Of a stretch of DNA of 64,000 nucleotides, positions 1-64,000 are shown piece after piece. The position numbers were made by a program, and so were the translations under genes. The notes under the pieces were generated by a model, which was given only the letters and a program-made list of their open reading frames with translations, was not told the origin of the DNA and did no database searches. The stretch comes from a virus, in the IMG/VR virus record IMGVR_UViG_3300018080_000019, positions 1 to 64,000 of that record; one strand, 5' to 3'. Numbering within the stretch: the first letter of the stretch is position 1; every line of letters begins with the position of its first letter.

Positions 1-61
1 GCGATAGAGCCCGTTGGAATCGACACGGACATCGCAACCACCGACTAACGCGAGGAGCAAA

Positions 62-406
62 ATGAAAGCGCGAAAGATTGACTTGCGAGACTACGTGCCG
101 CCCGGTGTGGACGGTCCAGTGGAGAAGATCAAGGTTCGGCAGACGTTGGCGAACCTGATTACCCACCCTGGACTCAAGTTACCACCGAAGGAATTGATTA
201 TCAGTGGCATCTTGGCAGACACGATTGAAAAGAGCGGGCAAGAAGTCCTGGTGGACAAAAGAGACTACGAGACAATCACCAAGGCTCTGGACAAGATCGT
301 GCCGGAACTTGGCCTTGGTCGCGCTCACTACCCGCTGATGGATCGTGTTTACAATGCACCAGAGGTTAACGTGGACGAGTCTAAGCCGGAACCGGAGAAG
401 AAATGA
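62..406 (+). CDS. hypothetical protein (structural block)
   Basis: In-frame ATG at 62 with GAGGAG at 51-56; the track ORF 14..406 starts at TTG. The stop overlaps the next start (ATGA at 403-406). Bases 1-48 look like the 3' end of an upstream ORF (TAA 46-48). No motif recognised. Confidence 0.5.
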   Translation: MKARKIDLRDYVPPGVDGPVEKIKVRQTLANLITHPGLKLPPKELIISGILADTIEKSGQEVLVDKRDYETITKALDKIVPELGLGRAHYPLMDRVYNAPEVNVDESKPEPEKK

Positions 407-741
407 CACAACTCTATTGGACAACGTTAACGGTCGAACAGTGGGAAAACATGACCGTTGAAGAGTGGGCGACGATGCTCATTGAGCCGCCCCCGGATGG
501 GGTTGCGACGGTCCTCTTTGTGGCTAGTGTCGATGGGACCTATGTGGAAGCTAATGTGGGGGTGATTGGAATGGCTGTTGCTTGTGTTATTGGGATCGAG
601 GGGACTTATGAAAAGGCACCTGAGACCTCCGTCGAAGGGTCTTACACGGTAGCCCCTCTAAGCATAGATCCAACTTATGTGGCCAAAGAGCCAGTAGACC
701 TAGACCCCACCTATGAACCCTCTACGACGGGAGTAGAATGA
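403..741 (+). CDS. hypothetical protein with short G/D-[TS]-Y repeats
   Basis: ATGA coupling to both neighbours. Repeated DGTY, EGTY, EGSY and DPTY peptides. Confidence 0.5.
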   Translation: MTQLYWTTLTVEQWENMTVEEWATMLIEPPPDGVATVLFVASVDGTYVEANVGVIGMAVACVIGIEGTYEKAPETSVEGSYTVAPLSIDPTYVAKEPVDLDPTYEPSTTGVE

Positions 742-1058
742 TGGGACTTGACTACTTACCTTATAAGAATTCGATTGACGTATTCGTAGAGGAGTTTCAA
801 GACGCTGCCACAGAAACGGAGATCACTGACGCGACCATGACCTTTTCCATCTACGATACTAATGGAACTGTCATTTCTGGTATTGAAGACATTTCCATGA
901 CTTACCAGGGGAGCAACGGTCACTATCGAGGATCAAAAGACCTTGGTACGCTCCTGACCGTGAACACTAGCTATGATGTGGTCATTACTTGCACTAACTA
1001 CCCCTTCCGTTCAGTGCAACGGTTCCTATGTGCAGAGCGTCCTTTCGTTGAGGATTGA
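738..1058 (+). CDS. hypothetical protein (head-tail block)
   Basis: ATGATG overlap with the upstream stop. Sits in a co-oriented operon. Confidence 0.5.
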   Translation: MMGLDYLPYKNSIDVFVEEFQDAATETEITDATMTFSIYDTNGTVISGIEDISMTYQGSNGHYRGSKDLGTLLTVNTSYDVVITCTNYPFRSVQRFLCAERPFVED

Positions 1059-1061
1059 AAA

Positions 1062-1484
1062 GTGGAAGTAGACAACCTGGAAAAAGTGATTAGTGCTTTG
1101 AAGCGTCAAGCGAAGATCCGTTTCTCTTCGCCGAATGGGAACCATGAGAGTGTCATTGTTGGCTATACCGCAAGCTATGCCGTCTACGTGCATGAGAACC
1201 TGGAAATGAAACTGAAGGGCCAACCGAGAAAAGGTGCTGGACACGGGGGCAACTATTGGGATCCCCCCAACCGTGGGCAGAGCAAGTACCTCGAGGAACC
1301 AGCTAGGAACCTGTCCAACGACGGTACTTTGACCGAGCTGACTGCGAAAGCTATGCAGAAGGGGGCCACCGTACAAGAGGCTTTGTATGTAGCTGGTCTT
1401 CGTATACTCAGAGACAGTCAAAAGGTCGTCCCAGTAGATACGGGTAACTTGAAAGCAAGTGGTTTCTGTAGGAAAGAAGTATGA
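1062..1484 (+). CDS. HK97 gp10-like head-tail joining protein
   Basis: GTG start with GAGGA 7 nt upstream. C-terminal VPVDTGNLKASGF matches the DTGNL motif I associate with the HK97 gp10 family. Confidence 0.55.
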   Translation: MEVDNLEKVISALKRQAKIRFSSPNGNHESVIVGYTASYAVYVHENLEMKLKGQPRKGAGHGGNYWDPPNRGQSKYLEEPARNLSNDGTLTELTAKAMQKGATVQEALYVAGLRILRDSQKVVPVDTGNLKASGFCRKEV

Positions 1485-1924
1485 GTGGTTCTTTAGACCA
1501 TAGCCCTGACCAGATCCTGCGTGAACTCCTAATCAACTTAGGAGGGGGTACTGACCCTGATGATAGTGGGAGTTGGCCAATCTATGCCGTTAGAGAACCA
1601 GAGACACCCGACAATGTGATTACGATAACTGGAACCACGGGCTACTTGAAGGCCCGAGTGATGAGCGGTTATGTGTATGAACACCCTGGAGCCCAGATCA
1701 GAATCAGAGCGTATGATCAATCAGCCGCTTACGTAAAGGCGAATGCACTCGCAGTCCTCATAGATGCTATAGCGTTGAAAACGGTTACATTGGACTCTTC
1801 CACTTACGTTGTATTCAACGTAAAGCGGACGGGGCCAATTCTCAATGTCGGAAAGGAAGTACCTCAAAGTAAGAGGCACGTTTACACTATCAACGTCGTT
1901 GTAAATCTACGACAAACTTCTTAG
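1481..1924 (+). CDS. hypothetical protein, possible tail completion or terminator
   Basis: ATGA overlap at 1481. Lies between the gp10-like gene and the tail tube candidate. Function inferred from position only. Confidence 0.4.
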   Translation: MSGSLDHSPDQILRELLINLGGGTDPDDSGSWPIYAVREPETPDNVITITGTTGYLKARVMSGYVYEHPGAQIRIRAYDQSAAYVKANALAVLIDAIALKTVTLDSSTYVVFNVKRTGPILNVGKEVPQSKRHVYTINVVVNLRQTS

Positions 1925-1938
1925 TAGGAGAGAAACTT

Positions 1939-2415
1939 ATGGCAAATCCCTCAACAACTGCCCGGTCAAGTCCTGGTGGGATCCCCCTACATGACGGCTA
2001 CTCTTGTCTCATTGCGTTTTCAAGAGATGCGGACGTCTCCTTTTGGGAAAAGACAGTCCAACCCCCTGGCTACGACGGTGGAGACAAGATCGACTTCACC
2101 ACGATGCACAACGACAGTTGGAGAACGTTCGCTCCCAGGGCCCTCATTACCCTGACGGACTCCCCAATCACGGTGCTGTACGATCCGAACTTCTACTCTC
2201 AGATCCTGTCCCTGATCAACATGGAAGGGTCTGTTACCGTTCACTTCCCCGACGGGAGTACGCTCGACTTTTGGGGCTTCCTCAAAAGCTTCGAACCGTC
2301 TCCCCTGGTTGAAGGTGAACCGCCGGAAGCCACGGTCAACATCGTTTGCACGAACTGGGATCCAACAAACAACGTCGAGGCTGGACCAGTCTTCACAAAC
2401 GTTTCCGGAACCTAA
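1939..2415 (+). CDS. putative major tail (tube) protein
   Basis: 158 aa ORF immediately upstream of the chaperone pair and tape measure, with GGAGAG upstream. Assignment is by synteny. Confidence 0.45.
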   Translation: MANPSTTARSSPGGIPLHDGYSCLIAFSRDADVSFWEKTVQPPGYDGGDKIDFTTMHNDSWRTFAPRALITLTDSPITVLYDPNFYSQILSLINMEGSVTVHFPDGSTLDFWGFLKSFEPSPLVEGEPPEATVNIVCTNWDPTNNVEAGPVFTNVSGT

Positions 2416-2498
2416 ATCGTTTTCTTCTCCACTGTGTTGGGGTGGGCTTCGCACACCCACCCTGACACGGTAGGACCACACTTTCAAAGGAGCAAGTT

Positions 2499-2930
2499 AT
2501 GGATCAAAACCAAGACCTAACCCCCATCGACTTCTCAACACTCAAATGGATTACAATCCCTGTCACAGTCTGTGACCAGAAGTATATCCTGCGTGAAGCC
2601 GACGAAGCTGCCGCTCAGAACTTCAGAAACGCCCGAATGAAGGGCATGAAGATCAACCAAGATGGCAAGGTGGTTGGACTCCCAGAAAATCCGGCTGGCC
2701 TTCAAAAGTTGCTTGTCTCTCTGTGCTTGTTCACAGAAGGAGAGGACGGCAAACCTGACAAACAGGTACACATCAACTCCCTGGATAAGTGGCCAGCTCG
2801 CGTGATCAAAACCCTCTTCGAACGTGCTAAGCGAATAAGCGGCCTCGAGGAGAAGGAAGACACGGTCGAGGAGCTCGAGAAGAAGTTGGAAGAAGCCAAG
2901 AAGCGTGAGGAAGCAGCAAAAAACTCCTGA
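2499..2930 (+). CDS. tail assembly chaperone (G-like, zero-frame product)
   Basis: 143 aa with an acidic, K/E-rich C-terminus. Lies directly upstream of the tape measure. Ends 4 nt after the slippery heptamer. Confidence 0.6.
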   Translation: MDQNQDLTPIDFSTLKWITIPVTVCDQKYILREADEAAAQNFRNARMKGMKINQDGKVVGLPENPAGLQKLLVSLCLFTEGEDGKPDKQVHINSLDKWPARVIKTLFERAKRISGLEEKEDTVEELEKKLEEAKKREEAAKNS

Positions 2931-3349
2931 ACCGGCATGAGGGGTGGCTGATCTTCGCAGATCACTACAACGTTAAGGAACCCCTCTGGGACGTGATGTG
3001 CGAGATCAGCCACCGTGAAATGTCGGTAAGGCTAGCCTGGATTGAGCAACAGTCAGAAAAGGAATGGACCAATCCAACTCCAACGCAATACTACCTCATG
3101 AGAGTAGCTCAACGCACAATCCAGGCACGATGTGCTCGAGCGGCTGACGCTCGCAAGGTGACTCTCGAGCAGCAGAAAGTCGTTTTCCGCAAACCAACTT
3201 CTAAGACCAAAACTCCTAAACCCCCTGTAGAGAACGTAAATCCTAAGATGTTTACTGCCTTCAGCAAGCAAGTGTGGCTGGCCAGAACCAGTCTTGCAGC
3301 TTCAAGGAAGGCAAGAATAGAAGGGACGATGCACAATCATGGCAGCTGA
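2499..3349 (+). CDS. tail assembly chaperone GT-like fusion (-1 frameshift product)
   Basis: The -1 frame is open from 2909 to 3349 and overlaps the tape measure start at 3339. The shift would occur at A_AAA_AAC (2918-2924). Confidence 0.55.
2918..2924 (+). other. -1 programmed ribosomal frameshift slippery heptamer A AAA AAC
   Basis: Zero-frame codons are GCA AAA AAC TCC TGA. The heptamer fits X XXY YYZ, and the -1 frame continues ..AAA AAA CTC CTG AAC.. to 3349. Confidence 0.6.
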
Positions 3350-5885
3350 AACTGAACTAGAACGGATGGTGATCCGCCTCGTTGGTGAGTCTTCGCAGTA
3401 CATACAAGAACTACAGAAGGCTCAGCAAGAGAGTAAACGGTTCGTCAACCGTATCGGTGGCCTCATGCAACGGACTGCTCTCCAGATGAGGAGCATCGGC
3501 CTCCGCTTGGGGCTAGCAGTCACGGCCCCTCTTACTGCTCTGGCTTACAAAGCCCGAAGTGAGTTTTCAAACTTCCAGGCTTCACTGAGTACAATGGAAG
3601 GGCTTGTCGGCCTATCTGCTGAGACCGTGGAAGGTTTCAAGGAAGAGATCCTAGCTCTAGCTCCAGCCGTGGGTAAAGCCCCCGCTGAACTGTCAGAAGC
3701 TATGTTCTTCATCACCTCAGCGGGCCTCCGTGGGGAACGTGCCTTAGAAGCCTTAGAAGTCTCAGCAAAAGCGGCCGCCTCCGGCATGGGTTCCACCAAA
3801 AGTGTCGCTGATGCAGCAACCTCTGCGATGAACGCCTATGGCCATGAGAATCTAAGTGCTACTCGCTCTGTCGAAATTCTAACTGCTGCTGTTCGTGCTG
3901 GTAAGGCCGATGCTGCTAGTTTCGCACCCCAATTCGGCCAACTCCTACCGTTAGCTAAGTCCCTTGGCATCAGTTTTGAATCAGTCGCAGGTAGTCTCGC
4001 CTTCCTCACTAAGACCACGGGTAACGCTAGTCTCGCATCAACAGGATTCAAGGGCGTCTTGCGAGCCGTGAACAAGCCTGCCAAGGAAGTGGAAAAGCTT
4101 TTGGAAGAGCAGGGAGTTTCTCTAGCGAAGTTGCAAGAGAACTTCAGCAATATGTCGTTTGATCAGGCTCTCTTCCAACTCAAGGATGCCCTTGATGAAG
4201 CTGGTATTCCACTCAAACGGTTCTTTACTGACAGTGAAGGCTTAACTGCTGCACTCCAGTTCACGGGTGAAGCTAGTAGCGACCTGTCTGCAGTCATCGG
4301 TGACGTAACTGACAGCATAGACATTGTGGATGATGCTTTTGGTAAAACCGCCAAGACGGCAAAGCACCAGTGGAACGCTGCGATGGCAGAGATGAGAACC
4401 CTTATGATCGAACTTGGCGGCATGATTGCCCCGTTCATGGGGGAACTGATTGACTGGGGCGAGTATGCGATGCAGATTTGGAAGGGCCTAAGCGACGGTA
4501 CGAAGGAGTTCGTCGTGGCAGTAGGTGCTGTCGTTGCAGGGGTGAGTCCAGCCCTGCTCATGGTAAGCACACTTATCACTTCCATTGGGACAACCCTGCC
4601 AATCGCTATTATGGCTGCTAATGCTGCTTTCACGGTACTGAGTGCCAGTATGACTCTCATCGCAGCCCATCCTTTCGTTGCTACCCTTGCCGTGCTGACT
4701 ACTGCTTACGTTGCCTACCGTCACGTGGTAAACTCCGCCAACAGAGAGATGGAAGCGTTCAGTGAATCTACTAAGAAAGTAACACACACCGGACAGGCTC
4801 TTATACAACACAACAACCAGATCGCTTTGGAGTTGCAAGACCTTGCCCAGAAGAACGAACTTAACACTCAGGAAATGACCAGGGCAAAAGCAATCATTGT
4901 GGAACTTGAAAAGAGTTACGGTGATCTAGGTATTAGTGTGGATCAAACAACGGGTCAAATAACTGGTTTGACCAGTGGCTTCAAAGAAATGGAAGAAGCA
5001 CAGAGACGGCAACAGAAGGTTCTCCTAGAAGCAAAAATCCGGGATCTGACTGAGGAGTTCAAGGCCCAAGAAAAGGAGTTGAGGAAGTACACCGAGGCCT
5101 GGAGCATCAACGCCTATCGTGCTTACAAGAGCTATTTCACAGATGCAGAAAGTGATATTACTGACAGCATGTCCAGCATCCAATTGAAGCTCATGGACGC
5201 TCAAAATGCTCTTAAGGCACTGACCAAAGGCCCGGAAGATGCCGTGAAAGAAGTCAAGTTAGACATTGTTCAAAAACAGTACACGAACACAGACTACCCC
5301 ATAGCCCGCTTTTGGAGTAAGGCTATGAAGACCCTCAGTGACGGTGCCGCACAAGGTAAAGCGGCCTTAGAGGAAGTACAAGACGGCATCCGCGAAGCCA
5401 GTGAAGAGATGGAACAGTGGAATGAGTACGTGCGACGGGGCAACCAGATCACAAAGCAGTATATGACTCCCCAAGAAAAGTATGCCGCTTCGATGAAAGA
5501 ACTCGACACGCTCTTGGAAACAGGGGCTATTGGACAAGACACCTATAAGCGTGCCGTGAAGGGTGCTAAGGAAGAGCTACAATCTTTAAGCCGAACTGTC
5601 CGTGGTGAAGTGTTGGATGCTCTAGGGGCTGGCACGATGGAAACTGCTGTAGCTTTGGAAAAGTACCGTGCTGGATTGAAACAAGAAGCCCTACCAGAAC
5701 TTCCTGGTCTACCTACTGCCGGACACGAAGAGTGGACTGCCACTACCACCAATCAGACCACTGTCTCTACTGCCCCAAATACTGCTGAGGAGCGTATCGC
5801 TGCCGGAGTGGAAGCCCTGGTAGAAATGTCCCAAGACGCTGGTAATTCCTGGATCATAAAACCTCTTGGACTGAAAGGTCTCTAA
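3339..5885 (+). CDS. tail tape measure protein
   Basis: 848 aa. Follows the G/GT pair. Ala/Leu/Gln-rich helical sequence with a central hydrophobic stretch (VVAGVSPALLMVSTLITSIGTTLPIAIMAANAAF) and coiled-coil-like halves. Confidence 0.85.
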   Translation: MAAETELERMVIRLVGESSQYIQELQKAQQESKRFVNRIGGLMQRTALQMRSIGLRLGLAVTAPLTALAYKARSEFSNFQASLSTMEGLVGLSAETVEGFKEEILALAPAVGKAPAELSEAMFFITSAGLRGERALEALEVSAKAAASGMGSTKSVADAATSAMNAYGHENLSATRSVEILTAAVRAGKADAASFAPQFGQLLPLAKSLGISFESVAGSLAFLTKTTGNASLASTGFKGVLRAVNKPAKEVEKLLEEQGVSLAKLQENFSNMSFDQALFQLKDALDEAGIPLKRFFTDSEGLTAALQFTGEASSDLSAVIGDVTDSIDIVDDAFGKTAKTAKHQWNAAMAEMRTLMIELGGMIAPFMGELIDWGEYAMQIWKGLSDGTKEFVVAVGAVVAGVSPALLMVSTLITSIGTTLPIAIMAANAAFTVLSASMTLIAAHPFVATLAVLTTAYVAYRHVVNSANREMEAFSESTKKVTHTGQALIQHNNQIALELQDLAQKNELNTQEMTRAKAIIVELEKSYGDLGISVDQTTGQITGLTSGFKEMEEAQRRQQKVLLEAKIRDLTEEFKAQEKELRKYTEAWSINAYRAYKSYFTDAESDITDSMSSIQLKLMDAQNALKALTKGPEDAVKEVKLDIVQKQYTNTDYPIARFWSKAMKTLSDGAAQGKAALEEVQDGIREASEEMEQWNEYVRRGNQITKQYMTPQEKYAASMKELDTLLETGAIGQDTYKRAVKGAKEELQSLSRTVRGEVLDALGAGTMETAVALEKYRAGLKQEALPELPGLPTAGHEEWTATTTNQTTVSTAPNTAEERIAAGVEALVEMSQDAGNSWIIKPLGLKGL

Positions 5886-6820
5886 TGTCTGCTACTGTTC
5901 AAGGACTACGAGCAACGTGGGGTGGGGACCGTGACCAAGAAGGTCATCGCACCTATCATGTCGTCCATATCGTAAGGGCCTTGAGGTCTGATGGGCCTTA
6001 TGTCGTTATGCAAGCAAGTGGCCTCCCAGTTGTAGGTAGTTCATGGGCCTTCGGCAACGACTTTGACCCGTGGGCTTTCTGCACGCCTGAGATGCGTGTG
6101 TCAATCCATAAGGAGAAAGAAGGGGACTTTTCTTCTCGAACAAACAGTCTGCAATACTGGAGGGTCCGTCAGACCTTCACAACGAAACCCTTGAACCGTT
6201 GCCAGGATGAGAGCATTGAAGACCCCTTGTTAGAACCACCAAGATACGGTGGATCCTTTGTCAAGTATGTTAAGGAAGTGCAGAAGGACAAAGATGGTAA
6301 TGCGATCCTTACCAGTTCCCGTGAGTTAGTCAAAGGTTCCCTGGTAGAGTTCGATCACAACCGTCCAACTGTTTGGGTAGAAATGAATAGTGCCTCCTTG
6401 GGCCTCTCTACGTTCGCAGCTATGGTTGACAACGTCAACGACGGTGCAATGTGGGGTTTGAGTGCTCGTTGCGTCAAACTCAGCAACGTAACCTGGGAAC
6501 GCAAAATCTACGGTACTTGCGACTTCTACTACACACGACGGTTCGACTTCGACATCCGTTACGATACTTTCGATACCAGTCCCATCGATTCAGGTGTGAA
6601 AGCCTTTGGCCACTGGGACCCAGAAGACAAGGACACTTGGACTACGACTGACCATCTACTAGCTTACAAAGACAAACAGGGGAACTACGGTCGCGTGATG
6701 CTGAACGGTGCTGGAATTCCTATCGCAGACGATGCCGACCCAGTCAACATCCCCGGTGCCCCCGTCGAGTACTATCCAGAAACTAACTTCTTTATCCTTG
6801 GCATCCCAGCCAGTTTCTAA
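5885..6820 (+). CDS. minor tail protein (possible distal tail protein)
   Basis: TAATG overlap with the tape measure stop. First gene after the tape measure. No motif recognised. Confidence 0.4.
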   Translation: MSATVQGLRATWGGDRDQEGHRTYHVVHIVRALRSDGPYVVMQASGLPVVGSSWAFGNDFDPWAFCTPEMRVSIHKEKEGDFSSRTNSLQYWRVRQTFTTKPLNRCQDESIEDPLLEPPRYGGSFVKYVKEVQKDKDGNAILTSSRELVKGSLVEFDHNRPTVWVEMNSASLGLSTFAAMVDNVNDGAMWGLSARCVKLSNVTWERKIYGTCDFYYTRRFDFDIRYDTFDTSPIDSGVKAFGHWDPEDKDTWTTTDHLLAYKDKQGNYGRVMLNGAGIPIADDADPVNIPGAPVEYYPETNFFILGIPASF

Positions 6821-6831
6821 GGAGATAACCT

Positions 6832-7278
6832 ATGAGTGACGAAATTGAATTCCGTGGTGGATTTCATATCCGTAAAGATTCCGGGCAGGATATCCAATTC
6901 GAGCACACAACAAAACCCACTACCTTCAAGGCTGACTTGACGGCCAGTGTACCGAAAGGCCCTACCCCTGGCTCCATCACAGCAACGGTTGCAGGGGTCA
7001 ACGTAGACTTGAGTCAGCTAACTACTCCAGGGTTCTGTTGGATTATGAACCACGACCCTACTAACTATGTAGAGTACGGTATCTGGGACCCTGAAGGGTC
7101 TAAGTTCTATCCCCTCGGCGAATTAGGCCCCATGGAGTTTGTACCTCTCAAACTCTCAAGAAACATCCAACGAGAATACATGACCGGTACCGGGACCACG
7201 GGTGCCGACACTAATCGTCTTCGCATAAAAGCTAATACAGCCTCTTGCGAAGTGAGCGTCAACGCCTTCGAACGATAA
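6832..7278 (+). CDS. hypothetical tail-block protein
   Basis: GGAG upstream. Co-oriented in the tail operon. Confidence 0.45.
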   Translation: MSDEIEFRGGFHIRKDSGQDIQFEHTTKPTTFKADLTASVPKGPTPGSITATVAGVNVDLSQLTTPGFCWIMNHDPTNYVEYGIWDPEGSKFYPLGELGPMEFVPLKLSRNIQREYMTGTGTTGADTNRLRIKANTASCEVSVNAFER

Positions 7279-7291
7279 GGAGCAACTTCAA

Positions 7292-7858
7292 ATGTCAGGA
7301 CCACACTTTGAACCAGAAGACAACGATCCTCTTTTCGAAAAACCCCACGAACCGAAAGATCTCCCAGTAGGTTATGGTCCTCCGCCGGAAGGGTTCGATG
7401 GTGATCCAGCCCTTCTAGGACCACCCCCTTCAACCAACTTAACAGATCGCCTCACGGTAATAGACATCGTCTATTATCAACTAGTTGGTGAAGGCGTCGA
7501 AGAAGACGAATGCCGTTTTGAACGGAGCTTACCCTGCATTGAAGAACAGCCCTACAAGAGACGGTTGAAGGCCACAGAAGAAGCTGCCCCCATCGACCCG
7601 AAGTGGGTAGAAAATCCAAGCATGGTTCGCATCGTAAATCTCGAGGGTAAGTTCTTGCAAAGGCACCCTACGCCCGAACAGTTAGAAGAGGCAGAAGGGA
7701 AGGTTTTAGAACTAGGGTTGTTAGAACTCACGGAGCCCTTGTTCCTAATCCCCCCAGGAGAGTGTCAACGATTCACCCCCAACTTGCCTGTAAACCAGTT
7801 CACAATTCGCAGTCAATGTGGGATTGCCCGTTACATCCTCCAAGTCTATCCGGGATAA
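7292..7858 (+). CDS. hypothetical tail-block protein
   Basis: AAGGAG upstream. Pro/Glu-rich N-terminus. Confidence 0.45.
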   Translation: MSGPHFEPEDNDPLFEKPHEPKDLPVGYGPPPEGFDGDPALLGPPPSTNLTDRLTVIDIVYYQLVGEGVEEDECRFERSLPCIEEQPYKRRLKATEEAAPIDPKWVENPSMVRIVNLEGKFLQRHPTPEQLEEAEGKVLELGLLELTEPLFLIPPGECQRFTPNLPVNQFTIRSQCGIARYILQVYPG

Positions 7859-7864
7859 CTCACT

Positions 7865-8527
7865 ATGCCTCCTGAATTTTATCTACCGAACGCTGACGAC
7901 GTTAAGATTCTACAGGACTTGATCCGTAGGGAAGCTGCTCGTAGGCTCAACGCCTCTATCTCAAGCGAGAATCTCGACCTATGGTATCCCTCAGAAGTCT
8001 TCGTAGCATACACTCCTCTAGGCGGTATACCTGTCATGGAGGTAGTCGACGGTGAATTCGTTCCTGGACAAGCCCTCTGTCGAATTTACCGTATCCTGCG
8101 AGGATCGTCAGAGGCTGAACTTAAACGGGTCTACGCTTTCAACGAACTGGTCTATAATATAAGCTGTGCCGTGGCTATCCCCGCAAGCGTTTTCATTGTT
8201 ATAATGAAAACTAAGTGGGGGGAGTGGGTGGGCTTCTGTCCAGGAGGAGACTCGTGTGCAACTTGTGGAGAAACCGGGACTGGTACTGGGACTGGGACAG
8301 AGAGCGAAACGGGGACTGGCACGGGTACGTGCGAAACCCTCGGAGACTCTTTCGACATCCACGATGTTCCAGAAGTAACAACCCCTTCCCTAAACGATTG
8401 GGTTCTACTAGTAGGTGCTGACGGTTGCGTGAGTAAGATTTCTGCTGAGAACTTCTCTGACTGGGTGTGTAACCGTTGTGATGAAACTGGGACAGGTACA
8501 GGCTCTGACGAAACAGGTACAGGATAA
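7865..8527 (+). CDS. hypothetical tail-block protein with CxxC-(E/D)TGTG repeats
   Basis: Contains CATCGETGTGTGTGTESETGTGTGTC (8270-8329) and a C-terminal CNRCDETGTGTGSDETGTG (8477-8524). Confidence 0.5.
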   Translation: MPPEFYLPNADDVKILQDLIRREAARRLNASISSENLDLWYPSEVFVAYTPLGGIPVMEVVDGEFVPGQALCRIYRILRGSSEAELKRVYAFNELVYNISCAVAIPASVFIVIMKTKWGEWVGFCPGGDSCATCGETGTGTGTGTESETGTGTGTCETLGDSFDIHDVPEVTTPSLNDWVLLVGADGCVSKISAENFSDWVCNRCDETGTGTGSDETGTG

Positions 8528-8793
8528 TGGCTGGTCCAGGCACAGAACTCAGCACACTCCTACACCGTATGGGCATCAATGCCAAAGATGGTCAGTGCCG
8601 ATGCAAAGCCCACATCCGTGAGATGGATAAGAAGGGGTGTCACTGGTGCTCGAACAACATTGGAACAATCATAGACTGGCTGAAGACGGAAGCCACCCGT
8701 CGCAAGCTGGTATTCAATCGTATAATAGCTAGAAACCTTGTGAGGCTAGCTATTTGGAGGAGCCGGAAGAAAGCGGCTCAAGAACACCCTTAG
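8527..8793 (+). CDS. hypothetical Cys-rich small protein
   Basis: TAATG overlap. Contains CRCK..H....C..C residues. Confidence 0.4.
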   Translation: MAGPGTELSTLLHRMGINAKDGQCRCKAHIREMDKKGCHWCSNNIGTIIDWLKTEATRRKLVFNRIIARNLVRLAIWRSRKKAAQEHP

Positions 8794-8809
8794 TCCATTG
8801 GAGCAAGTT

Positions 8810-11218
8810 ATGACTAAGCATGGAAAAGTCGTTTGGCAGTATGGTGTCACCACGGTCCCAGAGCGGTTGGAAACTCTCCTACCCGACACCCTCAAATCCT
8901 TAGAAGTTGCTGGCTTCCCAGAACCTCGACTCTTTGTCGACGGTCCTTATTCTTCTACAGCAAAAGCCCTTGGCCTGCCCACTACTTACCGTGACCCAAA
9001 AGTGCGAGCGTTCGGTAATTGGGTTCTAGCCCTTTGGGAACTCTACTTACGCAACCCCCATGCAGACCGTTATGCTATTTTCCAGGATGACCTAGTAGCT
9101 TACCCCCACCTGCGAGAATACCTCGAGCGGTCTGTCTATCCCCATCAGCATAACAATATGCAACCGGGCTATTGGAACCTATACACCTTTCCAATCAATC
9201 TGACCCTCTGCCCGAAAGACTATATCGGCTGGTATCCTAGCGATCAGTGTGGCAAAGGAGCCGTTGGACTTGTGTTCTGTAAGGATGCTGTGACTACCCT
9301 CCTTAGCCAGTCTCACACAGTAGGTCGCCCTCAAAATATCAAACGGGGTCATCGGGCTATAGACGGGGGTATCGTTACTGCTATGCGAAATGCACGGTGG
9401 CGAGAGTACGTACATAACCCCTCCCTAGTTCAACACACTGGCACAGAAAGCACCTTAGACAATCGTCAGCATGACCTTGCTGACAGCTTCCGCGGTGTCG
9501 ACTTTGATGCACGTAAACTTATTGAAGAAGCCAACGATCCACGGCAAGTCAACCCCAAACGAGGTAAGGTAAAGACCAATCCCCGCTGGGACCGCTTCTT
9601 TTTCAAGGAGGCCCTTGACCTACTCAAGAACGTAGACAATCCCACTATCCTAGAAATAGGTGCTATCCGCGACGCTAGACCAATCGCTGCTCGGGCAGAT
9701 GGCCATGCCACGGTAAAGTGGGCTGAAAGCGGTTATCGTACAATTACGCTTGACACAAGTGCTAAGGCCCTAGATATTACTCGCCGTTTGATTAACGATG
9801 CTCCTAACGTAGAGCTAATCCACGGTGATGGTCTTGCTTACCTTGAAACCTTCCAAGGGCAAATCAACCTACTCTACTTAGACGGCCCTCACCCTGCCAA
9901 GGAAGACGGTGTTAGGTTCAGCCTACTGGCCTATACTAAGGCTCTCCCCAAGATGCCGAAGGGCAGTTTGATCCTAATCGACGACTGCGATATTACCCCT
10001 GGCAAGGGCGATCAAATGGTTCCCAAAGCTGTTCGCGACGGTTGGAAGATTCTGAAGAAGGACCGCCAAGTCTTACTCCAACGTACCACGGCTCCCCAAG
10101 AAGAACCACTACTTGAACCACAAGAACCTGAGAAAGATGCTGACACCCCAACCATTCCCTACACTACTAGCGGTCAGGAAATTGTCGACTTCTTGCGAGA
10201 TGAAGCTAAGGTAACGAGCCGACCTAAGTCCAAACCGAAGGCTAACAAGGAGATCACCCTGATCGGGTATAGTTGTGCGAACGGCCTCGGCGAACTCAAC
10301 CGTCAAATCGCCAAGTACGTAGGTATCGACTACTGGCGAGTCATCCGTCATAAAGTTCTTGGCAAGCAACCCATCCCTAAAAGCATCAAACCAGCAACAG
10401 AAGTAGACCTCCCCAACGGTATCCTACTCTTCACAGAAACACCCTTCCTAAAACCCCAACAGTTGAAGGCTATCAAGGACCGTGGGGGACGTATCGTTAG
10501 CGTCCCCATGCTAGAGTGGACTCCAAAACCTGCCACAGAACCGTGGACAGACTACGTTGACTTGTGGATTTGTCCAACCCGCCAATGTTACGTTACCCTC
10601 TCAGAAGAGGGATACCCCTGCGTGATGTTCCCTTGGCCTATTGACCTCGAGCGGTACACCTTTATCCCTCGAGACACCTTGGAATCCTACCTCTTCATAA
10701 ACGGATTCAGTGGTGGCTTCAGGGGACGCAAAGGGGCAGCTACCGTCAGGCAAGCCTTCTCAGAAGTCGGCTCTAGTCCACTTGTAGTCAGTTCCCAAGA
10801 GCGTGACCTAAACCAAAGGGAACAGTGGAAGAAGTATGGTACTCTCCTAGACCCAATCCAAAGTAATCGCTACCTCTACACCGTGGGAAGCGTATTGCTT
10901 GCTCCTCATCACTGCGATGGTCTCGGCCTAGAACCTATGGAAGCGATGGCTTGTGGTATGCCAGTAATAACCCCTGACGCTCCACCGTGGAATGAGTTTC
11001 CAGCCCTTGCAAGACTCCCGGTTCAACAAGAACGTAAGCGTATCCGCCGACCCTTACCGTGGGTAAGTGTGGACCCCCTTACTTTGCGCGAACGCTGTGA
11101 GGAACTTCTAGGCTCCTCTATCAAGGAACATAGCCGTGAAGTGCGAGCGTGGGCTGAATCACGCGATTGGACTAAGTGTGCTAAAACCTTCCAACGATTA
11201 GTGCAAGGAGAGACCTGA
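8810..11218 (+). CDS. three-domain glycosyltransferase / SAM-methyltransferase / glycosyltransferase fusion
   Basis: ATG 8810 with GGAG 8 nt upstream; the track start 8798 is TTG. N-terminus is GT-A-like (AIFQDDLVAY). The centre is class I methyltransferase-like (ILEIGA..., LYLDGPH, LILIDDCD). The C-terminus is GT-B/GT4-like (GLGLEPMEAMACGMPVITPD). Confidence 0.65.
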   Translation: MTKHGKVVWQYGVTTVPERLETLLPDTLKSLEVAGFPEPRLFVDGPYSSTAKALGLPTTYRDPKVRAFGNWVLALWELYLRNPHADRYAIFQDDLVAYPHLREYLERSVYPHQHNNMQPGYWNLYTFPINLTLCPKDYIGWYPSDQCGKGAVGLVFCKDAVTTLLSQSHTVGRPQNIKRGHRAIDGGIVTAMRNARWREYVHNPSLVQHTGTESTLDNRQHDLADSFRGVDFDARKLIEEANDPRQVNPKRGKVKTNPRWDRFFFKEALDLLKNVDNPTILEIGAIRDARPIAARADGHATVKWAESGYRTITLDTSAKALDITRRLINDAPNVELIHGDGLAYLETFQGQINLLYLDGPHPAKEDGVRFSLLAYTKALPKMPKGSLILIDDCDITPGKGDQMVPKAVRDGWKILKKDRQVLLQRTTAPQEEPLLEPQEPEKDADTPTIPYTTSGQEIVDFLRDEAKVTSRPKSKPKANKEITLIGYSCANGLGELNRQIAKYVGIDYWRVIRHKVLGKQPIPKSIKPATEVDLPNGILLFTETPFLKPQQLKAIKDRGGRIVSVPMLEWTPKPATEPWTDYVDLWICPTRQCYVTLSEEGYPCVMFPWPIDLERYTFIPRDTLESYLFINGFSGGFRGRKGAATVRQAFSEVGSSPLVVSSQERDLNQREQWKKYGTLLDPIQSNRYLYTVGSVLLAPHHCDGLGLEPMEAMACGMPVITPDAPPWNEFPALARLPVQQERKRIRRPLPWVSVDPLTLRERCEELLGSSIKEHSREVRAWAESRDWTKCAKTFQRLVQGET

Positions 11219-12570
11219 TGCACAAGGCACAACGGTTCCGCTCGAGACGGATGAGCAAGGTAGCTCTAAAAGAGCAGCTTCGGCGGCCGCGACCTCAGCT
11301 TAGAGAACACTTCCGCCGAGACAAGAAGTTCAAGGTGATAGCCGTTACCCCAATCCACGAACCTGACGCTCGCAGGTTCCTACCCCAACTCCTGTCTGAA
11401 TTCTTACGGTTGGACTGGGGTGTCGTTTGGCACATCAACAACATTTGGAACCCTGACCTGCTCGATCAAATTCAAGGCTTTAGAAACACCGTGGGCTGGA
11501 CTGAAACCAATCAAACCAACTATCGCAAGTCTGACGGGTGGCGAGCCTTGGAGTTAGCACAGCTTGCAGAACCTGAGTGGGTAGTCCCCCACGACGCAGA
11601 TGAAACGTGGGAGCCGAACGCTCCAAAACTCCTCGAGAAGCTTCTGAACCACCGTGCCCTTTATGTCGTTCCCTGGTATAACATCTGGGCACAGACCGAT
11701 GGAGAGCTACTTATCCGCATGGACAAGCCTTACCTCGGCGTTCGCCCACGGCTCTACCCAGTCGGCCCCTGGCGATGGGAATACCGTAACACGCTCACAG
11801 CTTCCCCTTATTGCTGCCAGTGTAACAACTCCCTCCAAACCTTATCCACGGGGAGCGTTCGTGTACTTCACTGGGGGTTCTCCACCCAAGACTTGCGAGA
11901 ATACCATCATGCCCTATGGAATAACAATAAGGCGGAAGATAGTGACTACTGGTCTTGGATGATGGAAAAGCCCCCACTCCTAAAACCCTTTGACCCCGAT
12001 TGCATCCATGAAAACTTCCACCACACAGACCACGAAGAGATCCGCCTTATTCTCAGGAAAACCCCTGGGACGGGGTGGCTTAACTTCGACGAGGCGTGGC
12101 TTCTGTACCGAACGGCTGAGCAGACACGAGGTCCAATTTTAGAAGTGGGTTCCTACCACGGTAAATCTACTGTCCTACTCGCCCACCTGGGACGTCCTAT
12201 CTACAGTGTAGACCCCTTCCTAGGTTTCGACAAGGGTGACCCAACTGGAGACAAGACCGCTCGAGCCTTCTACAGGAACATTCGTCCCTACCACCGTCTC
12301 ATAGAACACTCTAGGAAACGTGTGGAAGATTGGACTCCTCAACCTTGTGGGTATGCTTACCTCGACGGGGATCATAGCTACGAAGGCACCGTGGCACAAA
12401 TCAAAACGGCCCTGGAGTGTGGAGTTTCTCGCATAGCTGTCCATGACTACAACGACCACGGTGGGGGACTCAAGGTGAAACAGGCTTGTGTAGAGTTGCT
12501 TGGAAAACCCTACGATCGTCGTAGTAAGATGGCCGTGTTCATTGTCCCCCCTAAAGAAGAGGAAGCTTGA
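11218..12570 (+). CDS. GT-A-like glycosyltransferase fused to a class I SAM-methyltransferase-like domain
   Basis: TGATG coupling. N-terminal VVPHDADETW is DxD-like. C-terminal ILEVGSYHGKSTVLLA ... YLDGDHSYEGT resembles the sugar O-methyltransferase type. Confidence 0.55.
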   Translation: MHKAQRFRSRRMSKVALKEQLRRPRPQLREHFRRDKKFKVIAVTPIHEPDARRFLPQLLSEFLRLDWGVVWHINNIWNPDLLDQIQGFRNTVGWTETNQTNYRKSDGWRALELAQLAEPEWVVPHDADETWEPNAPKLLEKLLNHRALYVVPWYNIWAQTDGELLIRMDKPYLGVRPRLYPVGPWRWEYRNTLTASPYCCQCNNSLQTLSTGSVRVLHWGFSTQDLREYHHALWNNNKAEDSDYWSWMMEKPPLLKPFDPDCIHENFHHTDHEEIRLILRKTPGTGWLNFDEAWLLYRTAEQTRGPILEVGSYHGKSTVLLAHLGRPIYSVDPFLGFDKGDPTGDKTARAFYRNIRPYHRLIEHSRKRVEDWTPQPCGYAYLDGDHSYEGTVAQIKTALECGVSRIAVHDYNDHGGGLKVKQACVELLGKPYDRRSKMAVFIVPPKEEEA

Positions 12571-12571
12571 T

Positions 12572-13546
12572 ATGAAAACTGCTGTAGTTGCCGTACCCCA
12601 TAACGATTGTGAAAAGTCTCTACAGTCTATGTTGGAAGCAGTAGGCTATCAGGTGTTCAGACCAGGAGACGGTCTCTTACGAGCCTACAACAGATTCAAC
12701 CGACAGCCCCTTCTCCACAGACTTCCAGTACATAACACCGTGAACGGTATCGATCTGTTTGTCATAATCAAACACTTCTACAACTACCCTCTCCGTAAAC
12801 GGTTCCCCACCCTAAACGGGAAGGTACTCTGGTTCGACATCAACGGTGGCATCCCAGGATCCACTCTAAGTAAAGATCAGTATAAAGCCCTTCCACTCAG
12901 AACCCCTTGTCCCTACTTGGGTGCCAACAAACACTATCAGGATTCTAAGTGTAGTGGACCTCGATACGTGACTTACATTCCCATGGTTGACCGTGGTCGT
13001 TTTGAATGCTTGCGACACAAGCCAGAGCAGTCCCCAGTCTGTCTAGTTCACAACGTAAAGCATTGGGGGTACGGTAGTCTCGTCCAGCCCCTACGCAATA
13101 AAGTCCGGTTCTATGGTAGTCACGGTTCTCCAGCTGGACTTCTCCCTTCAACGAAAGTCCCGCAAACATTGCGAAAGGCCCTTTGCTACGTACACGTGAA
13201 GGGGCGGGACTGTCCTGGCTACAGTCTCTATCAAGCCCTGCTCGCTGCTTGTCCAGTCATAGTCCTAGACCGGTTCATAGAACGAACTGGCTATAGCGAT
13301 CTATACGAGCCTGGAGTGACCTGTCTAGCCGTGAAAGACCCTTGGAAACTGCCCCCGGAAAAACGCTTTCCAAAAATCGTAGCTGGGGTGGAAAAGGCGA
13401 TCGAGGCTCTAAAGGACCCAGAGTACAATCAAACTATCGGCCTTGCTGGCCGTCAACGTTTGAAAGAGTTGATGTGGAATCCACGCGAAGACGCGGAAAC
13501 CTTCAAACATTTCCTCGAGGAAAACTATGGCCCTGGTACTACCTAA
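12572..13546 (+). CDS. glycosyltransferase-like protein (GT-B C-terminal half)
   Basis: ATG 12572 lies just after the upstream stop; the track start 12500 is inside the previous gene. Motif YQALLAACPVIVLDRF...GVTCLAV...AGRQRLKELM resembles GT1-family C-termini. Confidence 0.4.
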   Translation: MKTAVVAVPHNDCEKSLQSMLEAVGYQVFRPGDGLLRAYNRFNRQPLLHRLPVHNTVNGIDLFVIIKHFYNYPLRKRFPTLNGKVLWFDINGGIPGSTLSKDQYKALPLRTPCPYLGANKHYQDSKCSGPRYVTYIPMVDRGRFECLRHKPEQSPVCLVHNVKHWGYGSLVQPLRNKVRFYGSHGSPAGLLPSTKVPQTLRKALCYVHVKGRDCPGYSLYQALLAACPVIVLDRFIERTGYSDLYEPGVTCLAVKDPWKLPPEKRFPKIVAGVEKAIEALKDPEYNQTIGLAGRQRLKELMWNPREDAETFKHFLEENYGPGTT

Positions 13547-14183
13547 CTCCGTGTTCGTCCATGTCCCACGAGCCGGGGGACAGTGGTTCAGAAAGACCGT
13601 AGCTGCTTCGCTGAGCCCTGGCTTGCGTAGGAGGCGTCGGGAAAGCGACCGTCACAATGCTATCGCAGTCTACCATTGTAGCTACTCCGAATTGCCCATC
13701 GACTTCCAGTTAAGACCTTGCTTCGGCTTTATCAGGCATCCCCTACCGTGGCTTCGTTCTCGATGGACCCACCAGAGACAGTTCGGCATCAGCAATCGTG
13801 CTACTGCTCCAATCCACAAGCAGTTCAACTCCTGTTGGAAGCCCACGTTCCCAGCCACGGTAGAATCGATCTTAGGCACTTGTCCGGGGTTAGTCACCAA
13901 GACCTTTGAATACATGCTCGACGGTTGCACGTTCATAGGTCGCGTGGAAGACTTCCCAAGAGCCCCCATCCTAATCCTTCGCATGTGCAACGAACGGTTC
14001 AACGTGAGACCGTTCTTAACGACAAAACCTGTAAACAGTACGGGCAGCCTTCCAGAAAACCAAAAGGACCTCCACTTACCACCGTCGCTACAGAAAGAGT
14101 TTTTGCATTCAGAGTCTGCCTTTATTTCCAAGTGGTACGGCCCTGACTGGTATTCTCCCGTTCGTATTCAGATCAGTTCATAG
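13527..14183 (+). CDS. sulfotransferase-like protein
   Basis: VFVHVPRAGGQWF resembles the PAPS 5'-phosphosulfate loop (h-h-H-h-P-K-x-G-G-T). FIRHPLPWLRSRW resembles the RxPxxRxxS 3'-phosphate motif of the sulfotransferase family. Confidence 0.45.
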   Translation: MALVLPNSVFVHVPRAGGQWFRKTVAASLSPGLRRRRRESDRHNAIAVYHCSYSELPIDFQLRPCFGFIRHPLPWLRSRWTHQRQFGISNRATAPIHKQFNSCWKPTFPATVESILGTCPGLVTKTFEYMLDGCTFIGRVEDFPRAPILILRMCNERFNVRPFLTTKPVNSTGSLPENQKDLHLPPSLQKEFLHSESAFISKWYGPDWYSPVRIQISS

Positions 14184-14192
14184 AGGAAAGCC

Positions 14193-15122
14193 ATGGACCA
14201 GCTTAGAATCTATTATATCGGCAAGTTCCAACTGGACTTTGCTACGGAGCGATATGTTCAGTGGGCTTTGGAAAACCGCCACGGGTGCAACGTGATGCGA
14301 TACAAGGGCCAATCTGTTGAGGACGTGAAAACCATCCTAAAAGAGTACCGTCCCCACGTAGTCCTCTTCAGTAAGGTAGAACCCAAGTATACGGCTAGAC
14401 TCCTAGAGTGGTGTCGTGAAAAGCGTATCCTCACGGTAGCTTGGATTTGGGATCTTTATTGGGGGTGTCGCAGCGAGCGTCCAAAACAGTTTAGGGCAGA
14501 CATGCTTTTCACTACGGATGCAGGTCACCAGAAAGAGTTCAATGCGTACCGCACCAATCACAAAGTCCTGCGTCAAGGCATCCACGAACCTCACCACCGT
14601 ATGTACCTTCCTCCTCAGTATAAGAACAGCGGTGGTCAGATAACTTCAGAGTATCTACACGACGTCGCCTTTGTTGGTGGTGCTACCGGTCATCCCAGCC
14701 GTACAAAGCTAGTCCGCTGGTTGAAGCGTACCTATGGTCCCAGGATGATCCACCATACGAACGTTCGGGGTCTTGATTTGAATAGAGCCCTGGCACGAGC
14801 AAAAGTGGTAGTGGGAGATACGTGGCCTAGTCGTCACTACTGGTCCAACCGTATCTATGAGATCTTGGGTCGTGGGGGGTTTCTATTACACCCAAGAACA
14901 GAAGGTCTCAGCCGGGAGTTTACAGACCGTGTTCACTACGTTGCCTATGAACGTGATGACTTTCCTAGGCTTCGCAGGACCATTGATCATTGGCTTTCCA
15001 ACGAAGCAGAACGGGAGGCAATCAGAAACCGTGGCTTCCAGCTAGTTGGTCGTCACTACACCTACACCGTGCGAACAGCAACTCTCTTAGATTGCATCCG
15101 CACCAGACTTGGGAAAACATGA
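14193..15122 (+). CDS. CgeB-like glycosyltransferase
   Basis: C-terminal YEILGRGGFLLHPRTEGLSREF...YERDDFPRLRRTIDHWLSNEAEREAIRNRGFQLV is typical of the CgeB / Glyco_trans_1_2-type family. Confidence 0.55.
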   Translation: MDQLRIYYIGKFQLDFATERYVQWALENRHGCNVMRYKGQSVEDVKTILKEYRPHVVLFSKVEPKYTARLLEWCREKRILTVAWIWDLYWGCRSERPKQFRADMLFTTDAGHQKEFNAYRTNHKVLRQGIHEPHHRMYLPPQYKNSGGQITSEYLHDVAFVGGATGHPSRTKLVRWLKRTYGPRMIHHTNVRGLDLNRALARAKVVVGDTWPSRHYWSNRIYEILGRGGFLLHPRTEGLSREFTDRVHYVAYERDDFPRLRRTIDHWLSNEAEREAIRNRGFQLVGRHYTYTVRTATLLDCIRTRLGKT

Positions 15123-15127
15123 ATGTA

Positions 15128-15221
15128 TGTGCGGCCCCCTGCCCGTGGTCTCACCTGCGAGAATCAGTAGGCAAGTATGCTCCAACTTGCTTATGCTGAG
15201 AGGGTGGGGCAGGGGCCGCAC
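15128..15221 (+). terminator. long inverted repeat after the last late gene (possible terminator or RNA structure)
   Basis: GTGCGGCCCC(C)TGCCC (15129-15144) pairs with GGGCAGGGGCCGCAC (15207-15221). About 15 bp of stem with one bulge and a loop of about 60 nt, followed by TCTTT. Confidence 0.35.
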
Positions 15222-15300
15222 TCTTTACCTACCTAGTAGCCCCTCATAGGTGTATAAACACTAGTAGGGGGGCTGTTACCCCTAGTTAGTGCAGCTTACG

Positions 15301-15337
15301 CCCCTGCCCTGCCCTTGCCCTACCCTACCCTACCCCC
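15301..15337 (-). repeat. G-quadruplex-type motif (seven G3-5 tracts on the minus strand)
   Basis: Plus strand reads CCCCTGCCCTGCCCTTGCCCTACCCTACCCTACCCCC. Minus strand reads GGGGGTAGGGTAGGGTAGGGCAAGGGCAGGGCAGGGG. Confidence 0.6.
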
Positions 15338-15485
15338 GTGCCAAGGCCCCTGGCTTGCTGTCTAAGCTAAGGCATGGGGGTGGCCAGTATGCCAAGCCCT
15401 ACCCCGGCACCGTGGCTGTATGGCACCCTATGTAATAGGTGCCCCTGTAGCCCCTATAAGTAGGGTATACCCCACTTATAGGCAC

Positions 15486-15521
15486 TAAAAAACCCCCCGC
15501 TACCCAAAGGGCAACGGGGGG
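15486..15521 (-). terminator. Rho-independent terminator of the leftward early block
   Basis: Minus strand has a CCCCCCG...CGGGGGG hairpin (7 bp outer stem plus inner CCC/GGG) followed by UUUUUU. It lies 36 nt past the stop of ORF 15557..15802. Confidence 0.75.
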
Positions 15522-15556
15522 CGACACCCTACTACCAGCCTATACCAGTATACAGG

Positions 15557-15802
15557 CTATACAGGCTTGATACGGATACCGTCGTATCCGTGAGTCTCAG
15601 CGTACTTCCGGGCGGTAGCCAAGTCTTTGCATGGCTTCCACTTCCTGCCCACTAGAATTTCTGTGCGGTTATTGATTCGCCACACATGACGGCGGACTTG
15701 GAGGTAGCGTTTACTTCTTGGTGGGACTTTTGGCACGAGCCTTCTTCCTTTCCTTGGCTTGCTTGCGAAGTTTAGTCCAGTCCTGTTGGGAGCGGGGAAC
15801 AA
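15557..15802 (-). CDS. hypothetical small basic protein (start uncertain)
   Basis: Track ORF. The basic N-terminal part competes with an alternative 35-aa frame starting at 15818. Only the C-terminal part looks globular. Confidence 0.35.
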   Translation of the reverse strand: MFPAPNRTGLNFASKPRKGRRLVPKVPPRSKRYLQVRRHVWRINNRTEILVGRKWKPCKDLATARKYAETHGYDGIRIKPV

Positions 15803-15855
15803 GTCCGTGGGCTTCCATCAGGGCACAATAGCTTGCGTACTCGACCTTTTCAGCC

Positions 15856-16260
15856 TTAGTCGGCTTGATTGCTTTTGGGGCCATCGGTGCCTCCGGTGGT
15901 TGGGGTTGATGTTGTTGGAAAAACGTCGATCGGAGCGAAGGAGATTCTAACGGTGTTGGGGTCTACTTCTAGAACCCTGCGAAGTATGGGGCTATCACTC
16001 GGCCACGTAACTTCGAACAGGATGGGCATACCTTCGTATCTGACTACAAATTGAAAGCCAGGACGAATCTTGGCCCCAAAGTGGGCAGCAACAGCCCTGA
16101 GAAAGTCCTTGCGATTGCTCTCCAAGATGATACGGGCTCTGTCGCAAGCCTTGCTATGCCTTTCCAGGAATGCTTGCTTTTCGTCAGCGAGTTGCTTTGG
16201 CTTTTCTACGGAAGCCAGAAACCGCCCTGCGAGGTTAGTGATCTTCAAACGTGCATCCAT
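15856..16260 (-). CDS. hypothetical protein
   Basis: Internal ATG (MDARLKITN) with GGAG upstream, starting right after the stop of ORF 16272..16568. The longer track ORF to 16419 overlaps that gene. Confidence 0.5.
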   Translation of the reverse strand: MDARLKITNLAGRFLASVEKPKQLADEKQAFLERHSKACDRARIILESNRKDFLRAVAAHFGAKIRPGFQFVVRYEGMPILFEVTWPSDSPILRRVLEVDPNTVRISFAPIDVFPTTSTPTTGGTDGPKSNQAD

Positions 16261-16271
16261 GTGGTTGCTCC

Positions 16272-16568
16272 TCAGTTCTTGGGATGGATGTGGATTTTGT
16301 TGTAGGTACGACCGGTCTTTTCGTCGGTCTCCTTGGTCATGGTGACCTTGCAAAGGCCACGCATCGCCACAGCGACGATGTTCTTTCGCACGGTGCCTTG
16401 AGCCTGTCGTGGATTGCACCGTACAGCAAGGTTGATAAGATGCCCTAAAGCGACGGCTACTTCAGGCTCTTTATTTGTTGGAATAGGGACCGTCACCCTG
16501 TTGATCAGGTCTAGGAAAGCCCTGACTCTTTCACCCAAACTCTCTGCTGTCTCTAAGTAACGTGACAT
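16272..16568 (-). CDS. hypothetical protein
   Basis: AAGGAG lies 6 nt upstream of the ATG, preceded by the (CTACAACCAA)x4 leader. Confidence 0.5.
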   Translation of the reverse strand: MSRYLETAESLGERVRAFLDLINRVTVPIPTNKEPEVAVALGHLINLAVRCNPRQAQGTVRKNIVAVAMRGLCKVTMTKETDEKTGRTYNKIHIHPKN

Positions 16569-16580
16569 TTCAAACTCCTT

Positions 16581-16620
16581 GTGGTTGTAGTTGGTTGTAG
16601 TTGGTTGTAGTTGGTGGTAG
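16581..16620 (-). repeat. tandem 10-bp repeat (CTACAACCAA)x4 in a 5' leader
   Basis: Plus strand reads gtggttgtag ttggttgtag ttggttgtag ttggtggtag. It lies directly 5' of the SD of gene 16272..16568 and 3' of the helicase stop. Confidence 0.8.
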
Positions 16621-16668
16621 AACCCCCGACCAGCCGTGAAGGGACTGGCCGAGGGGGACGCAAGTAAA

Positions 16669-18498
16669 CTAAGCCACCCAGATCAAGCTTTCGATCGCTC
16701 GAGTCACGGCAACGTATTTGAGATGATACTCCTGCCCTTTCGACCAGTGGCTTTTCGCCATTGGATGGGGGAGTGGTGCATCTTTGAGGATTATGAAGAC
16801 CCTTTCGGATTCCAACCCCTTTGCCTTGTGGATGCTGCTGAAGAGGATGCCCTTTGGGGTGAGTAGCTTTGGACCACGGGGTTTTCCACCAGGGCCTAAC
16901 TCGGTCTTACAAGATTTCTTGGGGCAACGGTCCAGTTCCTCTGAGAAGTGGTTCTGGCACTTAGGACACACCTTGCCGGAGAAGATGAGGTTGATATTTT
17001 CTACCACATCCTCGACCGTTTTGGCTCCTTCCGTAAAGGCAATGACACAAGCCCTACGGTCGTCGAGTGTGACTAGTCGCGTTTCGCTAGGTGGCTTCTT
17101 ACGCAACTCCCTGGAGACTTCGTCACCGTGCCACTCCTCGACCCTGTCGATCAGCTTTTCGACGGTAGGAGCCTTCAACTTTTTCTGGATAAAGTTGATT
17201 AGGTTCTTACCAAAGTCTCTTCCGCGGATGATAGCCCTACGACCGTCCTGGAGAAACCGTAGGGCCTGTGAGACAAGTGGGGCGTTCACGCGGCACAGGA
17301 CCATATCCCCGTCTTGGACCAGGGTGGGATACTTTTCCACGGTGGAGAAGTTTTCGCTGCCTTTCAAGTTGTCCTTGTGGGCAGTGAATGGGACATAGGG
17401 TGTTCCGTGGTGAGCAGCGATTGTCCTGAGAATCTTGTTAGCTACCTTGACTACAGCGTGACTACACCGTCGAGTTTCTGTGAGTCTCAGGGACTCGATG
17501 GGAGTGTTTGGATCAGGTGAAAGCAGTAGCTTCATGCGTGGAATGCTGTCTACGTCTGCTCCAGCAAAACCATAGATAGCCTGATTGACATCCCCTACCA
17601 GAACGATCCTGCGTCCCAGCAACCTACTGAACTCCTGCTTGCACCGTGGCAAGTCTTGGCCTTCGTCGATCAGTAGCAAGTCGACTTTCGGGACGGGTAG
17701 ATTCAGGACAACCGGGAGCCAGTTCTGGTCGTTGAAATCGAAAGCCCCCTGGTAGTCTGGAGACAAGCACCGTTCCAACACTCGTGGCACGAGATCGAAT
17801 ACCCTCTTCCGTCTGATATCCAATTCCACTCCATAGTGTCGAACCAACTGCCCGAGAACATCTGGGGTAACAGCTTCAACGTTGAAACCATCCTCTTCGG
17901 TCCAGCCGGTCAGGGTCAGCTTGCACAGATCCACAAGACTGGTCACTGCCTTGAGAAAGACCGTGGAGTTGCGTCGCAAGTCCCACAAGTCACGGCCAGT
18001 AACAGAGGCTATTACCTTTTGGACGTTGTCACGGTCCAGCCTCAGGTAGTTGAAGGAACCCATGACTGCTCGATGCCCCAAACCATTCACCGTGGAAAAG
18101 TTTAGGGTAATGCCTTCCCCAGACAGGATCTCTGCCAGCCAGCCCCAATCCTCTTGAAACTCTTCAACGATGCTACGGTTGAAGGCCGAGTATTGGATGG
18201 TCTCCACTTTGCCTACACTTTCGGCAAAAGCAGACCAGACCTTTTCCTGTTCGGCGGAGGGGGTGATGCGGAACGTCTTGGGGTTCTTCTTTTTCTGGAT
18301 AGCGATCCTGCGTTGGATCTCTTCCCAACGGTGGTTCGCAAAGGCCCATCCAACCCCCACGATTTCCGTGAAGGTTTTGCCTGTCCCTGCGAAGGCTTCT
18401 ACAACCAGATGGTTAGAAGCTACGGTTGACTGTTTGGCAATGTCAGCCACAAAGGAACTCTTCTTTTTGATTTTCTTTTTCTTGGTTCGTGTCTTCAC
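16669..18498 (-). CDS. SF1 (UvrD/PcrA-like) DNA helicase
   Basis: Walker A AFAGTGKTFT, LLLIDEGQDL, VLVGDVNQAIYGFAGAD, ETRRCS, SSIHKAKGLESERVFI and YVAVTRAIESL. Carries a CxxC..CxxxxC insertion. Confidence 0.85.
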   Translation of the reverse strand: MKTRTKKKKIKKKSSFVADIAKQSTVASNHLVVEAFAGTGKTFTEIVGVGWAFANHRWEEIQRRIAIQKKKNPKTFRITPSAEQEKVWSAFAESVGKVETIQYSAFNRSIVEEFQEDWGWLAEILSGEGITLNFSTVNGLGHRAVMGSFNYLRLDRDNVQKVIASVTGRDLWDLRRNSTVFLKAVTSLVDLCKLTLTGWTEEDGFNVEAVTPDVLGQLVRHYGVELDIRRKRVFDLVPRVLERCLSPDYQGAFDFNDQNWLPVVLNLPVPKVDLLLIDEGQDLPRCKQEFSRLLGRRIVLVGDVNQAIYGFAGADVDSIPRMKLLLSPDPNTPIESLRLTETRRCSHAVVKVANKILRTIAAHHGTPYVPFTAHKDNLKGSENFSTVEKYPTLVQDGDMVLCRVNAPLVSQALRFLQDGRRAIIRGRDFGKNLINFIQKKLKAPTVEKLIDRVEEWHGDEVSRELRKKPPSETRLVTLDDRRACVIAFTEGAKTVEDVVENINLIFSGKVCPKCQNHFSEELDRCPKKSCKTELGPGGKPRGPKLLTPKGILFSSIHKAKGLESERVFIILKDAPLPHPMAKSHWSKGQEYHLKYVAVTRAIESLIWVA

Positions 18499-18574
18499 GT
18501 GATTGCTCCATACTAGAGGTGAAGTGTAGTAAAGCCCCCACGATCTTGGACCGTGGGGGATTGGTGGGAATTCA

Positions 18575-18820
18575 CTAGTGGTTGGACGGTTCCCTGTCCA
18601 AGCGATCTACAATGTACTGAAGCCCCTTGACTACCCAAGTCAAGACGGTAAGGCAGAGTCCAACCCCTTCTGCGCATCTGGTGAAGAGTGCGAGACGGTA
18701 AGTCCCTCTGACCAGATTGGGGTAGTCTCCGCCTCCCACGAGGGTGCTTGCGGTATGGATCAGACTGTGTGCTTGCTTGAAGCGATCGATAGCCAGTTCC
18801 AGTCGTTCTTTGTCCGTCAT
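18575..18820 (-). CDS. hypothetical protein
   Basis: ATG with AAGGAG upstream, preceded by the conserved 16-mer TTTTGACACCCTACAC. Preferred over the overlapping ORF 18513..18848. Confidence 0.5.
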   Translation of the reverse strand: MTDKERLELAIDRFKQAHSLIHTASTLVGGGDYPNLVRGTYRLALFTRCAEGVGLCLTVLTWVVKGLQYIVDRLDREPSNH

Positions 18821-18870
18821 GGTAAATCTCCTTTGTGTAGGGTGTCAAAAGGTAGTGTCGAAAACGTTGA

Positions 18871-19290
18871 TTATCCCCAGAGGGAAATGAGTTTGTCTTG
18901 CCAATCTCTTAGGATAGACCAGACACGGTGGTATGCATCCATGCGATCGTCCACGGAGGTTGCAGGGAGTTCTCCACCTAGAACCCCTTGCTTGTCCACC
19001 CGTTCAACTTCTGCCTTGAAGTTTGGGTAATTAAGGTCGGTAACATACTTCTTCAAGTATGCTTGGAGAAGCTTTCGAGGAACACGGGCTCGAAAAAGGT
19101 AATCCCTACCGTAAGTCATTTCGTAGTTGATGACTTTTCCATCGTTGAACTCCTCCAGGTGGCATAGCAGCCGATGGAGGTCTTCCTCCTTCCTGGCACG
19201 AACTACCAGGACTCGAGTCTTGGCCCCTTTCACACTGTTGGGACTGACTATACTAAAGAAACCGTCGGTTGTGAATATCCACATAGGCAC
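18871..19290 (-). CDS. hypothetical protein
   Basis: Track ORF with a GTG start; an alternative ATG lies at 19284. AAAGGA upstream. Confidence 0.5.
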   Translation of the reverse strand: MPMWIFTTDGFFSIVSPNSVKGAKTRVLVVRARKEEDLHRLLCHLEEFNDGKVINYEMTYGRDYLFRARVPRKLLQAYLKKYVTDLNYPNFKAEVERVDKQGVLGGELPATSVDDRMDAYHRVWSILRDWQDKLISLWG

Positions 19291-19308
19291 TTTCCTTTCA
19301 GTTAGGAT

Positions 19309-19767
19309 TTAGGATTGGTCCGGCTGTTCGCCGGTTTCAAAGTCGTTGAGCTCCCGCACTTCGCCGAACGGGTTCTTGTAACCCGCAAGATACACGATGG
19401 TCCGGCTCCCATCGGGCAGGTCTACCGCCCAAACACCTTCCACGGCTGAGTCTGGAACCACCGTAGCATCTTCCAGGTCCAGGCTGGAATCGGTTTTGAG
19501 GTACTCCAAGACCCCTTCCTTTGTGTCGGGGTAAACACCATTCGGAAACTCCGGATCGTACCATTCCCCAGCGTTCGACTGGTCAATGTAGAAGCAGTCA
19601 CGTAGACCGTGCTTGACTGGGAGACGAAACTCGTTGGGGCGAGTCTTCCACGTTTTGCACTTACCGTTGACACGGCACCGGACAGGGGTGTTATCCGCGT
19701 TCTTGAGAGAAACGTGGTGAAACTCTTGACGGTAGTAGGAATGAACCACTTGATGTTTAGTAATCAC
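19309..19767 (-). CDS. hypothetical protein
   Basis: GTG at 19767 with GGGAGG 8 nt upstream and a GTGA overlap with the upstream stop. The track start 19842 lies inside the previous gene. Confidence 0.5.
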   Translation of the reverse strand: MITKHQVVHSYYRQEFHHVSLKNADNTPVRCRVNGKCKTWKTRPNEFRLPVKHGLRDCFYIDQSNAGEWYDPEFPNGVYPDTKEGVLEYLKTDSSLDLEDATVVPDSAVEGVWAVDLPDGSRTIVYLAGYKNPFGEVRELNDFETGEQPDQS

Positions 19768-20111
19768 AGTCCGTACCTCCCTTCTGGAAAGGCTTCGGCG
19801 AGTACGGCATCCTGGACAGCCGTTGACTGTTCTTCCAACCACTCGATCGCTTGCTTGTCGTCACCGTACATGTCGGGGTAGCCTGAAGCAAATCCACACG
19901 CGGAAACCGACTCTCGAACGTCGACCTCGTTCAGCACAACAGAAGCAGCCGCTTCCATGTCCGGTTCGCTGGTAGGGTAGCCAGCAGCCTCAGCAGCAAA
20001 GCCCGACATCACATCGTAGCCGATTGCTTGCCATGTTTTCTGTAGAGCGGTGATAGCCCTTGCCCGGATGGGTCCAGTGAGTTTTGACCGCCTGGATAAT
20101 TTCGCACACAT
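19764..20111 (-). CDS. hypothetical protein
   Basis: ATG preceded by CAACTACAGGAG. Confidence 0.5.
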   Translation of the reverse strand: MCAKLSRRSKLTGPIRARAITALQKTWQAIGYDVMSGFAAEAAGYPTSEPDMEAAASVVLNEVDVRESVSACGFASGYPDMYGDDKQAIEWLEEQSTAVQDAVLAEAFPEGRYGL

Positions 20112-20224
20112 GATCGTTCTCCTGTAGTTGAGTGTAGATGAAAAAACGCGGGGGAGCCTATATGGTTAGGATTACGAGGCCATCCCCCGCTTACTCTTAG
20201 GTTCCTAACCTACCTTTGATGCGG

Positions 20225-20587
20225 CTAGTTAGCACCTTCTGCGAAGTTGCATCCCTGTCGCATGTAGCCGACATAGTCAGGGTTGTCGAGGGGGTCTTCC
20301 TCTTCCTCGTCTTCGTCCGGGTCTGCAAAGCCTTCTCTCTGTAAGGTTGCGTAGTCCTGGATTTGCTTGGAAACGATTTCGTCCGCGTCGGCCATCAGTT
20401 CCAACGGTTCGTGGACTGGTGGCTTCACGGTTTCCAAGTAAGCCTCGAGGTTCCCCACCAGTTGAGGAATGTAGGCATCCCCGAACTGGAGGTAGTTCGC
20501 CAGAGAGAACAGAAGCTGACGTGTCTCCATGTCGTCCTCGGCCGTGGCTTTCGCAGCGTTGTGAAGGTGTTTGAGAAACTTGTTCAT
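20225..20587 (-). CDS. hypothetical acidic protein
   Basis: Track ORF with an AC-rich leader and an acidic C-terminal region (DPDEDEEEEDPLDNPD). Confidence 0.5.
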   Translation of the reverse strand: MNKFLKHLHNAAKATAEDDMETRQLLFSLANYLQFGDAYIPQLVGNLEAYLETVKPPVHEPLELMADADEIVSKQIQDYATLQREGFADPDEDEEEEDPLDNPDYVGYMRQGCNFAEGAN

Positions 20588-20648
20588 TGTAGGGGTCCTT
20601 TGGTAGTAGTTAGTAGTGAGTAGTTAGTGAGCGATTAGTTGCAGGCCA

Positions 20649-21146
20649 CTAGAATTCGGTCTGACCCCATCCGCGGATACGGAACGGGACCTCTATGACA
20701 GACAGGTATTCTCGCTTATCAAAAGGCGTGTTCTGTTCGCAGGTAGCTTGACTGACCGCCCCAACAGAATCCTCTGCGAGTACATAGCAGGGAGGTCTAC
20801 TATGTGACTTGAAGTAAACTACAAACAGGTGATAGGTTTTGCCGTTCCCTTTCTGCCTGAGTTTACATCCATCAGTGATGATGTACGTGTCGATGTTGTC
20901 ATGTCTTGCCTTCTCCAATCCATCAACATTGAAGCCTTGCTGCACGAGGTACTCCTTGACCATACAGTAAGTTGGACCACAATCAACGTACTTAAAGAAC
21001 ACACGCAATTCTTCCATGGACAGCTTGCCCACTTCGGCATCTCCTGCTGCCCGCCTCGCGCTTTCGTTCTTTTCGGGGTTCGGCCAGTAAGCCTGAGACA
21101 GACGCTTCGAAACTTGGTTAGCCAACCTTTCTTTCGGGGTAGACAT
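20649..21146 (-). CDS. hypothetical protein
   Basis: Internal ATG (MSTPKERL) with ACAGGAG upstream, preceded by the 16-mer TTTTGACACCCTACAC. The track start 21197 has no SD. Confidence 0.5.
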   Translation of the reverse strand: MSTPKERLANQVSKRLSQAYWPNPEKNESARRAAGDAEVGKLSMEELRVFFKYVDCGPTYCMVKEYLVQQGFNVDGLEKARHDNIDTYIITDGCKLRQKGNGKTYHLFVVYFKSHSRPPCYVLAEDSVGAVSQATCEQNTPFDKREYLSVIEVPFRIRGWGQTEF

Positions 21147-21212
21147 AATCGCATCTCCTGTAGTGTAGGGTGTCAAAAAATCTGGTAGAAAATGCACGGC
21201 TACCTATGTAGG

Positions 21213-21262
21213 CAGCCGCAAAACGCAAAACGGTTTGCACCTTATATATAAGGTACAACCGC
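21213..21262 (-). terminator. terminator-like imperfect palindrome with U-rich tail (minus strand)
   Basis: Arms 21231-21244 and 21249-21261 flank the ACCTTATATATAAGGT core. On the minus strand it is followed by UUUUGCGUUUUGCGG. Confidence 0.45.
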
Positions 21263-21265
21263 AAG

Positions 21266-21342
21266 CCCGACCGGCCGGAATCGAACCAGCCCAAACAGAA
21301 ACCCCACGGTATACCGTGGGGCTTGTCTAGCCCACTAGTCGG
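21266..21342 (-). ncRNA. tRNA-like element with a tetraloop in place of the anticodon loop
   Basis: Minus strand has a T arm GCUGG-UUCGAUU-CCGGC (consensus T loop). The acceptor is CCGACUA/CGGUCGG, 6 of 7 pairs. The D arm is GGGC-UAGACAA-GCCC. The would-be anticodon arm is CACGG-UAUA-CCGUG. No encoded CCA. Confidence 0.4.
21291..21321 (-). terminator. hairpin plus U-tract (alternative reading of the same sequence as a terminator)
   Basis: Minus strand reads CCCCACGG-UAUA-CCGUGGGG (8 bp) followed by UUUCUGUUU. Confidence 0.5.
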
Positions 21343-21449
21343 GGTCCTTGCCGTTACTAGAGTGTATAACCTCCCACGGTCTCCGCATAGGTATTAGCTA
21401 TGCTTCTCAGACTGGTGGTCCGCCAGTAACTTCCGGCTACCCTTACAGG

Positions 21450-21626
21450 TCAATTCCTGGCCTTACCCTTGGCCTTGTGTACCGTGGGGCGTCCCCTGTG
21501 ACCCATCACGCTCTCAACGCTCATGGGGTGGGGGCCGAGCAGCCTTACCTTCTGGGGTGCTACCGAACATACCATACTTGATATGGGGTTGCCAATCAGC
21601 GGTATGGTAGGGGTTTTGGGTAGCAT
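21450..21626 (-). CDS. possible 58-aa ORF inside the promoter-terminator unit (or non-coding RNA)
   Basis: AGGAG lies 6 nt upstream of ATG 21626, with stop TGA at 21452-21450. The ORF is below the 60-aa track threshold. The peptide is Pro/Gly-rich and unconvincing. Confidence 0.3.
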   Translation of the reverse strand: MLPKTPTIPLIGNPISSMVCSVAPQKVRLLGPHPMSVESVMGHRGRPTVHKAKGKARN

Positions 21627-21650
21627 TTCTTACTCCTAGCAAGTGCCCCT

Positions 21651-21679
21651 ATTATACGTATTAGTAAGGGGTAAAGCAA
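21651..21679 (-). promoter_or_regulatory. sigma70-type promoter firing leftward
   Basis: Minus strand reads TTGCTT (21679-21674), a 17-nt spacer, then TATAAT (21656-21651), then AGGGGCA. Confidence 0.6.
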
Positions 21680-21815
21680 CCCCAAAACAGCAATTTTCCC
21701 TAAGTGGTGTCTGTGCAAGGGGTTACGACAATAAAAAGGGGGCAGGGGGCGAGTTACGGCATAGGTGCAACCCCCTGCCCCTGGCTAACCTACACTCTGA
21801 CTAGCCAACAGTACA

Positions 21816-23432
21816 CTAGGCAGCTTCGGCACTTGGGTCTTCCAGGGTAAGGTTCCCCGTGGGCTCTTCAAATACCCCCTCGCTGCACTTTACCATCACC
21901 AGTGGACCAACAGCGGATTCCCACGGGTCAGTTGTCACCGTGGCAAAGTAAGGTTCACTACCCCCGCTGGGATCACTGACCCAGCAAGTGTCTCCAGGCC
22001 CCCACTCGTCACCCTGCATAGAACCTACTTGCTTACGGTATTGTGACTTGCGGGACGCCTTCTTTTTACGGAGGGCTTCCTTACGTTCTTCGATCTCCTC
22101 GAGGGTAGGGTCATCTTCGTCAATGTCTTCCTCATCCTGATCAAACAGGTCAATACCTCCTACCGTGGGGTAGTCTAGTAGCTTCTTGTGACCATATTCG
22201 TCAGTAACGTACTCCAATGACAGGTCCTTGCTTGCCACGGGCAGTTCAGAAGCGTAGGGAAGCCACGCTCGAACAAGAATAGCTAGCTTGACAGCCCTAG
22301 GAATGTTCCCTGCTTCAGGATCGTTGTAAATGCGTTTGAACACAGACCGGACGGGGGCAAGACTCGGCTTGTCTTGCGTTAGCTCTGTCCAAAAGCTACA
22401 AGCCTTATCCCACAACTCCCAGTCTAAAAACGACTCGTTGGGGCTGATGGCCTCCTGGTAATCACCAGGATCGGTAGCGGCACTACCCATCAGGTAGAAT
22501 AGTCCAGCGGCATAGCCTCCCGTAATGAAGAACTTGACAGGGGTCTTGGCTCCCTGCTCCAACTCATAAATGACCTTACAGCATTCCAAAAGCTTGGGGT
22601 GACGCTCAATAAAGCTTAGACTCTCAGAATGTGTACGTCGGGGGGCATAAGCATCAAGAACTGCCCCCGTTCGTTCCCACAAAAGTCGGACAGCGTTTTC
22701 GCAGTACCGTGACACAGCTTTACGTCCACGCAATGGTATGTCTGCAAACATATCACTACGGCAAATCGCCTCCCAAAGCGAACGGGGCTTGGCGGTGTCC
22801 ATAGTGTTAACGACCTTGTCCTTCTCGCTAACACCGAAAGCTACCAACTTCTCTAATGCTGGCATGTCCAATGTCCAAGAAGGCCACCGTGCTGGATGTT
22901 TCTCTACCTCCTGGCAAGCAAGCACCAAAGCAATCATCTGGTGTTGACCGTTCAGTACTTGCCCCGTATTGCCGATGATGACGGTTTCACCGTTATACTC
23001 CCAGTTACCCCGGAGTATCTCTTGTTTCAGAGTAAGAATAACTCCAGCGTTTAGTGGACGGTTGATGATGTCATTGTTGCAACGGATCTTTTTACCGTGG
23101 GCATCCTTGATTAGGTAGTCCTGGCCAAATTTGATTTTACCAGACTCCTCTTCCCACCCCAAAAGCTTTTTAGCTAGCTCTTGGGTAAACATACCGCAAG
23201 ACTCTTCAGCAGCGTAAAGCTTCGCACTTTTCTTGGGGTAAACCACGGTACGTTCGTCGTCACGCAATGGTGAAATTGCTGCTACTCCTACCTTCTTTTT
23301 CCTACCCTTCTTCGTAGTCTTCTTCTTAGTAGTCTTCTTTGCACTTGTCTTCTTGGTGGTTTTCTTCTTGGTGGTTTTCTTCTTGGCACTTGACTTCTTC
23401 TTCCCTTTGACGGCTCCATTCGACTTTGCCAT
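21816..23432 (-). CDS. ParB N-terminal-domain (ParB/Srx-like) protein with a Lys-rich tail
   Basis: NRPLNAGVILTLKQEILRGNWEYNGETVIIGNTGQVLNGQHQMIALV matches the ParB-like nuclease-domain pattern (NRP...G.W..NGE.I.....G.V.dGQH). The N-terminus holds KKKTTKKKTTKK repeats. Confidence 0.7.
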   Translation of the reverse strand: MAKSNGAVKGKKKSSAKKKTTKKKTTKKTSAKKTTKKKTTKKGRKKKVGVAAISPLRDDERTVVYPKKSAKLYAAEESCGMFTQELAKKLLGWEEESGKIKFGQDYLIKDAHGKKIRCNNDIINRPLNAGVILTLKQEILRGNWEYNGETVIIGNTGQVLNGQHQMIALVLACQEVEKHPARWPSWTLDMPALEKLVAFGVSEKDKVVNTMDTAKPRSLWEAICRSDMFADIPLRGRKAVSRYCENAVRLLWERTGAVLDAYAPRRTHSESLSFIERHPKLLECCKVIYELEQGAKTPVKFFITGGYAAGLFYLMGSAATDPGDYQEAISPNESFLDWELWDKACSFWTELTQDKPSLAPVRSVFKRIYNDPEAGNIPRAVKLAILVRAWLPYASELPVASKDLSLEYVTDEYGHKKLLDYPTVGGIDLFDQDEEDIDEDDPTLEEIEERKEALRKKKASRKSQYRKQVGSMQGDEWGPGDTCWVSDPSGGSEPYFATVTTDPWESAVGPLVMVKCSEGVFEEPTGNLTLEDPSAEAA

Positions 23433-23580
23433 GACTCACTCTCCTGTGAATAAGGTGTAGTTGGAACGTGCCCCTGTATTGTGTGCTTACTTATAACAAC
23501 TAAGGCCAAAAGAAGCAAGGCCAAACCGTTCTACAGTTTAGCCTTGTATTTATACTTACATAGTAAGTTTAGGGGCATAA

Positions 23581-23599
23581 CTTGCCGTGGGCTATTATA
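23581..23599 (+). promoter_or_regulatory. conserved 19-mer CTTGCCGTGGGCTATTATA (copy 1)
   Basis: Identical to 42283-42301. Both copies lie in intergenic DNA upstream of rightward genes. Confidence 0.5.
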
Positions 23600-23688
23600 C
23601 CAGCCCACCAACTACGATGCAAGCGTTTTTTGCTCGGCAATTTTAGGGCGTTTTGCTGGCTGTTTTTACCTTATATATAGTGGTTTAT

Positions 23689-23704
23689 ACTATGTATAAT
23701 GTAT
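23689..23704 (+). promoter_or_regulatory. conserved 16-mer ACTATGTATAATGTAT containing TATAAT (copy 1)
   Basis: Identical to 36939-36954. Lies 34 nt upstream of the ATG at 23738. Confidence 0.5.
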
Positions 23705-23737
23705 GCAGTAATTCGTTGACATAAAAAGAAAGGTTAA

Positions 23738-23938
23738 ATGATGAAAGCCCCACCTCTAATCCGTTATCCTTGGGACAAGTGGTTCCACAAGAAGTCTTTC
23801 AAGCTCGTAAGAGGGGAAGACTACTTCTGCCAACCGCACAGCATGGCCGTCCAAGTACGGGGAGCGGCCAGTAAGCGAGGTCTCTCCGTACACGTCAGCA
23901 TTAACGAAAAAGTGATCACCGTGGTTAGGAGGGATTAA
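23738..23938 (+). CDS. hypothetical small protein
   Basis: First gene of the rightward block, with AAAGG upstream. Confidence 0.45.
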   Translation: MMKAPPLIRYPWDKWFHKKSFKLVRGEDYFCQPHSMAVQVRGAASKRGLSVHVSINEKVITVVRRD

Positions 23939-23939
23939 C

Positions 23940-24440
23940 GTGCCAAAAATCCCAGCTAAAAGGGTCTTTATTGGGGTAGACCCTGGTCAAGCCGGAGGCA
24001 TAGCTGCTCTAGTAAGGGACCGTTCCCCTACTCTATTGCTGATGCCCGACACGCCTAAGGATATTCTTGAAGCGTTATCCTCTCTAATCCCTCTCCGCAA
24101 TCCGTTATCTCTCACAACTAGTATTAGGGCTGCTATTGAAGACGTTCACTCTATGCCTAAACAGGGGGTCGCTAGTTCATTCAAGTTCGGTGTAAATAAG
24201 GGTCTACTAATCATGGCCCTTACCGCTTGCAAAATACCGTTCATCGCGGTGAGTCCTCAGAGATGGCAGCGAGCCCTTTCTATACGCCCCCGTGGTAGGA
24301 AGAACAATGAGTCCAAAAACAGTTTCAAAAAACGGTTACGGCAGAAGGCTCAAGAACTCTACCCACAGGCAAAGATCTCCCTGAAAACAGCTGATGCTCT
24401 ACTCATAGCCCATTACCTCAAATACCACGCGAGATTCTAA
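23940..24440 (+). CDS. RuvC-like Holliday junction resolvase
   Basis: GTG start with AGGAGGG upstream. Motifs are FIGVDPGQAGGIA (first Asp), AIEDV (Glu) and TADALLIAHY (C-terminal Asp). Confidence 0.65.
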   Translation: MPKIPAKRVFIGVDPGQAGGIAALVRDRSPTLLLMPDTPKDILEALSSLIPLRNPLSLTTSIRAAIEDVHSMPKQGVASSFKFGVNKGLLIMALTACKIPFIAVSPQRWQRALSIRPRGRKNNESKNSFKKRLRQKAQELYPQAKISLKTADALLIAHYLKYHARF

Positions 24441-24979
24441 TGACACCATTCCAAAAACACTACCGACAGTGGAAGAACTGTGACCGATGCCTTCTCCACA
24501 CACAACGAACTCATGTAGTTATTGCTTCAGGGAATGTACCCTGTGAAATAGCTTTCATAGGGGAAGCCCCTGGTGCTTGTGAGGACGTCTTAGCCGAACC
24601 GTTCGTGGGTCCAGCGGGACACCTTCTGGACCGTATCATCAAAGAGAGCGTGCCGTTGGAAGCCACCATCGGCAAAGGCAACCTAGTAGGGTGTTTTCCC
24701 AGTGAAGTCAAGGGTGATCCTGATCGCAGCAATGAACCCCCAAAAGAAGCGATCAAAGCCTGTCGTCCACGGTTGGAAGAATTGCTAGAATTGTTTAGCC
24801 CTCGTGTGTTAGTAGCAGTTGGTGAACTAGCTGCGAAGAATCTAAAGTGGTACGACGGTGCAGAGCATAAAGTGAAGATCATTCACCCTGCTGCCATACT
24901 ACGGGCAGACGTCAGTCAACAGGGCTTGTTGATAAAGCGGTCGATCGTGACAATTTCTAATTGTTTCTTACCGTTTTAG
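24440..24979 (+). CDS. uracil-DNA glycosylase family 4-like protein
   Basis: CDRC..., IAFIGEAPGACEDVLAEPFVGPAGHLLDRII and HPAAILR are the family 4 motifs GEAPG..E and PFVG.AG. Confidence 0.75.
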   Translation: MTPFQKHYRQWKNCDRCLLHTQRTHVVIASGNVPCEIAFIGEAPGACEDVLAEPFVGPAGHLLDRIIKESVPLEATIGKGNLVGCFPSEVKGDPDRSNEPPKEAIKACRPRLEELLELFSPRVLVAVGELAAKNLKWYDGAEHKVKIIHPAAILRADVSQQGLLIKRSIVTISNCFLPF

Positions 24980-25017
24980 ACCGTGAGTAGCTTCTAAAAA
25001 ACGCCCCTTTACATGCT

Positions 25018-25030
25018 GTATAATAGGGGC
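25018..25030 (+). promoter_or_regulatory. GTATAATAGGGGC promoter-like element
   Basis: The same 13-mer occurs on the minus strand at 21645-21657 as the -10/+1 of the leftward promoter. Here it lies 32 nt upstream of the ATG at 25062. Confidence 0.5.
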
Positions 25031-25061
25031 TCCAACTACAACCCAACTACAGGAGCAAGTC

Positions 25062-26162
25062 ATGCCGAAAATCCCTACCCCCTCTTCCGTCTGGAAAGGC
25101 CCAGAACACGACGGTATCACCCAGTCCAAACTGAACCTTTTCCTGTTCTGCCGTGAACGCTTCCGCCTTAGGATGGTGGAGGGCCTCCAAAGTGCCGACG
25201 TATTCAAACGCCGGCTGGAGTACGGTAATATGTTCCACCTTTGTGAGGAGACCCTACGTACTAAAGATCAGGGTTCCTTAAAGAAGGGGTGTTGGCTTAC
25301 GGCTCTTACAAGCTATGCCAAGAAGCTATGTAAGCGATATCCACTGGAACAGACAGCCGTCGACAAGTGGTACAACGTCTGCAAAGTTCAATTCCCTATC
25401 TACGTCCGCTACTGGAAAAAGAACCAAGTCAAGGGTCTGAAGCCCATCAGCCGCGAGGAACAGTTCAGCGTCCTCTACACTCTTCCTTCAGGAAGAAAAG
25501 TGCGGCTGAGGGGAAAGGTTGACGGTGAAGATGCCATTGGAAAAGAGCATTACCTTGTAGAACACAAGACCAAAGGAGAAGTGGATGATGGGCTGATAAG
25601 ACAACAGCTCCAGTTCGATCTGCAAACAATGTTCTACCTTTGTGCGATGGAGCTCTTGGGTCGCAAACTCAACGGGGTTCGCTACAACATCATTCGTCGG
25701 CCGCTCAGTGGTGGTAAGGGTAGTATCAGGCCCTTAAAGAATGTTAACGCTGGTAAGAAGGGGCCAGATGGGAAGAAGCTACCCCCACGGCCAGAGTCTG
25801 ACAAAGAATACTACGCTCGTTTAGGTGGAATTATCGCTGAAGAGCCTGACCACTACTTCATGCGATTTCCGGTTGAGGTAACTCCTGCTGATGTGGAGCG
25901 ATTTAAGCGGGAGTTCCTCAACCCTATTCTCGAGCAACTGTGTGACTGGTGGGAATGGATACGCATTGTTGAGAACCCAGATTGCTATTTTCAATCAATT
26001 AGTGGCATTCATTGGCGGACGCCTTACGGTATTTGGAACCCCATCGCTAAGCGAGGGTTCACAGACCTAGATGAGTACCTTGCCAGTGGTAGTATGACTG
26101 GTCTTACCAAAACAGATAAGGTCTTCAAAGAATTGGAGGAAGACAATGCCGAAAGTGACTAA
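25062..26162 (+). CDS. PD-(D/E)XK nuclease family protein (RecB/Cas4-like exonuclease)
   Basis: GKVDGEDAIGKEHYLVEHKTKGE supplies the D...E-x-K motif. Lies in a replication/recombination module. Confidence 0.6.
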   Translation: MPKIPTPSSVWKGPEHDGITQSKLNLFLFCRERFRLRMVEGLQSADVFKRRLEYGNMFHLCEETLRTKDQGSLKKGCWLTALTSYAKKLCKRYPLEQTAVDKWYNVCKVQFPIYVRYWKKNQVKGLKPISREEQFSVLYTLPSGRKVRLRGKVDGEDAIGKEHYLVEHKTKGEVDDGLIRQQLQFDLQTMFYLCAMELLGRKLNGVRYNIIRRPLSGGKGSIRPLKNVNAGKKGPDGKKLPPRPESDKEYYARLGGIIAEEPDHYFMRFPVEVTPADVERFKREFLNPILEQLCDWWEWIRIVENPDCYFQSISGIHWRTPYGIWNPIAKRGFTDLDEYLASGSMTGLTKTDKVFKELEEDNAESD

Positions 26163-26982
26163 ACTCAAACCACGGTCCAAACGTGTCTCTAAGAAAAGTC
26201 TGAAGGGGATCGCTGGTAGGATCAGGTCTGTTAGCGATACGTTCGGGGGCATCAAGTTGTTGCTCTACGGTCAAAGCAAGACCGGGAAAACCCGACTGGC
26301 TTGTACCTTTCCAAAGCCCCTGCTCCTTATAGGGGTCGCCGGTTACGGTATAGAAAGGGGAACCAAGAGTGTCTCCAACGTGAAAGGGGTAGACTTTGTC
26401 GGCCTAGAACGTACGGAGGAACTGGAAACCCTTATCAAGCTAGACTACGCTTCCTTTGTCTTAGACACGGCTGGAGGCTTGCAAGAACGGGTGGTCAACG
26501 AGTACACCCAACACGAAGCCACCGTGCGAAAGGATTGGCGACATGTCAGTAAGTCTGACTGGGGGCCAATCAACAGTAAGACGATGGAGGTACTCCAACT
26601 CCTGCTGAACTTGGCAGACTCTGAGAAGAAGTCCATCATAATAATCGCCCACGAACGGGCGTTCAATACGGATAGCGAAAGCGACTTGCTGATCCCCCAT
26701 GTGGGAGCAGCGTTGACTCCTGGTGTTGCTTCATGGCTCGACGGAGCGTCTGACTATATCGGTCAGTGTTACAAAAGGGAAGAAACCAGGAAGGAAACAA
26801 TCACCGTGGGGGATGAGGAAGTCGTTCAACACGTTCCCACCGGCAAGATTCAGTATTGCTTGAGGGTGGGTGAAGATCCGGTTTACAAAACAGGTTTTCG
26901 CGTCCCTGTTGGAACCGTGCTGCCTGACGCGATTGTGAATCCTACGTTTTCCAAATTGAAAGAGTTGATGAAAGGAGCGTGA
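26146..26982 (+). CDS. AAA_24 / Sak4-like RecA-fold ATPase
   Basis: Walker A LLLYGQSKTGKTRLA and Walker B SFVLDTAG, with IIIAHE. Synteny with the nuclease and polymerase. Confidence 0.6.
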   Translation: MPKVTKLKPRSKRVSKKSLKGIAGRIRSVSDTFGGIKLLLYGQSKTGKTRLACTFPKPLLLIGVAGYGIERGTKSVSNVKGVDFVGLERTEELETLIKLDYASFVLDTAGGLQERVVNEYTQHEATVRKDWRHVSKSDWGPINSKTMEVLQLLLNLADSEKKSIIIIAHERAFNTDSESDLLIPHVGAALTPGVASWLDGASDYIGQCYKREETRKETITVGDEEVVQHVPTGKIQYCLRVGEDPVYKTGFRVPVGTVLPDAIVNPTFSKLKELMKGA

Positions 26983-26984
26983 CA

Positions 26985-28028
26985 ATGCCGTCTACCAAGA
27001 CCAAAAGCAAGTTCGCAGCGAGCATGGGAAAGGAAGGAGCTCAAGCGGTTGCAAAGCACCGTGGAGATGCCACGAACTACGGTAACGTGGATCTTCCTGC
27101 CGGGATCGAGGGGGGCGTAGCCCAACTCATCGACTGCCGCCTTTCCCAGATCAAACCTGGGAAGAAGAACGCTGGAATGTGGTTCTTCATCGCAGCGGGT
27201 TCGGTCATTTCCCCAGAGCAGTACAACGGTATTCCAACCAAAGGCCTCCGCACTCAGATCATGGAAGTGATTGGTAATACCCCCACTCGGTCCAGAAAGA
27301 CCGTCGATGAGCACATCGAGTGGGTGCTCAACGAAGTACGTAAGTTCGGGGTGGACACCAAGAAGATCACGATCAACGAGTTGGAGACCGTGCTTGCAGC
27401 CCTCAAAAAGAAGAAGCCGAAGTTCCGGTTTCGCACTTGGAAGGGGCAGAAGCAAACGGAAGGCCCTTACGCTGGTATGGAGCCTATGACCCAGCATTCC
27501 TGGAATGGGCTCTACACTGGCGAAACCGAAGCCCCTGCTCCCCCTGTTCAAGACGATTCAGGGCCTGAAGAGCCTGAAGAGCCTGACGTTGAAGACGTTG
27601 AGGAAGAGGAAGGTGAAGAAGTAAACTTCCTCGAGCTAGGTGAACAGGCAGACGCTGGTGACGAGGACGCACTCACCGCTCTTGTCGACGCCGCTAAGGA
27701 AGCGGGCATCGATCCTGAAGACGACGAGTACGATACTTGGATGAAACTGGCCGAAGCCCTTGACGGTGCTGAAGGGGAGGAAGAGGAGGGGGAAGAAGAG
27801 GAAGAGGAAGAGGAAGAGGAAGAGGAAGAAGAGTTCGAGCCGCCTCAAAAGGAAGAGGTCTTCCTCTACAAGCCCCCTCGAAAAAAGAAGGCCATCGAGG
27901 TCGAGGTTCTTGCCGTCAACAGTAAGAAGAAAACTGTTACGGTCAAGAACAGTGAGACCGGCAAGAAGTTGAAGGGTGTGATCCCTTGGGATAAGCTCCA
28001 GGAAATCACGGTCGACGACGACGAGTAA
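26985..28028 (+). CDS. acidic protein, possible ssDNA-binding or recombination accessory protein
   Basis: ATG 26985 with AAGGAG 7 nt upstream. Poly-Glu tract (EEEEGEEEEEEEEEEEEEEF) and an acidic C-terminus (VDDDE). Function inferred from position only. Confidence 0.4.
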   Translation: MPSTKTKSKFAASMGKEGAQAVAKHRGDATNYGNVDLPAGIEGGVAQLIDCRLSQIKPGKKNAGMWFFIAAGSVISPEQYNGIPTKGLRTQIMEVIGNTPTRSRKTVDEHIEWVLNEVRKFGVDTKKITINELETVLAALKKKKPKFRFRTWKGQKQTEGPYAGMEPMTQHSWNGLYTGETEAPAPPVQDDSGPEEPEEPDVEDVEEEEGEEVNFLELGEQADAGDEDALTALVDAAKEAGIDPEDDEYDTWMKLAEALDGAEGEEEEGEEEEEEEEEEEEEEFEPPQKEEVFLYKPPRKKKAIEVEVLAVNSKKKTVTVKNSETGKKLKGVIPWDKLQEITVDDDE

Positions 28029-28095
28029 CACGCCGACGGTAGCAGGGGAGGGGATAAAAGTCTGCCCCTTGGCTTCCCCTCTTCCTGCTACTACT

Positions 28096-28163
28096 GGTCC
28101 TGTGTGGTAGCAACCGAAAGGGTTGTGATAGGGCAATCGCAGGTTCGAGTCCTGCCAGGACCA
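28096..28163 (+). tRNA. tRNA-like element / degenerate tRNA (68 nt, non-canonical D and anticodon regions)
   Basis: Perfect 7-bp acceptor GGTCCTG/CAGGACC and discriminator A. T arm is GCAGG-TTCGAGT-CCTGC. Only 36 nt lie between. The single helix there is GCAAC-CGAAAGG-GTTGT, with no U33 and anticodon position AAA. No D stem. Confidence 0.4.
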
Positions 28164-28264
28164 TTCACAAGAAGCCCTGTAGTTGGTACCGTCACTGCTA
28201 GGGCAGGTAGACTATCCGCTACCCTAGTCCCTGCTCTAGCACACGGTACAGGAAGGAAGCCACT

Positions 28265-28408
28265 ATGCCGAAAATTCCTGCTAGACTAAAGAAACGCAAG
28301 AAACACAAGAAAGCTAAGAAGCGTGAGTGCATCGCTTGTCAAGGGACGGGAGTTAGTAGCAAGGGGCGTAGGTGTGTTCCTTGTCTAGGGACGGGGTGGG
28401 TAAAGTGA
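28265..28408 (+). CDS. 47-aa DnaJ-type zinc-finger mini-protein
   Basis: MPKIPARLKKRKKHKKAKKRECIACQGTGVSSKGRRCVPCLGTGWVK has two CxxCxGxG motifs. GTGA overlap with the next gene. Below the track threshold. Confidence 0.4.
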   Translation: MPKIPARLKKRKKHKKAKKRECIACQGTGVSSKGRRCVPCLGTGWVK

Positions 28409-28989
28409 GTGACTTTACTGACTACGTTCAGAAGTCGTTGAAGGAGACACGGGCTAGGAGGCCTCGACAAAAGAAGATAGTTACTCGGCCCGAACTACTC
28501 TTACACCCAAACATCCCTGCCCCTCTCCATGGTCTAGCACCTAGAACCATTATGGGCAGCAAGTGGTGGGAGGCTACTAGAGAAGCAGCCTACCGTAAGG
28601 CTCACTACTGTTGTTTGGCTTGCGGTGTCCACAAAAGCAAAGCTAAGTTCCGTCAATGGTTGGAAGCCCACGAAACCTACCAGATCGACTGGCATAAAGG
28701 TCGTTCTGAGTACATAGAAACCGTGGCCCTTTGCCATTGTTGTCATAACTACATTCACAGTGGACGGTTGGAAGCTTTGCTCGAGGAAGGGCGGATTTCC
28801 CACGCGAAGTTCGCAGCAATCCATAGGCACGGTGACGAGATTCTTGCAAAGGCTGGACTAGCAAAGAAGGTGACTCTTGTTTCCAACGAGGCTCCTTGGG
28901 GGAAGTGGAGACTAGTGTTCAACGGTAAGCTTTACAAGCCAAAGTACAAGACCAAGAAGGCTTGGGAAAGGGCTTATGGGAATGATTAG
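28405..28989 (+). CDS. HNH endonuclease-like protein
   Basis: In-frame GTG at 28405 overlapping the upstream stop. Contains CLACGVHK...LEAHETY...CHCCHNYIH. Confidence 0.55.
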   Translation: MSDFTDYVQKSLKETRARRPRQKKIVTRPELLLHPNIPAPLHGLAPRTIMGSKWWEATREAAYRKAHYCCLACGVHKSKAKFRQWLEAHETYQIDWHKGRSEYIETVALCHCCHNYIHSGRLEALLEEGRISHAKFAAIHRHGDEILAKAGLAKKVTLVSNEAPWGKWRLVFNGKLYKPKYKTKKAWERAYGND

Positions 28990-31150
28990 CTTAGACACGG
29001 AGACTACCGGACTTGACTTGAGGCACGGTGCGAAGCCTTACCTTGTAACTACTTGCAACGAAGACATGGAGAACATCTACTGGGAGTGGGACGTTGACCC
29101 TTACACTCGAGAACCCAAGATCCCACGGAGGGACTTGAACCACGTTAAGCGGTTAATCAAAAAGGCCGACCTCCTGGTCTTGCAGAACCCTAAATTCGAT
29201 GTCTGTGCCCTTGCTCAGATTGGCATCAATGACTGGCCGTGGCACAAGACACGGGATACACTCATGGCGGGTCACTTGCTTGCCAGCAATCAGCCACATG
29301 ATCTGGCTACGATGGCCTTGATCTACGCAGACATAAACATCCAACCGTTGGAAGACACTATGAAGGGGGCTGTTGACGCGGCACGTTCCTACATACGTAG
29401 AGAGTTCAAAAAGCGACCGTGGCGACTAGCCCAAAGCGGCTTGCCAGAAATGCCGAGTGTGAAGGGGAGTAACAAGAAGCGAAAGGCTCGAGGGGGTGAA
29501 GAGTGTGGACCGTGGAAGCACGATGCTTGGGTGCCTAGAACACTCGCTTCGCAGTTGGACTACCCTAAGGATCATAGTTGGTGGGGAGTCACCAGTGACT
29601 ACGCTAACGGTGACAGTTCAAGTACCCTATTAGTCTATCTAAAGCAAGAGAAGCTTTTGAAGGAGAGGGGCTTGTGGAAAATCTACCTCGAAAGCCTCAA
29701 GCTCTTGCCTGTCATCTACGCTATGGAATCTCACGGTGTAACTCTAAACGTTGACCGTTGCGTAGAACTGATTGGCATCTACGAGAAGGACACTCAACGG
29801 CGGAAACGCATCTGTCTCCGGGCTGCTGGCGGTCAGCTCAAGGACCTACCGAAGGGCAGTAGGAGCAAGGCACTGACGAACGTTTTGCTGGGAACCCCCT
29901 GCGAGGACTGTAACGGTGAAGGGTACTTGTGGAACGAGACGGGTGGAGGCAAGAAGTCTTGTACTACTTGTTTTGGTAAGGGTCGCCACGGTGGATTTGG
30001 ACTTGTAAGCAATAAGACGACTCCAAAGGGGGCTCCCTGCTTGGACAAGGAAGTGTTGGAACACTGGTCTACTACTCTCAATCCACGGTCAAAAGCCTGT
30101 TTGTTTGTCCGTAACCTCAGGGAGTATCGCAAGCGGGCGACGGCCCTTAGCTACTTGCGGAGCTACGAAAAGTTCTGCCTCCCAACCGAAGCCGGAGAGT
30201 CGTGGCAGGTACTCCACCCCTCCCTGAATCCCACGGGTACTAGTACCCTTCGCTGTAGTAGCAACAATCCAAATGAACAGAACATTAGTAAGAAAGAAGG
30301 GTTCAACCTCCGCTACGTGTTTGGCCCTCTTCCTGGCCGTGAGTGGTGGAGCCTAGATGCTAAGAATATCGAGCTGAGAATACCTGCCTACGAGTGTGGA
30401 GAGCCGGAAGTTATAGAGTTGTTTGAGCATCCAAACATCCCGCCCTACTATGGTAGTGCCCACCTCCTAAACTTCAGCACCATCTACCCAGAAATCTGGG
30501 AGAAGGAGTTGGACGCTGTAGGGTTTGAAAAAGTGGGACCACACTGTAAGAAAAAGTATGAGTCGACGTGGTATCAGTGGTGCAAGAACTTCGACTTTGC
30601 CGTGCAGTATGGGGCGGTCCTAAAAGTAGATTCTGTCGGTACGGCTGACCGAGCGGCTCACAAGGAAGGGGCTCACGCTCTTGTCAAGGCACGGTTCGGC
30701 AAGCTGGATAGCCACAATCAGGCTTGCATAGACTTTGCCAAGAAGCACGGGTATATTGAGACTATACCTGATAAGAACGTAGATAAGGAGCGGGGGTATC
30801 CCCTGCTTTGCACAAGGAATCGGTGGGGAGGGGTAAAGCCTACGATCCCCCTCAACTACCGTACTCAGGGAACGGCAATGTGGTGGATGAGGAAAGGTAT
30901 GGTTCGATGTCACGCCTACTTGCAAACCTTGCCAGACCATCACATGGTGATGCAGGTCCACGACGAACTCGTGTTCGACATGCCCAAACGAAGACTCCGT
31001 GGTCGGAAGCCCTGGGAAGGCAACCGTACGATCGCTGCCGAACTGAAACGTCTTATGGAATTGGGTGGTGAAGACATTGGACTTCCAACACCCGTCAGCG
31101 TAACATACCACGAACACAACTGGAGTGAAGGGCTAGTCCTCTCAATATAA
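28976..31150 (+). CDS. family A DNA polymerase with 3'-5' exonuclease domain
   Basis: Exo I LDTETTGL and Exo II LQNPKFDV. Motif A SLDAKNIELRIPAY, motif B KNFDFAVQYGA, motif C MQVHDELVFD. Carries a CxxCxGxG...CxxCxGxG insertion at 29900-29993. Confidence 0.9.
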   Translation: MGMISLDTETTGLDLRHGAKPYLVTTCNEDMENIYWEWDVDPYTREPKIPRRDLNHVKRLIKKADLLVLQNPKFDVCALAQIGINDWPWHKTRDTLMAGHLLASNQPHDLATMALIYADINIQPLEDTMKGAVDAARSYIRREFKKRPWRLAQSGLPEMPSVKGSNKKRKARGGEECGPWKHDAWVPRTLASQLDYPKDHSWWGVTSDYANGDSSSTLLVYLKQEKLLKERGLWKIYLESLKLLPVIYAMESHGVTLNVDRCVELIGIYEKDTQRRKRICLRAAGGQLKDLPKGSRSKALTNVLLGTPCEDCNGEGYLWNETGGGKKSCTTCFGKGRHGGFGLVSNKTTPKGAPCLDKEVLEHWSTTLNPRSKACLFVRNLREYRKRATALSYLRSYEKFCLPTEAGESWQVLHPSLNPTGTSTLRCSSNNPNEQNISKKEGFNLRYVFGPLPGREWWSLDAKNIELRIPAYECGEPEVIELFEHPNIPPYYGSAHLLNFSTIYPEIWEKELDAVGFEKVGPHCKKKYESTWYQWCKNFDFAVQYGAVLKVDSVGTADRAAHKEGAHALVKARFGKLDSHNQACIDFAKKHGYIETIPDKNVDKERGYPLLCTRNRWGGVKPTIPLNYRTQGTAMWWMRKGMVRCHAYLQTLPDHHMVMQVHDELVFDMPKRRLRGRKPWEGNRTIAAELKRLMELGGEDIGLPTPVSVTYHEHNWSEGLVLSI

Positions 31151-31161
31151 GGAGACTTACT

Positions 31162-31389
31162 ATGGAATTCACTAAGACCTGTATCACCTGTTTGTACTGT
31201 CAGAAACACCCACGGGAAGTTGGACAGGGCTTCTGTCAAAGGTTCCCTCCAACAGTCTCTGCAGTAACCGTCCCTGGTCCCACAAGGAACAGTCTACAGA
31301 TCCAAACGATTACGTCATACCCAAAAGTAACTCTAAAAGAGCATACCTGTGCTGAATACGTGCGAAAGGAGCCTACTAATGGAGGTTGA
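31162..31389 (+). CDS. hypothetical Cys-rich small protein
   Basis: GGAGA upstream. Contains CITCLYC..C residues. Confidence 0.4.
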   Translation: MEFTKTCITCLYCQKHPREVGQGFCQRFPPTVSAVTVPGPTRNSLQIQTITSYPKVTLKEHTCAEYVRKEPTNGG

Positions 31390-32335
31390 AAAGGTGCGGG
31401 AGCATAAGAAGCCATTCACAAGGTTCTGGTATTGGATCAAAGAACGGCATAAGATTTACCTCAAGAAGCAAGCAGCAATGCCGAAGCCCTGGACCGACGA
31501 CGAGATCTTACAGAACTACTTCTTCACAAATCCTTACCGTGAACTAGACAAGACTACGCAATGGCTTCGCCGGCACGTTAGGGAACCCTTTGCAGATGAT
31601 CCAGCGATTTTCGTGGCCACGGTGATTTTCCGCTGGTTCAATCGTATTTCTACAGGGCACTTGTTGAGGTATGGTCGTCCCATAAACCACGGGTGTTCCG
31701 GGAGCCCTTGGAAGGTTAAGAAAGAGTATTGCTACCTCTACACTTGGAACGAGAAGGATGTTGTTACCGTGCTGGAAAAGGCACGGAAACATGGACCAGT
31801 GTTTACGGGGGCGTATATGATCAAAGCTGGTAACGGTCCTAAAGGTTGTAAGATCGCGAGCGTCTGTAAGGCAATCAGTTCTGTGTGGGAGGACCGTGAA
31901 GAACTGGTCGATCTCTGCCTCGAGTCTTCCAGCCTTGAAAAAGTATGGCAACGGTTGCTCAAGTTCGACTACCTTGGGAAGTTCATGGCTTATGAAATAG
32001 TGTGTGACCTTCGCTACACCTATCTTCTCAGGGATGCCGTGGATGTGCTTACGTGGGCCAATCCTGGTCCTGGAGCGAAGCGGGGACTTGCCAGAATGGA
32101 GGGGCGTATTCCAATTAGTCCAACGGGGCGTACGAGGCGGTTTGTGAAGGTAGACCATCCTATTGAGAAGATGCGTGGACTGCTTGCCAGGGTTTCTGGT
32201 AAGCTAGCTCTTTTAGATATGCCCCCCTTCGAGCTCCGTGAGATAGAGCACTCTCTGTGTGAGTGGGACAAGTACGAACGGGCTCTGTGGGGCAAGGGTG
32301 GCAAAATGAAAAGGAGGTATGATGGCTCTGCCTAG
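31379..32335 (+). CDS. putative DNA base hypermodification protein (aGPT-pyrophosphorylase / amino-acid:DNA transferase-like)
   Basis: ATG 31379 with AAGGAG 7 nt upstream. The N-terminus FWYWIKERHKIYLKKQAAMPKPWTDDEILQNYFFTNPYRELDKTTQW matches my recollection of that family (W..ER..I......PWT.D.IL....F.N.YRE.D..T). This was not verified by search. Confidence 0.45.
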   Translation: MEVEKVREHKKPFTRFWYWIKERHKIYLKKQAAMPKPWTDDEILQNYFFTNPYRELDKTTQWLRRHVREPFADDPAIFVATVIFRWFNRISTGHLLRYGRPINHGCSGSPWKVKKEYCYLYTWNEKDVVTVLEKARKHGPVFTGAYMIKAGNGPKGCKIASVCKAISSVWEDREELVDLCLESSSLEKVWQRLLKFDYLGKFMAYEIVCDLRYTYLLRDAVDVLTWANPGPGAKRGLARMEGRIPISPTGRTRRFVKVDHPIEKMRGLLARVSGKLALLDMPPFELREIEHSLCEWDKYERALWGKGGKMKRRYDGSA

Positions 32336-32534
32336 CTTTATAGAATTGTTGGAGTGGTGGGGTGATCTTACCGACGGGGACCGTAGGAACTTTATTACAC
32401 TCATCGAGTTGGAAAACCTCAATATTATCGACAGGATACCAGACAATAAATATAGGGAGATGGCATTGACTGCCTACATTATCAATTCCAGTACGAAACC
32501 ACTCTCTGAGTATGAGTTGGAGGAGGAAATATGA
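32319..32534 (+). CDS. hypothetical protein
   Basis: AGGAGG upstream. Coupled to its neighbours. Confidence 0.4.
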   Translation: MMALPSFIELLEWWGDLTDGDRRNFITLIELENLNIIDRIPDNKYREMALTAYIINSSTKPLSEYELEEEI

Positions 32535-32731
32535 TGTGTGCTGAAGGTTGTATTATTAAGCAGAACCAGACCTTCAACCAGGATGAGGCTAATCACCTAG
32601 TTGATTGTCTCCACTGTTCAGCGGTACTAGAACGGCTGGAACTGGCGGCTAACAGGAATGGTGGAGACACTGGATTCCTTGCAGCCGTGATCCGTGCCCT
32701 ATTGTTAGAAAGGATGTGCGATGATTTTTGA
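32531..32731 (+). CDS. hypothetical protein
   Basis: GGAGGAGG upstream, with ATGATG. Confidence 0.4.
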   Translation: MMCAEGCIIKQNQTFNQDEANHLVDCLHCSAVLERLELAANRNGGDTGFLAAVIRALLLERMCDDF

Positions 32732-33260
32732 CATACGTGGAACACATGGTAGCGGTAAGAGTTGGATCGTGCATCAGTTGTTGAAAAAGTTCGACTTTGA
32801 ACCAGTTGAACAACTCGGTATCCACCTTGGCTACTACAGTCAGCAACTAGACACTGGGATTCTCGGCAAGTATCGTAACATCTGCGGGGGTTGCGACGGT
32901 ATTAAGAGTGCCGACGAAGTGTGCCGGAGGGTGCGATTGTTCAAGGAGAAGTACCACCACACCATCCTTGAGGGTATTCTTGTCTCCCACACGTTCAAGC
33001 GGTACCACGAGTTAGCCGAAGAGCTAGGGGACTACACGTTTCTATTCCTAGACACGCCTGAGGAAGTGTGTATCGCCCGTGTGAGGAAACGACGGTTCCA
33101 CGCTGGTAGGACCAAACCATTCAACCCCTTTCATCTCAAGAATGACTACAGGCAGATTTGGACAAACGTCAGGGTTAAGATGGGAGAAGCTGGTCATAAT
33201 ATAGTCGTCTTGAATCACCGCGACCCTATGCCACAAGTCTTGGAGCTCCTCAATGCCTAA
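32721..33260 (+). CDS. P-loop kinase (candidate 5-hmdU DNA kinase type)
   Basis: N-terminal Walker A IRGTHGSGKSW. Small size (179 aa). Lies next to the hypermodification-like gene. Confidence 0.5.
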   Translation: MIFDIRGTHGSGKSWIVHQLLKKFDFEPVEQLGIHLGYYSQQLDTGILGKYRNICGGCDGIKSADEVCRRVRLFKEKYHHTILEGILVSHTFKRYHELAEELGDYTFLFLDTPEEVCIARVRKRRFHAGRTKPFNPFHLKNDYRQIWTNVRVKMGEAGHNIVVLNHRDPMPQVLELLNA

Positions 33261-34215
33261 ACTTATTCCCAATCAAAAACTCCTTGCAGATTTAGCGAAT
33301 ATGACCCACAAAGCGATGGAGACGGGGGACTTTGACCCTATGTATCCTATGCTGGATTGGTTATGTAAAGACATGGAAAAGGAAGACTCGATCTGGTATG
33401 CGATGTGTTATGTGGGTCATTACAATATCGCAAGTGGGGTGTGGTGCTTTCATGATCATCCCAAACAAGTGCGAAAGCTGAAGCGGAAGTATCCGTTGCG
33501 ATTCCAGCGTAGGAACTTAAATCCCGGCAACGAGTATGAACGGCATTGGGAATCGCTTTGGTCTCTGAAGAAAAAGTACGGTAGTCTCACTAAATGGATT
33601 GAACGGGGTATGACTGGGGACGGTAGGCATGACTTCTACTGGATTGATCAAGTAGTTCGTGAAGTTCGCGGCAATAACCGATGGGCTGGGATGAAACTGG
33701 GAGAAGTGCTGAAGTACACGACTTGGAGTCATGTTACCCCGTGTGATATGTGCCACCGTGCTAGTGCTAGTCCACGAAAAGGGCTCGGCCTATTCTTCAA
33801 GGACCCTGGTGGCAATTCGGATAAAGTAATTGCACAACTTGACAGATGGGGCGAGATTGTAACAAGGTCAGTCGCTAATAAGATAGGAAATACACGGTGG
33901 CCACTCGGTATCGCTGAGATGGAAAGTTGTTTGTGTGATTTCAAAGGAATGTATAACGGTAAGTTCTACAGTGGAAACTGTGCCGACGTTGTACTCGCCA
34001 CACTCACCAGTTCAAAGGCTCCTAACAAGCTATTAGAGCCGGTCTATGCTTCTCGAGCAGAGATATTCGATCATCGCGTGCTAGGTGAGTTTAGTGGCTG
34101 GAATGGTGTGGATAAACGTAGAAAGATCCTATACAAGAAATATGGAGCAATACCATGGAGATGGGAAACCTTGGAGAGTTTAGACCTGGAAACTTCTCGG
34201 TCGGAAATAGGGTAG
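33253..34215 (+). CDS. hypothetical protein (possibly a second base-modification transferase)
   Basis: Coupled start. No motif recognised with confidence; assignment is by context only. Confidence 0.45.
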   Translation: MPKLIPNQKLLADLANMTHKAMETGDFDPMYPMLDWLCKDMEKEDSIWYAMCYVGHYNIASGVWCFHDHPKQVRKLKRKYPLRFQRRNLNPGNEYERHWESLWSLKKKYGSLTKWIERGMTGDGRHDFYWIDQVVREVRGNNRWAGMKLGEVLKYTTWSHVTPCDMCHRASASPRKGLGLFFKDPGGNSDKVIAQLDRWGEIVTRSVANKIGNTRWPLGIAEMESCLCDFKGMYNGKFYSGNCADVVLATLTSSKAPNKLLEPVYASRAEIFDHRVLGEFSGWNGVDKRRKILYKKYGAIPWRWETLESLDLETSRSEIG

Positions 34216-34934
34216 TTTCAGTGACCGAAGTGTTTAGGTCTGTCAGCAAATGTTGGCAGGGACCTAGCATACAACCGCCGAAGGTGTTCGGCTCCGTGTT
34301 CGTAACACAATCGGTACGAACCCGCTGCTCATTCGAACGAGCAGCGATCGATCTGGGTATGGGTGTAATTACGGTCACTGAGCGTCGCGATAATGAACCG
34401 TTGCGGGACTTTGGCTTCGCAGTAGCCCAATCCTGTGATCTGTGTGTTGTTAGGTTATGGGGCAACGATTTTGAGGAGTTTGTGTCTGACATAGACATCC
34501 CAGTTATTGATGGTGGGCAGGGTACTAAGAGTCATCCAACGCAAGCCCTTGTCGACCTATACACACTAGTCGATAATGGCATTTTGCCTCCTGCTAGAAT
34601 CGGTCTATTCGGTCCCCCTGAAAACCGAACGATGCACAGCTTCCGTCAGCTAGCTAGTCAGTCAGGGTACCGTTGCTTTGAGTTTATGGATCAAGACCTT
34701 TTTAGTTGTAGGAAGGAGTACGACGTTATTTATGGAGTAACTTTTGGTAACTGGTACGGGGTGGAACGTTCTATCCCTAAAGGACTTACAGCAAAAATCA
34801 TGCACCCATTCCCTCGAGGGAAGGTGGTTCCATCCACCTACGATTTTACGGATCAAGACCTTTACCATCAGCAAATGAAAAACGCGATTAGAGTTAGGAG
34901 GGCTTTATGTGCGGTATTGTTGGATTCAATGTAG
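34155..34934 (+). CDS. aspartate/ornithine carbamoyltransferase-superfamily protein
   Basis: SVRTRCSFERAAIDLG is the S-x-R-T-R carbamoyl-phosphate motif. SHPTQALVDLYTL is HPTQ. IMHPFPRG is the ATCase-type HPxPR. At 259 aa it is shorter than canonical enzymes. Confidence 0.65.
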   Translation: MEMGNLGEFRPGNFSVGNRVVSVTEVFRSVSKCWQGPSIQPPKVFGSVFVTQSVRTRCSFERAAIDLGMGVITVTERRDNEPLRDFGFAVAQSCDLCVVRLWGNDFEEFVSDIDIPVIDGGQGTKSHPTQALVDLYTLVDNGILPPARIGLFGPPENRTMHSFRQLASQSGYRCFEFMDQDLFSCRKEYDVIYGVTFGNWYGVERSIPKGLTAKIMHPFPRGKVVPSTYDFTDQDLYHQQMKNAIRVRRALCAVLLDSM

Positions 34935-36487
34935 GAAAGGCTGGGAAAGTCAGCTCCTTACTCAAAATGTTAGATGCAGTCAAGCACCGTGGCCCTGATC
35001 AGGGTGGTTATCTAGTGTTTGGAGACACTTATCTTGGACACGCACGGTTGAAAGTTCGCGGCGGTGATAACCTGACTCAACCGTTCCTTTCAAACCATCA
35101 CTACTTAGATAGTTCTACACGGTGGGCATATTCCGTAAACGGTGAGCTCTATAATGAGAGAGCGTGGAGGGATACTGATTGCGAACTTGTAGCTCAGTAT
35201 GATGCTAGACAGTTAATCGGTGAGTTTGCCTATGCTGCTTGTAATTGTGCTTCAGATGAAACGGTACTATGCCGTGATCGATTCGGTATAAATCCAATGT
35301 ACTATTACTGGAAACCGGGGATGTATGTGTTTGCTAGTGAGATTGGAGCTATCAAAGCTTCTAACCTCGTTCCCTGGTCAGTTGATCCTAGAGCTCCTTG
35401 CCGTCAGTTCGTAAATATGATAGTCCCTAATCTTACAGACATCAAGGGTATTAAGGCGGTACCACCCGGATGCATAGTCACTCTAACAAGGGATAGGCCC
35501 CCAGTTGTTACGGAGTATTGGGACGTTCCTGTTGGTGAGGGGTGGCTTAGTGCTGAAGAAGCTGTGGATTCTGTTGTAGAGCAACTTACTACTGCCGTGA
35601 AGAACCGGACTAAAGATACAAAAGTTTTGGCCTATGTTAGCAGCGGTATGGATGGACAAATCATACGTAAACTAGGCAACCTTCCAAGTATTACATGCGA
35701 CTTTGGTGATGGGGACAACTACAGGGAAGCAACCCACACGATAACCGACTTATCCTACCGAGACGCGGAAGGGTACCATTCCTTAGAGGACTTGATGAGG
35801 GAATGTGCCCTTCGATCGGATCGAACTATCTACAATCCAATCGGGGTCGCGAAGTGGAAGTTGTCTCAACAGGCTCGAGAATTAGGGTACCGTGTGATAG
35901 TTAGTGGGCAAGGTGCTGATGAATTATTCTGCGGATACCAGTTTCTGCAAGAAAAACCGTGGGCTAGTTTATCCTCCAATAACAAAACGATCAGTCACCC
36001 TGCTTTTGAAGATTGCTTCGGTTTTACGCCTCAGATGTTTCATCCTTGGATACAACTGTGGGAAGCCAGCATATTTCATTCGGAGTATGATCCGTTCGCT
36101 GAAGTTGCCGAACTACTTGCTCCTAAGGTAAAGTCCCTTGATCGTATTACTCTTCAACAATACGTTTGGATCAAAACTCACTTCGAGTCCCAGATTTTGA
36201 CTTGGGGTGGAGACCGTCCAGAAATGACTAACAGTATAGAAGGGAGAGTACCGTTCCTTGACTTGGTGGATATAGCGTTTAGTATTAGAGCAGAAGAGCG
36301 GTTGAATAAGAAGGTGCTTCGACTGGCTTTTGATCAACACACACCAAAACGATCGTTCATGTTCCCATACTACAATATGGTTGAGCCGTATAAGTGTCCG
36401 TTACTACGTGAATCAGTCCACGGAGCCCTTGCTAATGTGGCTTACTGGCAATGGATCACTTGGAAAGCAATGTTTGGGGGGCAATAG
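34907..36487 (+). CDS. asparagine synthetase (glutamine-hydrolysing)-like amidotransferase
   Basis: MCGIVGF gives the Ntn class II glutaminase Cys2. The PP-loop-like motif is AYVSSGMDGQ. Length 526 aa. Confidence 0.75.
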   Translation: MCGIVGFNVGKAGKVSSLLKMLDAVKHRGPDQGGYLVFGDTYLGHARLKVRGGDNLTQPFLSNHHYLDSSTRWAYSVNGELYNERAWRDTDCELVAQYDARQLIGEFAYAACNCASDETVLCRDRFGINPMYYYWKPGMYVFASEIGAIKASNLVPWSVDPRAPCRQFVNMIVPNLTDIKGIKAVPPGCIVTLTRDRPPVVTEYWDVPVGEGWLSAEEAVDSVVEQLTTAVKNRTKDTKVLAYVSSGMDGQIIRKLGNLPSITCDFGDGDNYREATHTITDLSYRDAEGYHSLEDLMRECALRSDRTIYNPIGVAKWKLSQQARELGYRVIVSGQGADELFCGYQFLQEKPWASLSSNNKTISHPAFEDCFGFTPQMFHPWIQLWEASIFHSEYDPFAEVAELLAPKVKSLDRITLQQYVWIKTHFESQILTWGGDRPEMTNSIEGRVPFLDLVDIAFSIRAEERLNKKVLRLAFDQHTPKRSFMFPYYNMVEPYKCPLLRESVHGALANVAYWQWITWKAMFGGQ

Positions 36488-36496
36488 TATGCGCAT

Positions 36497-36525
36497 AAAA
36501 AAAGCCCCCGGCAATGCCAGGGGCT
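36497..36525 (-). terminator. Rho-independent terminator of the leftward gene 36543..36884
   Basis: Minus strand has an AGCCCCTGGCATTGCCGGGGGCT hairpin followed by TTTTTTT. It also sits right after the asnB-like stop. Confidence 0.65.
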
Positions 36526-36542
36526 CAGGGCTGCGATGGCTA

Positions 36543-36884
36543 CTACAGCTTCTTGGCCACCTTACGACCAGTGGAGGTCACCTTGAAATACTTTGCTCGG
36601 CTCCCCTCGTAGGTAGCTTCCTCTGCGTACCCCAACTCAATCAGCTTGGGGTAGCCAGTCGTGGTTCTGCCTACGGCCGCTTGCAGGTCTGCCCTTGTCA
36701 AGCCGTCCCCCTTCACGGGCTCCCCTGCCAGAACTTTGAGGGTCTCTGCTTGTCCTTGGGTCAGGCCAGCATCTTTGGCAGGGTTCTTGTCGGTGGCCTT
36801 GCCCTTGCCCTTGGCCTTGCCCTTGGTGGCTTTGGTGGCCTTGCTCTTGGCGGTAGCTTTCTTCTTCGCAGGTACTTTCGGCAT
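36543..36884 (-). CDS. winged-helix DNA-binding protein with histone H1-like K/A-rich N-terminal tail
   Basis: KKKATAKSKATKATKGKAKGKGKA tail followed by LTQGQAETLKVLAGEP...LTRADLQAAVG...GYPKLIELGYAE...YFKVTSTG. It has its own promoter and terminator. It is the lone minus-strand gene in a plus block. Confidence 0.6.
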   Translation of the reverse strand: MPKVPAKKKATAKSKATKATKGKAKGKGKATDKNPAKDAGLTQGQAETLKVLAGEPVKGDGLTRADLQAAVGRTTTGYPKLIELGYAEEATYEGSRAKYFKVTSTGRKVAKKL

Positions 36885-36938
36885 GATAATGCTCCTGTGT
36901 GTGAGAGTGTGAAATATGGCCGCCCGTGGCGGGTGGCT

Positions 36939-36954
36939 ACTATGTATAATGTAT
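36939..36954 (+). promoter_or_regulatory. conserved 16-mer ACTATGTATAATGTAT (copy 2), rightward -10 candidate
   Basis: Identical to 23689-23704. TATAAT at 36945-36950 overlaps the leftward -10. Confidence 0.45.
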
Positions 36955-36976
36955 ACAATGGTCGGGGGTTTTGCAA
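36948..36976 (-). promoter_or_regulatory. leftward promoter for 36543..36884
   Basis: Minus strand reads TTGCAA (36976-36971), a 17-nt spacer, then TACATT (36953-36948). Its upstream region is shared with the 21651-21697 promoter. Confidence 0.45.
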
Positions 36977-37036
36977 CCCCAAAATAGCAAATTTAGCAAA
37001 ATAGTCGTAAGTTGTTTCTACATAAAGGGTTACGAC

Positions 37037-37630
37037 ATGATAAAAAAGCCTATCAAAGGCGTATTGCTGGACCTCGACGAGGTACTAGCCGACTTTGCTG
37101 GTGGTGCTTGTAGGGTACACGGTAAGCGGTTGGAAAACCTGGAACCGGGCGAGCCGCGAGACTTGCAGGTAAAGCTGGGACTGAGAAGCAAAGAGGCGTT
37201 CTGGAAACCAATCAATTCCCGGGGGATAAGCTTTTGGGAGTACTTGGAACCGCTACCTTGGATAGAAGAACTCCTCATAATAGCCAGGGCCCTCAGTGAA
37301 GAACCCATCAGAATTATCACTACACCACCGTCAGGTCCAGGTGCTCATCTGGCAATTCTAGGAAAGCACAGATGGCTAGTTAAGATCCTTGGATGGACTG
37401 ACAGGAACCGATACATATTCACGCGGGATAAAAAGATCTACTCCTTGCCTGGATACGTTCTTATAGATGACAGCCGAAAGAACGTAGTGCGGTTCAGTGA
37501 AGGGAGAGGTCTCGGAATCTTGTTCCCTGCCTACTTCAACCAGTATTACGAAGAGCGGAACAATCCTTTGCCTCGAGTTACAAATGCCCTATTACAAATT
37601 GGAGAACACAATGCACTTCACTTTCCGTAA
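37037..37630 (+). CDS. HAD-superfamily 5'(3')-deoxyribonucleotidase-like phosphatase
   Basis: ATG 37037. GVLLDLDEVLADFAGG matches the NT5C-type motif I (DxDxVLADF). Also YVLIDD. Confidence 0.6.
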   Translation: MIKKPIKGVLLDLDEVLADFAGGACRVHGKRLENLEPGEPRDLQVKLGLRSKEAFWKPINSRGISFWEYLEPLPWIEELLIIARALSEEPIRIITTPPSGPGAHLAILGKHRWLVKILGWTDRNRYIFTRDKKIYSLPGYVLIDDSRKNVVRFSEGRGLGILFPAYFNQYYEERNNPLPRVTNALLQIGEHNALHFP

Positions 37631-38882
37631 CGTCAACGAAGCGTTCCCTAAGCTGGTTTCTTTCATGTGTGACCCTTCCTCCGTGGGAAGCCCCCCTAGT
37701 GCGGTTCGTAAGGAGGATAGTCGCAACGGTCCTGTCTTGCGTGTAGCAGAACCTGTGACTGTGACCTATACCAATCCACGGGAAAGAGTACTGTTCAACT
37801 ACGGTAGGGATTGCAACCCCTTCTTCCACCTGTTCGAAGCACTATGGATGCTGGCAGGTCGCAACGATGTGAAGCCCCTGGTTTACTACAACCCGCGGAT
37901 GGCGGAGTATAGTGATGACGGGCAAATATTCCATGGGGCTTACGGTCATCGTTGGCGGAATCAGACAATCTCCGTGTGGAATTCTAATAGTCCTAGGACA
38001 GAGTCCTGCCCCCATTGTGGGATGTCGGAAGAACCGTTTGACCAGATAGAGGCAATTATTGCCCATCTGAATAGTGATCCTAACTCTCGCCGCGAAGTAC
38101 TCCAGGTATGGGAGTATCAGGCAGACTTGTGGGCACGTCCAAAAGGGGCGAAGGATCTACCGTGCAATACTCAAGCATACTTCTCCTTACGGGAGTTGCC
38201 TGATAGAGGGCCTATTGCAGAAGATGGGTCTTTCCAATCCCACGTTGTGAAACACGCCTTGGATATGACCGTGTGCAATCGTTCCAACGATCTTGTCTGG
38301 GGTATGCTCGGTGCGAACGTAGTGCATTGGAGTATGCTCCAGGAGTACCTAGCAAATTGTCTAGCAAATTGTCTTGAAGTAGAGGTTGGTCACTACCATC
38401 AGTTCACAAACAATCTACACGTTTACACAGAACGGTTCACTCCTGAAAAGTGGTTTCCGTTGACCCACCCGAAGACGATGCACGACCCTGTTGAGTTAGA
38501 CTACGGTCCACCATCAGGGGCTCAGGCGATCAACCAGATACTAGGGAAGTTTGACGGGACGAAGGCCCCTTACGAGATTCTCCCGTACCGCTTGTCCCTG
38601 GTTCACGATAAAGCCACGTTCGACGAGGAGGTAAATATCTTCATCGACTATATTGATGATTACCGGTTGAACGGGGCAGACGGTTTTTACCAGGAGCCGT
38701 TCTTGCGGGATGTTGCTCAACCGATGATGGCAGCCTTCCGGGCACACAAGAATCGACGGTATCGTGGGGACAATAATGCTTTCACACTGATAGAACGTGT
38801 TCACGCTGACGATTGGAGAGCCGTCGGTAAACAGTGGCTTCGCCGACGGTGTGAAGCTTGGGATAAGAAGGGAGAGAAGTGA
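37611..38882 (+). CDS. thymidylate synthase-family pyrimidine C5 transferase (candidate dUMP hydroxymethylase)
   Basis: ATG 37611 with GGAGA upstream. Motifs are RDCNPFFHLFEALWMLAGRND, YGHRWR, FDQIEAIIAHLNSDPNSRR, LPCNTQAYF (catalytic Cys), CNRSNDLVWGMLGANVVH and NNLHVY. About 100 aa longer than ThyA. Confidence 0.7.
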   Translation: MHFTFRNVNEAFPKLVSFMCDPSSVGSPPSAVRKEDSRNGPVLRVAEPVTVTYTNPRERVLFNYGRDCNPFFHLFEALWMLAGRNDVKPLVYYNPRMAEYSDDGQIFHGAYGHRWRNQTISVWNSNSPRTESCPHCGMSEEPFDQIEAIIAHLNSDPNSRREVLQVWEYQADLWARPKGAKDLPCNTQAYFSLRELPDRGPIAEDGSFQSHVVKHALDMTVCNRSNDLVWGMLGANVVHWSMLQEYLANCLANCLEVEVGHYHQFTNNLHVYTERFTPEKWFPLTHPKTMHDPVELDYGPPSGAQAINQILGKFDGTKAPYEILPYRLSLVHDKATFDEEVNIFIDYIDDYRLNGADGFYQEPFLRDVAQPMMAAFRAHKNRRYRGDNNAFTLIERVHADDWRAVGKQWLRRRCEAWDKKGEK

Positions 38883-39127
38883 TGGCCGTCTACAGACGCA
38901 TTGATAACTGCAAGTCTCGTGCAGAGGCTATTGAACGGTCTGGGTTTTACATAGGCCAACTAGCTAAGGTCGTAGACCTGATGGTAACTGGTAACACTGA
39001 CGGGGTGTGGACTGTTCACCCCATAATGGAGTTCATACAAACGGAGGATGTCAATGGGAAGATTTATTCCACTGTCGAAGCCCGCAGAAGAGGCCCATGT
39101 TCCCTCACCGGTCCTGACGAAGACTGA
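38879..39127 (+). CDS. hypothetical protein
   Basis: GTGATG overlap with the upstream gene. Confidence 0.4.
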   Translation: MMAVYRRIDNCKSRAEAIERSGFYIGQLAKVVDLMVTGNTDGVWTVHPIMEFIQTEDVNGKIYSTVEARRRGPCSLTGPDED

Positions 39128-39656
39128 TTTTGTACGTAGGTATGAGGCGGGAGAGTTCGGCAATCACGCCCCGACTTGGGGCACCCTGCAAGAATGGTTA
39201 GACCGGGATTGGGGAACCCCCGATCAGCTTTACCATATCCGCAACCGTGTCAAGGGTGGACTTACGTGGTACGATGTTCCTATCCGTAGAGTAGTATCTG
39301 CTTGGAGTAAGGCCAGCAAGATCTACGGAGCTTACAACCTCTATATCAGTGCAATGGCTCCCACAGAGAAGACCTTGTTCCAGGGTGAAGTTCAAAGAGG
39401 TCTGCACGGATTAGACCTTTACTACAGTACGGTCGTTGCGACGATGCGTGAAGCACTCTCTAAACAAGCCCACTCCTGCTACGGTATAATAGCACTAACT
39501 CTACTGAGACGGTTCCTCTGCCCAAACAGTTTGGATTGGTTGATGTGCTTGTTGGAGACCTATCCGGATCACGTCGTCGAGTTTTCTACCTATTCTTGTC
39601 AGTGGGGTACGCTCCCCGGATTCAACACGGTCTTTTGGGAAGTTAGGAAATACTAG
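39048..39656 (+). CDS. hypothetical protein (start uncertain)
   Basis: Track ORF. Overlaps the upstream gene by 80 nt, so the true start may lie further downstream. Confidence 0.4.
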   Translation: MSMGRFIPLSKPAEEAHVPSPVLTKTDFVRRYEAGEFGNHAPTWGTLQEWLDRDWGTPDQLYHIRNRVKGGLTWYDVPIRRVVSAWSKASKIYGAYNLYISAMAPTEKTLFQGEVQRGLHGLDLYYSTVVATMREALSKQAHSCYGIIALTLLRRFLCPNSLDWLMCLLETYPDHVVEFSTYSCQWGTLPGFNTVFWEVRKY

Positions 39657-39668
39657 GATAAGGAGTTA

Positions 39669-40055
39669 GTGGTGAGTGAAGAAGATATTGGGGATATTGT
39701 TCCTGGCACGATTCTCTATACCTTAGATGTTGACCCCCTAGAGCCTGATGTAGTAGCAAGAGACTTAACACTGGCTGACTTTAGTCGTTGGGTAGTGGTA
39801 GAATTCAGTTACGGTGGTCTTGGAGTAGCTTCTTTAATGGTTGATTCTGATGGGGCAATCTCAGTCCGGAATGACTATACTCCTGGGGAACGTTGTCACT
39901 ATTTTGAGACTCTTCGAGAAGCTTTAGTTGAGGAATTGGAGTTCCATAGGAGGATCCGCGACAGCTACGCTAAATCAGTAGTTTGGCTTGAACAACAACT
40001 AAAGCTGATGGACCAACGAAAGGAATCTGATGCCCCAGATAAACAAGACACCTAA
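39669..40055 (+). CDS. hypothetical protein
   Basis: AGGAG upstream, with a GTG start at 39669 or 39672. Confidence 0.45.
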   Translation: MVSEEDIGDIVPGTILYTLDVDPLEPDVVARDLTLADFSRWVVVEFSYGGLGVASLMVDSDGAISVRNDYTPGERCHYFETLREALVEELEFHRRIRDSYAKSVVWLEQQLKLMDQRKESDAPDKQDT

Positions 40056-40908
40056 ATCACTCCAGCCTTACGAGTTCCACGGTGTGGACTTAATGTGGGA
40101 TGAGTCGACAGAAAACGCTCCGGCCCTTTGCCCCTTCTGTGGCAACGACAACAGGAAGTTTTCTGTGGAAGTAGCGACCGGTCAGTTCCATTGTTGGACT
40201 TGTGGGGCTGGAGGAAACGCAACCACCTTCCTAAGGAAGCTATGGGACGAGTACGATCGTGAGACGGTGGACTATACCCCACTCGCACGGGAGAGGGGTC
40301 TGCTCTACCCAGATACTTTGATGTTGTGGCAGGTCGTATATTCTTGGCGGTTGGAAAGCTGGCTGATTCCAGGCTACGGTATCAACGGTAAGATGTCTCA
40401 GCTCTACAAGTACAGTAACCGCCTCTATCCAACTCCCACACTTGGACACAAGCTTCACGGTATGAACTTGTATAATCCCAACCATGACTACGTTTTCTTG
40501 TGCGAAGGGCCGTGGGACGGTATGTCTCTGTGGGAAGTTCTGCGGTACGCTGAGGGGGATCTTGAAGAGGTCAACGTAACCGCTAACAAGCAGAACAACC
40601 TGTTGGAAACCTGTAGTGTACTAGCTGTCCCAGGGGCGATGGTGTTCTTCGAACAGTGGTGCTCCCTATTCTCTGGGAAGAACGTGTATCTAGTTTACGA
40701 TAATGACCACCCTCGTAAACACCCTAGGACCGGGAAAACGTTGCCCCCTGCTGGCCTAGTAGGAATGAAAAGGACCGCTGAGATACTGAGTGGAGCAAAG
40801 GAACCACCGGCAGAAATCCACTACCTATGCTGGGGAGAAGGCGGATTTATGTCTGACCTGCCGAACGGTTATGACATTAGAGATACTCTATCCACTTGGA
40901 GGAAGTAA
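40030..40908 (+). CDS. DnaG-type DNA primase (CHC2 zinc finger + TOPRIM)
   Basis: Zinc finger is CPFCGNDNRKFSVEVATGQFHCWTCG. TOPRIM is FLCEGPWDGMSLW (Glu) plus VYLVYDNDHP (DxD). Confidence 0.75.
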   Translation: MPQINKTPKSLQPYEFHGVDLMWDESTENAPALCPFCGNDNRKFSVEVATGQFHCWTCGAGGNATTFLRKLWDEYDRETVDYTPLARERGLLYPDTLMLWQVVYSWRLESWLIPGYGINGKMSQLYKYSNRLYPTPTLGHKLHGMNLYNPNHDYVFLCEGPWDGMSLWEVLRYAEGDLEEVNVTANKQNNLLETCSVLAVPGAMVFFEQWCSLFSGKNVYLVYDNDHPRKHPRTGKTLPPAGLVGMKRTAEILSGAKEPPAEIHYLCWGEGGFMSDLPNGYDIRDTLSTWRK

Positions 40909-40911
40909 CAC

Positions 40912-42249
40912 ATGCCGAAACTGACGAATAGTCTCGAGAAACGCATAGAGGCTTTGAACTTCTTGTTCAGCTTACTAAAACCCGTTCCCAAGGAGTGGCT
41001 GTCGGGGGAAAATTCTGGCGAAAAATCCAAGGCAAAGGGTATGCAACCCCTTCCGTGTAACAATTATAGGGAGCTCTGTGCAGCCTGGAAGGGGGCTCTA
41101 AAGTGGACTGACGGCTTGGACCGTGCATTATGCGTGATGCTCGCTGCAATCGCCAGCGTGGAGACTCTGGGTGAGCAGCTATGGGTGAAGATCATTGGAC
41201 CTGCATCGTGTGGCAAAAGCACCCTCTGTGAAGCGGTAAGTGTGAACCGTAGATACGTCCTAGCTAAAAGCACTATTCGAGGGTTTCATAGCGGTTATCA
41301 GACCGACGATAAAGCTGAAGAGGATCACAGTCTTGTGGCCCTATTGTCCGGAAAAGCCCTGGTAACAAAGGACGGTGATACGCTTCTACAAGCCCCCAAC
41401 GTAAAGCAAATCCTGGCTGAGGGGCGTGACCTGTATGACCGTGTCTCTAGGACGCACTACCGGAACAAGACTAGCCGTGACTATGTAGGGGTTCGTATGG
41501 TCTGGCTGTTATGTGGTACTAGTAGCTTGCGAAGCATCGACCAAAGTGAACTGGGAGAACGGTTCTTGGATTGCGTAATCATGGAAGGTATTGACGATGC
41601 CATGGAGGACGAGGTAGGATGGCTAGTTGCCAACCGTACTCAGCGGAACTTGGGGCTACCTACTGACGGTCGCGTAGAAACACAGTACCCCCCGGAACTA
41701 CGGAAGGCGATGCAACTCACCGGGGGATATATCGACTACTTACGGGAAAACACTAATGAGTTGCTGAACGGTGTTCGCCACTCCCCAGAGGCCCTCAAGA
41801 TGTGCCAACGATTAGCGAAGTTTATAGCAATCATGCGAGCACGGCCGAGCATTATGCAAGGAGAGTCTGCGGAGAGGGAGTTCAGTGCTAGGTTGATACA
41901 ACAGCTAATCCGTTTGGCCAACTGCCTCGCAATCGTAATGAACCGTGGGGAGCTTGATGAAGAGGTCTTACATAGGGTGTGGCAAGTAGCTATGGACACC
42001 GCTCGAGGGAGCACTTTGAAGCTAGCCAAGTCCATGTATGAAGAGGGTGATAACGGATGTGCGATACGGTCACTGGCTTCTGATATTAGTCAGAGTGATT
42101 ACACTACCAGGAACCTGATGCGGTTCTTAAGGAAGATAGGTGGTGTCCAATGTTTCAGTGCTGAGATAGGCAAGGGCCTTAGAGCAGAACGTTGGAGACT
42201 AACCCCTGGTTTGAAAAAGCTTTGTGAGGAGGTCAAGGCTTTTCCCTAG
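40912..42249 (+). CDS. P-loop NTPase, putative replicative helicase
   Basis: Walker A IIGPASCGKSTL. Lies directly after the primase. The helicase superfamily was not resolved. Confidence 0.45.
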   Translation: MPKLTNSLEKRIEALNFLFSLLKPVPKEWLSGENSGEKSKAKGMQPLPCNNYRELCAAWKGALKWTDGLDRALCVMLAAIASVETLGEQLWVKIIGPASCGKSTLCEAVSVNRRYVLAKSTIRGFHSGYQTDDKAEEDHSLVALLSGKALVTKDGDTLLQAPNVKQILAEGRDLYDRVSRTHYRNKTSRDYVGVRMVWLLCGTSSLRSIDQSELGERFLDCVIMEGIDDAMEDEVGWLVANRTQRNLGLPTDGRVETQYPPELRKAMQLTGGYIDYLRENTNELLNGVRHSPEALKMCQRLAKFIAIMRARPSIMQGESAEREFSARLIQQLIRLANCLAIVMNRGELDEEVLHRVWQVAMDTARGSTLKLAKSMYEEGDNGCAIRSLASDISQSDYTTRNLMRFLRKIGGVQCFSAEIGKGLRAERWRLTPGLKKLCEEVKAFP

Positions 42250-42282
42250 TATAATAGTATTACATACTATATACGAACATAC

Positions 42283-42301
42283 CTTGCCGTGGGCTATTAT
42301 A
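42283..42301 (+). promoter_or_regulatory. conserved 19-mer CTTGCCGTGGGCTATTATA (copy 2)
   Basis: Identical to 23581-23599. TATAAT at 42298-42303, and a second TATAAT at 42250-42255. Confidence 0.5.
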
Positions 42302-42367
42302 ATGGTTTTTGGGGGGCGTATTTTAGGACAGCCCCCACCCCTACACCGCTTTAGAAAGGGATGCACT

Positions 42368-42679
42368 ATGTACGTTCTAGTAGAGACTGATGCAGACGGC
42401 CTTATCAAATCCCTAACCTACCGTCCAGAAAGAAGGGCCGACCATTTGACCCTCTCCGTGTTCGTTAACGGGTTCATAAGCGGCCACGAGTTTTTCGTTA
42501 GCTGCGACGAAAAGCCTATCGCGAAGTTTGTTATGCAGGGGTGCCTAGAAATAGAGTCGTCTCACTCTCCAACACCTGACGAACCGCCCCCCTGCTTCAA
42601 GGAGCATAAGTCCTTGGCCGAACTATACGATCTCTTCGACAAGAGCCTGGGAAAGTACCGTGACAAGTGGGATAAGTGA
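42368..42679 (+). CDS. hypothetical protein
   Basis: Internal ATG (MYVLVETD) downstream of the promoter-like region. The track start 42224 lies inside the previous gene. Confidence 0.45.
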   Translation: MYVLVETDADGLIKSLTYRPERRADHLTLSVFVNGFISGHEFFVSCDEKPIAKFVMQGCLEIESSHSPTPDEPPPCFKEHKSLAELYDLFDKSLGKYRDKWDK

Positions 42680-42807
42680 AGTCCGCCAATCGCTAGTGCC
42701 TCACCAAATAGGCTTCACCCTAGAAGAGCGGATGATTCTATTAGAAGCCACGAGAAGGCAACTCAAAATTCCACCGATCACATATAAGGTGGGAAGAGGG
42801 AGTAAAA

Positions 42808-43509
42808 ATGCTCAGTAAACTTCGTACTAATGGAGCGAACCTCGATCGGCGAGTGTCTACGGATAAGATGCGGAGGTTTGCCTACGAGTATGTGGTCGAT
42901 CATAATGCTACGCAAGCAGCCATACGAGCGGGGTACAGCCGGAAGAGTGCTCGCTCCACCGGGCAGAAGCTGATTAAGAACCCCGCAATCCTCGCCTTCA
43001 TAGGTAAGATCGAACGTGAAGCTGTCGAACGCTCTGAACTCTCTACGGACCTAGTACTGCAACGACTTTACGAAGCACTTAACTGGGAAGCCAGAGACCT
43101 CACAGATGAGAACGGAATCCTCCTCCCACCCCATGAATTGCCAGACCACGTTCAGTGCCAAGTAGACACCATCACCCAGCGGGTTTTGAAGGTGACTAGT
43201 TACGAGGATGGGACTACAGAAACACTCGTGGAGACTCGTTACCGTATGGTTCCTCACGGACAGGCTCGCGATCAGGCCCTCCGGCACTTAGGCCTCATGG
43301 AACCGGAGCAACATCTACACTTGCACGAAAGCGGCCCCATCCTAGGCCGAGACTTCTATGATAAATTGTCTGAACCGCCCGAGCAAGACGGCGTCGAGTT
43401 GATCGAAGGTAAGTTCCTAGAACTCGACGAGTCTCTAAATAAACCGCCGAAGAAAAAGAAAAAGAAGCGTAGGAAGCGAGCAAAACCTAAAAGGAGGAGT
43501 GATGACTAG
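42808..43509 (+). CDS. terS: terminase small subunit
   Basis: FAYEYVVDHNATQAAIRAGYSRKSARSTGQKLIKNPAILAFI is the typical Terminase_2-type N-terminal HTH. Basic C-terminus. Confidence 0.75.
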   Translation: MLSKLRTNGANLDRRVSTDKMRRFAYEYVVDHNATQAAIRAGYSRKSARSTGQKLIKNPAILAFIGKIEREAVERSELSTDLVLQRLYEALNWEARDLTDENGILLPPHELPDHVQCQVDTITQRVLKVTSYEDGTTETLVETRYRMVPHGQARDQALRHLGLMEPEQHLHLHESGPILGRDFYDKLSEPPEQDGVELIEGKFLELDESLNKPPKKKKKKRRKRAKPKRRSDD

Positions 43510-43663
43510 AAACAAGCACACCCCAAACGCTAAAGCCCATCGTCGTAAGGACAAGGCTCGCAAGCTGGCAGAACAGCTAGGTGAGGAAACAGACAAGCTG
43601 CGAAAAGCTGCCCTGAGAAAACGCATCAAGCGACTACGAACACTCAATCTCATACGCAGATAA
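43502..43663 (+). CDS. 53-aa basic protein (tentative)
   Basis: ATGA overlap with the terS stop. MTRNKHTPNAKAHRRKDKARKLAEQ... Below the track threshold. Confidence 0.3.
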   Translation: MTRNKHTPNAKAHRRKDKARKLAEQLGEETDKLRKAALRKRIKRLRTLNLIRR

Positions 43664-43675
43664 AGGAGCGAACAA

Positions 43676-44158
43676 ATGAACCGTCACAACCGTCGTAGTA
43701 TTCTGGGGATGCTCTGTTCAATTGCCTTATCCCCTTTTCTCGTAAAACCAAAGACACAGGAGCCGAAGAAGCCTGAACACTATTCACCTGTGGAATTTTT
43801 CACTTGGGTTGATAATTATAAACCCTGGACAACTTCTTCCAAGTTCAATTGTCTTGAGTACGGTGGCCCTCCCAAGAACATGATCTTCCTGGATGGTGTT
43901 GACATTTCTAGCTATGCCATCCATCGAATGATTACGGGACAGTACGGCTGGGTTGAAGTCACTATTGGAGAGGATGGTTGGCCCTTAGAATACCACAACA
44001 ACGTAAGCAGGAAAAAGCCGAAGATTAAGAACGGTCTTCCCGAAACCAAGAGGCTTTATGGCCGCGTCGATTACGTTCGTGGTCCTTGCCATTCTTCTAA
44101 GCAACCCCGCGATAAATACGGCAGGTTCGTTTCTCGGGTATACGTTATTAGAAGCTAA
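43676..44158 (+). CDS. hypothetical exported protein (Tat/Sec-like signal)
   Basis: AAGGAG upstream. The N-terminus MNRHNRRSILGMLCSIALSPFLV resembles a twin-arginine or lipoprotein-type signal. Confidence 0.45.
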   Translation: MNRHNRRSILGMLCSIALSPFLVKPKTQEPKKPEHYSPVEFFTWVDNYKPWTTSSKFNCLEYGGPPKNMIFLDGVDISSYAIHRMITGQYGWVEVTIGEDGWPLEYHNNVSRKKPKIKNGLPETKRLYGRVDYVRGPCHSSKQPRDKYGRFVSRVYVIRS

Positions 44159-44355
44159 AGGTGCTGTTCGTTTACTGTTTGATCCAGTCCTTAACATGTT
44201 GTAAAGGAGGTCCTCGCCAGTGAAACGAAAACGAGGTGTAGAAAAGGCTATAGAATAGCCCCCACTAATTCGAGTTCCGCCCTCTAACAGTTTGGCGAGC
44301 TAGTAGGGCGGGGCTCTTATACCATCCCACACATATCTGAGTAGGAAGTGCCTGG

Positions 44356-45960
44356 ATGAACAACGTCTGTGACCCGCTACGACTCCGCGACCTGCTTTGG
44401 CCTGATGTGGTCTTCTACGACAAGCAAGTCGATATCATCTACAGCGTTTGGAACGACGATGAGACGGTAGTCCCCGCTGGAAATATGTTAGGCAAGGACT
44501 TCGTGGGAGCGTTCATCATCCTGGCCGTTTTCCTAACACGTAACCCTTGCCGTATCATTACGACCAGCGTGAAGGATGCCCACCTTGACGTTCTATGGGG
44601 CGAGATGAACCGCTTCATCCAAGAGGCCGCGAGTCCCCTCCGCGTAGAAGAAGGCGGCCCCCTCATAGTCAACCAAAAGTTCATCCGCAAGATTTACGAA
44701 GGCGAAGTTGAGCCGCTGAGCTACATACGTGGGATGGTAGCTGGTCCCGACACGGTCCAATCATTCCAGGGACATCACATTGCCAAGACCGGCGACAGGG
44801 TTCCTAGAACGATGCTAGTCGGCGACGAAGCTAGTGCCCTCAGTCCAGTCATCGTGGATACGATGGCCCGTCCATGGGCGAACCGTATTTTCCAAATAGG
44901 CAACTGCTGGGACTGTCCCCCAGACAACTCTTTCCGTTCCGCCGTTGAAGGTGTTCCCGGAGGGCAAGCTGGTGGAGACATCCCTGACCCTGACAATCCT
45001 GGACGCTACTACCGACGCGTGATCAAAATCCGTGCCGAGGATAGCCCGAACGTTCAATATGGTCTACACCAGAAGCGTATGGGATTGACTCCTACGGACG
45101 AGATGCTCATCCCCGGTGTGCTCAGCTACAGCGATTATATAAAGCGACGCAGAACGTGGGACCCCATCAAGCAGACGGTCTCCTTGGATGCCGAGTTCTA
45201 CAAGGGTCCACAGATCGTAATGTACCCCGAGGAGTGGCTGGAAGAAGCAGTCGCTCGAGCCGCAAAACTCTCCAGCCTCCGTACGGGTCTGGCGATGGGT
45301 GTAGATAGTGCGATGGGTGGAGACAATACGTCGTTCGCCGTTACTGATACCCGAGGGCTTATCTACCTTGAAGGGCTTAAGACGGTAGACACTACCCTGG
45401 TCGTAGACAAGGTTCTCGAGCTGAAGCATCGCTTCCAAATACCTGCGGAGAACATCCTGTTCGACTACGGTGGTGGAGGCAAGCCTCACGTAGACAGAAT
45501 GCGACGTATGGGACACGCTGTTAGAGCCGTCCAGTTTGGAGCAAGTGCAACTCCGTTCAAGCGACGCGGCGTTACTACTCTTCAGGAAAGAATCCGGGCG
45601 GATGAGATTCGCCTTGGATTCAAAAACCGAAGGGCCGAAATGTACTGGCTGCTACGTGAGGTTCTAAATCCCAACTATCCAAGTCCCTTCGCCCTCCCCT
45701 CGAAGCTGCTCTATGCAAAGCGGCTCGACGGTGGACCCAGTCTGTATCACCAGCTTCTGGCCGTTCCGCTTCGCTACGACGAGGAAGGCAGAGTGTACTT
45801 ACCACCGAAACGTGCTAGGACAGACGACCCTCGAGCCGCTGACAAGGAGACTATGACTAGCCGAACGGGTTGTAGCCCTGACGAAGCTGATGCCCTGGTG
45901 CTAGGCGTATTCGCCTTTGCGAAGCAAATTTACCGTGCAACAGCGGGAGTAATTAGCTGA
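44356..45960 (+). CDS. terL: terminase large subunit
   Basis: Walker A-like VPAGNMLGKDF and Walker B MLVGDEAS. Nuclease acidic residues in AMGVDSAMGGDNTSF and CSPDEADALV. Confidence 0.8.
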   Translation: MNNVCDPLRLRDLLWPDVVFYDKQVDIIYSVWNDDETVVPAGNMLGKDFVGAFIILAVFLTRNPCRIITTSVKDAHLDVLWGEMNRFIQEAASPLRVEEGGPLIVNQKFIRKIYEGEVEPLSYIRGMVAGPDTVQSFQGHHIAKTGDRVPRTMLVGDEASALSPVIVDTMARPWANRIFQIGNCWDCPPDNSFRSAVEGVPGGQAGGDIPDPDNPGRYYRRVIKIRAEDSPNVQYGLHQKRMGLTPTDEMLIPGVLSYSDYIKRRRTWDPIKQTVSLDAEFYKGPQIVMYPEEWLEEAVARAAKLSSLRTGLAMGVDSAMGGDNTSFAVTDTRGLIYLEGLKTVDTTLVVDKVLELKHRFQIPAENILFDYGGGGKPHVDRMRRMGHAVRAVQFGASATPFKRRGVTTLQERIRADEIRLGFKNRRAEMYWLLREVLNPNYPSPFALPSKLLYAKRLDGGPSLYHQLLAVPLRYDEEGRVYLPPKRARTDDPRAADKETMTSRTGCSPDEADALVLGVFAFAKQIYRATAGVIS

Positions 45961-46014
45961 AAAATCCCTGCCCTAAAACCCTGCTATAATGAGCAGTCAG
46001 AGGAGAATTGTGCT

Positions 46015-46563
46015 ATGCCCACCCCCGGCATTATCGGCACTCGTGCAAAAGTGCCTCCGGAAAGACAGCCCCTCCAAATAGCTTTGGACTGGGAAAAGTA
46101 TTTCCAGGAGTTTCTCAGGCACCACGGCGGAAACCCGATCCTACTCATGGACGAGGCCTTGGAAGCCCCTGCTCGGTGGCTGTTCCAGGACGGTTGGACG
46201 TACAATGCCAACGACTACGCTGGACCGGAGTGGCCCCCTCCCAAGGACCCCGATGCTCTAAATGCTTTGATCCGGCATTACTGGCTAAGCCGGTTGGAGA
46301 TCGTTGCAAGGGAGCTACGGTGGATCCATGAACGGATTGAAAAACTTGAAATGCTCCAGGAAGTAAGGAGTGTTCCACTACAAGCAAAATACAGCATCCT
46401 TTCAAGTATGCGAAATGAAGACGGTAGGGAATCCTTTCGAATGACCACCGAACGAGGCCCCGTCGATTTTGAGCTACTCAACGCTCGCAAGAAGGAGCTT
46501 GAGTGGGATGTTCAGAATTGTGAAAACCACTTGGAGGAGCAAGAAGGAGTGTCAAATGTTTAG
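46015..46563 (+). CDS. hypothetical protein
   Basis: GAGGAG upstream. Lies between terL and the portal. Confidence 0.5.
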   Translation: MPTPGIIGTRAKVPPERQPLQIALDWEKYFQEFLRHHGGNPILLMDEALEAPARWLFQDGWTYNANDYAGPEWPPPKDPDALNALIRHYWLSRLEIVARELRWIHERIEKLEMLQEVRSVPLQAKYSILSSMRNEDGRESFRMTTERGPVDFELLNARKKELEWDVQNCENHLEEQEGVSNV

Positions 46564-49108
46564 AAGCATTCCAGGGTCAGGGTTCAGCATCTACGGTGGT
46601 TTCCAAGACTACGCGATGAATCAGGAGAACAGAGCCCTACTACAGAACTCCATGACTTCGAGGTCTAGGCTGCTTAGCACGGTGCTGGATCCCCGCCGAG
46701 ACATTGACAAAGAATGTGGCTACCCTGAAACGGGTTCCTTGGACGTTTACAAGTTCAAGGAGTTATACACTCGAGAACCCATCGCTGCTCGAGTGGTCAA
46801 GGTCTTGCCTGAAGAGTGTTGGGCGACTACGCCTGAAGTCTTCGAGACGGAGGACCCAGAAGAGAGTACGGCCTTTGAAAAATCCTTCGACGAGCTAATT
46901 GCTTCGTTGCGTGGGGAGCATAGCTGGTATCAGGGGGAAGAGGGGAACCCGCTTTGGGAAGCACTAAAACGAGCCGACCAACTATCGGGCATCGGTTACT
47001 TCGGCGTATTGCTGATTGGGCTCGACGACGGCCAGCCGCTCAGCAGTCCAGTGAAGGGCCTCACTGAAAAGAACTCGATGCCTCAGGCAGAAAAGCCAAA
47101 GGCAGAAAAGCCGGAGGAGCCGGAGGAGTCGAAAAAGAACGGTAAACCTCTGCCAAAATCACTCCCTAAGGAAAAAACCAAGAACGCCTCCTACGAGAAG
47201 TACGAGTTGGTTTGCAACCAGGAGAAAACGTCTAACCGCAAGGTCCTGTTCTTACGGTCGTTCGACGAAGCCCTGGTCCACATTTCCCTTTACGAAACCA
47301 ATCCCACTTCGCCGAGATATGGAATGCCGGTCCAGTATAACATCATGTTCAACGACCCACAAGAGCGAAGCACCGTGGGGATGGGAGCACCCCTGCGGAC
47401 GCAGATCGTCCACTGGACTAGGATCGTCCATATAGCGGACAACCTCGACAGTAGTGAGATATTCGGCGTTCCCAGAATGCGTCCAGTTTACAACCGACTC
47501 TACGACTTGCGGAAGTTGTATAGTGGTGATGCCGAAATGTTCTGGCAAGGAGCCTTACCAGGACTCTCATTTGAAACGCATCCCCAGCTAGGTGGCGACG
47601 TCAACATCAGTGCCGAAGATACGCGTGATGCGGTTGAACGATATTACAACGGCCTCCAAAGGTTCTTCCTCACCAGTGGTCTTTCAATCAAGTCCCTCTC
47701 TCCACAAGTCTCAGACCCTACACCCCACATCAACGCTCAGATCGAAGCGATCTGCATTGAGCTAGGCATCCCCAAACGGATTTTCATGGGTTCAGAGCGA
47801 GGGGAACTGGCAAGCGGTCAAGACAGTGGTACATGGAACGACCGGCTCCGGGCAAGGCAGAACAAGTACCTCACTCCTCGAGTCATCGTACCCCTGATCG
47901 ATCGCCTGATCCTTGTAGGTGTTCTAACTCCACCCCAAGAAGGCTATTCTGTACGGTGGCCCGATTTGGATTCCATGAGCGATATGGAGCAAGCACAAGT
48001 CGCAGGAGCAACTACGGAAGCCGTTGCCAAGTATATCCAGGGACAGGTAGAGACGCTAATCCCACCTGAGTACTTCCTCGGGGACATTCTGGGCTTCGAT
48101 AAGTCTCAAGTCGAGGAAATCCTAGAGGCTGCTTTACAAGTCCAGGAAGAACAGCAAGCCGAAGAGGAAGCTGAACGTGAAGAGGCTCTAAAGCAACTTG
48201 AGCAACTGCCTCCAGGGCAGCAGCCTCCACCTCCAGGGCAGCAACCACCTGGACAACAGCCTCCTCCAGGCAAGCAGCCCCCTGGTCAACCTCCAGTACA
48301 ACAGCAACCTCCAGGCGTTCCGCCCCCTGGCTTGCCACCGAAGGGTAAGAAGCCACCGAAGATCATTCCTAAGGAAGATAAGGTGGCAAAGAACTACGAC
48401 ACGTTCCAACAGGACGTTGACGATGTGGCTAACAAGTTGGGGTTGACCCCCGAAGAGCGGGAGGAAATGGTCGAACGGTACACAAAGGAATATAGGATTG
48501 AAAACTACAGTCCCAATCAGCCTCGTGATTCAGATGGAAAATTTGGTTCAGGTGGAGGAGGGGGTGGTGGAAAGCTGACTAAGAAACAGCAAAAACGAGT
48601 CAAGTCCCTTATGGAGGATCTAGGCTTCAGCCGGGAGGACGCTGAAGAGATTGCCCTTATGCCAGATGAAGATGAACCGGGCGACAGGGGTGGTTCTCTC
48701 GAGGATAAGGACGAGGCCATCAACGAGGGGATCGAGGAATATAAATTTCCAACCACTCTATACCACGTAGTTGAAAGCCGTAAAATCGCCGACTCAATAA
48801 AGAAGGGTGGGATCAAGGCAAAGAAGGGGGGTAAGACTGGCACTTCCCGAGGAGCATACCTCAGCGACGATCCAACTGGGGTAATACAGGCAGGTGACTT
48901 TGATCTTGGTGATCTACACATTGTAGCAGTTGATACTAGAAAACTGAAGATGCGACTGGACCCGGAGTACTATCTTGACTATACAGATGGTAGCTCAGTT
49001 CAAAGAGCTCTAAAAGCCAAAGACGAATCGCACTATGTCTACAGTCCCAAAACTATCCCAGCTTCTGCTATCAAGTCTGTGAAGAAATTCAAACCACGAG
49101 GCAACTAG
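46556..49108 (+). CDS. portal protein (DUF1073-like) with PQ-rich linker, delimiter motif and extra C-terminal domain
   Basis: ATG 46556 (MFRSIPG) with GGAG upstream. ECGYPE...YKFKELYTREPIAARVVKVLPEECW is typical of this portal family. PPGQQPP repeats at 48207-48357, the motif at 48503-48571, then a 178-aa domain. Confidence 0.7.
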   Translation: MFRSIPGSGFSIYGGFQDYAMNQENRALLQNSMTSRSRLLSTVLDPRRDIDKECGYPETGSLDVYKFKELYTREPIAARVVKVLPEECWATTPEVFETEDPEESTAFEKSFDELIASLRGEHSWYQGEEGNPLWEALKRADQLSGIGYFGVLLIGLDDGQPLSSPVKGLTEKNSMPQAEKPKAEKPEEPEESKKNGKPLPKSLPKEKTKNASYEKYELVCNQEKTSNRKVLFLRSFDEALVHISLYETNPTSPRYGMPVQYNIMFNDPQERSTVGMGAPLRTQIVHWTRIVHIADNLDSSEIFGVPRMRPVYNRLYDLRKLYSGDAEMFWQGALPGLSFETHPQLGGDVNISAEDTRDAVERYYNGLQRFFLTSGLSIKSLSPQVSDPTPHINAQIEAICIELGIPKRIFMGSERGELASGQDSGTWNDRLRARQNKYLTPRVIVPLIDRLILVGVLTPPQEGYSVRWPDLDSMSDMEQAQVAGATTEAVAKYIQGQVETLIPPEYFLGDILGFDKSQVEEILEAALQVQEEQQAEEEAEREEALKQLEQLPPGQQPPPPGQQPPGQQPPPGKQPPGQPPVQQQPPGVPPPGLPPKGKKPPKIIPKEDKVAKNYDTFQQDVDDVANKLGLTPEEREEMVERYTKEYRIENYSPNQPRDSDGKFGSGGGGGGGKLTKKQQKRVKSLMEDLGFSREDAEEIALMPDEDEPGDRGGSLEDKDEAINEGIEEYKFPTTLYHVVESRKIADSIKKGGIKAKKGGKTGTSRGAYLSDDPTGVIQAGDFDLGDLHIVAVDTRKLKMRLDPEYYLDYTDGSSVQRALKAKDESHYVYSPKTIPASAIKSVKKFKPRGN
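48503..48571 (+). repeat. delimiter peptide motif copy 1 (portal)
   Basis: NYSPNQPRDSDGKFGSGGGGGGG. Confidence 0.85.
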
Positions 49109-49109
49109 A

Positions 49110-52100
49110 ATGCCTGATCTCCTTGAACAAATCGGCTTGCGGATCCTTCGCCGTAGGTACCTTTACTCTACAGGTCTCCGGGTGATCGCGGAGAACTACC
49201 ACCCCAATCAGCCTAGGGATAGTAGAGGCCGCTTCGGTAGTGGAGGAGGAGATGGAGGTGGAAAAAGGGGGGACCAACTGGAGGTGATGAACCCAGATCT
49301 ATTTTGGGAAGAACTGCCTCCGGCTCTCGATAAGAATAGGAAACAGGTTGAAGGGATGGTAGGTAAGAACCCGGAAATCAGAAGCACGATCGAAGTCTAT
49401 ACCAGTGATGGCTATGAAGTCTTTAACGCTCAACTCCGTGAGGGCAAACCCGACCCCAAGAAAGTTAAGGAAGTGGCAAGCGCTTTCCACATTTCCGAAA
49501 GTGAAATGCAAGGGATGGTTGATGAAGGCATACCTGCCTTAGACAAGATAACCAGTCTAGACCTCGACAAACCAATCACCACTTATCGCGGTGTAGATGA
49601 GCATACAACTAATGAAATTCTCAAAGCGGCTAAGAAGGGCAAGGGTGTGACTATTTCAGACGAAGCCTTTCAGTCTACGTCAATCAACCCTGAAGTGGCT
49701 GCGACTTTTGCTGCGAGAGGGGGATCAAATGTGATTATGGAGATCACAGCAAAGCGGGGAGCTTATCTTGAAACGATTTCATACACACCTGGAGATGGTG
49801 AATTTCTATTGCCTCGGAACAGTAAACTTCGTATCGATAGCGTCCATGAGGGTGTAAAGATGAAAATCCCCGAAGGTGTGGACGTTGAAAACCCGAATGC
49901 ACCTTGGTTCAAGAAAGACATTACTGTAATTAGAGCTACACAAGTTCCGGGCAAGAAAAAGGAGGTGGTTCCAAAGAAAAAGAAGTACAAGACGGTAAAG
50001 AAGAGGTCCACCAAAAACGTAGAGAGGAAGGACACTCGCCATAAGAGATTTGTTATTGACTACTTCATTCTTGAAGAGGGGGTCGAGAACTACAATCCCA
50101 ACCAGCCCAGAGATGCACGAGGCCGCTTCGGCTCGGGCGGTGGAGGCGGAGGTGGTTCTATGTCCCCCATGAATCACAAGCGTATGAGACGCTGGACCAA
50201 GGAGGACTATGAGCAGTATCCAGGGTGGGATGGAAGCACCGGACATGAGGCCAGCTACGGTGGAGCAATCTTCAATGACGAAGGCAAAATCCTCCTACGT
50301 GAGCCTAGTCACCATTTCGACGGCTATGTATGGACCCTTCCAAAAGGTCGTTGCAACGGTCCAGACGATAATCCCGTAGATACTGCTTTACGCGAAGTCG
50401 CAGAGGAGACTGGTCACAAGGGGCAAATCACCGGCCTTGTTCCTGGTAGGTTCGAGGGTGGCACTAGTCACATGAATCTGTTCGTTATGCAGAGCCGTGG
50501 CTACAATTCCAAGCTGCGAGACAAGGAAACGCACTCCACGAAGTGGGCTACCTACGAAGAGGCGATCGACTTGGTTGGGAAGACGAAGAACCCAATCGGT
50601 CGCCGTCGAGACTTGCAAGCCGTTCACGCCGCGTTCAAAGCACGTGACTCCCTAGTTAAGAACTACCACCCCAACCAACCGCGTGATAGTCGAGGTAGGT
50701 TTGGAAGTGGTGGTTCTGGTGGGGGCGGAGGGTTGGCAAGCATCGATGTAGACAAGCCCGAGCCTATCAACGCTACACTTCTTCATGGTGGCACAGACAA
50801 AGAGGGAGACCTAGTTACTTACTACACCGACGATCGTAGTGTGGCTGAAAGCTACGTCCAAATGTCAAACGATCGGTTTGGCGAAGGGGGTGCCGTCCAT
50901 GAAAAGCAAGTCTCCATAAAGAGCCCTGCTCCTAGAGAGGAAGTGCTCAAAGAGGCAAATCGTATTGGGATTGATGTGGAAAGCGACGGTTATACCCCTG
51001 CAAGTGTCTTCGACACTGAGCTATACGATCGAACAGATGTTAAGCGGTTAGTCGCAGGACTCAGGGATAAAGGCTATGATGGGGCCGTCTTACAAGACGT
51101 TCCTTATGGTGGAGAGGGAAGCCCCGTCAACGTTGCCATTGCTTTTTCAGGGAAGGTCAAGTCCAAGTACGATCTTCCCCCCTGGCTACGGAACGTTAGG
51201 AACTGGCACCCCTCCCAACCACGTGACTACCGTGGACGTTTTGGGAGTGGAGGGGGTGCCGGAGCGGGTTTCGTCTTACCCAATCCTAACGAAGTTGAAT
51301 TCGTTAAGAACCTTCCTGGCAGTACCCACCCAAAACTCGTGCGAGACAAGGACGGTAAGTTGTGGGTAATGAAGGAAGCCCTGACTGCTGAGAAAGTGAA
51401 GCGGCTTGAGAATGAGATCGATGCTGACAATGCTTACAGGGCACTCGGCGTAGACGTTCCTCCTAGTGGGGTAGTGCTGAACCCAGAACGAAGTGACAGG
51501 GCTCACAAGTTCAGCGAATACATAGACGGCGGTCAAACCTTAGATGATTGGAAGCATGGGAAAGACAAGGCCCAGATACAAGAGATGCACGACAAGATCG
51601 GGGAACACTTCGTAGCTGATGCAACCCTAGCCAACTGGGATGTCATTGGTTTGGAAAACGACAACATCCTAATCAAGGATGGTAAGCCCTACCGTATCGA
51701 CAACGGCGGAGCCCTGCTTTATCGGGCTCAAGGTGCTCCCAAGGGTTCCAAGTTTTCAGATCAGGTCATCGAGCTAGATACCCTTCGAGACAAGGGGAAG
51801 AACTACTCCTCCGGTACAGTGTTTGGAAATCTACCCCCAGACAAAATCAACCAACAGATCGTTGATATCTCGAAGAAGAGAGCGGCGGTCCTGGAGGCTG
51901 TTAGCAACCCTAAGACCCGTGAGAAGTTGAAGGCTCGCTTCAACGACTTGAAGAGCAAGGCAAAGGTGATCAAAAAAGAGCTGGCTCCAAAGGTCAAGGG
52001 TAAGATCACAAAGCAACCGACCAGTGGGAAGCCTATAAAGTCTTCTGGTGCCAAGAAGAAAGTCACTGCTGCTACGAAAGAGAAAGCCACGGGTGAAGGG

Positions 52101-53096
52101 GTTGTGTCTGGAGCGGCCTTCGGTACGGCAGTCGGTGTCGCTAGTTATCTCCAACAGAACAAAGGTAACTCCAACTTTACAAAGGTTCAGCTCGCTAAGG
52201 TCCAGGTTTACAATCCTAACGGTATTAGCGACGGGGTGCTGAACGTGCCGAAAGCGATGATGGCTAATCCCGCAAACCTCAAGCACCTACAGAAGATCCT
52301 TCCGGCTGGAACTGTTATCAAGCTCAGTGGGAAGAAAACGAGCAAATCTAAGCTTCCTTCAGCGGTTGCCAAACGCTACGGCATCACTGTTGACTATTCA
52401 ACCATCCAGTCAGGCACAAAGTCGGCCAAGGCAAAAGCTGCGAAGAAGAGCAAGACCCTACCGTCCCACTTCGTACAGGGTGTCCATACGGGAGGATACT
52501 ACAGTACTCCAAACAAAAGCGGGAAGGTGATTGGTGGCAGTCAGGCTGAGGTTAAGTTCAAGCACTCCCTCACTTATGATGAAAAGCACGCTATAGGGAG
52601 TTGGAAGGGTTCGGCCCGTAGCATCCGTAAGAACTACGTGGAAGCCAAGAAGGGTAAGGCTACTATGAGTCCTAAGACTAAGAATATTGTAAGTGCGATA
52701 GAAAAGGCCCCCGCCCACGAAGGGATTGCTTACCGTGGGATCCATAGTAGTGGCGGTCCTAAGCATAAGGATTATGCTCACAAGCAGATGGCAGCAATTG
52801 AGAAAGCTGGGATCGGGGGGACTTGGGTAGACGATGCTCCAACAGGGTTCAGTAAGAACGCTCAAACGGGTGCTTCCTTTTCCCATGGAGACTTGCTACT
52901 CAAAGTCAAAACCAGGGGTAAGAATATGCGGAGTATTGCTAACGTTGAGAACTTTGGTGGTGAAGCTGAAATGCTCGCTCGTCCAGGCACTAAGTTCCGC
53001 ATTGTCGGTATCCAAAAAGATGTTACCGTCAAGATCCAAGGAGCAGGTCATAAGAAGAAGCATGTCAAAATGCTCGTTGAAATGGAGGAAACGTAA
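49110..53096 (+). CDS. polyvalent virion protein: ART - Nudix - unknown - kinase-like - K-rich - ART
   Basis: 1328 aa. Four delimiter motifs. See the domain features and findings below. Confidence 0.8.
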   Translation: MPDLLEQIGLRILRRRYLYSTGLRVIAENYHPNQPRDSRGRFGSGGGDGGGKRGDQLEVMNPDLFWEELPPALDKNRKQVEGMVGKNPEIRSTIEVYTSDGYEVFNAQLREGKPDPKKVKEVASAFHISESEMQGMVDEGIPALDKITSLDLDKPITTYRGVDEHTTNEILKAAKKGKGVTISDEAFQSTSINPEVAATFAARGGSNVIMEITAKRGAYLETISYTPGDGEFLLPRNSKLRIDSVHEGVKMKIPEGVDVENPNAPWFKKDITVIRATQVPGKKKEVVPKKKKYKTVKKRSTKNVERKDTRHKRFVIDYFILEEGVENYNPNQPRDARGRFGSGGGGGGGSMSPMNHKRMRRWTKEDYEQYPGWDGSTGHEASYGGAIFNDEGKILLREPSHHFDGYVWTLPKGRCNGPDDNPVDTALREVAEETGHKGQITGLVPGRFEGGTSHMNLFVMQSRGYNSKLRDKETHSTKWATYEEAIDLVGKTKNPIGRRRDLQAVHAAFKARDSLVKNYHPNQPRDSRGRFGSGGSGGGGGLASIDVDKPEPINATLLHGGTDKEGDLVTYYTDDRSVAESYVQMSNDRFGEGGAVHEKQVSIKSPAPREEVLKEANRIGIDVESDGYTPASVFDTELYDRTDVKRLVAGLRDKGYDGAVLQDVPYGGEGSPVNVAIAFSGKVKSKYDLPPWLRNVRNWHPSQPRDYRGRFGSGGGAGAGFVLPNPNEVEFVKNLPGSTHPKLVRDKDGKLWVMKEALTAEKVKRLENEIDADNAYRALGVDVPPSGVVLNPERSDRAHKFSEYIDGGQTLDDWKHGKDKAQIQEMHDKIGEHFVADATLANWDVIGLENDNILIKDGKPYRIDNGGALLYRAQGAPKGSKFSDQVIELDTLRDKGKNYSSGTVFGNLPPDKINQQIVDISKKRAAVLEAVSNPKTREKLKARFNDLKSKAKVIKKELAPKVKGKITKQPTSGKPIKSSGAKKKVTAATKEKATGEGVVSGAAFGTAVGVASYLQQNKGNSNFTKVQLAKVQVYNPNGISDGVLNVPKAMMANPANLKHLQKILPAGTVIKLSGKKTSKSKLPSAVAKRYGITVDYSTIQSGTKSAKAKAAKKSKTLPSHFVQGVHTGGYYSTPNKSGKVIGGSQAEVKFKHSLTYDEKHAIGSWKGSARSIRKNYVEAKKGKATMSPKTKNIVSAIEKAPAHEGIAYRGIHSSGGPKHKDYAHKQMAAIEKAGIGGTWVDDAPTGFSKNAQTGASFSHGDLLLKVKTRGKNMRSIANVENFGGEAEMLARPGTKFRIVGIQKDVTVKIQGAGHKKKHVKMLVEMEET
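49194..49262 (+). repeat. delimiter peptide motif copy 2
   Basis: NYHPNQPRDSRGRFGSGGGDGGG. Confidence 0.85.
49368..49850 (+). other. ADP-ribosyltransferase domain 1 (R-S-E type)
   Basis: YTSDGYEVFNAQLREG, TYRGV (49584-49592), AFQSTS (49671-49682) and GDGEFLLPR (Glu at 49800). Confidence 0.65.
50088..50156 (+). repeat. delimiter peptide motif copy 3
   Basis: NYNPNQPRDARGRFGSGGGGGGG. Confidence 0.85.
50157..50660 (+). other. Nudix hydrolase domain
   Basis: The Nudix box is GRCNGPDDNPVDTALREVAEETGH (about 50345-50416), fitting G-x5-E-x7-REUxEExGU. Confidence 0.75.
50661..50732 (+). repeat. delimiter peptide motif copy 4
   Basis: NYHPNQPRDSRGRFGSGGSGGGGG. Confidence 0.85.
51201..51269 (+). 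repeat. delimiter peptide motif copy 5
   Basis: NWHPSQPRDYRGRFGSGGGAGAG. Confidence 0.8.
51270..51810 (+). other. atypical kinase-like domain
   Basis: KLWVMKE is a candidate ATP-binding Lys. LANWDVIGLENDNILIKDGKPYRIDNGG is a D-x4-N catalytic-loop plus IDxG pattern, resembling PI3/4-kinase-like or atypical protein kinases. Confidence 0.4.
52570..53093 (+). other. ADP-ribosyltransferase domain 2 (R-S-E type)
   Basis: IAYRGI, TGFSKN and FGGEAEMLARPGTKFRIVG (ExE). Confidence 0.6.
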
Positions 53097-54439
53097 TGGG
53101 CAGACCTAACTACAGCGAAGGGCACATGCGAGAGGCTACCTTTGAGGAGCAGATGCAATATGCTACACTCACTGATGCTGAAGGCAATGTGATCCGCCCA
53201 GAGGACATCTCCTATGGAGAATTGTTAGACTGGCTTGATGAGAACGACCTGTTGGATATGACGGGCGTTCCTAAGGAAGTTGTAGCTACAGGTGAGCTCT
53301 ACAGGGGCACAGAAAATTATCACCCCAATCAGCCTAGAGATAGCCGTGGACGTTTTGGGTCTGGTGGGGGAGGGGGTGGAGGTTCCTTGAGTACGAAGGA
53401 GGGGCTCGCCGATTATGTATCTAAGAACAAAGGCAAAGCTAAGTTCACAGATTTACAACTCGCTAAGCTCGAAGTCTATAATCCTAACGGACTTAAAGGG
53501 GGTGTGGTCAATGTGCCAAAAGCGATGTTGAAGAACCCCAAGAACCGTAAGCAGTTAGAAGCTATTTTGCCAGAAGGAACCAAAATCAAGCTGAGTGGTA
53601 AGAAGGTCAGTAAGTCACAGATGTCCCCGGAGTTACGTAAGAAATACAACCTCGAGGGAAAGCCCGACGTGCCAAAAGTAGTTCAACCGAAGAAGGTGTC
53701 AAAGAAAGGGGGTGTAGATAAAGGAGCATCAACGAAGGGTGGGGTGGGTGACAACCGTACTTTGAGTAGACAAACCAAGGATACTCCAGTCAGCCCAGCT
53801 ATGATGGATAGTGCCGAGAATACGGAGTGGGCTTGTGATAACGAACCAGGAATGGCAGAGGCTGTTGGGTTCTATACAGAAGCTGGATATGACATAGTCA
53901 ACGATGGTTTGAGGACTGGAGACTGGGATCTAAGTGTGTACGGCTCTGATACAATAGAAGACATTGAGATGATGTACGACGCACCCCACGGTAAAGTGAA
54001 GTCTTGGATAAAGAAAGAAGTTGTTCATAAGCTAGATGATCTAACCTCCACAGACCTGGAGGGAGAGGGAGCCACAGTCTACCGTGGATTGGGGTCTCAT
54101 ACTGGTAAGAAGATCCTGGCTCAAGCAGAAGCTGGTGGTCACCCGGTTATAGTTGACAAAGCCTTCCAATCGACTTCTACTGATCCTGATACAGCAGCAG
54201 CGTTTTCAACTGGGACAAATATCGTGATGCAGATCACAGCAAAGCGAGGAGCATATCTCGAAGAAGTAAGTAGTAGTTCGGGCGAGTACGAATTTCTCAT
54301 GCCCCGAAAAACGAAACTCCGTGTTGACGGTGTTGATCACAATGTAACGTTGAAGACCCAAAAGTATAAGGCCGAAGACGATACGTACGAGACCGGATAT
54401 AAGAAACTGACCGTCATAAGGGCTACCCAAGTAATCTAG
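53096..54439 (+). CDS. virion-module protein: leader - delimiter motif - K-rich module - ADP-ribosyltransferase
   Basis: TAATG overlap. The ART (about 53851-54436) has FYTEAGYDIVNDGLRTG, VYRGLG, AFQSTS and GEYEFLMPR. It is a paralogue of ART domain 1. Confidence 0.75.
   Translation: MGRPNYSEGHMREATFEEQMQYATLTDAEGNVIRPEDISYGELLDWLDENDLLDMTGVPKEVVATGELYRGTENYHPNQPRDSRGRFGSGGGGGGGSLSTKEGLADYVSKNKGKAKFTDLQLAKLEVYNPNGLKGGVVNVPKAMLKNPKNRKQLEAILPEGTKIKLSGKKVSKSQMSPELRKKYNLEGKPDVPKVVQPKKVSKKGGVDKGASTKGGVGDNRTLSRQTKDTPVSPAMMDSAENTEWACDNEPGMAEAVGFYTEAGYDIVNDGLRTGDWDLSVYGSDTIEDIEMMYDAPHGKVKSWIKKEVVHKLDDLTSTDLEGEGATVYRGLGSHTGKKILAQAEAGGHPVIVDKAFQSTSTDPDTAAAFSTGTNIVMQITAKRGAYLEEVSSSSGEYEFLMPRKTKLRVDGVDHNVTLKTQKYKAEDDTYETGYKKLTVIRATQVI
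53315..53383 (+). repeat. delimiter peptide motif copy 6
   Basis: NYHPNQPRDSRGRFGSGGGGGGG. Confidence 0.85.
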
Positions 54440-54450
54440 GAGGACCTGCT

Positions 54451-54657
54451 ATGGCCCAAGATAAGTTCAGCGGTGAGTATGAAATTCTCCCAGACGACTA
54501 CGTAGAACGGGATGAGGACGGGTCAGTAGTGTGGGCAGGTCCGGCCGCTGACGTTACTGACCCAGACGTAGCTGACTGGATGGAAGAAGCGGGCTACTTC
54601 GACGAAGACGAGCTGGAAGAGACTGTAGCCACGGGCGAACTCTACGAAGAGGAATAG
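54451..54657 (+). CDS. small acidic protein, paralogue of the N-terminal leader of ORF 53096
   Basis: AGGAGG upstream. Ends ...ETVATGELYEEE, compare ...EVVATGELYRGTE at the same position of ORF 53096. Confidence 0.45.
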   Translation: MAQDKFSGEYEILPDDYVERDEDGSVVWAGPAADVTDPDVADWMEEAGYFDEDELEETVATGELYEEE

Positions 54658-54658
54658 C

Positions 54659-54970
54659 ATGAACCACATCCACCTTTGCCAAAAGATACGGTTCGACTAC
54701 GAACGTGGGGCTACCCTTGCTGACTTGTGTAAGAAGTACGGCCTCCCTTACAAGAAGCTTCGGCTGATGATCATAGAAGCAGGGGGCTCTATCCGCACTA
54801 AGCAAGAAATCGGTGATATGCAAGCCGCACCCATCCCACCACCGGAGGAGTATGAACGTCGCAAGGAAGAGGTCAGAAAAGCTGCCCTTCGGGCGAAGCG
54901 AAATCAAAGCGGTGTTCCATCACGAGGACCAGGAGTTACGGCAACTCGCGTCGTCACGTTCCCATTCTAG
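54659..54970 (+). CDS. putative HTH DNA-binding protein
   Basis: ERGATLADLCKKYGLPYKKLRLMI is HTH-like. Confidence 0.4.
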   Translation: MNHIHLCQKIRFDYERGATLADLCKKYGLPYKKLRLMIIEAGGSIRTKQEIGDMQAAPIPPPEEYERRKEEVRKAALRAKRNQSGVPSRGPGVTATRVVTFPF

Positions 54971-54981
54971 GAGGTTTGGGC

Positions 54982-55311
54982 ATGGACTTGAAAGACAGGA
55001 TAGTCTATCTGTACCAGATTGGTCGTAGCTTGGAGAAGGTCGCAGAACTGGTTGGACGTTCTGACGTTACCGTGCGAGCCGTTCTACGTAAGAGGAAAAT
55101 CCCTCTAAGAAAGCTGCCCGAATTCGTTGCTTTCTACTGTCCTACCCCTTGGGAGATTGAACGGCAGAAGGCTCTTATCAAAAAGAAGAAGCTACGTCTC
55201 AAGAAGGCCAGTGAAGGTGGACGGCCTCGCAAGTACGGTGCGATCCTAGACAACATCGTTTCCACCCATAACGTTTCAGAGTGCTTACCAGAACTTCTAG
55301 GGGAATACTGA
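54982..55311 (+). CDS. putative HTH DNA-binding protein
   Basis: ATG 54982 with AGGAGG 7 nt upstream; the track start 54976 is TTG. GRSLEKVAELVGRSDVTVRAVLRK is HTH-like. Confidence 0.45.
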   Translation: MDLKDRIVYLYQIGRSLEKVAELVGRSDVTVRAVLRKRKIPLRKLPEFVAFYCPTPWEIERQKALIKKKKLRLKKASEGGRPRKYGAILDNIVSTHNVSECLPELLGEY

Positions 55312-56552
55312 TGCCGACAGTAAAGCCCGGTGAATCTCAGAGCGACTATATGAGCCGTTGCGTTCCCTACGTAATGGCAGAAGCTGGGACCAAGAGCAAG
55401 TCACACGCTGTCGCTAAGTGTTTGGGTATGTACCGACAGGCTACCCAGAACGCTAGACGTCAACGTCCAAGTCCCTTACGACTCGATCCCAGTCGCACGA
55501 CCAGTCTGCGTCGGGCCTTTATGACGGAGATCAGTAAACGGTTGACCCTTGTCAAACGTGCCTTGCGAAAGCTGGTGGCTGAAGAGGACGTTTTCGGTTT
55601 GGCCCTTACTACCCTAAGAAACTCGAGCGTGAGAAATACACGGTGGGCCTTCCACACAACTCCCCAGCAAGTCCAACTCTTCGAAGCATGGATAAAGAAG
55701 CTACTAGCTGCGAAGCTGCTCAACGGTCACACGTTGCTCGAGGAGTTGGGTGAGGGGAAGTCTCTACCAGAGATGCTCCTCAGCGACCTTTACTGGGAAA
55801 AGTATGCTGCTTTGGGGTATGCTCAAGGGGCTGGACGCGTCTTTGATGAGACGAAGGCAAAAGCTTATGCAGGGGTGAAGTGGACTAAAGAGCAGCAAGC
55901 CTTTTACCGTGGAACAAAACAACAATTCCTTCAAAGTGCCTTCGGCCAGCCAGTAGCAAAGGAGAAACTCCAACTACTGGCGGGTCGTGTCTTCACAGAA
56001 CTCAAGGGCATCACTGACCGCATGGCACAGGTGATTACCCGAGAACTCGTAGAAGGGATGGCTCGAGGTGAAGGTCCTCATGCGATGGCCCGTCGTATGG
56101 TGAAGCAGGGTATCGGTACGAAGAAGCGGGGCATCCAGTCCAGGGCCTTGACTATCGCCCGGACCGAAATCATTCGAGCCCACGCAGAGGGGCAGTTGGA
56201 TGCCTTCGAGCAGATGGGCGTTGAGGAAATAGGGGTAGCCGTCGAATGGAGCACTAGTGGCTTTGAAGTATGCCCTGCTTGTCGAGCGATGGAAGGAGTT
56301 GTGCTTACCACGAAAGAAGCTAGGGGCCTCATCCCAAGGCACCCGAACTGTCGTTGTGCCTTTACCCCTGCTAACGTGGGAGAATCCACTAAGGGGCAGA
56401 TTCGCTCGAAGGCCAAAATCCAGGAGGCTATCGAACGGTCCATCGCTAGAGTGGGGGCCAAGAAGGACAGTCTCGCCCAAAAGAAAAAGAAGACTACTTG
56501 GGTAGGGGCTGACCGTGTAGTAAAGAAGAACCGGCCGAAGGGCATAGTCTGA
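55311..56552 (+). CDS. MuF / SPP1 gp7-like minor head (head morphogenesis) protein
   Basis: TGATG coupling at 55309-55313. ALTIARTEIIRAHAEGQLDAF...VCPACRAMEGVVL...IPRHPNCRCAF is the MuF signature. Confidence 0.8.
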   Translation: MPTVKPGESQSDYMSRCVPYVMAEAGTKSKSHAVAKCLGMYRQATQNARRQRPSPLRLDPSRTTSLRRAFMTEISKRLTLVKRALRKLVAEEDVFGLALTTLRNSSVRNTRWAFHTTPQQVQLFEAWIKKLLAAKLLNGHTLLEELGEGKSLPEMLLSDLYWEKYAALGYAQGAGRVFDETKAKAYAGVKWTKEQQAFYRGTKQQFLQSAFGQPVAKEKLQLLAGRVFTELKGITDRMAQVITRELVEGMARGEGPHAMARRMVKQGIGTKKRGIQSRALTIARTEIIRAHAEGQLDAFEQMGVEEIGVAVEWSTSGFEVCPACRAMEGVVLTTKEARGLIPRHPNCRCAFTPANVGESTKGQIRSKAKIQEAIERSIARVGAKKDSLAQKKKKTTWVGADRVVKKNRPKGIV

Positions 56553-56812
56553 TGAAGCGTAAGGGAAGCCCTACGGAAGAGTCCATTCTGAACGTCTTGT
56601 CTGACGGTGAATTCCATTCCCGCGAAGAGTTGTATACCTGTCTGCCCGACACTATATATTTAGATGATGCAGCCAGATGCAACGCTCTCAAACAACACAT
56701 CTACCGCCTCCGCAAAGGGCTGGAACCAAAGGGTCACACGATCGAGACACGGTTCTTCGGTAAACAATACAGCTACAGATGGGTAAGGTTGCTAGTAAAC
56801 CCCTGTAAATAG
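56552..56812 (+). CDS. stand-alone OmpR/PhoB-type winged-helix (Trans_reg_C-like) protein
   Basis: ILNVLSDGEFHSREELYTCL...ALKQHIYRLRKGLEPKGHTIETRFFGKQYSYRW follows the effector-domain pattern (hIsrLRkKL....I.Tv.g.GY.h). Confidence 0.5.
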   Translation: MKRKGSPTEESILNVLSDGEFHSREELYTCLPDTIYLDDAARCNALKQHIYRLRKGLEPKGHTIETRFFGKQYSYRWVRLLVNPCK

Positions 56813-56833
56813 GGTAAACCCCTGTAAATAGGG
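56796..56833 (+). repeat. perfect tandem 19-bp direct repeat TAAACCCCTGTAAATAGGG x2
   Basis: Copies at 56796-56814 and 56815-56833. They overlap the stop codon of the winged-helix gene. Confidence 0.85.
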
Positions 56834-56850
56834 CACAAACGGCCCCTGGT

Positions 56851-56893
56851 GGCTTGTTTGGGCCTTGTTTGGCCCTTGTTTGGCCCTTGTTGC
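56851..56893 (+). repeat. about 4 tandem copies of GGCC(C)TTGTTT (period 10-11)
   Basis: ggcttgtttg ggccttgtttg gcccttgtttg gcccttgttg. Lies upstream of the ATG at 56955. Confidence 0.75.
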
Positions 56894-56954
56894 CCCCTGT
56901 AACACCTTGCAAAAAACTACCCCCCTTTGCCCCCGTTTGCCGTAAGCTGGGGGC

Positions 56955-59900
56955 ATGGAACGCATCCCGCTTACGCTCAACTACTCAACAGGGCACGTCC
57001 GCCGCGAACAGCTAAACGGGCGGGAGTATCTGGTGGCCCCTGTGACTCTCATTGTTCCAGGTGTTCTCAACGGTAGTCGCGGGCCGCTGCTTTATCCTCA
57101 GGAAGAAGTGGCCCGGAACCCCGAAGACTGGAACAAGATTCCGCTCTTGGTCTACCATCCAAAACACCCCCATCGCACGGGTAGTGATGCGTTTGATGAT
57201 CAGGGGGTGGGGTTCCTTAAGAACGCAAGGGCTAACGGTAAGCTGACCGCCGATGCCTGGTTCGACCTCGAACGGGTTCGTAACATTGATGCTCGTGTGC
57301 TTCTAGCTTTGGAAAACGAGCGGCCGATGGAAATCAGTACGGGGCTTGAAGTGTCTGACGAGCCCGCTGCTAACGGTGCTCACTTCAACGGTACCCCTTA
57401 TATAAGTATCGCCCGTAACTACCGACCTGACCATCTTGCGATCCTGCCTGATCAGGTTGGTGCTTGCTCTCTAACCGATGGGTGTGGTCTTATGCTCAAC
57501 AAACGATCTAAACGATCTACCCGTAACTATTCCTCCTCACAACCAAGAGATGCTCAAGGAAGATTTGGTTCTGGTGGGAGTGGTGGTAGCGGTGGGAGTG
57601 GGGGTGGTGGGGGTGGACCAAAAGCAGAGGCGGAGAAAGCGATTGCTACCCTGGAAGCAAAAGTTGGGGAACTCAAACAGTCCTTTAGTGAAGCAAAAGC
57701 GTATCGCTTAGTGGGGGAAAGAGCATCAGAGAAGGCTTGGAAGTCTCAGAGTATAACAGACCATAAAGCAGCTGCGGAAATTCACAGGCAAGGAGCTAAC
57801 AAAGCCAGCTTTGAAATCTATGAGACCAAATCAAAGAAGAAGCTTGCAGCGTTACACGGGGCTGTTGGTGAACATACACGGAAAATGAAGGCCCATGAAC
57901 GGGAAGTTAGGGAGGGAATAAAGGACAGCAAGAACAAGAGTGACTACACTGGTGACTTTTGGAGGGAATCTAGTGTCGTTAACTACTCTCCAAATCAGCC
58001 TCGAGACGCAAGGGGTAGGTTCGGTTCCGGAGGAGGCGGCGGAGGAGGGGGAGCTGCTGGTTTGGACCGTCTTCGAAAGAAGAAAGGTTTGGGGACTACT
58101 TCTAGCTACAGAGACGGGCTCAAAAAGTCTCGTACTGCTTGGATTCTATCTGGTAAGACTGGCAGTTCAAAAGAGGCTAAGGCTGCTATGAAAGCGGCTA
58201 AGGATGGTCAGCACGCTAAAGCGGCGGAACTCCACAAGAAAATAGCAGCGTCACATGAAAAAGCTGCCAGTAAATCACAACCCGGTCCTCTTCTTGGGAG
58301 TGAACTGAAAGCTGCTGAGGCCCATCGTGCCGCTGCTAGTGCTCAGAAACACTTAGCTGAACTTGCAGAGAACTACTCTCCAAGTCAACCACGCGACAGC
58401 CGTGGAAGGTTTGGTTCTGGGGGTGGTGGAGGGGGTGGTGGTTCAAGCAAGTCCATCTCCAAGCCTAAAGCTCTTCCAGCTACGGCTGATGCGGTTGCTC
58501 TACTGGTGGGTGGTACCGTGGAGAGTACGAAGCGAACTAGGTGGAAGGACAAGAAGGGTACGGTAAGCAGTACCTTCCACAAGATCAAAGTTCCTGCCAG
58601 CAAGTCAGGCTCTGCTGCAATACAGGCCCATGCTAGACTCGCCGAGCGGAAGGACATTTCCGTCACTAGCCCCCGACCTGTAGGGAGGAGCGATTGGCGG
58701 GTGAGCGTTCGCTCGAAGGATGCTTCTAAGCATATCCACTTCACATTCGGGGGTAAGCAGGCCCTCAACCGTAAGAAGACCAAGAACTACAATCCAGGAC
58801 AGCCGAGAGATTCTCGAGGTAGATTCGGGTCTGGGGGTGGTGCTGGAGGTTCAATGGCACCGCATACGGGCGATAGTGGAAGTGGTGCAAGCGGTGGAGG
58901 TACTTCAAAGAAGAGTAAGGGTAAGGACACTTCTTATAAGCCCCCTGAGATTCCCAAAGGTAGCTGGAGTGGTCCTGCCAAGACTAAGGATCTTCGCAGC
59001 AGTATCCTGAAAAAAGTTGGGGCTTCTGGTCGAAGTGCGGCTCAACACCGTGGCAAGCTGAAAATTGGCGGTGAGGAAGTGGATTCCCTTCCTTCTGAAG
59101 CGTTCAAAGGTGGGACCACCTTGATTGGTGGTCCAAATCTCAAAAAAGCCGTGAGTAAGTACGTTAGGAAGAGGGGATTCGAGTCTAAGGGGAAAGGTGT
59201 TTGGGAAGACAAGCACAAGAATCAGGTCAGAATTCACACTACGACTCTTGGGTGGGGGAAACGGAAAAGAAAAGAGACTTGGGTAGCCCTGCGTGGAGGG
59301 GCTACTAAGGGGGGCGACTTAACGAAGAACAAGTTCAATCACTCTCACGAACAGTACCACAACCACATAGGAGGTTTTAGTATGGAACTGTCCACAGAGG
59401 AAAGGGTTGAGATCATCGAGGATCTCATCGAAAATAGTTGCTGTTGGGAAGAAGAGGACCGAGCCACCCTGAACGGGTTGGAAGACAATTCCCTCGGTCG
59501 CTTAGCACAGCAACTCGACATCGATCGGGCAAACAACGCTACGATCGAACAGCAGGAAGCTGTCATCAACGCGATGCCTGAAGCCTTACGAAAGGCCAAA
59601 GGCGTCAAGGATGATGAAGAGGAAGAGGAGGAAGTAGCGGTTGACAACGAGTTGTCCGAGGAGGAGTGGCTCAGCAATGCTCCTCCGAGCATCCGCGAAG
59701 CGGTCACCTACGCTCGGAACGCTCAGGCGGCTCAGCGACAAGCCACCTTCAACAAGCTTTTGGAAGGGGCGTCCAAGGAGACCGTGAAAAAGGTCAGTCC
59801 AGCCTTGAACCGTCTCAGCCAAGAGCAGCTTGAAGCGATCGCTCTCCTGGTGGGCAACCGTAAGGCTACTCCTAAGCAGACCGACTCCCAACCGGGGGTC

Positions 59901-60026
59901 CTGGTCCCCGCACAGGGAGCCCCCGTGTACTACGGGAGCCCTGGTGGGGCAGCCACCGTGGACAACAGCGAGGACATGGAGGATCAGAACGAAATCCTCC
60001 CGCTGCCGACACCGTTGACCGCTTAA
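56955..60026 (+). CDS. prohead protease-like (DUF2213-type) N-domain - four delimited internal modules - scaffold-like C-domain
   Basis: N-terminus has LLYPQEEVARNPEDWNKIPLLVYHP...NYRPDHLAILP. Four delimiter motifs. The C-terminal 214 aa are acidic and helical, as in scaffolding proteins. Lies immediately upstream of the capsid genes. Confidence 0.6.
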   Translation: MERIPLTLNYSTGHVRREQLNGREYLVAPVTLIVPGVLNGSRGPLLYPQEEVARNPEDWNKIPLLVYHPKHPHRTGSDAFDDQGVGFLKNARANGKLTADAWFDLERVRNIDARVLLALENERPMEISTGLEVSDEPAANGAHFNGTPYISIARNYRPDHLAILPDQVGACSLTDGCGLMLNKRSKRSTRNYSSSQPRDAQGRFGSGGSGGSGGSGGGGGGPKAEAEKAIATLEAKVGELKQSFSEAKAYRLVGERASEKAWKSQSITDHKAAAEIHRQGANKASFEIYETKSKKKLAALHGAVGEHTRKMKAHEREVREGIKDSKNKSDYTGDFWRESSVVNYSPNQPRDARGRFGSGGGGGGGGAAGLDRLRKKKGLGTTSSYRDGLKKSRTAWILSGKTGSSKEAKAAMKAAKDGQHAKAAELHKKIAASHEKAASKSQPGPLLGSELKAAEAHRAAASAQKHLAELAENYSPSQPRDSRGRFGSGGGGGGGGSSKSISKPKALPATADAVALLVGGTVESTKRTRWKDKKGTVSSTFHKIKVPASKSGSAAIQAHARLAERKDISVTSPRPVGRSDWRVSVRSKDASKHIHFTFGGKQALNRKKTKNYNPGQPRDSRGRFGSGGGAGGSMAPHTGDSGSGASGGGTSKKSKGKDTSYKPPEIPKGSWSGPAKTKDLRSSILKKVGASGRSAAQHRGKLKIGGEEVDSLPSEAFKGGTTLIGGPNLKKAVSKYVRKRGFESKGKGVWEDKHKNQVRIHTTTLGWGKRKRKETWVALRGGATKGGDLTKNKFNHSHEQYHNHIGGFSMELSTEERVEIIEDLIENSCCWEEEDRATLNGLEDNSLGRLAQQLDIDRANNATIEQQEAVINAMPEALRKAKGVKDDEEEEEEVAVDNELSEEEWLSNAPPSIREAVTYARNAQAAQRQATFNKLLEGASKETVKKVSPALNRLSQEQLEAIALLVGNRKATPKQTDSQPGVLVPAQGAPVYYGSPGGAATVDNSEDMEDQNEILPLPTPLTA
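57525..57617 (+). repeat. delimiter peptide motif copy 7
   Basis: NYSSSQPRDAQGRFGSGGSGGSGGSGGGGGG. Confidence 0.8.
57981..58052 (+). repeat. delimiter peptide motif copy 8
   Basis: NYSPNQPRDARGRFGSGGGGGGGG. Confidence 0.85.
58371..58442 (+). repeat. delimiter peptide motif copy 9
   Basis: NYSPSQPRDSRGRFGSGGGGGGGG. Confidence 0.85.
58785..58850 (+). repeat. delimiter peptide motif copy 10
   Basis: NYNPGQPRDSRGRFGSGGGAGG. Confidence 0.8.
59382..60026 (+). CDS. possible nested in-frame scaffolding protein
   Basis: AGGAGG (59369-59374) lies 7 nt upstream of an in-frame ATG at 59382 (MELSTEERVEIIEDL...). Confidence 0.4.
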   Translation: MELSTEERVEIIEDLIENSCCWEEEDRATLNGLEDNSLGRLAQQLDIDRANNATIEQQEAVINAMPEALRKAKGVKDDEEEEEEVAVDNELSEEEWLSNAPPSIREAVTYARNAQAAQRQATFNKLLEGASKETVKKVSPALNRLSQEQLEAIALLVGNRKATPKQTDSQPGVLVPAQGAPVYYGSPGGAATVDNSEDMEDQNEILPLPTPLTA

Positions 60027-60087
60027 CGTCACCACCATCCTCTACTACCTTTACATACTCTAGCAATCACATTTTCGGAGAACCAAA

Positions 60088-60564
60088 ATGGCAAAAGGAA
60101 CCCAAATCATTGTCACCGCGGAACCTCGTGGTGTTCGTGAAGAAGGCTTCATCAGTGGTACTCCCAAGCCCGGGACAGTGGTCCAAATCAAGGAAGAGAC
60201 GGCTGACGTTGGTGGTCGATTCACGTGGGAAGTGTACGACGCCGACGCCGATGGCAATCAGCGGATGATTGCTGTTCTGCTCCCAAAGGACCTCGAAGGG
60301 GGCTTGGAAACTGCTGCCTACGTAAACGGAGATCGTTGCTTCGTTTACTTCCCGCTTCCAGGGGAAACCCTGAACATGCTCTACAAGGCTGTAGCGGGGA
60401 CGAGTGACAACTTCAAAATCGGCGACATTCTGATGGTTGACGATTCTTCGGGAAAGCTGATCCATACAACCGGCTCCCCCGAGAGCGAACCGTTCGTGTG
60501 TCTGGAAACGGTCTCTGCGATCAGTTCGGATACATTGACCTGGTCAATGTTCACCGGCTACTAG
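60088..60564 (+). CDS. hypothetical head protein (possible decoration or accessory protein)
   Basis: GGAGA upstream. Lies between the scaffold and the major capsid gene. Confidence 0.4.
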   Translation: MAKGTQIIVTAEPRGVREEGFISGTPKPGTVVQIKEETADVGGRFTWEVYDADADGNQRMIAVLLPKDLEGGLETAAYVNGDRCFVYFPLPGETLNMLYKAVAGTSDNFKIGDILMVDDSSGKLIHTTGSPESEPFVCLETVSAISSDTLTWSMFTGY

Positions 60565-60619
60565 TCCGCCGGTCACTAACAAGGAACCCTGTAACAAGGA
60601 ACCCTGGAGGAAATCAAAG

Positions 60620-61864
60620 ATGTTTGTTGATAACTATATTCCTGGGGAAGTGGAAGCTGGCGGGCCGAGCGTTATGAAGTTCGCAGGTAGAAGCTTCGAT
60701 CCAGGAATGCGTCGTCCTTACTTCGACAGTAAGGGCCGCGTCTGTGTGACCCTGAATACGGGTCGTACGGAAACAAGGAAAACCCGAGACGGTTCTCTCA
60801 TCTGCAATGCAGCGGGTGAACCGGTCCAGTTCCCCGTGTATCGGCGGGAGTTCGTCTCCAACCTGATGCAACGTGGGATCTGGTGCCCTGTCTGGAACGC
60901 AACCACACTCCGTAAGGACGACTGGTTGATGTTGGACAAGGCCGTTCTCAAAGCTGCTCGAGATCGCCTCAGAGCGTGGGATGATCTTGCGGCCTCCAAT
61001 ACGTTTGGAGGGTTCAACGGCATGGGTAAAATCATGCTGGAACACGAGATTATGACCGACGCTGGCGAAGCGATCATCGACATGGAGGGTACTACCCCCG
61101 GTCGCACGGATTCGGTCAAGTACCAGCTCGAAGGTCTGCCCCTGCCCATCACTCACAGCGATTTTACGTTCAGTGAACGTCGCCTCGCCGTGAGCCGGAA
61201 CGGGGGAACCCCCTTGGACGTAACGATGGGCGAACAGTGTGCTCGCCGCGTTGCCGAAAAGGTGGAAGACATGACCATCGGGGAGTTGGACTTGTCTTCG
61301 GTAAGCTTTGGCGGTACTGCCAGTGACTACGGGGACAACCCGTATATCTATGGCTACATTACCGCTCCCAACCGGATCACCAAGACGGATCTGACTGCCC
61401 CGACGGGTAGCAATCCCAACTCCACGTTGACCGACGTGTTGGCCATGATTGGTCTCGCAGAAGCCCAGAACTTCTACGGTCCTTACATGCTCTACCACTC
61501 GAAGGACTTCGGGGAATACATGGACAACGATTACGCCTATCAGGTTACAGCCGGGAGTAACTATGGTCTGGGCGTCAATCCTTCCATGACCCTCCGGGAC
61601 CGTCTCAAGAAGATCCCCAGGATCAGAGACGTTCGCCAGTTGGACCGTTGGGACGACACTACCTCCTTGCTCCTTATCCAAATGACCGGGGAAGTTGCCC
61701 GTGCCGTGAACGGCATGGAGATGACAACCGTTCAGTGGGAGGGCAAGGGTGGCCTTGAACTCATGTTCAAGATCATGTGTATCAAGGTGCCCCAGATCAG
61801 GTCCCAATATGTCGGTACAACCACGACCAAAAAAACCGGCATTGTCCACGCCTCCACTTCGTAA
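60620..61864 (+). CDS. major capsid protein, HK97 fold, encapsulin (Linocin M18)-like
   Basis: GGAGGA upstream. LRKDDWLMLDKAVLKAARDRLRAWDDL and LPLPITHSDFTFSERRLAVSRNGGTPLDVTMGEQCARRVAEKVEDMTIGE align by eye with encapsulin shell motifs (LPLIELRATFTL...EETVRKVAEFEDEVI). Confidence 0.8.
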   Translation: MFVDNYIPGEVEAGGPSVMKFAGRSFDPGMRRPYFDSKGRVCVTLNTGRTETRKTRDGSLICNAAGEPVQFPVYRREFVSNLMQRGIWCPVWNATTLRKDDWLMLDKAVLKAARDRLRAWDDLAASNTFGGFNGMGKIMLEHEIMTDAGEAIIDMEGTTPGRTDSVKYQLEGLPLPITHSDFTFSERRLAVSRNGGTPLDVTMGEQCARRVAEKVEDMTIGELDLSSVSFGGTASDYGDNPYIYGYITAPNRITKTDLTAPTGSNPNSTLTDVLAMIGLAEAQNFYGPYMLYHSKDFGEYMDNDYAYQVTAGSNYGLGVNPSMTLRDRLKKIPRIRDVRQLDRWDDTTSLLLIQMTGEVARAVNGMEMTTVQWEGKGGLELMFKIMCIKVPQIRSQYVGTTTTKKTGIVHASTS

Positions 61865-61879
61865 AAGTGTGAGATGTTC

Positions 61880-61920
61880 CTCCTGTCACAATCCAGTTAC
61901 TGATTGGATTGTGGCAGGGG
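61880..61920 (+). terminator. strong stem-loop after the capsid gene (attenuator or mRNA stabiliser)
   Basis: Up to 16 bp pair between 61880-61895 and 61905-61920, including the perfect CACAATCCA/TGGATTGTG, with a 9-nt loop. There is no clear U-tract. Confidence 0.5.
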
Positions 61921-61988
61921 GTTCAGTTATCCTCTGTAAAAAGTGTTTTCAGTCACTCAAAGAAAGACCACCACGCTAGGAGCAAATC

Positions 61989-62336
61989 ATGCCAACCTTC
62001 AGACTAATCCACGGTATCCATTGCGAAAAAGACCCCGAGACTGGCGAGGATAGGATTTACTATGCTGGCCAGGAGGGGAAGGATACAATAGAAACCGCTT
62101 GCGAACTGGACAAGAAGTTCAATCGTCCAGGAGCTCGGCGGTTTTATCGCATTAGCGACGAACCCTTACCTGAGTCGTTCCAACAAGATGGCCAGGAAGA
62201 TCCACCCGATGTTCTTGCTTCCCCGGACCTGCCCGAGGATACGTTCGTCGAAGACCCCGAAGAGGCTCCGGTTGAAAAGCCTAAGAGGAAAGTTCGTCGT
62301 AAGAAGAAAACGCCCCACGGTGCGAAGGCTAGCTGA
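61989..62336 (+). CDS. hypothetical protein
   Basis: AGGAG upstream. Acidic middle and basic C-terminus. Confidence 0.5.
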   Translation: MPTFRLIHGIHCEKDPETGEDRIYYAGQEGKDTIETACELDKKFNRPGARRFYRISDEPLPESFQQDGQEDPPDVLASPDLPEDTFVEDPEEAPVEKPKRKVRRKKKTPHGAKAS

Positions 62337-62355
62337 CTAGCCAAAGGAGGGCTAC

Positions 62356-62775
62356 ATGTCCCAGCGTGTAAAGAAGATCGAAGTTACTGCAAAGCTTCCC
62401 ACCTATGACACTGATATTGACATACAGCCGTTCATAGATGTGGCTACCCTCATTACCGATAAGGTAGAAGATGCTGACAGTGACAGCGAACTGACTTCCG
62501 CTGACCTACTCCAAATTGAGGCTTGTCTAGCAGCCCACTTCTATACTTGTATGGCGGACAAGCAGTACACGAGTAAGAGTACTCTTGGAGCCTCTGGCAG
62601 TTTTCAGGGGCAGTATAGCCGGAAGTTGGACTCTACTGACTACGGTCAAACTGCTCTGTTGTTAGACATTACCGGCTACTTGGAAGGGTTGCAAGAAGGG
62701 GGCCGTCCAAAAGCAAGTGTTCAGTGGTTGGGACGGCCTCCCAGTGAGCAAACAGACTTCGAAGACCGAGACTAA
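62356..62775 (+). CDS. putative head completion / head-tail connector protein
   Basis: AAGGAGG upstream. Assignment is by position after the capsid gene. The LLQIEACLAAHFYT region is reminiscent of connector families. Confidence 0.4.
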   Translation: MSQRVKKIEVTAKLPTYDTDIDIQPFIDVATLITDKVEDADSDSELTSADLLQIEACLAAHFYTCMADKQYTSKSTLGASGSFQGQYSRKLDSTDYGQTALLLDITGYLEGLQEGGRPKASVQWLGRPPSEQTDFEDRD

Positions 62776-62778
62776 CCC

Positions 62779-63150
62779 ATGTCCCACGAAACTAATGATC
62801 TGAAACAGAGAGCCCTCTTGTGGGCAGCGAATGGGTGTGACCGGGATGGCCAACCCACCGTGGATGCTGTTGATGAAATTGATGTGCGATGGGTGTACGA
62901 TACCGTCGAAGGCTTGGATGCTCAAGGGAATAAGGTTTCCTACAACGCTCAAGTCGCCGCTGCTCAAGACATCCCGCTCGAGAGCGTCATGTGGTTAGGT
63001 GAGGAAGTTGACTTCCCAACTAACTCCGCTAACTATAGCGACCTCTATCAAGTCAAGCAACGCAAGATTGGTCTGGACGTAAAAGGCCAGACCAACCGTT
63101 ACGAGTATCTGTTGATGCGGTTTGCTAATTCCTTGCCAACGATAGGTTGA
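62779..63150 (+). CDS. hypothetical head-tail block protein
   Basis: Track ORF, tightly packed with its neighbours. Confidence 0.45.
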   Translation: MSHETNDLKQRALLWAANGCDRDGQPTVDAVDEIDVRWVYDTVEGLDAQGNKVSYNAQVAAAQDIPLESVMWLGEEVDFPTNSANYSDLYQVKQRKIGLDVKGQTNRYEYLLMRFANSLPTIG

Positions 63151-63152
63151 TT

Positions 63153-63563
63153 ATGAGCGGTACAATTATCAATCCTGGTTTTGGTACTTGTGAGTTCAAG
63201 CTGTTGGACATGCCTTCTCCTAGGAGTTGGTTCAGCCCCTGGCGAGCCTACCTGGATCGTCGTGTGGAGTTGATCAAGGAACTGGTCTACACGAGGCCCG
63301 ATGGTACTCAGTGCGTCATCCCGGCAGGGTTCACATCAGATGGACCTAGCTTCCCTGTTCTGTGTGCCTGGTTTTTACCGTCGAGACTTCGGGTCTTAGA
63401 GTCTGGCATCTACCACGACTACTTGTGTCGCGTGCTGAAGCATAAGGTTAGTTGGTGCGATGCAGAATTCCGAGAGGCCCTTCATAGCCAAGGGATCGGC
63501 TACCGTGTCGCCCTGGAATGTTATCTGGGGCTCCGTGCTGCGAGTTACTTACACTTACGTTGA
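63153..63563 (+). CDS. DUF1353-like protein
   Basis: ATG 63153; the track start 63147 is TTG and overlaps the upstream stop. YTRPDGTQCVIPAGFTSDGPSFP matches the G..h.VP.GF.TDG.S.P pattern. Confidence 0.5.
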   Translation: MSGTIINPGFGTCEFKLLDMPSPRSWFSPWRAYLDRRVELIKELVYTRPDGTQCVIPAGFTSDGPSFPVLCAWFLPSRLRVLESGIYHDYLCRVLKHKVSWCDAEFREALHSQGIGYRVALECYLGLRAASYLHLR

Positions 63564-63584
63564 CCTTTTGAAAGGAGCAATGCG

Positions 63585-64000
63585 ATGAAAGGTTTTGGAA
63601 AAAGCTGCCTGTTGTGCCTCTGTGCAATTTCGATCCTAGTAGGAACCTTGTTCATCTCGAGTTCAGTGGTTCCTCCAACAACACAAGCCGCCGAAGTGAT
63701 CAAGGTGGACGACAAAGCGGAGCCCGCCACCGTGGACGTTACCACGTTTCGGGGTCGTATGGCCGTTCGCCTTGCAGCAAGAGTGAAACTGCGAAGCGGA
63801 GAACTGAGCCGGGAAGACTACAAGAAGATTTGCAAGGGCTTGCGTGACAATGATGTGGCCGAAGCAGTCTCGGAGGAGATCGGCTTTGCAATGGCCTGCG
63901 ATGGGGTCCAGCCTAAGAGTTTCCAGGACATCCTACAATGGTTGCTCGACAACTGGCAACGCATCCTGGAAATCATAATGAGCATCATTGCGTTACTCTG
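63585..64000 (+). CDS. partial CDS: exported or membrane protein (runs off the window)
   Basis: AAAGGAG lies 8 nt upstream of ATG 63585. The frame is open to the window end. The N-terminus MKGFGKSCLLCLCAISILVGTLFISSSVVPP is signal-peptide-like. Absent from the track because it has no stop. Confidence 0.55.
   Translation, partial: MKGFGKSCLLCLCAISILVGTLFISSSVVPPTTQAAEVIKVDDKAEPATVDVTTFRGRMAVRLAARVKLRSGELSREDYKKICKGLRDNDVAEAVSEEIGFAMACDGVQPKSFQDILQWLLDNWQRILEIIMSIIALL

Follow-up and report, generated by a model that had tools for sequence, protein, structure and literature searches.

What is the role of a short peptide that recurs ten times in one phage, spread over a portal protein, two large proteins of the virion region and a protein with a predicted protease domain? 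We studied it in a stretch of 64,000 nucleotides of viral DNA (positions 1 to 64,000 of IMG/VR record IMGVR_UViG_3300018080_000019), here called the window. All ten copies lie on the + strand, in frame, in four open reading frames (ORFs), and follow the pattern N-[YW]-x-x-x-Q-P-R-D-x-x-G-[RK]-F-G-S with a Gly-rich tail, which brings a copy to a length of 23-31 aa (n=10). The first coordinate given below for each copy is that of its first Asn codon, and all ten agree exactly with the initial annotation, which was made from the sequence alone. Its claim of an invariant core holds as well, with Q-P-R-D, G and F-G-S-G-G constant in 10 of 10 copies, as is the leading N. Searched for in the DNA as a degenerate pattern, Q-P-R-D-x-x-G-[RK]-F-G has 10 matches, compared with 0.00 expected from 100 dinucleotide-preserving shuffles.

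Copy 1 (NYSPNQPRDSDGKFGSGGGGGGG, 48503-48571) is placed between the portal core with its P/Q-rich linker (46469-48502, + strand, Phage_portal_3 / phrog_146) and a 165-aa C-terminal module. The next four copies are found in ORF 49110 (49110-53096, + strand), a putative cargo polyprotein of 1328 aa, whose gene lies between the portal and MuF genes and which unites several effector domains in one polypeptide. A 28-aa leader is followed by copy 2 (49194-49262) and an ART module (ADPrib_exo_Tox, aa 88-248). Copy 3 (50088-50159) marks the boundary to a Nudix module (NUDIX, aa 381-488), copy 4 (50661-50732) the one between this and a weakly ART-PolyVal-like module (ART-PolyVal, E 0.0045), and copy 5 (51201-51269), an NW variant, stands ahead of a 233-aa module without family match; a repeat module and a further ART domain complete the protein. 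The second cargo protein, ORF 53096 (53096-54439, + strand, 447 aa), has a 73-aa acidic leader (pI 4.1), copy 6 (53315-53386), a repeat module and an ART domain (ADPrib_exo_Tox, aa 255-424), and has no exact match in public assemblies. Both proteins carry a C-terminal ART domain according to their domain matches, and domain and family searches found neither a peptidase family nor a zincin domain in either of them. The initial claim that the copies mark module boundaries is supported by the ART, Nudix, ART-PolyVal-like and C-terminal ART matches, but the label 'kinase-like' for module 4 of ORF 49110 found no family support in the domain searches.

The remaining four copies belong to ORF 56955. 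Copy 7 (57525-57617) lies immediately 3' of the predicted protease domain (56955-57524, + strand) in a predicted coil with a pLDDT of 42-51. Copy 8 (57981-58061) follows a basic helical-hairpin module (helices 222-263 and 270-325, pI 9.6), copy 9 (58371-58448) has a basic module on each side and copy 10 (58785-58853) precedes the final basic module, which continues into an acidic, scaffold-like C-terminal part (59325-60026, + strand, pI 4.5) ending in EILPLPTPLTA. The inserted modules are basic, with a pI of 9.6-11.3. Two further head proteins carry no copy, namely the MuF-family minor head protein (55281-56552, + strand) and the major capsid protein (60620-61864, + strand, DUF6260 / phrog_771), where RPYxDxxGxR (aa 32-42) resembles the motif only loosely. 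The capsid protein had initially been described as encapsulin-like, which we cannot confirm: the encap_f1 match is sub-threshold (24 bits, cut-off 100) and the Pfam family is DUF6260.

For the N-terminal domain of ORF 56955, sequence searches gave a DUF2213 match in Pfam slightly under the cut-off (E 3e-4, 21 bits vs cut-off 22) and a match to phrog_760, a family of unknown function. No match was found between aa 1-190 and the curated protease families S77, S78 and S21, nor between the domain and sequences in the PDB, and the literature searched gives no function for DUF2213. The AlphaFold2 (AF2) model has a pLDDT above 90 for aa 16-180, and the structures at Foldseek ranks 1-13 all belong to capsid maturation proteases, namely gp21 of T4 and the assemblins of herpesviruses. 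T4 gp21 (5jbl) is matched with a probability of 0.97-1.00 and a TM of 0.46-0.58, with an E of only 4e-3. Furthermore, H68, S128 and H160, the putative Ser/His/His catalytic residues, do not vary among 63 sequences. The domain models as an assemblin/T4 gp21-fold protease and is predicted to be a prohead serine protease; the model, the Foldseek matches and the invariant residues bear out its initial description as prohead-protease-like. Docking of the motif on the protease, proposed in the initial annotation, was carried out with AF2 for one and for two copies, and in both cases the peptide was a low-confidence coil and undocked. The output of these runs consisted of pLDDT and secondary structure only, so the absence of docking is weak negative evidence.

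Over the 17-codon core the ten copies share 83% protein identity vs 65% DNA identity. Where two copies have the same residue, 63% of the codon pairs differ, and the longest DNA run common to copies is 17 nt. All six codon triplets initially listed for P-R-D are present (CCT CGT GAT, CCT AGG GAT, CCC AGA GAT, CCG CGT GAT, CCA CGT GAC and CCA AGA GAT). With synonymous differences saturated, the initial view that selection acts on the peptide is confirmed, and the codon divergence rules out a recent DNA duplication as the source of the copies.

The motif is not confined to this phage. A profile search matched 802 protein clusters, many of them 1000-3000 aa long with 2-10 copies at a median spacing of 248 aa. 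Their flanking domains, the survey of which had been suggested at the outset, tie the motif strongly to virion-module proteins and identify a recurring system in many phages; this association rules out a generic low-complexity linker. Across this wider set the consensus reads K-Y-[SND]-P-[DSN]-Q-P-R-D-x-x-G-R-[WF]-x-S-G-G, with nine near-invariant positions over 486 distinct instances. Its core QPRDxxGR[WF] is near-invariant in Alphaproteobacteria, Actinobacteria, Clostridia, Cyanobacteria, Planctomycetota, Chloroflexota and Patescibacteria, and is also constant across several portal, capsid and protease families. Carriers include portals of at least four families, MuF, Peptidase_S78, DUF2213 and an HK97 capsid fusion. 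The cargoes are ART domains, GNAT acetyltransferases, nucleases, PBECR, REase toxins, Acb1, LigT and other toxins, and in 21 of the 119 genomic motif ORFs the effectors are fused to portals. The capsid proteins at other motif-bearing loci belong to PF05065, PF09950, Mu gpT and phrog_13692.

The position of the motif within proteins is asymmetric. Half of the proteins have a copy at most 60 aa from the N-terminus, only 3 of about 150 have one at most 40 aa from the C-terminus, and in 95% of proteins a module of at least 128 aa (the 5th percentile) follows the last copy. The N-terminal copies are conserved as strongly as the internal ones, one example being a basic protein of 237 aa in Nocardia phage P3.1, whose copy lies 5 aa from the N-terminus. 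The tag, as we call the motif in the following, thus belongs to the module C-terminal of it, and since the N-terminal copies separate nothing it is more than a separator.

Other search routes returned little. A word-indexed protein search with a 40-aa motif alignment gave one weak match, and poly-Gly candidates swamped the result. A tblastn search of the consensus 22-mer against cultured phages gave Nocardia phage P3.1 as the single match, and as this method is too insensitive for short peptides, rarity in cultured phages cannot be inferred from it. A PDB sequence search with two motif profiles found no solved structure showing the motif; its only match, the phage 7-7-1 baseplate protein (9rku), is about chance level and was rejected as a member. 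The motif is not described in the literature searched. We also discarded a DNA-binding RGG-like box by inspection, as the core is about neutral and its Asp invariant, and self-cleavage by a Ser/Thr nucleophile after W/F, since 46% of copies have Gly or Ala there.

Motif-bearing loci were searched for proteases and MuF proteins. Among the first eleven related loci, six have a DUF2213 domain and four a domain matching head-maturation-protease families, and in the eleventh (L010) an S78-like signature was recognised by eye only. At locus L008 a domain matching the head-maturation-protease families phrog_21715/3270 is followed by tag-delimited modules, so that the combination of a protease-like domain with such modules has two separate origins, with DUF2213 here and with phrog_21715/3270 there. 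MuF is found in 9/9 of the first related loci covering that position. The MuF gene itself is split by tag-delimited cargo in the relatives L011, L001/L002 and L004, and in L007 the tag lies downstream of the MuF core. Outside the first eleven loci, Pfam detected DUF2213 in 5 of 20 sampled viral loci, and among 46 loci that span 10 kb or more, narrow local profiles picked up a protease of some kind in 14; the local-profile counts for protease and MuF are lower bounds, because these profiles are less sensitive than Pfam. Signs of a lambda-type S49 protease are tentative: at one genomic locus an S49-like gene lies at a distance of 4.5 kb, and one viral locus has a lambda-type portal. Only 4 of 120 DUF2213 homologues have the motif, and none was found in the head-module regions examined of the cultured phages ES18, phiLM21, StAshley and Hardycor1, which have the same protease type.

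We propose, as a plausible reading that falls somewhat short of probable, that the motif is a portable, disordered address-and-release tag which resembles the capsid targeting sequence (CTS) of T4 and is cut by the prohead protease. About 13 conserved residues and a Gly/Ser-rich spacer would stand ahead of every module that enters the head in order to be delivered. Here, the ten tags would mark one portal-borne module, five modules in the two cargo proteins, with ADP-ribosyltransferase, Nudix and unassigned domains, and four basic, internal-protein-like modules of ORF 56955, which separate its prohead protease domain from its acidic scaffold part. The portal, the protease-scaffold protein and the polyproteins would carry the modules into the procapsid, where the tag would be recognised and the assemblin-fold protease of 56955-57524 would cut at or next to it. 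Portal and scaffold would thereby be freed, and the cargo would become separate proteins that exit with the DNA. Such a cut would be needed wherever an effector is part of a portal or capsid fusion, because it would otherwise be unable to leave the head, and the tag is the sole conserved element at the portal/capsid-effector junction. Taken together with the conservation of N-terminal copies, this suggests that the tag may combine two functions initially listed as alternatives, cleavage site and docking peptide.

In T4, both the internal proteins and Alt, an ART, are targeted to the core by N-terminal propeptides of 10-19 aa, which gp21 removes (PMC9026906). The proposed tag would extend this logic to polyproteins. 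As in T4, a short peptide lies N-terminal to unrelated cargo, including an ADP-ribosyltransferase and basic modules (in T4, the internal proteins), and an assemblin-fold prohead protease, here a predicted one, is encoded in the same module (PMC9026906). Cargo of T4 is known to enter the prohead core (PMC9026906), and the likeness of the tag here is drawn from sequence and models. There are also differences. The two peptides have no sequence similarity, the T4 one being about 10 residues ending in L/I-x-E, which the consensus here does not contain. The CTS is limited to T4-like phages, whereas the motif spans many phyla and head types, and the tag is also repeated within polyproteins and present on portal, MuF, protease and capsid fusions.

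Several observations count against the proposal. The specificity of proteases usually drifts, as do the docking pockets of capsids, so the near-invariance across phyla is unfavourable to it, as are the few tagged DUF2213 homologues, the tagless cultured relatives, the tagless capsid protein and the minority of loci beyond the first eleven in which a protease was detected. The same is true of chromosomal genes from Alphaproteobacteria, in which the motif sits at the constant/variable junction of polymorphic-toxin-like proteins (Nitrospirillum-type and Afipia-type families). The N-terminal parts of these proteins are 75-95% identical in most pairs and about 50% for one divergent member, whereas the C-terminal parts show no relationship to one another and fall into at least 4 types in the Nitrospirillum-type and at least 3 types in the Afipia-type family. 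The genes adjoin housekeeping genes (glutaminase, LysR, IMPDH, HrcA), have small ORFs without family downstream, and have no secretion-system or phage genes within 8 kb. As the motif occurs there without phage neighbours, the mechanism may not be capsid-specific. The chromosomal occurrence and the tagless cultured relatives had been missed by the initial annotation.

Four other explanations were weighed against cleavage by the prohead protease. The tag could be an uncleaved docking peptide that binds a conserved procapsid partner, e.g. the protease, MuF or the scaffold core, with polyproteins left intact and multiple tags providing avidity. About 13 conserved residues are more than most prohead-protease sites need, the N-terminal copies behind leaders of 5-20 aa separate nothing, a few copies are very C-terminal (P0037 and ORF 43676), and MuF is present wherever the first related loci cover its position. 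We nevertheless consider docking without cleavage unlikely, as uncut effectors on portals or on a capsid protein would be undeliverable and the partner would have to stay constant despite changing portal, capsid and protease families; the motif in non-phage toxin genes and the AF2 run with two copies also speak against it. About equally unlikely is a general junction between carrier and effector, at which a conserved bacterial protease, chaperone or isomerase of host or recipient frees or activates effectors, either while they are being made or once they have been delivered. A precedent for such a bacterial factor comes from staphylococcal phage 80alpha, in which Prp, a protease of the host, cleaves head proteins. 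A universal partner would explain the near-invariance in at least seven phyla, the independence of portal, capsid and protease family, and the junction with at least four unrelated C-terminal parts in the chromosomal families. No candidate was found, however, and the strong head-module enrichment fits a capsid process at least equally well. Four copies also belong to the protease-scaffold protein, for which delivery is not expected, though the modules between them look like cargo.

That the tag is a passive hinge or shuffling junction, a flexible, fold-insulating linker which eases module swaps and has no specific reader, appears very unlikely to us. The Gly/Ser-rich tail with its predicted disorder, the rapid turnover of modules, tag number and tag position in close relatives, and the location at the swap point of polymorphic toxins are all in line with a hinge. 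The flexible joint of the initial annotation is weakened in that it explains the Gly tail but not the nine near-invariant residues, which a hinge does not need, nor the full conservation of N-terminal copies; and the tag DNA is not kept for recombination, because its codons differ freely. Separation during translation, by which one ORF would give several proteins without a protease as with 2A peptides, is the least credible explanation and highly improbable. It is suggested by analogy, from a short conserved peptide that punctuates a viral polyprotein under peptide-level selection. At copies 5-20 aa from the N-terminus the chain would not yet fill the ribosomal exit tunnel and the product would be useless, an N-terminus needs no separator, and we know of no likeness of the tag to bacterial arrest or skipping peptides. 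Beyond these, we regard as doubtful, though somewhat less so than docking without cleavage, that the tag is universal and carrier-independent with a single conserved reader, either a feature common to assemblin-fold proteases or a ubiquitous bacterial factor, by which any protein bearing the tag would be loaded into phage heads and set free in the recipient, across phyla, and chromosomal toxins would take the same route.

Besides the T4 sequences, the tag has features in common with other short peptides. In encapsulin systems, cargo-loading peptides usually sit at the C-terminus and are bound by a pocket specific to the lineage. Like them, the tag is short and disordered, has a Gly-rich linker and could guide cargo into an HK97-fold shell. 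The initial comparison with these peptides has nonetheless lost weight, as the tag is N-terminal to the cargo, occurs with at least four capsid-protein families and has here a capsid with an encap_f1 match far below threshold. Polymorphic toxins have pre-toxin junction motifs, such as VENN of CdiA, DPxGL of Rhs and PT-TG. As with these, a short conserved peptide is found where a constant delivery part joins interchangeable toxin domains. The tag differs in sequence, in having up to ten copies per protein and possible N-terminal positions, in being mostly on phage head proteins, and in that no associated autoproteolytic domain was seen. Prohead-protease sites of giant phages are short, three residues ending in Glu, and clade-specific, unlike the 13-residue peptide here, which is constant across phyla. 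In SPN3US and phiKZ, as described in PMC7411985 and PMC5694885, many head and ejection proteins per phage also have a common motif, which is cut by a protease in maturation.

The cargo proteins resemble phage-type polyvalent proteins and MuF- or portal-fused toxins, which are multidomain effectors of the late or virion region with ART, PBECR, 2H, GNAT and LPD domains (PMC5512222, PMC3482391, PMC5576092). For these, zincin-like or papain-like peptidase domains were proposed for processing (Iyer 2017, PMC5512222; Zhang 2012, PMC3482391; Jamet 2017, PMC5576092). Pre-toxin junction motifs are treated in PMC3482391, and the inter-module motif found here is not mentioned in any of the three papers. 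Unlike the polyvalent proteins of Iyer 2017, the window proteins have no detected zincin domain.

The tag could serve as a sequence rule for splitting giant polyvalent proteins into functional modules. Proteins injected with phage DNA include anti-defence enzymes, host-takeover ADP-ribosyltransferases and toxins. To our knowledge, little has been learned, outside T4, of the way in which tailed phages select, load and release such proteins, and a near-invariant tag of 13 residues offers a direct experimental handle on these steps. It could also flag virion-delivered effectors in metagenomes, and is a possible portable signal for engineered protein-delivering phages; at least 802 protein clusters match so far. 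That chromosomal polymorphic-toxin genes carry it too hints at a connection between phage cargo delivery and bacterial toxin delivery.

In addition to the ten copies, there is an eleventh, degenerate one in the window, which was absent from the initial count. It is encoded on the + strand at 44096-44158 (KQPRDKYGRFVSRVY / SKQPRDKYGRFVSRVYVIRS*). The ORF concerned, 43676-44158, has no homologue found in relatives, and the copy forms its C-terminal end, without a Gly tail.

Between 44 and 64 kb the window contains a tailed-phage head module, with genes for the large terminase (44356-45960), the portal (Phage_portal_3; 46469-49108), a 1328-aa protein with ART and Nudix domains (ORF 49110; 49110-53096), a 447-aa protein with a C-terminal ART (ORF 53096; 53096-54439), two small ORFs (54659-54970 and 54976-55311), a MuF-family minor head protein (55281-56552), a further small ORF (56552-56812), a 1023-aa protein (ORF 56955; 56955-60026), a small protein in the decoration-protein position (60088-60564) and the major capsid protein (DUF6260, phrog_771; 60620-61864). 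The three small ORFs are helix-turn-helix or winged-helix-like by eye. Five of five related contigs keep the one at 56552-56812 (86 aa) between the MuF and protease genes, whereas the cultured relatives examined lack it.

Ten copies of the tag, N-[YW]-x-x-x-Q-P-R-D-x-x-G-[RK]-F-G-S followed by a Gly-rich stretch, were recovered from the window by a six-frame scan, all on the + strand, all in frame and each exactly where the initial annotation had placed it. The back-translated pattern gave 10 matches against 0.00 expected from 100 shuffles. Over the 17-residue core the copies are 83% identical as protein but only 65% identical as DNA, different codons are used in 63% of the identical-residue codon pairs, and the longest DNA stretch common to any two copies is 17 nt. 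Since the core is kept as protein while its codons have diverged, selection acts on the peptide, as had been proposed.

The copies had also been described as lying at module boundaries, and in the domain matches they do fall between recognisable modules; the label 'kinase-like' used in that description has no family support, and 'encapsulin-like', used in the initial annotation for the capsid protein, goes back to a sub-threshold match. In the portal, the core is followed by a P/Q-rich linker, a tag and a 165-aa module without family assignment; the linker is long and of low complexity (PPGQQPPPPGQQPPGQQPPPGKQPPGQPPVQQQPPGVPPPGLPP, 48270-48420, aa ~600-650). ORF 49110 carries a leader, ART (88-248), Nudix (381-488), a weak ART-PolyVal match and a module without family assignment, with tags between them. 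Behind the last tag-led module, and without any further tag, comes a Lys-rich stretch, then a repeat module and finally a second ART. ORF 53096 consists of an acidic 73-aa leader, a tag and the same repeat module and ART. The C-terminal third of ORF 49110 (52143-53093) and most of ORF 53096 (53408-54436) appear paralogous: by eye, both have a repeat module of ~85 aa (FTKVQLAKVQVYNPNG and FTDLQLAKLEVYNPNG, respectively) and then ART, with no tag between. The first tag of ORF 56955 directly follows aa 1-190, three further tags delimit four basic modules (pI 9.6-11.3) and an acidic, scaffold-like part (pI 4.5) comes last.

A profile built from the ten copies was run against 1.84 billion representative proteins and matched 802 of them at E ≤ 1e-3 and 114 at E ≤ 1e-10, many being 1000-3000 aa long with 2-10 copies each. 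The consensus of 493 instances (486 distinct) is [VL]-x-K-Y-[SND]-P-[DSN]-Q-P-R-D-[ED]-x-G-R-[WF]-[TGAS]-S-G-G-G, with Q in 88%, the P before R in 81%, the R after G in 84% and W or F in 99%; the R, D and G of the core were set by the search expression. The median spacing between copies is 248 aa. In half of the proteins a copy lies no more than 60 aa from the N-terminus, the shortest leaders being 5 aa, and N-terminal copies are as conserved as internal ones. The last copy has at least 128 aa behind it in 95% of the proteins, and only three proteins have a copy less than 40 aa from the C-terminus. Because a module follows the last copy and N-terminal copies are conserved, the tag belongs to the module behind it and is more than a separator.

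Scanning one genome per bacterial species with the pattern gave at least 120 loci, in Alphaproteobacteria, Actinobacteria, Clostridia, Cyanobacteria, Planctomycetota, Chloroflexota, Patescibacteria and Myxococcota, and viral contigs gave at least 116 stretches with the motif. Only phrog_38358, which has no annotated function, matches it; no Pfam or NCBIfam family covering it was reported in the scans made, and the PDB sequence search returned no solved structure containing it. The only PDB sequence resembling it is chain Af of 9rku, a 454-aa baseplate core protein of phage 7-7-1 (PMC12796354), whose residues 82-96 (SQPRDASGRFAYSGG) score at about chance (E 0.06-1) and were not counted as a member. 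The only cultured motif-bearing phage found is Nocardia phage P3.1 (L135 5989-6699, QSL67859). Its protein is annotated as 'capsid maturation protease'; it is very basic, has 237 aa, starts MARRKFNPRQPRDLRGRW and resembles an internal protein, not a protease.

The domains flanking the motif tie it strongly to virion proteins, and it is not a generic linker; the refuting condition set in the initial annotation on this point does not hold. Among the 34 top multi-copy motif proteins, Pfam domains were ART (10), GNAT (7), MuF (5), portals (3) and PARP (3), besides Acb1, 2H/LigT, SprT, HNH, Tpt1, LPD1 and DUF2213. Among the matches listed for 119 motif ORFs in bacterial-genome loci, there were 21 portals of four families, eight MuF and two Peptidase_S78, and many had toxin domains (ART, PBECR1/2, restriction-endonuclease-fold toxins, Ntox50, EndoU, deaminase, Acb1). 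Neighbours in 20 sampled viral loci include terminases, portals of four families, capsid proteins of several families, and cement and minor capsid proteins; DUF2213 occurs in five of the 20.

The motif also extends beyond phage heads. Of 25 genomic motif loci sampled at random, about two thirds have no phage hallmark, and HrcA, IMPDH, glutaminase and LysR genes are among the neighbours there. Two such families are the Nitrospirillum/Azospirillum type (NDNLAKYSPDQPRDWHGRW) and the Afipia type, in which most pairs of N-terminal parts share 75-95% identity (one divergent member reaches ~50%) and the sequence after the motif is unrelated, with at least four C-terminal types in the former and at least three in the latter, including zincin (HExxH)-like and JAB-like domains by eye. 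They have no Pfam match. Alphaproteobacterial constant/variable families of this kind are at loci L015, L018, L026, L031, L046, L053, L070, L085, L104, L116, L118, L132 and L134, and a second group at L021, L033, L056 and L107. They look like polymorphic toxins in architecture, and the motif marks the exact point of exchange. Chromosomal motif families sometimes occur two per 8 kb, beside housekeeping genes.

The terminase, portal, MuF, DUF2213, decoration and capsid genes of the window are common to five metagenomic contigs, and among these relatives cargo turns over fast around a fixed tag. In contigs L011, L001/L002 and L004 the cargo is inside the MuF protein, in the order MuF N-segment, tag, ART, tag, GNAT-like module (by eye) and MuF core; in L007 the tag follows the MuF core. 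L001/L002 also have a portal-tag-module fusion, L011 has a minimal protease-tag-scaffold arrangement and L005 has a tag and module ahead of the protease. Similar arrangements with other protease-like families occur in unrelated loci. The N-terminal domain of the L008 protein matches the head-maturation-protease families phrog_21715/3270 and is followed by four tag-delimited modules. DUF2213 or head-maturation-protease families were matched in 10 of the first 11 loci; the remaining one, L010, has its tag at residues 9-27 of a fusion of helical module, S78-like region (signature GWSSGT, recognised by eye), scaffold part and HK97 capsid protein. The tag occurs in only four of 120 DUF2213 homologues and in none of the regions examined in cultured relatives.

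Variant tags occur in the closest relative, L011. In its ORF 8095-10806 (aa 388-398 and 558-565) one tag has a one-residue deletion (QPRD-RGRW) and another, at the junction where cargo gives way to the MuF core again, keeps just the first half (INAYNPE…); in 11132-12238 (aa 203-220) a QPKD variant follows the protease. The MuF protein of L001 (3319-7695; aa ~855-1117), like that of L002, has an intein-like insertion in the conserved HPN|CRC zinc-motif (PRHPN-AVFAG…VVSN-CRC), and its position exactly there suggests that this site is functionally critical.

The N-terminal domain of ORF 56955 is probably a prohead protease, with a predicted assemblin fold and serine mechanism. It matches DUF2213 just under threshold and also phrog_760, which has no annotated function. 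In ES18 (gp7), phiLM21, Brevundimonas phage StAshley and halovirus Hardycor1, homologues sit between the portal or MuF gene on one side and the genes for decoration and capsid proteins on the other. Many homologues are free-standing proteins of 200-270 aa. H68, S128 and H160 are invariant in 63 homologous sequences. In the AlphaFold2 model aa 16-180 have pLDDT above 90, and the 13 best PDB structural matches are all capsid maturation proteases, T4 gp21 leading, followed by cytomegalovirus, herpes simplex and Epstein-Barr assemblins, at modest E-values (4e-3 and weaker) and with probabilities up to 0.97-1.00 for gp21. ORF 56955 ends in another short motif, here QNEILPLPTPLTA (59985-60023), in which acidic residues precede [ILVY]-L-P-[LMIV]-P-x-[IM]-[ND]-[WFY]. 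It is present in the tails of 11 of 120 DUF2213 homologues, sometimes twice (P0157, P0158, P0164, P0166, P0175, P0178, P0186, P0244 and others), is ~24x denser there than in the polyvalent-protein set, and could be a capsid- or portal-binding tail of the protease/scaffold.

For the tag itself, a cleavage site, a capsid docking peptide and a flexible joint had been put forward. Effectors fused to a portal, capsid protein or scaffold would need a cut to reach the next host, and the tag is the only conserved element at these junctions. It is more than a cut site, because free-standing cargo and polyproteins keep a fully conserved N-terminal tag with nothing to separate. The tag and the flexible spacer behind it are predicted to be disordered (pLDDT 33-51, AlphaFold2). 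The known system that unites these properties is the T4 capsid targeting sequence, where internal proteins and the ART Alt enter the prohead core by way of N-terminal propeptides of 10-19 aa, which gp21 then removes (PMC9026906). We therefore tentatively favour, at somewhat short of an even chance, a tag that would address modules to the head and then be cut by the DUF2213 protease for release. A docking peptide that stays uncleaved would equally sit on free-standing cargo and would leave fused effectors attached; we consider it unlikely, though it is one of the two strongest rivals.

The main difficulty for address and release by the protease is that the core hardly varies between phyla or between families of portal, capsid protein and protease, and is also used in non-phage toxin genes, which suggests that the reader of the tag is itself universal. 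That reader could be some feature which assemblin-fold proteases have in common, or else a conserved factor of the bacterium, acting in the producer or recipient cell. A junction read by such a bacterial factor is the other strong rival, and as unlikely as the uncleaved docking peptide. A passive hinge or shuffling junction we regard as improbable. Translational separation of the 2A kind would also part the modules, and with tags at N-termini that have nothing to separate we hold it to be highly improbable.

The proteins of the window fall within a class already described, the phage-type polyvalent proteins and MuF- or portal-fused toxins (PMC5512222, PMC3482391, PMC5576092). The motif is absent from these three papers and no motif strings were found in the literature searched; it may be described beyond that literature. 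Whether it is a signal for capsid targeting and processing or a pre-toxin junction motif, its distribution and conservation are unusual.

An eleventh, degenerate copy without Gly tail (KQPRDKYGRFVSRVY) ends the 160-aa ORF 43676-44158, located between the probable small terminase (42808-43509) and large terminase genes. This ORF looks like an inserted moron, since it has no counterpart in related phage contigs; its N-terminus resembles a signal or lipoprotein sequence. In the capsid protein, the conserved N-terminal arm (aa 32-42; 60713-60745) has [RQ]-P-Y-x-D-x-x-G-x-[RK] in five of five clade members, loosely like the tag core Q-P-R-D-x-x-G-R-F and one residue longer, and the resemblance may be fortuitous, or the arm may carry a relic or a mimic of that recognition element.

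Follow-up and report, generated by a model that had tools for sequence, protein, structure and literature searches.

A polyvalent protein with ADP-ribosyltransferase, Nudix and kinase-like domains, divided by a conserved delimiter peptide, in the head module of an uncultured phage

The head-assembly operon of an uncultured phage encodes a 1328-aa protein (49110..53096, + strand, ATG start), which we regard, with a probability of about 0.72, as a polyvalent effector of this operon that most likely enters the procapsid and reaches the next host along with the DNA. The window analysed was the whole stretch of 64,000 nucleotides from IMG/VR record IMGVR_UViG_3300018080_000019; all features below lie on its + strand. 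Profile and structure searches agreed in supporting a polyvalent protein of the head-morphogenesis module, as an earlier note on this DNA had proposed. The analysis established the domain identities, the kinase-like fold and the repeat structure of the protein. It comprises five units in series, which are a 28-aa leader, a first ADP-ribosyltransferase (ART1), a Nudix domain, an ART-PolyVal-like domain and a composite of a kinase-like domain, an 85-aa domain and a second ART (ART2). A conserved YxPxQPRDxxGR[FW] peptide with a Gly-rich flexible run, the delimiter, introduces each unit. The protein is identical to P0033, which occurs as a singleton on a metagenomic contig of 70,232 bp, and a search for a close cultured relative found none. 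The full-length chain is 145 kDa.

Domain composition of the 1328-aa protein

The four delimiters described earlier were located at aa 29-46, 327-344, 518-535 and 698-715, where copies of N[YW]xPxQPRDxRGRFGSGG with an added Gly run split the protein. Delimiter 1 (NYHPNQPRDSRGRFGSGGGDGGG, 49194..49262) is preceded by a basic/hydrophobic leader of 28 aa (49110..49193). Delimiters 2, 3 and 4 were found at 50088..50156, 50661..50732 and 51201..51269 (delimiter 4, NWHPSQPRDYRGRFGSGGGAGAG). The module boundaries drawn previously were correct, except that the one given for the last module, 52570, is out of frame.

Module 1 (49263..50087) is the R-S-E ADP-ribosyltransferase ART1 with a Lys-rich tail, and it matched Pfam ADPrib_exo_Tox at aa 88-248 (E 6.4e-22). 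Its motifs are R160 (YRG), S189-T190-S191 and D229-G230-E231. The R-S-E assignment holds, but a DxE replaces the classical ExE (Asp for the first Glu). ART1 shares 36% identity with the ART of the 447-aa protein encoded by the next gene (E 8e-39). Module 2 (50157..50660) is a Nudix hydrolase, matching Pfam NUDIX at aa 381-488 (E 7.2e-12, 45.9 bits versus a cut-off of 21.1) and also PHROG nudix families. Its Nudix box (aa 413-436), which had been called canonical, keeps R428-E429-x2-E432-E433 intact but has Asp for the upstream Glu and one additional residue, and is therefore only near-canonical.

Module 3 (50733..51200, 156 aa) had been left without a function. On weak Pfam and fold matches, it is best read as a probable third ART that belongs to the H-Y-D ART-PolyVal type. 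It matched Pfam PF18760 at E 0.0045, below the cut-off, and P0032, its sole close homologue (50% identity), matched the same family at E 1e-5. The candidate residues H559, Y571/Y572 and D663 are kept in P0032 in this two-sequence comparison. For the AF2 model (pLDDT 81), the best PDB fold match was the ART-like toxin MbcT, which is a weak one (E 0.1, prob 0.63).

Pfam and PDB sequence searches gave no match for module 4a (51270..51989). Its AF2 model (pLDDT 91, pTM 0.83) is protein-kinase-like, and Foldseek against the PDB returned 529 matches at E<=1e-3, of which the top 50 were all kinases or kinase-like. The best matches in BFVD were phage polyproteins, followed by PI3K/PI4K-like kinases. 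Candidate residues K755, E769, D844 (NWD), N852 and D864 (IDNGG) were assigned by motif position in the secondary structure of the model, not by superposition. In 32 sequences, all five positions that are canonical for phosphotransfer (Lys, Glu, Asp, Asn and Asp) are filled and nearly invariant, and the invariant columns of the family are N122, W123, D124, D144, G147 and R152.

Members of this kinase-like family recur in fusion with, or beside, ARTs, Nudix, MuF and portal. Homologues in independent contexts carry the domain together with an ART (P0002, P0004, P0029) or with Nudix (P0019, P0021), and a portal fusion with the kinase-like domain was found in BFVD (TM 0.72). MuF is joined to the kinase-like domain and an ART in a Thioalkalivibrio protein, and to the kinase-like domain in a Methyloversatilis protein. 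Proteins of 715-718 aa from the Pseudomonas syringae complex have ART motifs, the kinase-like domain and Nudix. Aeromonas phage ST4 gp109 joins a kinase-like domain to an ART, and a NUDIX gene lies two genes further downstream; a stand-alone kinase-like homologue neighbours an ART gene and a MuF gene.

The kinase-like domain and ART2 had been listed as separate modules, but no delimiter lies between them. Together with the ~85-aa domain they are one delimiter-free composite unit, which recurs in other proteins: P0178 and P0162 have a kinase-like domain and after it an ART2-like domain, with no intervening delimiter, and P0178 has a weak match to the ~85-aa domain between the two. From residue ~241 of the kinase-like module model, pLDDT falls below 60 in a Lys-rich linker without delimiter (51990..52124), whose K+R fraction is 0.24. 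The Lys-rich region noted earlier contains a conserved ~85-aa domain (module 4b, 52125..52379, ..FTKVQLAKVQVYNPNG..IKLSGKK..), which is common to the 447-aa neighbour and collinear with its aa 98-180. BLASTP of the whole C-terminal unit against this neighbour gave 2e-32. ART2 itself (module 4c, 52560..53093) is a second R-S-E ART, matching Pfam ADPrib_exo_Tox at E 4e-7 (30 bits versus a cut-off of 23.4) with R1209, S1248 (S-K-N, a degenerate STS) and E1285-A-E1287. The two R-S-E-type ARTs, the Nudix domain and the kinase-like fold proposed in the earlier note were thus all upheld, the ARTs and Nudix by Pfam and the kinase-like fold by AF2 and Foldseek.

The head module and the delimiter peptide

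The gene order is TerS (42808..43509), TerL, portal, the 1328-aa gene, the 447-aa ART gene and MuF, followed by a DUF2213/scaffold-like ORF, a decoration-like ORF and the capsid gene. The 1328-aa ORF is tightly coupled to the flanking genes at both ends: its ATG lies 2 nt past the stop codon of the portal gene, and its own stop codon overlaps the ATG of the gene that follows. The place between portal and MuF given before was right for the portal, but MuF is not adjacent; it lies 2.2 kb downstream, beyond the 447-aa ART gene and, after that gene, three small ORFs (68, 103 and 111 aa).

The portal protein (46469..49108; Pfam Phage_portal_3 E 3.9e-22, phrog_146 9e-55) has one delimiter (nt ~48503-48571) and then an additional ~170-aa C-terminal module. 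The 447-aa paralogous effector (53096..54439) is composed of a leader, one delimiter, the ~85-aa domain and a Lys-rich linker, followed by an ART whose STS and ExE motifs are canonical. MuF (55281..56552; Pfam Phage_Mu_F 2.9e-11, phrog_758 1e-32) is a stand-alone head-morphogenesis protein with no delimiter. A 1023-aa ORF (56955..60026), which directly precedes the decoration-like gene and the major capsid gene, has a DUF2213-like N-terminus, four delimiters and an acidic scaffold-like C-terminus. No HExxH metallopeptidase was found in the head-module proteins, apart from a lone HEQYH in the 1023-aa ORF, at aa 798.

The delimiter is not private to the 1328-aa gene. Our results showed that it occurs in four head-module genes and in hundreds of metagenomic proteins. 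The window contains ten full copies, in the portal C-terminus, the 1328-aa ORF, the 447-aa ART gene and the DUF2213/scaffold-like ORF, and none elsewhere. The core motif was observed 11 times in the window versus 0 in 100 shuffles of it, and 63% of the codons for identical residues differ in DNA between copies. Because of this confinement to the head module, the shuffling result and the codon differences, the repeat is under selection as a peptide, at the protein level. A bare core motif without the Gly run, QPRDKYGRF (44102..44128), sits 10 aa before the C-terminal end of an ORF of 160 aa (43676..44158), which is placed between the small and large terminase genes.

At E<=1e-3 a delimiter profile matched the representatives of 697 metagenomic protein clusters, and at the stricter E<=1e-10 it matched 102, with a maximum of 9 copies per protein. 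Over 455 motifs, R and D were conserved at 100%, G at 100%, R/K at 99% and W/F at 99%. Pfam families among the 36 top matches were ADPrib_exo_Tox (9), MuF (6) and GNAT (6), as well as ART-PolyVal, PARP, Zeta toxin, 2H, portal, a PI3/PI4 kinase and LPD1. The delimiter is thus widely distributed in MuF-, portal- and ART-containing proteins. It was present in at least 116 IMG/VR stretches. DUF2213 was present in just 6 of the 116, and its candidate Ser is not conserved in ES18 gp7; both points speak against this domain as the protease.

Alternative readings

It is quite possible, if a little short of even odds, that the delimiters are proteolytic maturation sites and that a head protease or autocatalysis cuts at or beside YxPxQPRDxxGRF. 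Removal of the 28-aa leader and release of four enzymes and of portal-, MuF- or scaffold-attached cargos is credible to the same degree. This would resemble the T4 capsid-targeting sequences cut by gp21, and processing of polyvalent proteins has been proposed previously (PMC5512222, section 8). The delimiters lie exactly at domain boundaries (median spacing 248 aa) and separate carrier from cargo, the carrier being the portal here and MuF, portal or DUF2213 elsewhere; a covalent cargo tethered to the portal could not leave uncut. Short leaders also occur elsewhere, with the first delimiter <=60 aa from the N-terminus in 69 of 148 other delimiter-bearing proteins. However, our protease search in the window identified none, and the near-invariant 15-residue motif is conserved far above typical prohead-protease sites. 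Cleavage at the bare motif that ends the 160-aa ORF would serve no obvious purpose, and docking suits this motif better. If the delimiters stay uncut and their core is a docking or packaging peptide for a head-interior partner (MuF, portal, scaffold or terminase), the Gly run would be merely a flexible tether, and the protein would be packaged, and later ejected, like beads on a string. This somewhat doubtful reading draws on the extreme core conservation, on the Gly-less core between TerS and TerL, and on MuF-like proteins being the commonest head component (19 of the 116 viral stretches). Its precedent is the N4 virion RNA polymerase type of polyvalent protein, which is packaged unprocessed (PMC5512222, section 8). 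Yet portal and MuF fusions, which are already built into the head, would need no docking peptide and still have the delimiter, and no binding partner for the peptide was identified.

It is unlikely that the phage uses the protein as a polymorphic toxin in competition between bacteria, in the way suggested for MuF toxins, with the small downstream ORFs as immunity proteins, and not as a payload for host takeover or anti-defence. R-S-E ARTs belong to the classical toxins, ART2 can be aligned to the T6SS ART toxin Tre1 (6dre) across the R, S and ExE motifs, and three small ORFs do separate the second ART gene from MuF; ART toxins that are linked to MuF and paired with immunity proteins have been published (PMC5576092, PMC11699363). 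But the MuF domain is on a separate polypeptide here, no immunity family was recognised in the small ORFs, and no lysogeny genes were seen among the scanned window ORFs, which include family A DNA polymerase, helicase, primase and thymidylate-synthase-like genes. Packaging is deduced from gene position alone, which would also suit a late cytoplasmic polyprotein that modifies the cell producing the phage, or components of the phage itself. We consider this very improbable, since the portal and the scaffold-position ORF share the delimiter, other phages have homologous modules in fusions with portal and MuF, and the gene is tightly coupled to that of the portal. For the kinase-like module, we tentatively entertain, at well under even odds, a regulator or non-canonical transferase acting on its fused ART or on ADP-ribose (a pseudokinase-fold glutamylase or AMPylase, for example), or else a kinase for small molecules, such as APH or choline kinase, instead of a protein kinase. 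Kinase-fold enzymes can catalyse glutamylation or AMPylation (SidJ, SelO). The recurrent ART/Nudix neighbourhood and the delimiter-free junction with ART2 are in line with this, and so are fold matches to aminoglycoside phosphotransferase and PI3K/PI4K-like lipid kinases, the only (weak) match of the family profile to PDB sequences, choline kinase, and a weak HipA_C match of one homologue. The catalytic loop also has an Asp-to-Asn spacing of 8 residues, not 5. On the other hand, the occupied, nearly invariant phosphotransfer positions suit ordinary ATP-dependent phosphotransfer.

Proposed role in infection

Polyvalent proteins and virion-packaged ART and Nudix enzymes are on record (PMC5512222, PMC9503650). 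The linker peptide appears to be new to the literature, although the polyvalent protein class is already known, and the recurring partnership of kinase-like, ART and Nudix domains also appears to be new. Under our preferred reading of a packaged effector, we infer packaging and injection from gene context and published analogies. The delimiter may be a recognition element for the head-assembly machinery, either as a maturation cleavage site that would free the enzymes from one another and from carriers such as the portal, or as a docking or packaging signal. We likewise infer the substrates of the modules. The enzymes may jointly target NAD+-derived chemistry in the newly infected cell; gene context and published analogies point to RNA polymerase, translation factors and NAD-derived signals as possible targets. 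The ARTs would ADP-ribosylate host macromolecules, and the Nudix domain would cleave pyrophosphate bonds of the ADP-ribose type, whether these are in free signals derived from NAD/ADPr or in target-attached ADP-ribose. The kinase-like domain may phosphorylate or nucleotide-modify a common target, or may regulate its partner ART.

Domain architecture of the 1328-aa protein

The ORF at 49110–53096 (+ strand) is a real gene. It translates into 1328 aa, its ATG lies 2 nt after the portal stop, and its own stop codon shares bases with the ATG of the gene that follows. As the earlier note had described, four copies of a delimiter peptide, N[YW][HN]P[NS]QPRDxRGRFGSGG followed by a Gly-rich run, divide the chain (aa 29–46, 327–344, 518–535 and 698–715). 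The module boundaries proposed there were correct except for position 52570, which is out of frame, and most of the domain calls agreed with our profile and structure searches. The genes of the head module are ordered TerS, TerL, portal, target, ART gene, MuF, scaffold-position ORF and capsid gene. The target had been placed between portal and MuF; it does adjoin the portal gene, but the separate, delimiter-free MuF gene (55281–56552) starts only 2.2 kb further downstream. The source contig is an uncultured singleton. Megablast of the target gene against cultured phages gave no match, and a word-index search with the whole protein returned only itself and one delimiter-sharing MuF protein, in a list dominated by low-complexity candidates.

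A typical R-S-E ADP-ribosyltransferase (ART) combines a match to Pfam ADPrib_exo_Tox (PF03496) above the curated cut-off with the R / S-T-S / ExE catalytic triad. The first ART of the target, ART1, was supported by the profile at aa 88–248 (E 6.4e-22, 78.3 bits versus a curated cut-off of 23.4). Its motifs are R160, S189-T-S191 and D229-G-E231, the third having Asp as its first acidic residue and thus not being ExE. The ART1 paralogue encoded by the next gene (447 aa, 53096–54439) has E-Y-E at the aligned position. The C-terminal 199 aa, ART2, also matched ADPrib_exo_Tox (E 4e-7, 30.0 bits versus 23.4). It contains R1209 and E1285-A-E1287, with STS reduced to S1248-K-N, and aligns with the T6SS toxin Tre1 over the R, S and ExE motifs.

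The Nudix domain was recognized by Pfam PF00293 at aa 381–488 (E 7.2e-12, 45.9 bits versus a cut-off of 21.1). We required a fold profile match and the box GX5EX7REUXEEXGU, and the module was scored as a Nudix domain. The box (aa 413–436) keeps REVAEE intact, but it is not strictly canonical as had been claimed: the upstream Glu is Asp, and R428 is preceded by one additional residue. A Pro at +16 is the ADPRase signature of Nudix hydrolases; in this module the Pro is at +9, not +16.

The third module (156 aa, 50733–51200) had been described as of unknown function. It is probably a third ART, similar to ART-PolyVal, with a score short of formal Pfam membership. It matched ART-PolyVal (PF18760) with E 0.0045 and 18.2 bits, and its only close homologue in a search of 5.8 billion proteins, the protein P0032 (50% identity), matched the same family with E 1e-5 and 26.8 bits, both scores being below the cut-off of 31.2. 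PF18760 was the sole family match in both proteins and is also the label of P0032 in its source database. In the ART-PolyVal / Tox-ART-HYD2 clade, the H-Y-D residues are a His in strand 1, a Tyr in strand 2 and an Asp in strand 5 (PMC5512222, section 9). Numbered without superposition, module 3 has H559 (HGG) in predicted strand 1, Y571/Y572 (YYT) in strand 2 and D663 at the end of a late strand, and all of them are conserved in P0032. The AF2 model of the module had a pLDDT of 81, and its best PDB fold match was the ART-like NAD+ toxin MbcT, at an E of only 0.1.

The kinase-like call (aa 721–960) was upheld by a predicted structure with a bilobal kinase fold. The AF2 model, built on an alignment with 31 homologues, reached a pLDDT of 91 and a pTM of 0.83. 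Foldseek gave 529 PDB matches at E ≤ 1e-3, the best 50 of which were all kinases or kinase-like proteins, including AAK1, aminoglycoside phosphotransferase (APH), p38, AKT, Stk1 and mTOR (TM about 0.3–0.45 for the PDB kinases listed). Phage polyproteins ranked best in BFVD, with a portal fusion at the top (TM 0.72), followed by PI3K/PI4K-like and Ser/Thr kinases. No Pfam family was matched at E ≤ 1, Pkinase and PI3_PI4_kinase included, and there was no significant PDB sequence match. In the alignment, N-W-D, the D of IDNGG, a G and an R are invariant, and the Asn before the 'ILI' strand is near-invariant. By position, not superposition, the candidate catalytic residues are K755 (strand 3), E769 (next helix), D844 (NWD), N852 (just before 'ILI') and D864 (IDNGG), and the spacing of Asp and Asn in the catalytic loop is 8, not 5. 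The C-lobe-less kinases of polyvalent proteins have lost the C-terminal subdomain, and carry a Glu before strand 2, a Gln in the last N-lobe strand and an insert between the catalytic His and Asp (PMC5512222, section 10). The module of the target is predicted to keep a helical C-terminal subdomain.

The region between this module and ART2 is Lys-rich, as the earlier note stated, but it also holds a conserved domain of ~85 aa that is ~65% identical in the 447-aa neighbour. Over its last 328 aa, the target is collinear with residues 98–422 of that neighbour (BLASTP 2e-32). No delimiter lies between the kinase-like domain, the ~85-aa domain and ART2. In the proteins P0178 and P0162, a local HMM search placed an ART2-like domain after a kinase-like domain; in P0178 the ~85-aa domain was weakly matched between the two. 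Given the missing internal delimiter and this recurrence, the fourth unit is a composite two-enzyme effector of ~610 aa. PHROG and NCBIfam scans returned a weak virion-protein match for ART2, and nothing for the kinase-like module, the ~85-aa domain, the C-terminal extension of the portal or the middle modules of the delimiter-bearing 1023-aa ORF downstream.

The delimiter peptide and its possible role

The full delimiter occurs ten times in the window, always on the + strand and in four head-module genes: four copies are in the target, four in the 1023-aa ORF (56955–60026, +), one in the 447-aa ART protein and one in the portal, where 170 additional C-terminal residues follow it as a separate module. 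Shuffled windows gave zero matches. An eleventh, bare core, QPRDKYGRF without the Gly run (44102–44128), was seen in a 160-aa ORF (43676–44158) between the small terminase (phrog_51) and large terminase genes, where it stops 10 aa short of the C-terminus. This ORF, which ends with KQPRDKYGRFVSRVYVIRS before its stop, had no family match and may be a small cargo or regulator using the recognition peptide of the delimiter. The copies are 83% identical as protein and 65% as DNA, and 63% of the codons for identical residues differ. These differences in synonymous codons show that selection acts on the peptide. Recent DNA duplication or recombination joints as the origin of the delimiters were ruled out, because most synonymous sites differ between copies.

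A profile of the ten copies was searched exhaustively against 1.84 billion representatives. At E ≤ 1e-3 it matched 697 proteins, and 102 remained at E ≤ 1e-10; many were 1000–3000 aa long, with up to 9 copies each. The consensus of 455 motifs was h-K-Y-[SDN]-P-[DSN]-Q-P-R-D-[ED]-x-G-R-[WF]-[TG]-S-G-G-G. The median spacing was 248 aa, and 69 of 148 proteins had their first copy in the N-terminal 60 aa. Pfam on the best 36 of the 697 proteins found ADPrib_exo_Tox most often (9), then Phage_Mu_F (6) and GNAT (6), together with DUF7178, ART-PolyVal, DUF2213, PARP, Zeta toxin, 2H phosphoesterase, portal, PI3_PI4_kinase, LPD1, SprT-like and Tpt1 domains. With a degenerate DNA pattern, the delimiter was located in at least 116 stretches of IMG/VR; of all head components, MuF-like proteins were present most often, in 19 of the 116 listed. 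No Pfam or NCBIfam model spans the motif, and PHROG 38358, annotated as of unknown function, does. A literature search found no description of it, nor did text searches of two key papers, PMC5512222 being one. A tblastn search of cultured phages with the 21–24-aa consensus gave nothing significant, the query being too short for significance. Other linker-like peptides were also seen: NCG[IT]G[TA]GGFQxGNTCA precedes the kinase-like domain in homologues P0001 and P0009, and P0023 and P0011 contain the degenerate delimiter-like peptides NPYHDETGAF and HPRDPKGRF. Modules may thus be separated by peptides of several kinds.

We infer that the delimiter acts in cleavage or in docking. We give cleavage a probability of roughly 0.4 and regard docking as somewhat less likely. 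The location of the delimiters at domain boundaries, the short leaders that precede them, and the way in which they separate carriers (portal, MuF, DUF2213) from cargo are consistent with processing of the chain, but no protease was found, and no gp21/S77-type or other protease family was detected among the head-module ORFs. The near-invariance of the core and the bare C-terminal copy adjoining the terminase genes speak for docking.

Candidates for the enzyme that would act on cleavage sites were also assessed. An in-cis zincin metallopeptidase was rejected, as the target and its neighbours have no HExxH apart from an isolated HEQYH in the 1023-aa ORF. That ORF opens with a DUF2213-like domain, after which come its four delimiters, helical Lys/Ala-rich modules and an acidic scaffold-like C-terminus. 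In the DUF2213-like domain, His68, Ser128, Asp159-His160 and two Cys are invariant among close relatives, and a distant homologue, gp7 of Salmonella phage ES18, occupies the scaffold position. We also rejected the idea that DUF2213 supplies the prohead protease: the candidate Ser is replaced in ES18 gp7, the domain was present in 6 of the 116 delimiter stretches listed, and it had no PDB sequence match. DUF2213 and delimiter recur together in the proteins P0063, P0151, P0079, P0045 and P0176. A metagenomic protein, P0034 (1083 aa), has three delimiters, a C-terminal MuF and a HEIMH zincin-type motif in its first module, so a metallopeptidase motif and the delimiter are present in one chain.

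Neighbouring genes and the phage

The portal extension (48596–49105, aa ~710–879) comprises ~170 aa after the delimiter and had no Pfam, PHROG or NCBIfam match. By eye, its LYHVVE ... GAYLSDD ... DPEYY resembles the H-Y-[DE] ART-like pattern. The stretch from the 447-aa ART gene to MuF (54451–55311) is filled by three small ORFs of 68, 103 and 111 aa, which had no informative family match; they might serve the ARTs as immunity or antidote proteins, or else be small components of the head.

Among cultured viruses, the closest portals have 23–28% identity, and some of them come from haloarchaeal tailed viruses. Genes for a tape-measure protein, a family A DNA polymerase, a UvrD-like helicase and a primase are also present in the window. 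ARAGORN reported one tRNA-like gene (21265–21342, – strand) with an undetermined two-base anticodon '(at)'. Methyltransferase domains were found in two ORFs (8798–12570), the 806-aa one of which (8798–11218) also has a glycosyltransferase domain. Further genes encode an asparagine-synthase-type amidotransferase (34907–36487) and an unusually long, 461-aa thymidylate-synthase-like protein (37497–38882). The presence of these genes together suggests DNA base hypermodification.

Relation to known systems and the kinase-like family

Polyvalent proteins of phages and conjugative elements were described by Iyer, Burroughs, Anand, de Souza and Aravind in 2017 (PMC5512222). The target is a polyvalent protein by their definition: its single chain combines an ART, a Nudix, an ART-PolyVal-like and a kinase-like domain with a second ART (at least two disparate activities are required), and its gene lies inside a phage packaging and head-morphogenesis module. 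The likeness extends to several unrelated effector enzymes per chain, to gene position in a portal/terminase/MuF packaging module, to the pairing of ART-PolyVal-like and kinase-superfamily domains with nucleotide-directed enzymes, and to predicted delivery with the DNA. Unlike the published members, however, it has two R-S-E ARTs, which were said to be absent from genuine polyvalent proteins, it lacks the zincin metallopeptidase that is the hub domain of that class, and it uses a conserved delimiter. The protein belongs to a known class, and some features of its architecture have not been described. The packaging and processing of its enzymes, their targets and their joint action are inferred.

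T4 Alt is a capsid-packaged, injected R-S-E ADP-ribosyltransferase (summarised in PMC5512222 and PMC9503650). Like Alt, the target has an R-S-E ART whose gene accompanies virion genes, and its N-terminal leader could plausibly be removed. However, Alt is a single enzyme encoded next to baseplate genes. The leader and delimiter of the target bear no relation to the targeting sequence and gp21 cleavage site of Alt, so that the targeting apparatus is not of the Alt type. MuF-fused polymorphic toxins (Jamet et al. 2017, PMC5576092) also associate toxin-type enzymes with MuF head proteins, and relatives of the kinase-like and ART unit are MuF-fused in prophage-like loci of Thioalkalivibrio (MuF, kinase-like and ART) and Methyloversatilis (MuF and kinase-like). 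The target is not a strict MuF toxin, because MuF is encoded by a separate, delimiter-free gene in the window. It fits the published picture of virion-packaged NAD+/ADP-ribose enzymes, as drawn by Iyer et al. 2022 (PMC9503650), in having ARTs and Nudix among the head genes. According to this survey, phage ART and Nudix domains are also fused to MuF, portal or capsid protease, phage Nudix domains typically stand alone, and such enzymes are proposed to be injected and to modify host macromolecules or destroy NAD-derived signals. The passages of that paper on kinases mention no kinase-like partner of ART or Nudix.

Elsewhere, the kinase-like domain was repeatedly found with the same partners. Metagenomic homologues are fused to ARTs (P0002, P0004, P0029) or to Nudix (P0019, P0021), and the stand-alone P0008 lies beside an ADPrib_exo_Tox gene close to MuF. 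In Aeromonas phage ST4, gp109 (1177 aa) carries the kinase-like domain, and a NUDIX gene lies two genes downstream; its C-terminal R-S-E-type ART motifs come from sequence reading and the record annotation, Pfam having detected none. A scan of cellular genomes found 80 kinase-like loci (L124–L203), enriched in host-associated bacteria: Chlamydiae (Parachlamydia/Protochlamydia), Endozoicomonas, Rickettsiales and the P. syringae complex. This over-representation in host-associated and intracellular bacteria suggests secreted-effector use against eukaryotic hosts too. Endozoicomonas has several kinase-like copies per genome, and one of its proteins joins a Scabin-like ART to the kinase-like domain. 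The family also occurs in one eukaryotic transcriptome (P0030).

The P. syringae complex contains proteins with N-terminal R-S-E ART motifs, a kinase-like domain and a C-terminal NUDIX domain (L156:5137-7281, L170:5194-7347, L165 and L181). Those of P. cerasi and P. tremae (715–718 aa) have kinase-like and NUDIX domains and the ART motifs YRG / SAST / EHE at their N-termini. They resemble the target in joining an R-S-E ART, a kinase-like domain (34–36% identity in the best tblastn segment) and Nudix, but they are single chains of 715 aa without delimiters, encoded on a bacterial chromosome, and would follow another delivery route (type III secretion, if HopAG1). The type III effector HopAG1 has an N-terminal ART and a C-terminal NUDIX (PMC9963460), and judging by this domain description the 715–718-aa proteins are probably HopAG1. 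No annotated plasmid copy was found that would carry the name, and the hrp-box consensus was present only downstream of the ORF, with none upstream. If they are HopAG1, its central region would be the kinase-like domain, which a PNAS 2023 paper does not mention; our literature search found no paper linking HopAG1 with a kinase.

The recurrence of ART, kinase-like and Nudix domains across unrelated delivery systems suggests a functional partnership rather than chance assortment. A joint reading, which we regard as unlikely, is that the delimiter is an undescribed and widely used cargo signal of tailed phages and that the three enzymes form a conserved pathway. The delimiter could be a universal packaging and/or processing tag that marks proteins for encapsidation and release, portable among portal, MuF, scaffold-position and free effector proteins. 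The pathway could be common to phage virions, to toxins of MuF prophages and to the effectors that P. syringae, Chlamydiae and Endozoicomonas secrete, and its product could be a processed ADP-ribose-derived mark and not three independent activities, for example a phosphoribosyl or phosphorylated ADP-ribosyl mark resisting host hydrolases. If the delimiter is a general tag, effectors delivered by capsids could be recognized in any metagenome from sequence by this rule, which 697 protein clusters match, and foreign proteins might be loaded into phage heads with its help. In conclusion, our results correct the published picture in that R-S-E ARTs can occur in polyvalent proteins, and the kinase-like domain, which accompanies ARTs and Nudix in phages, in MuF fusions of prophages and in effector-like proteins of bacteria, points to a possible shared NAD+-dependent modification pathway.
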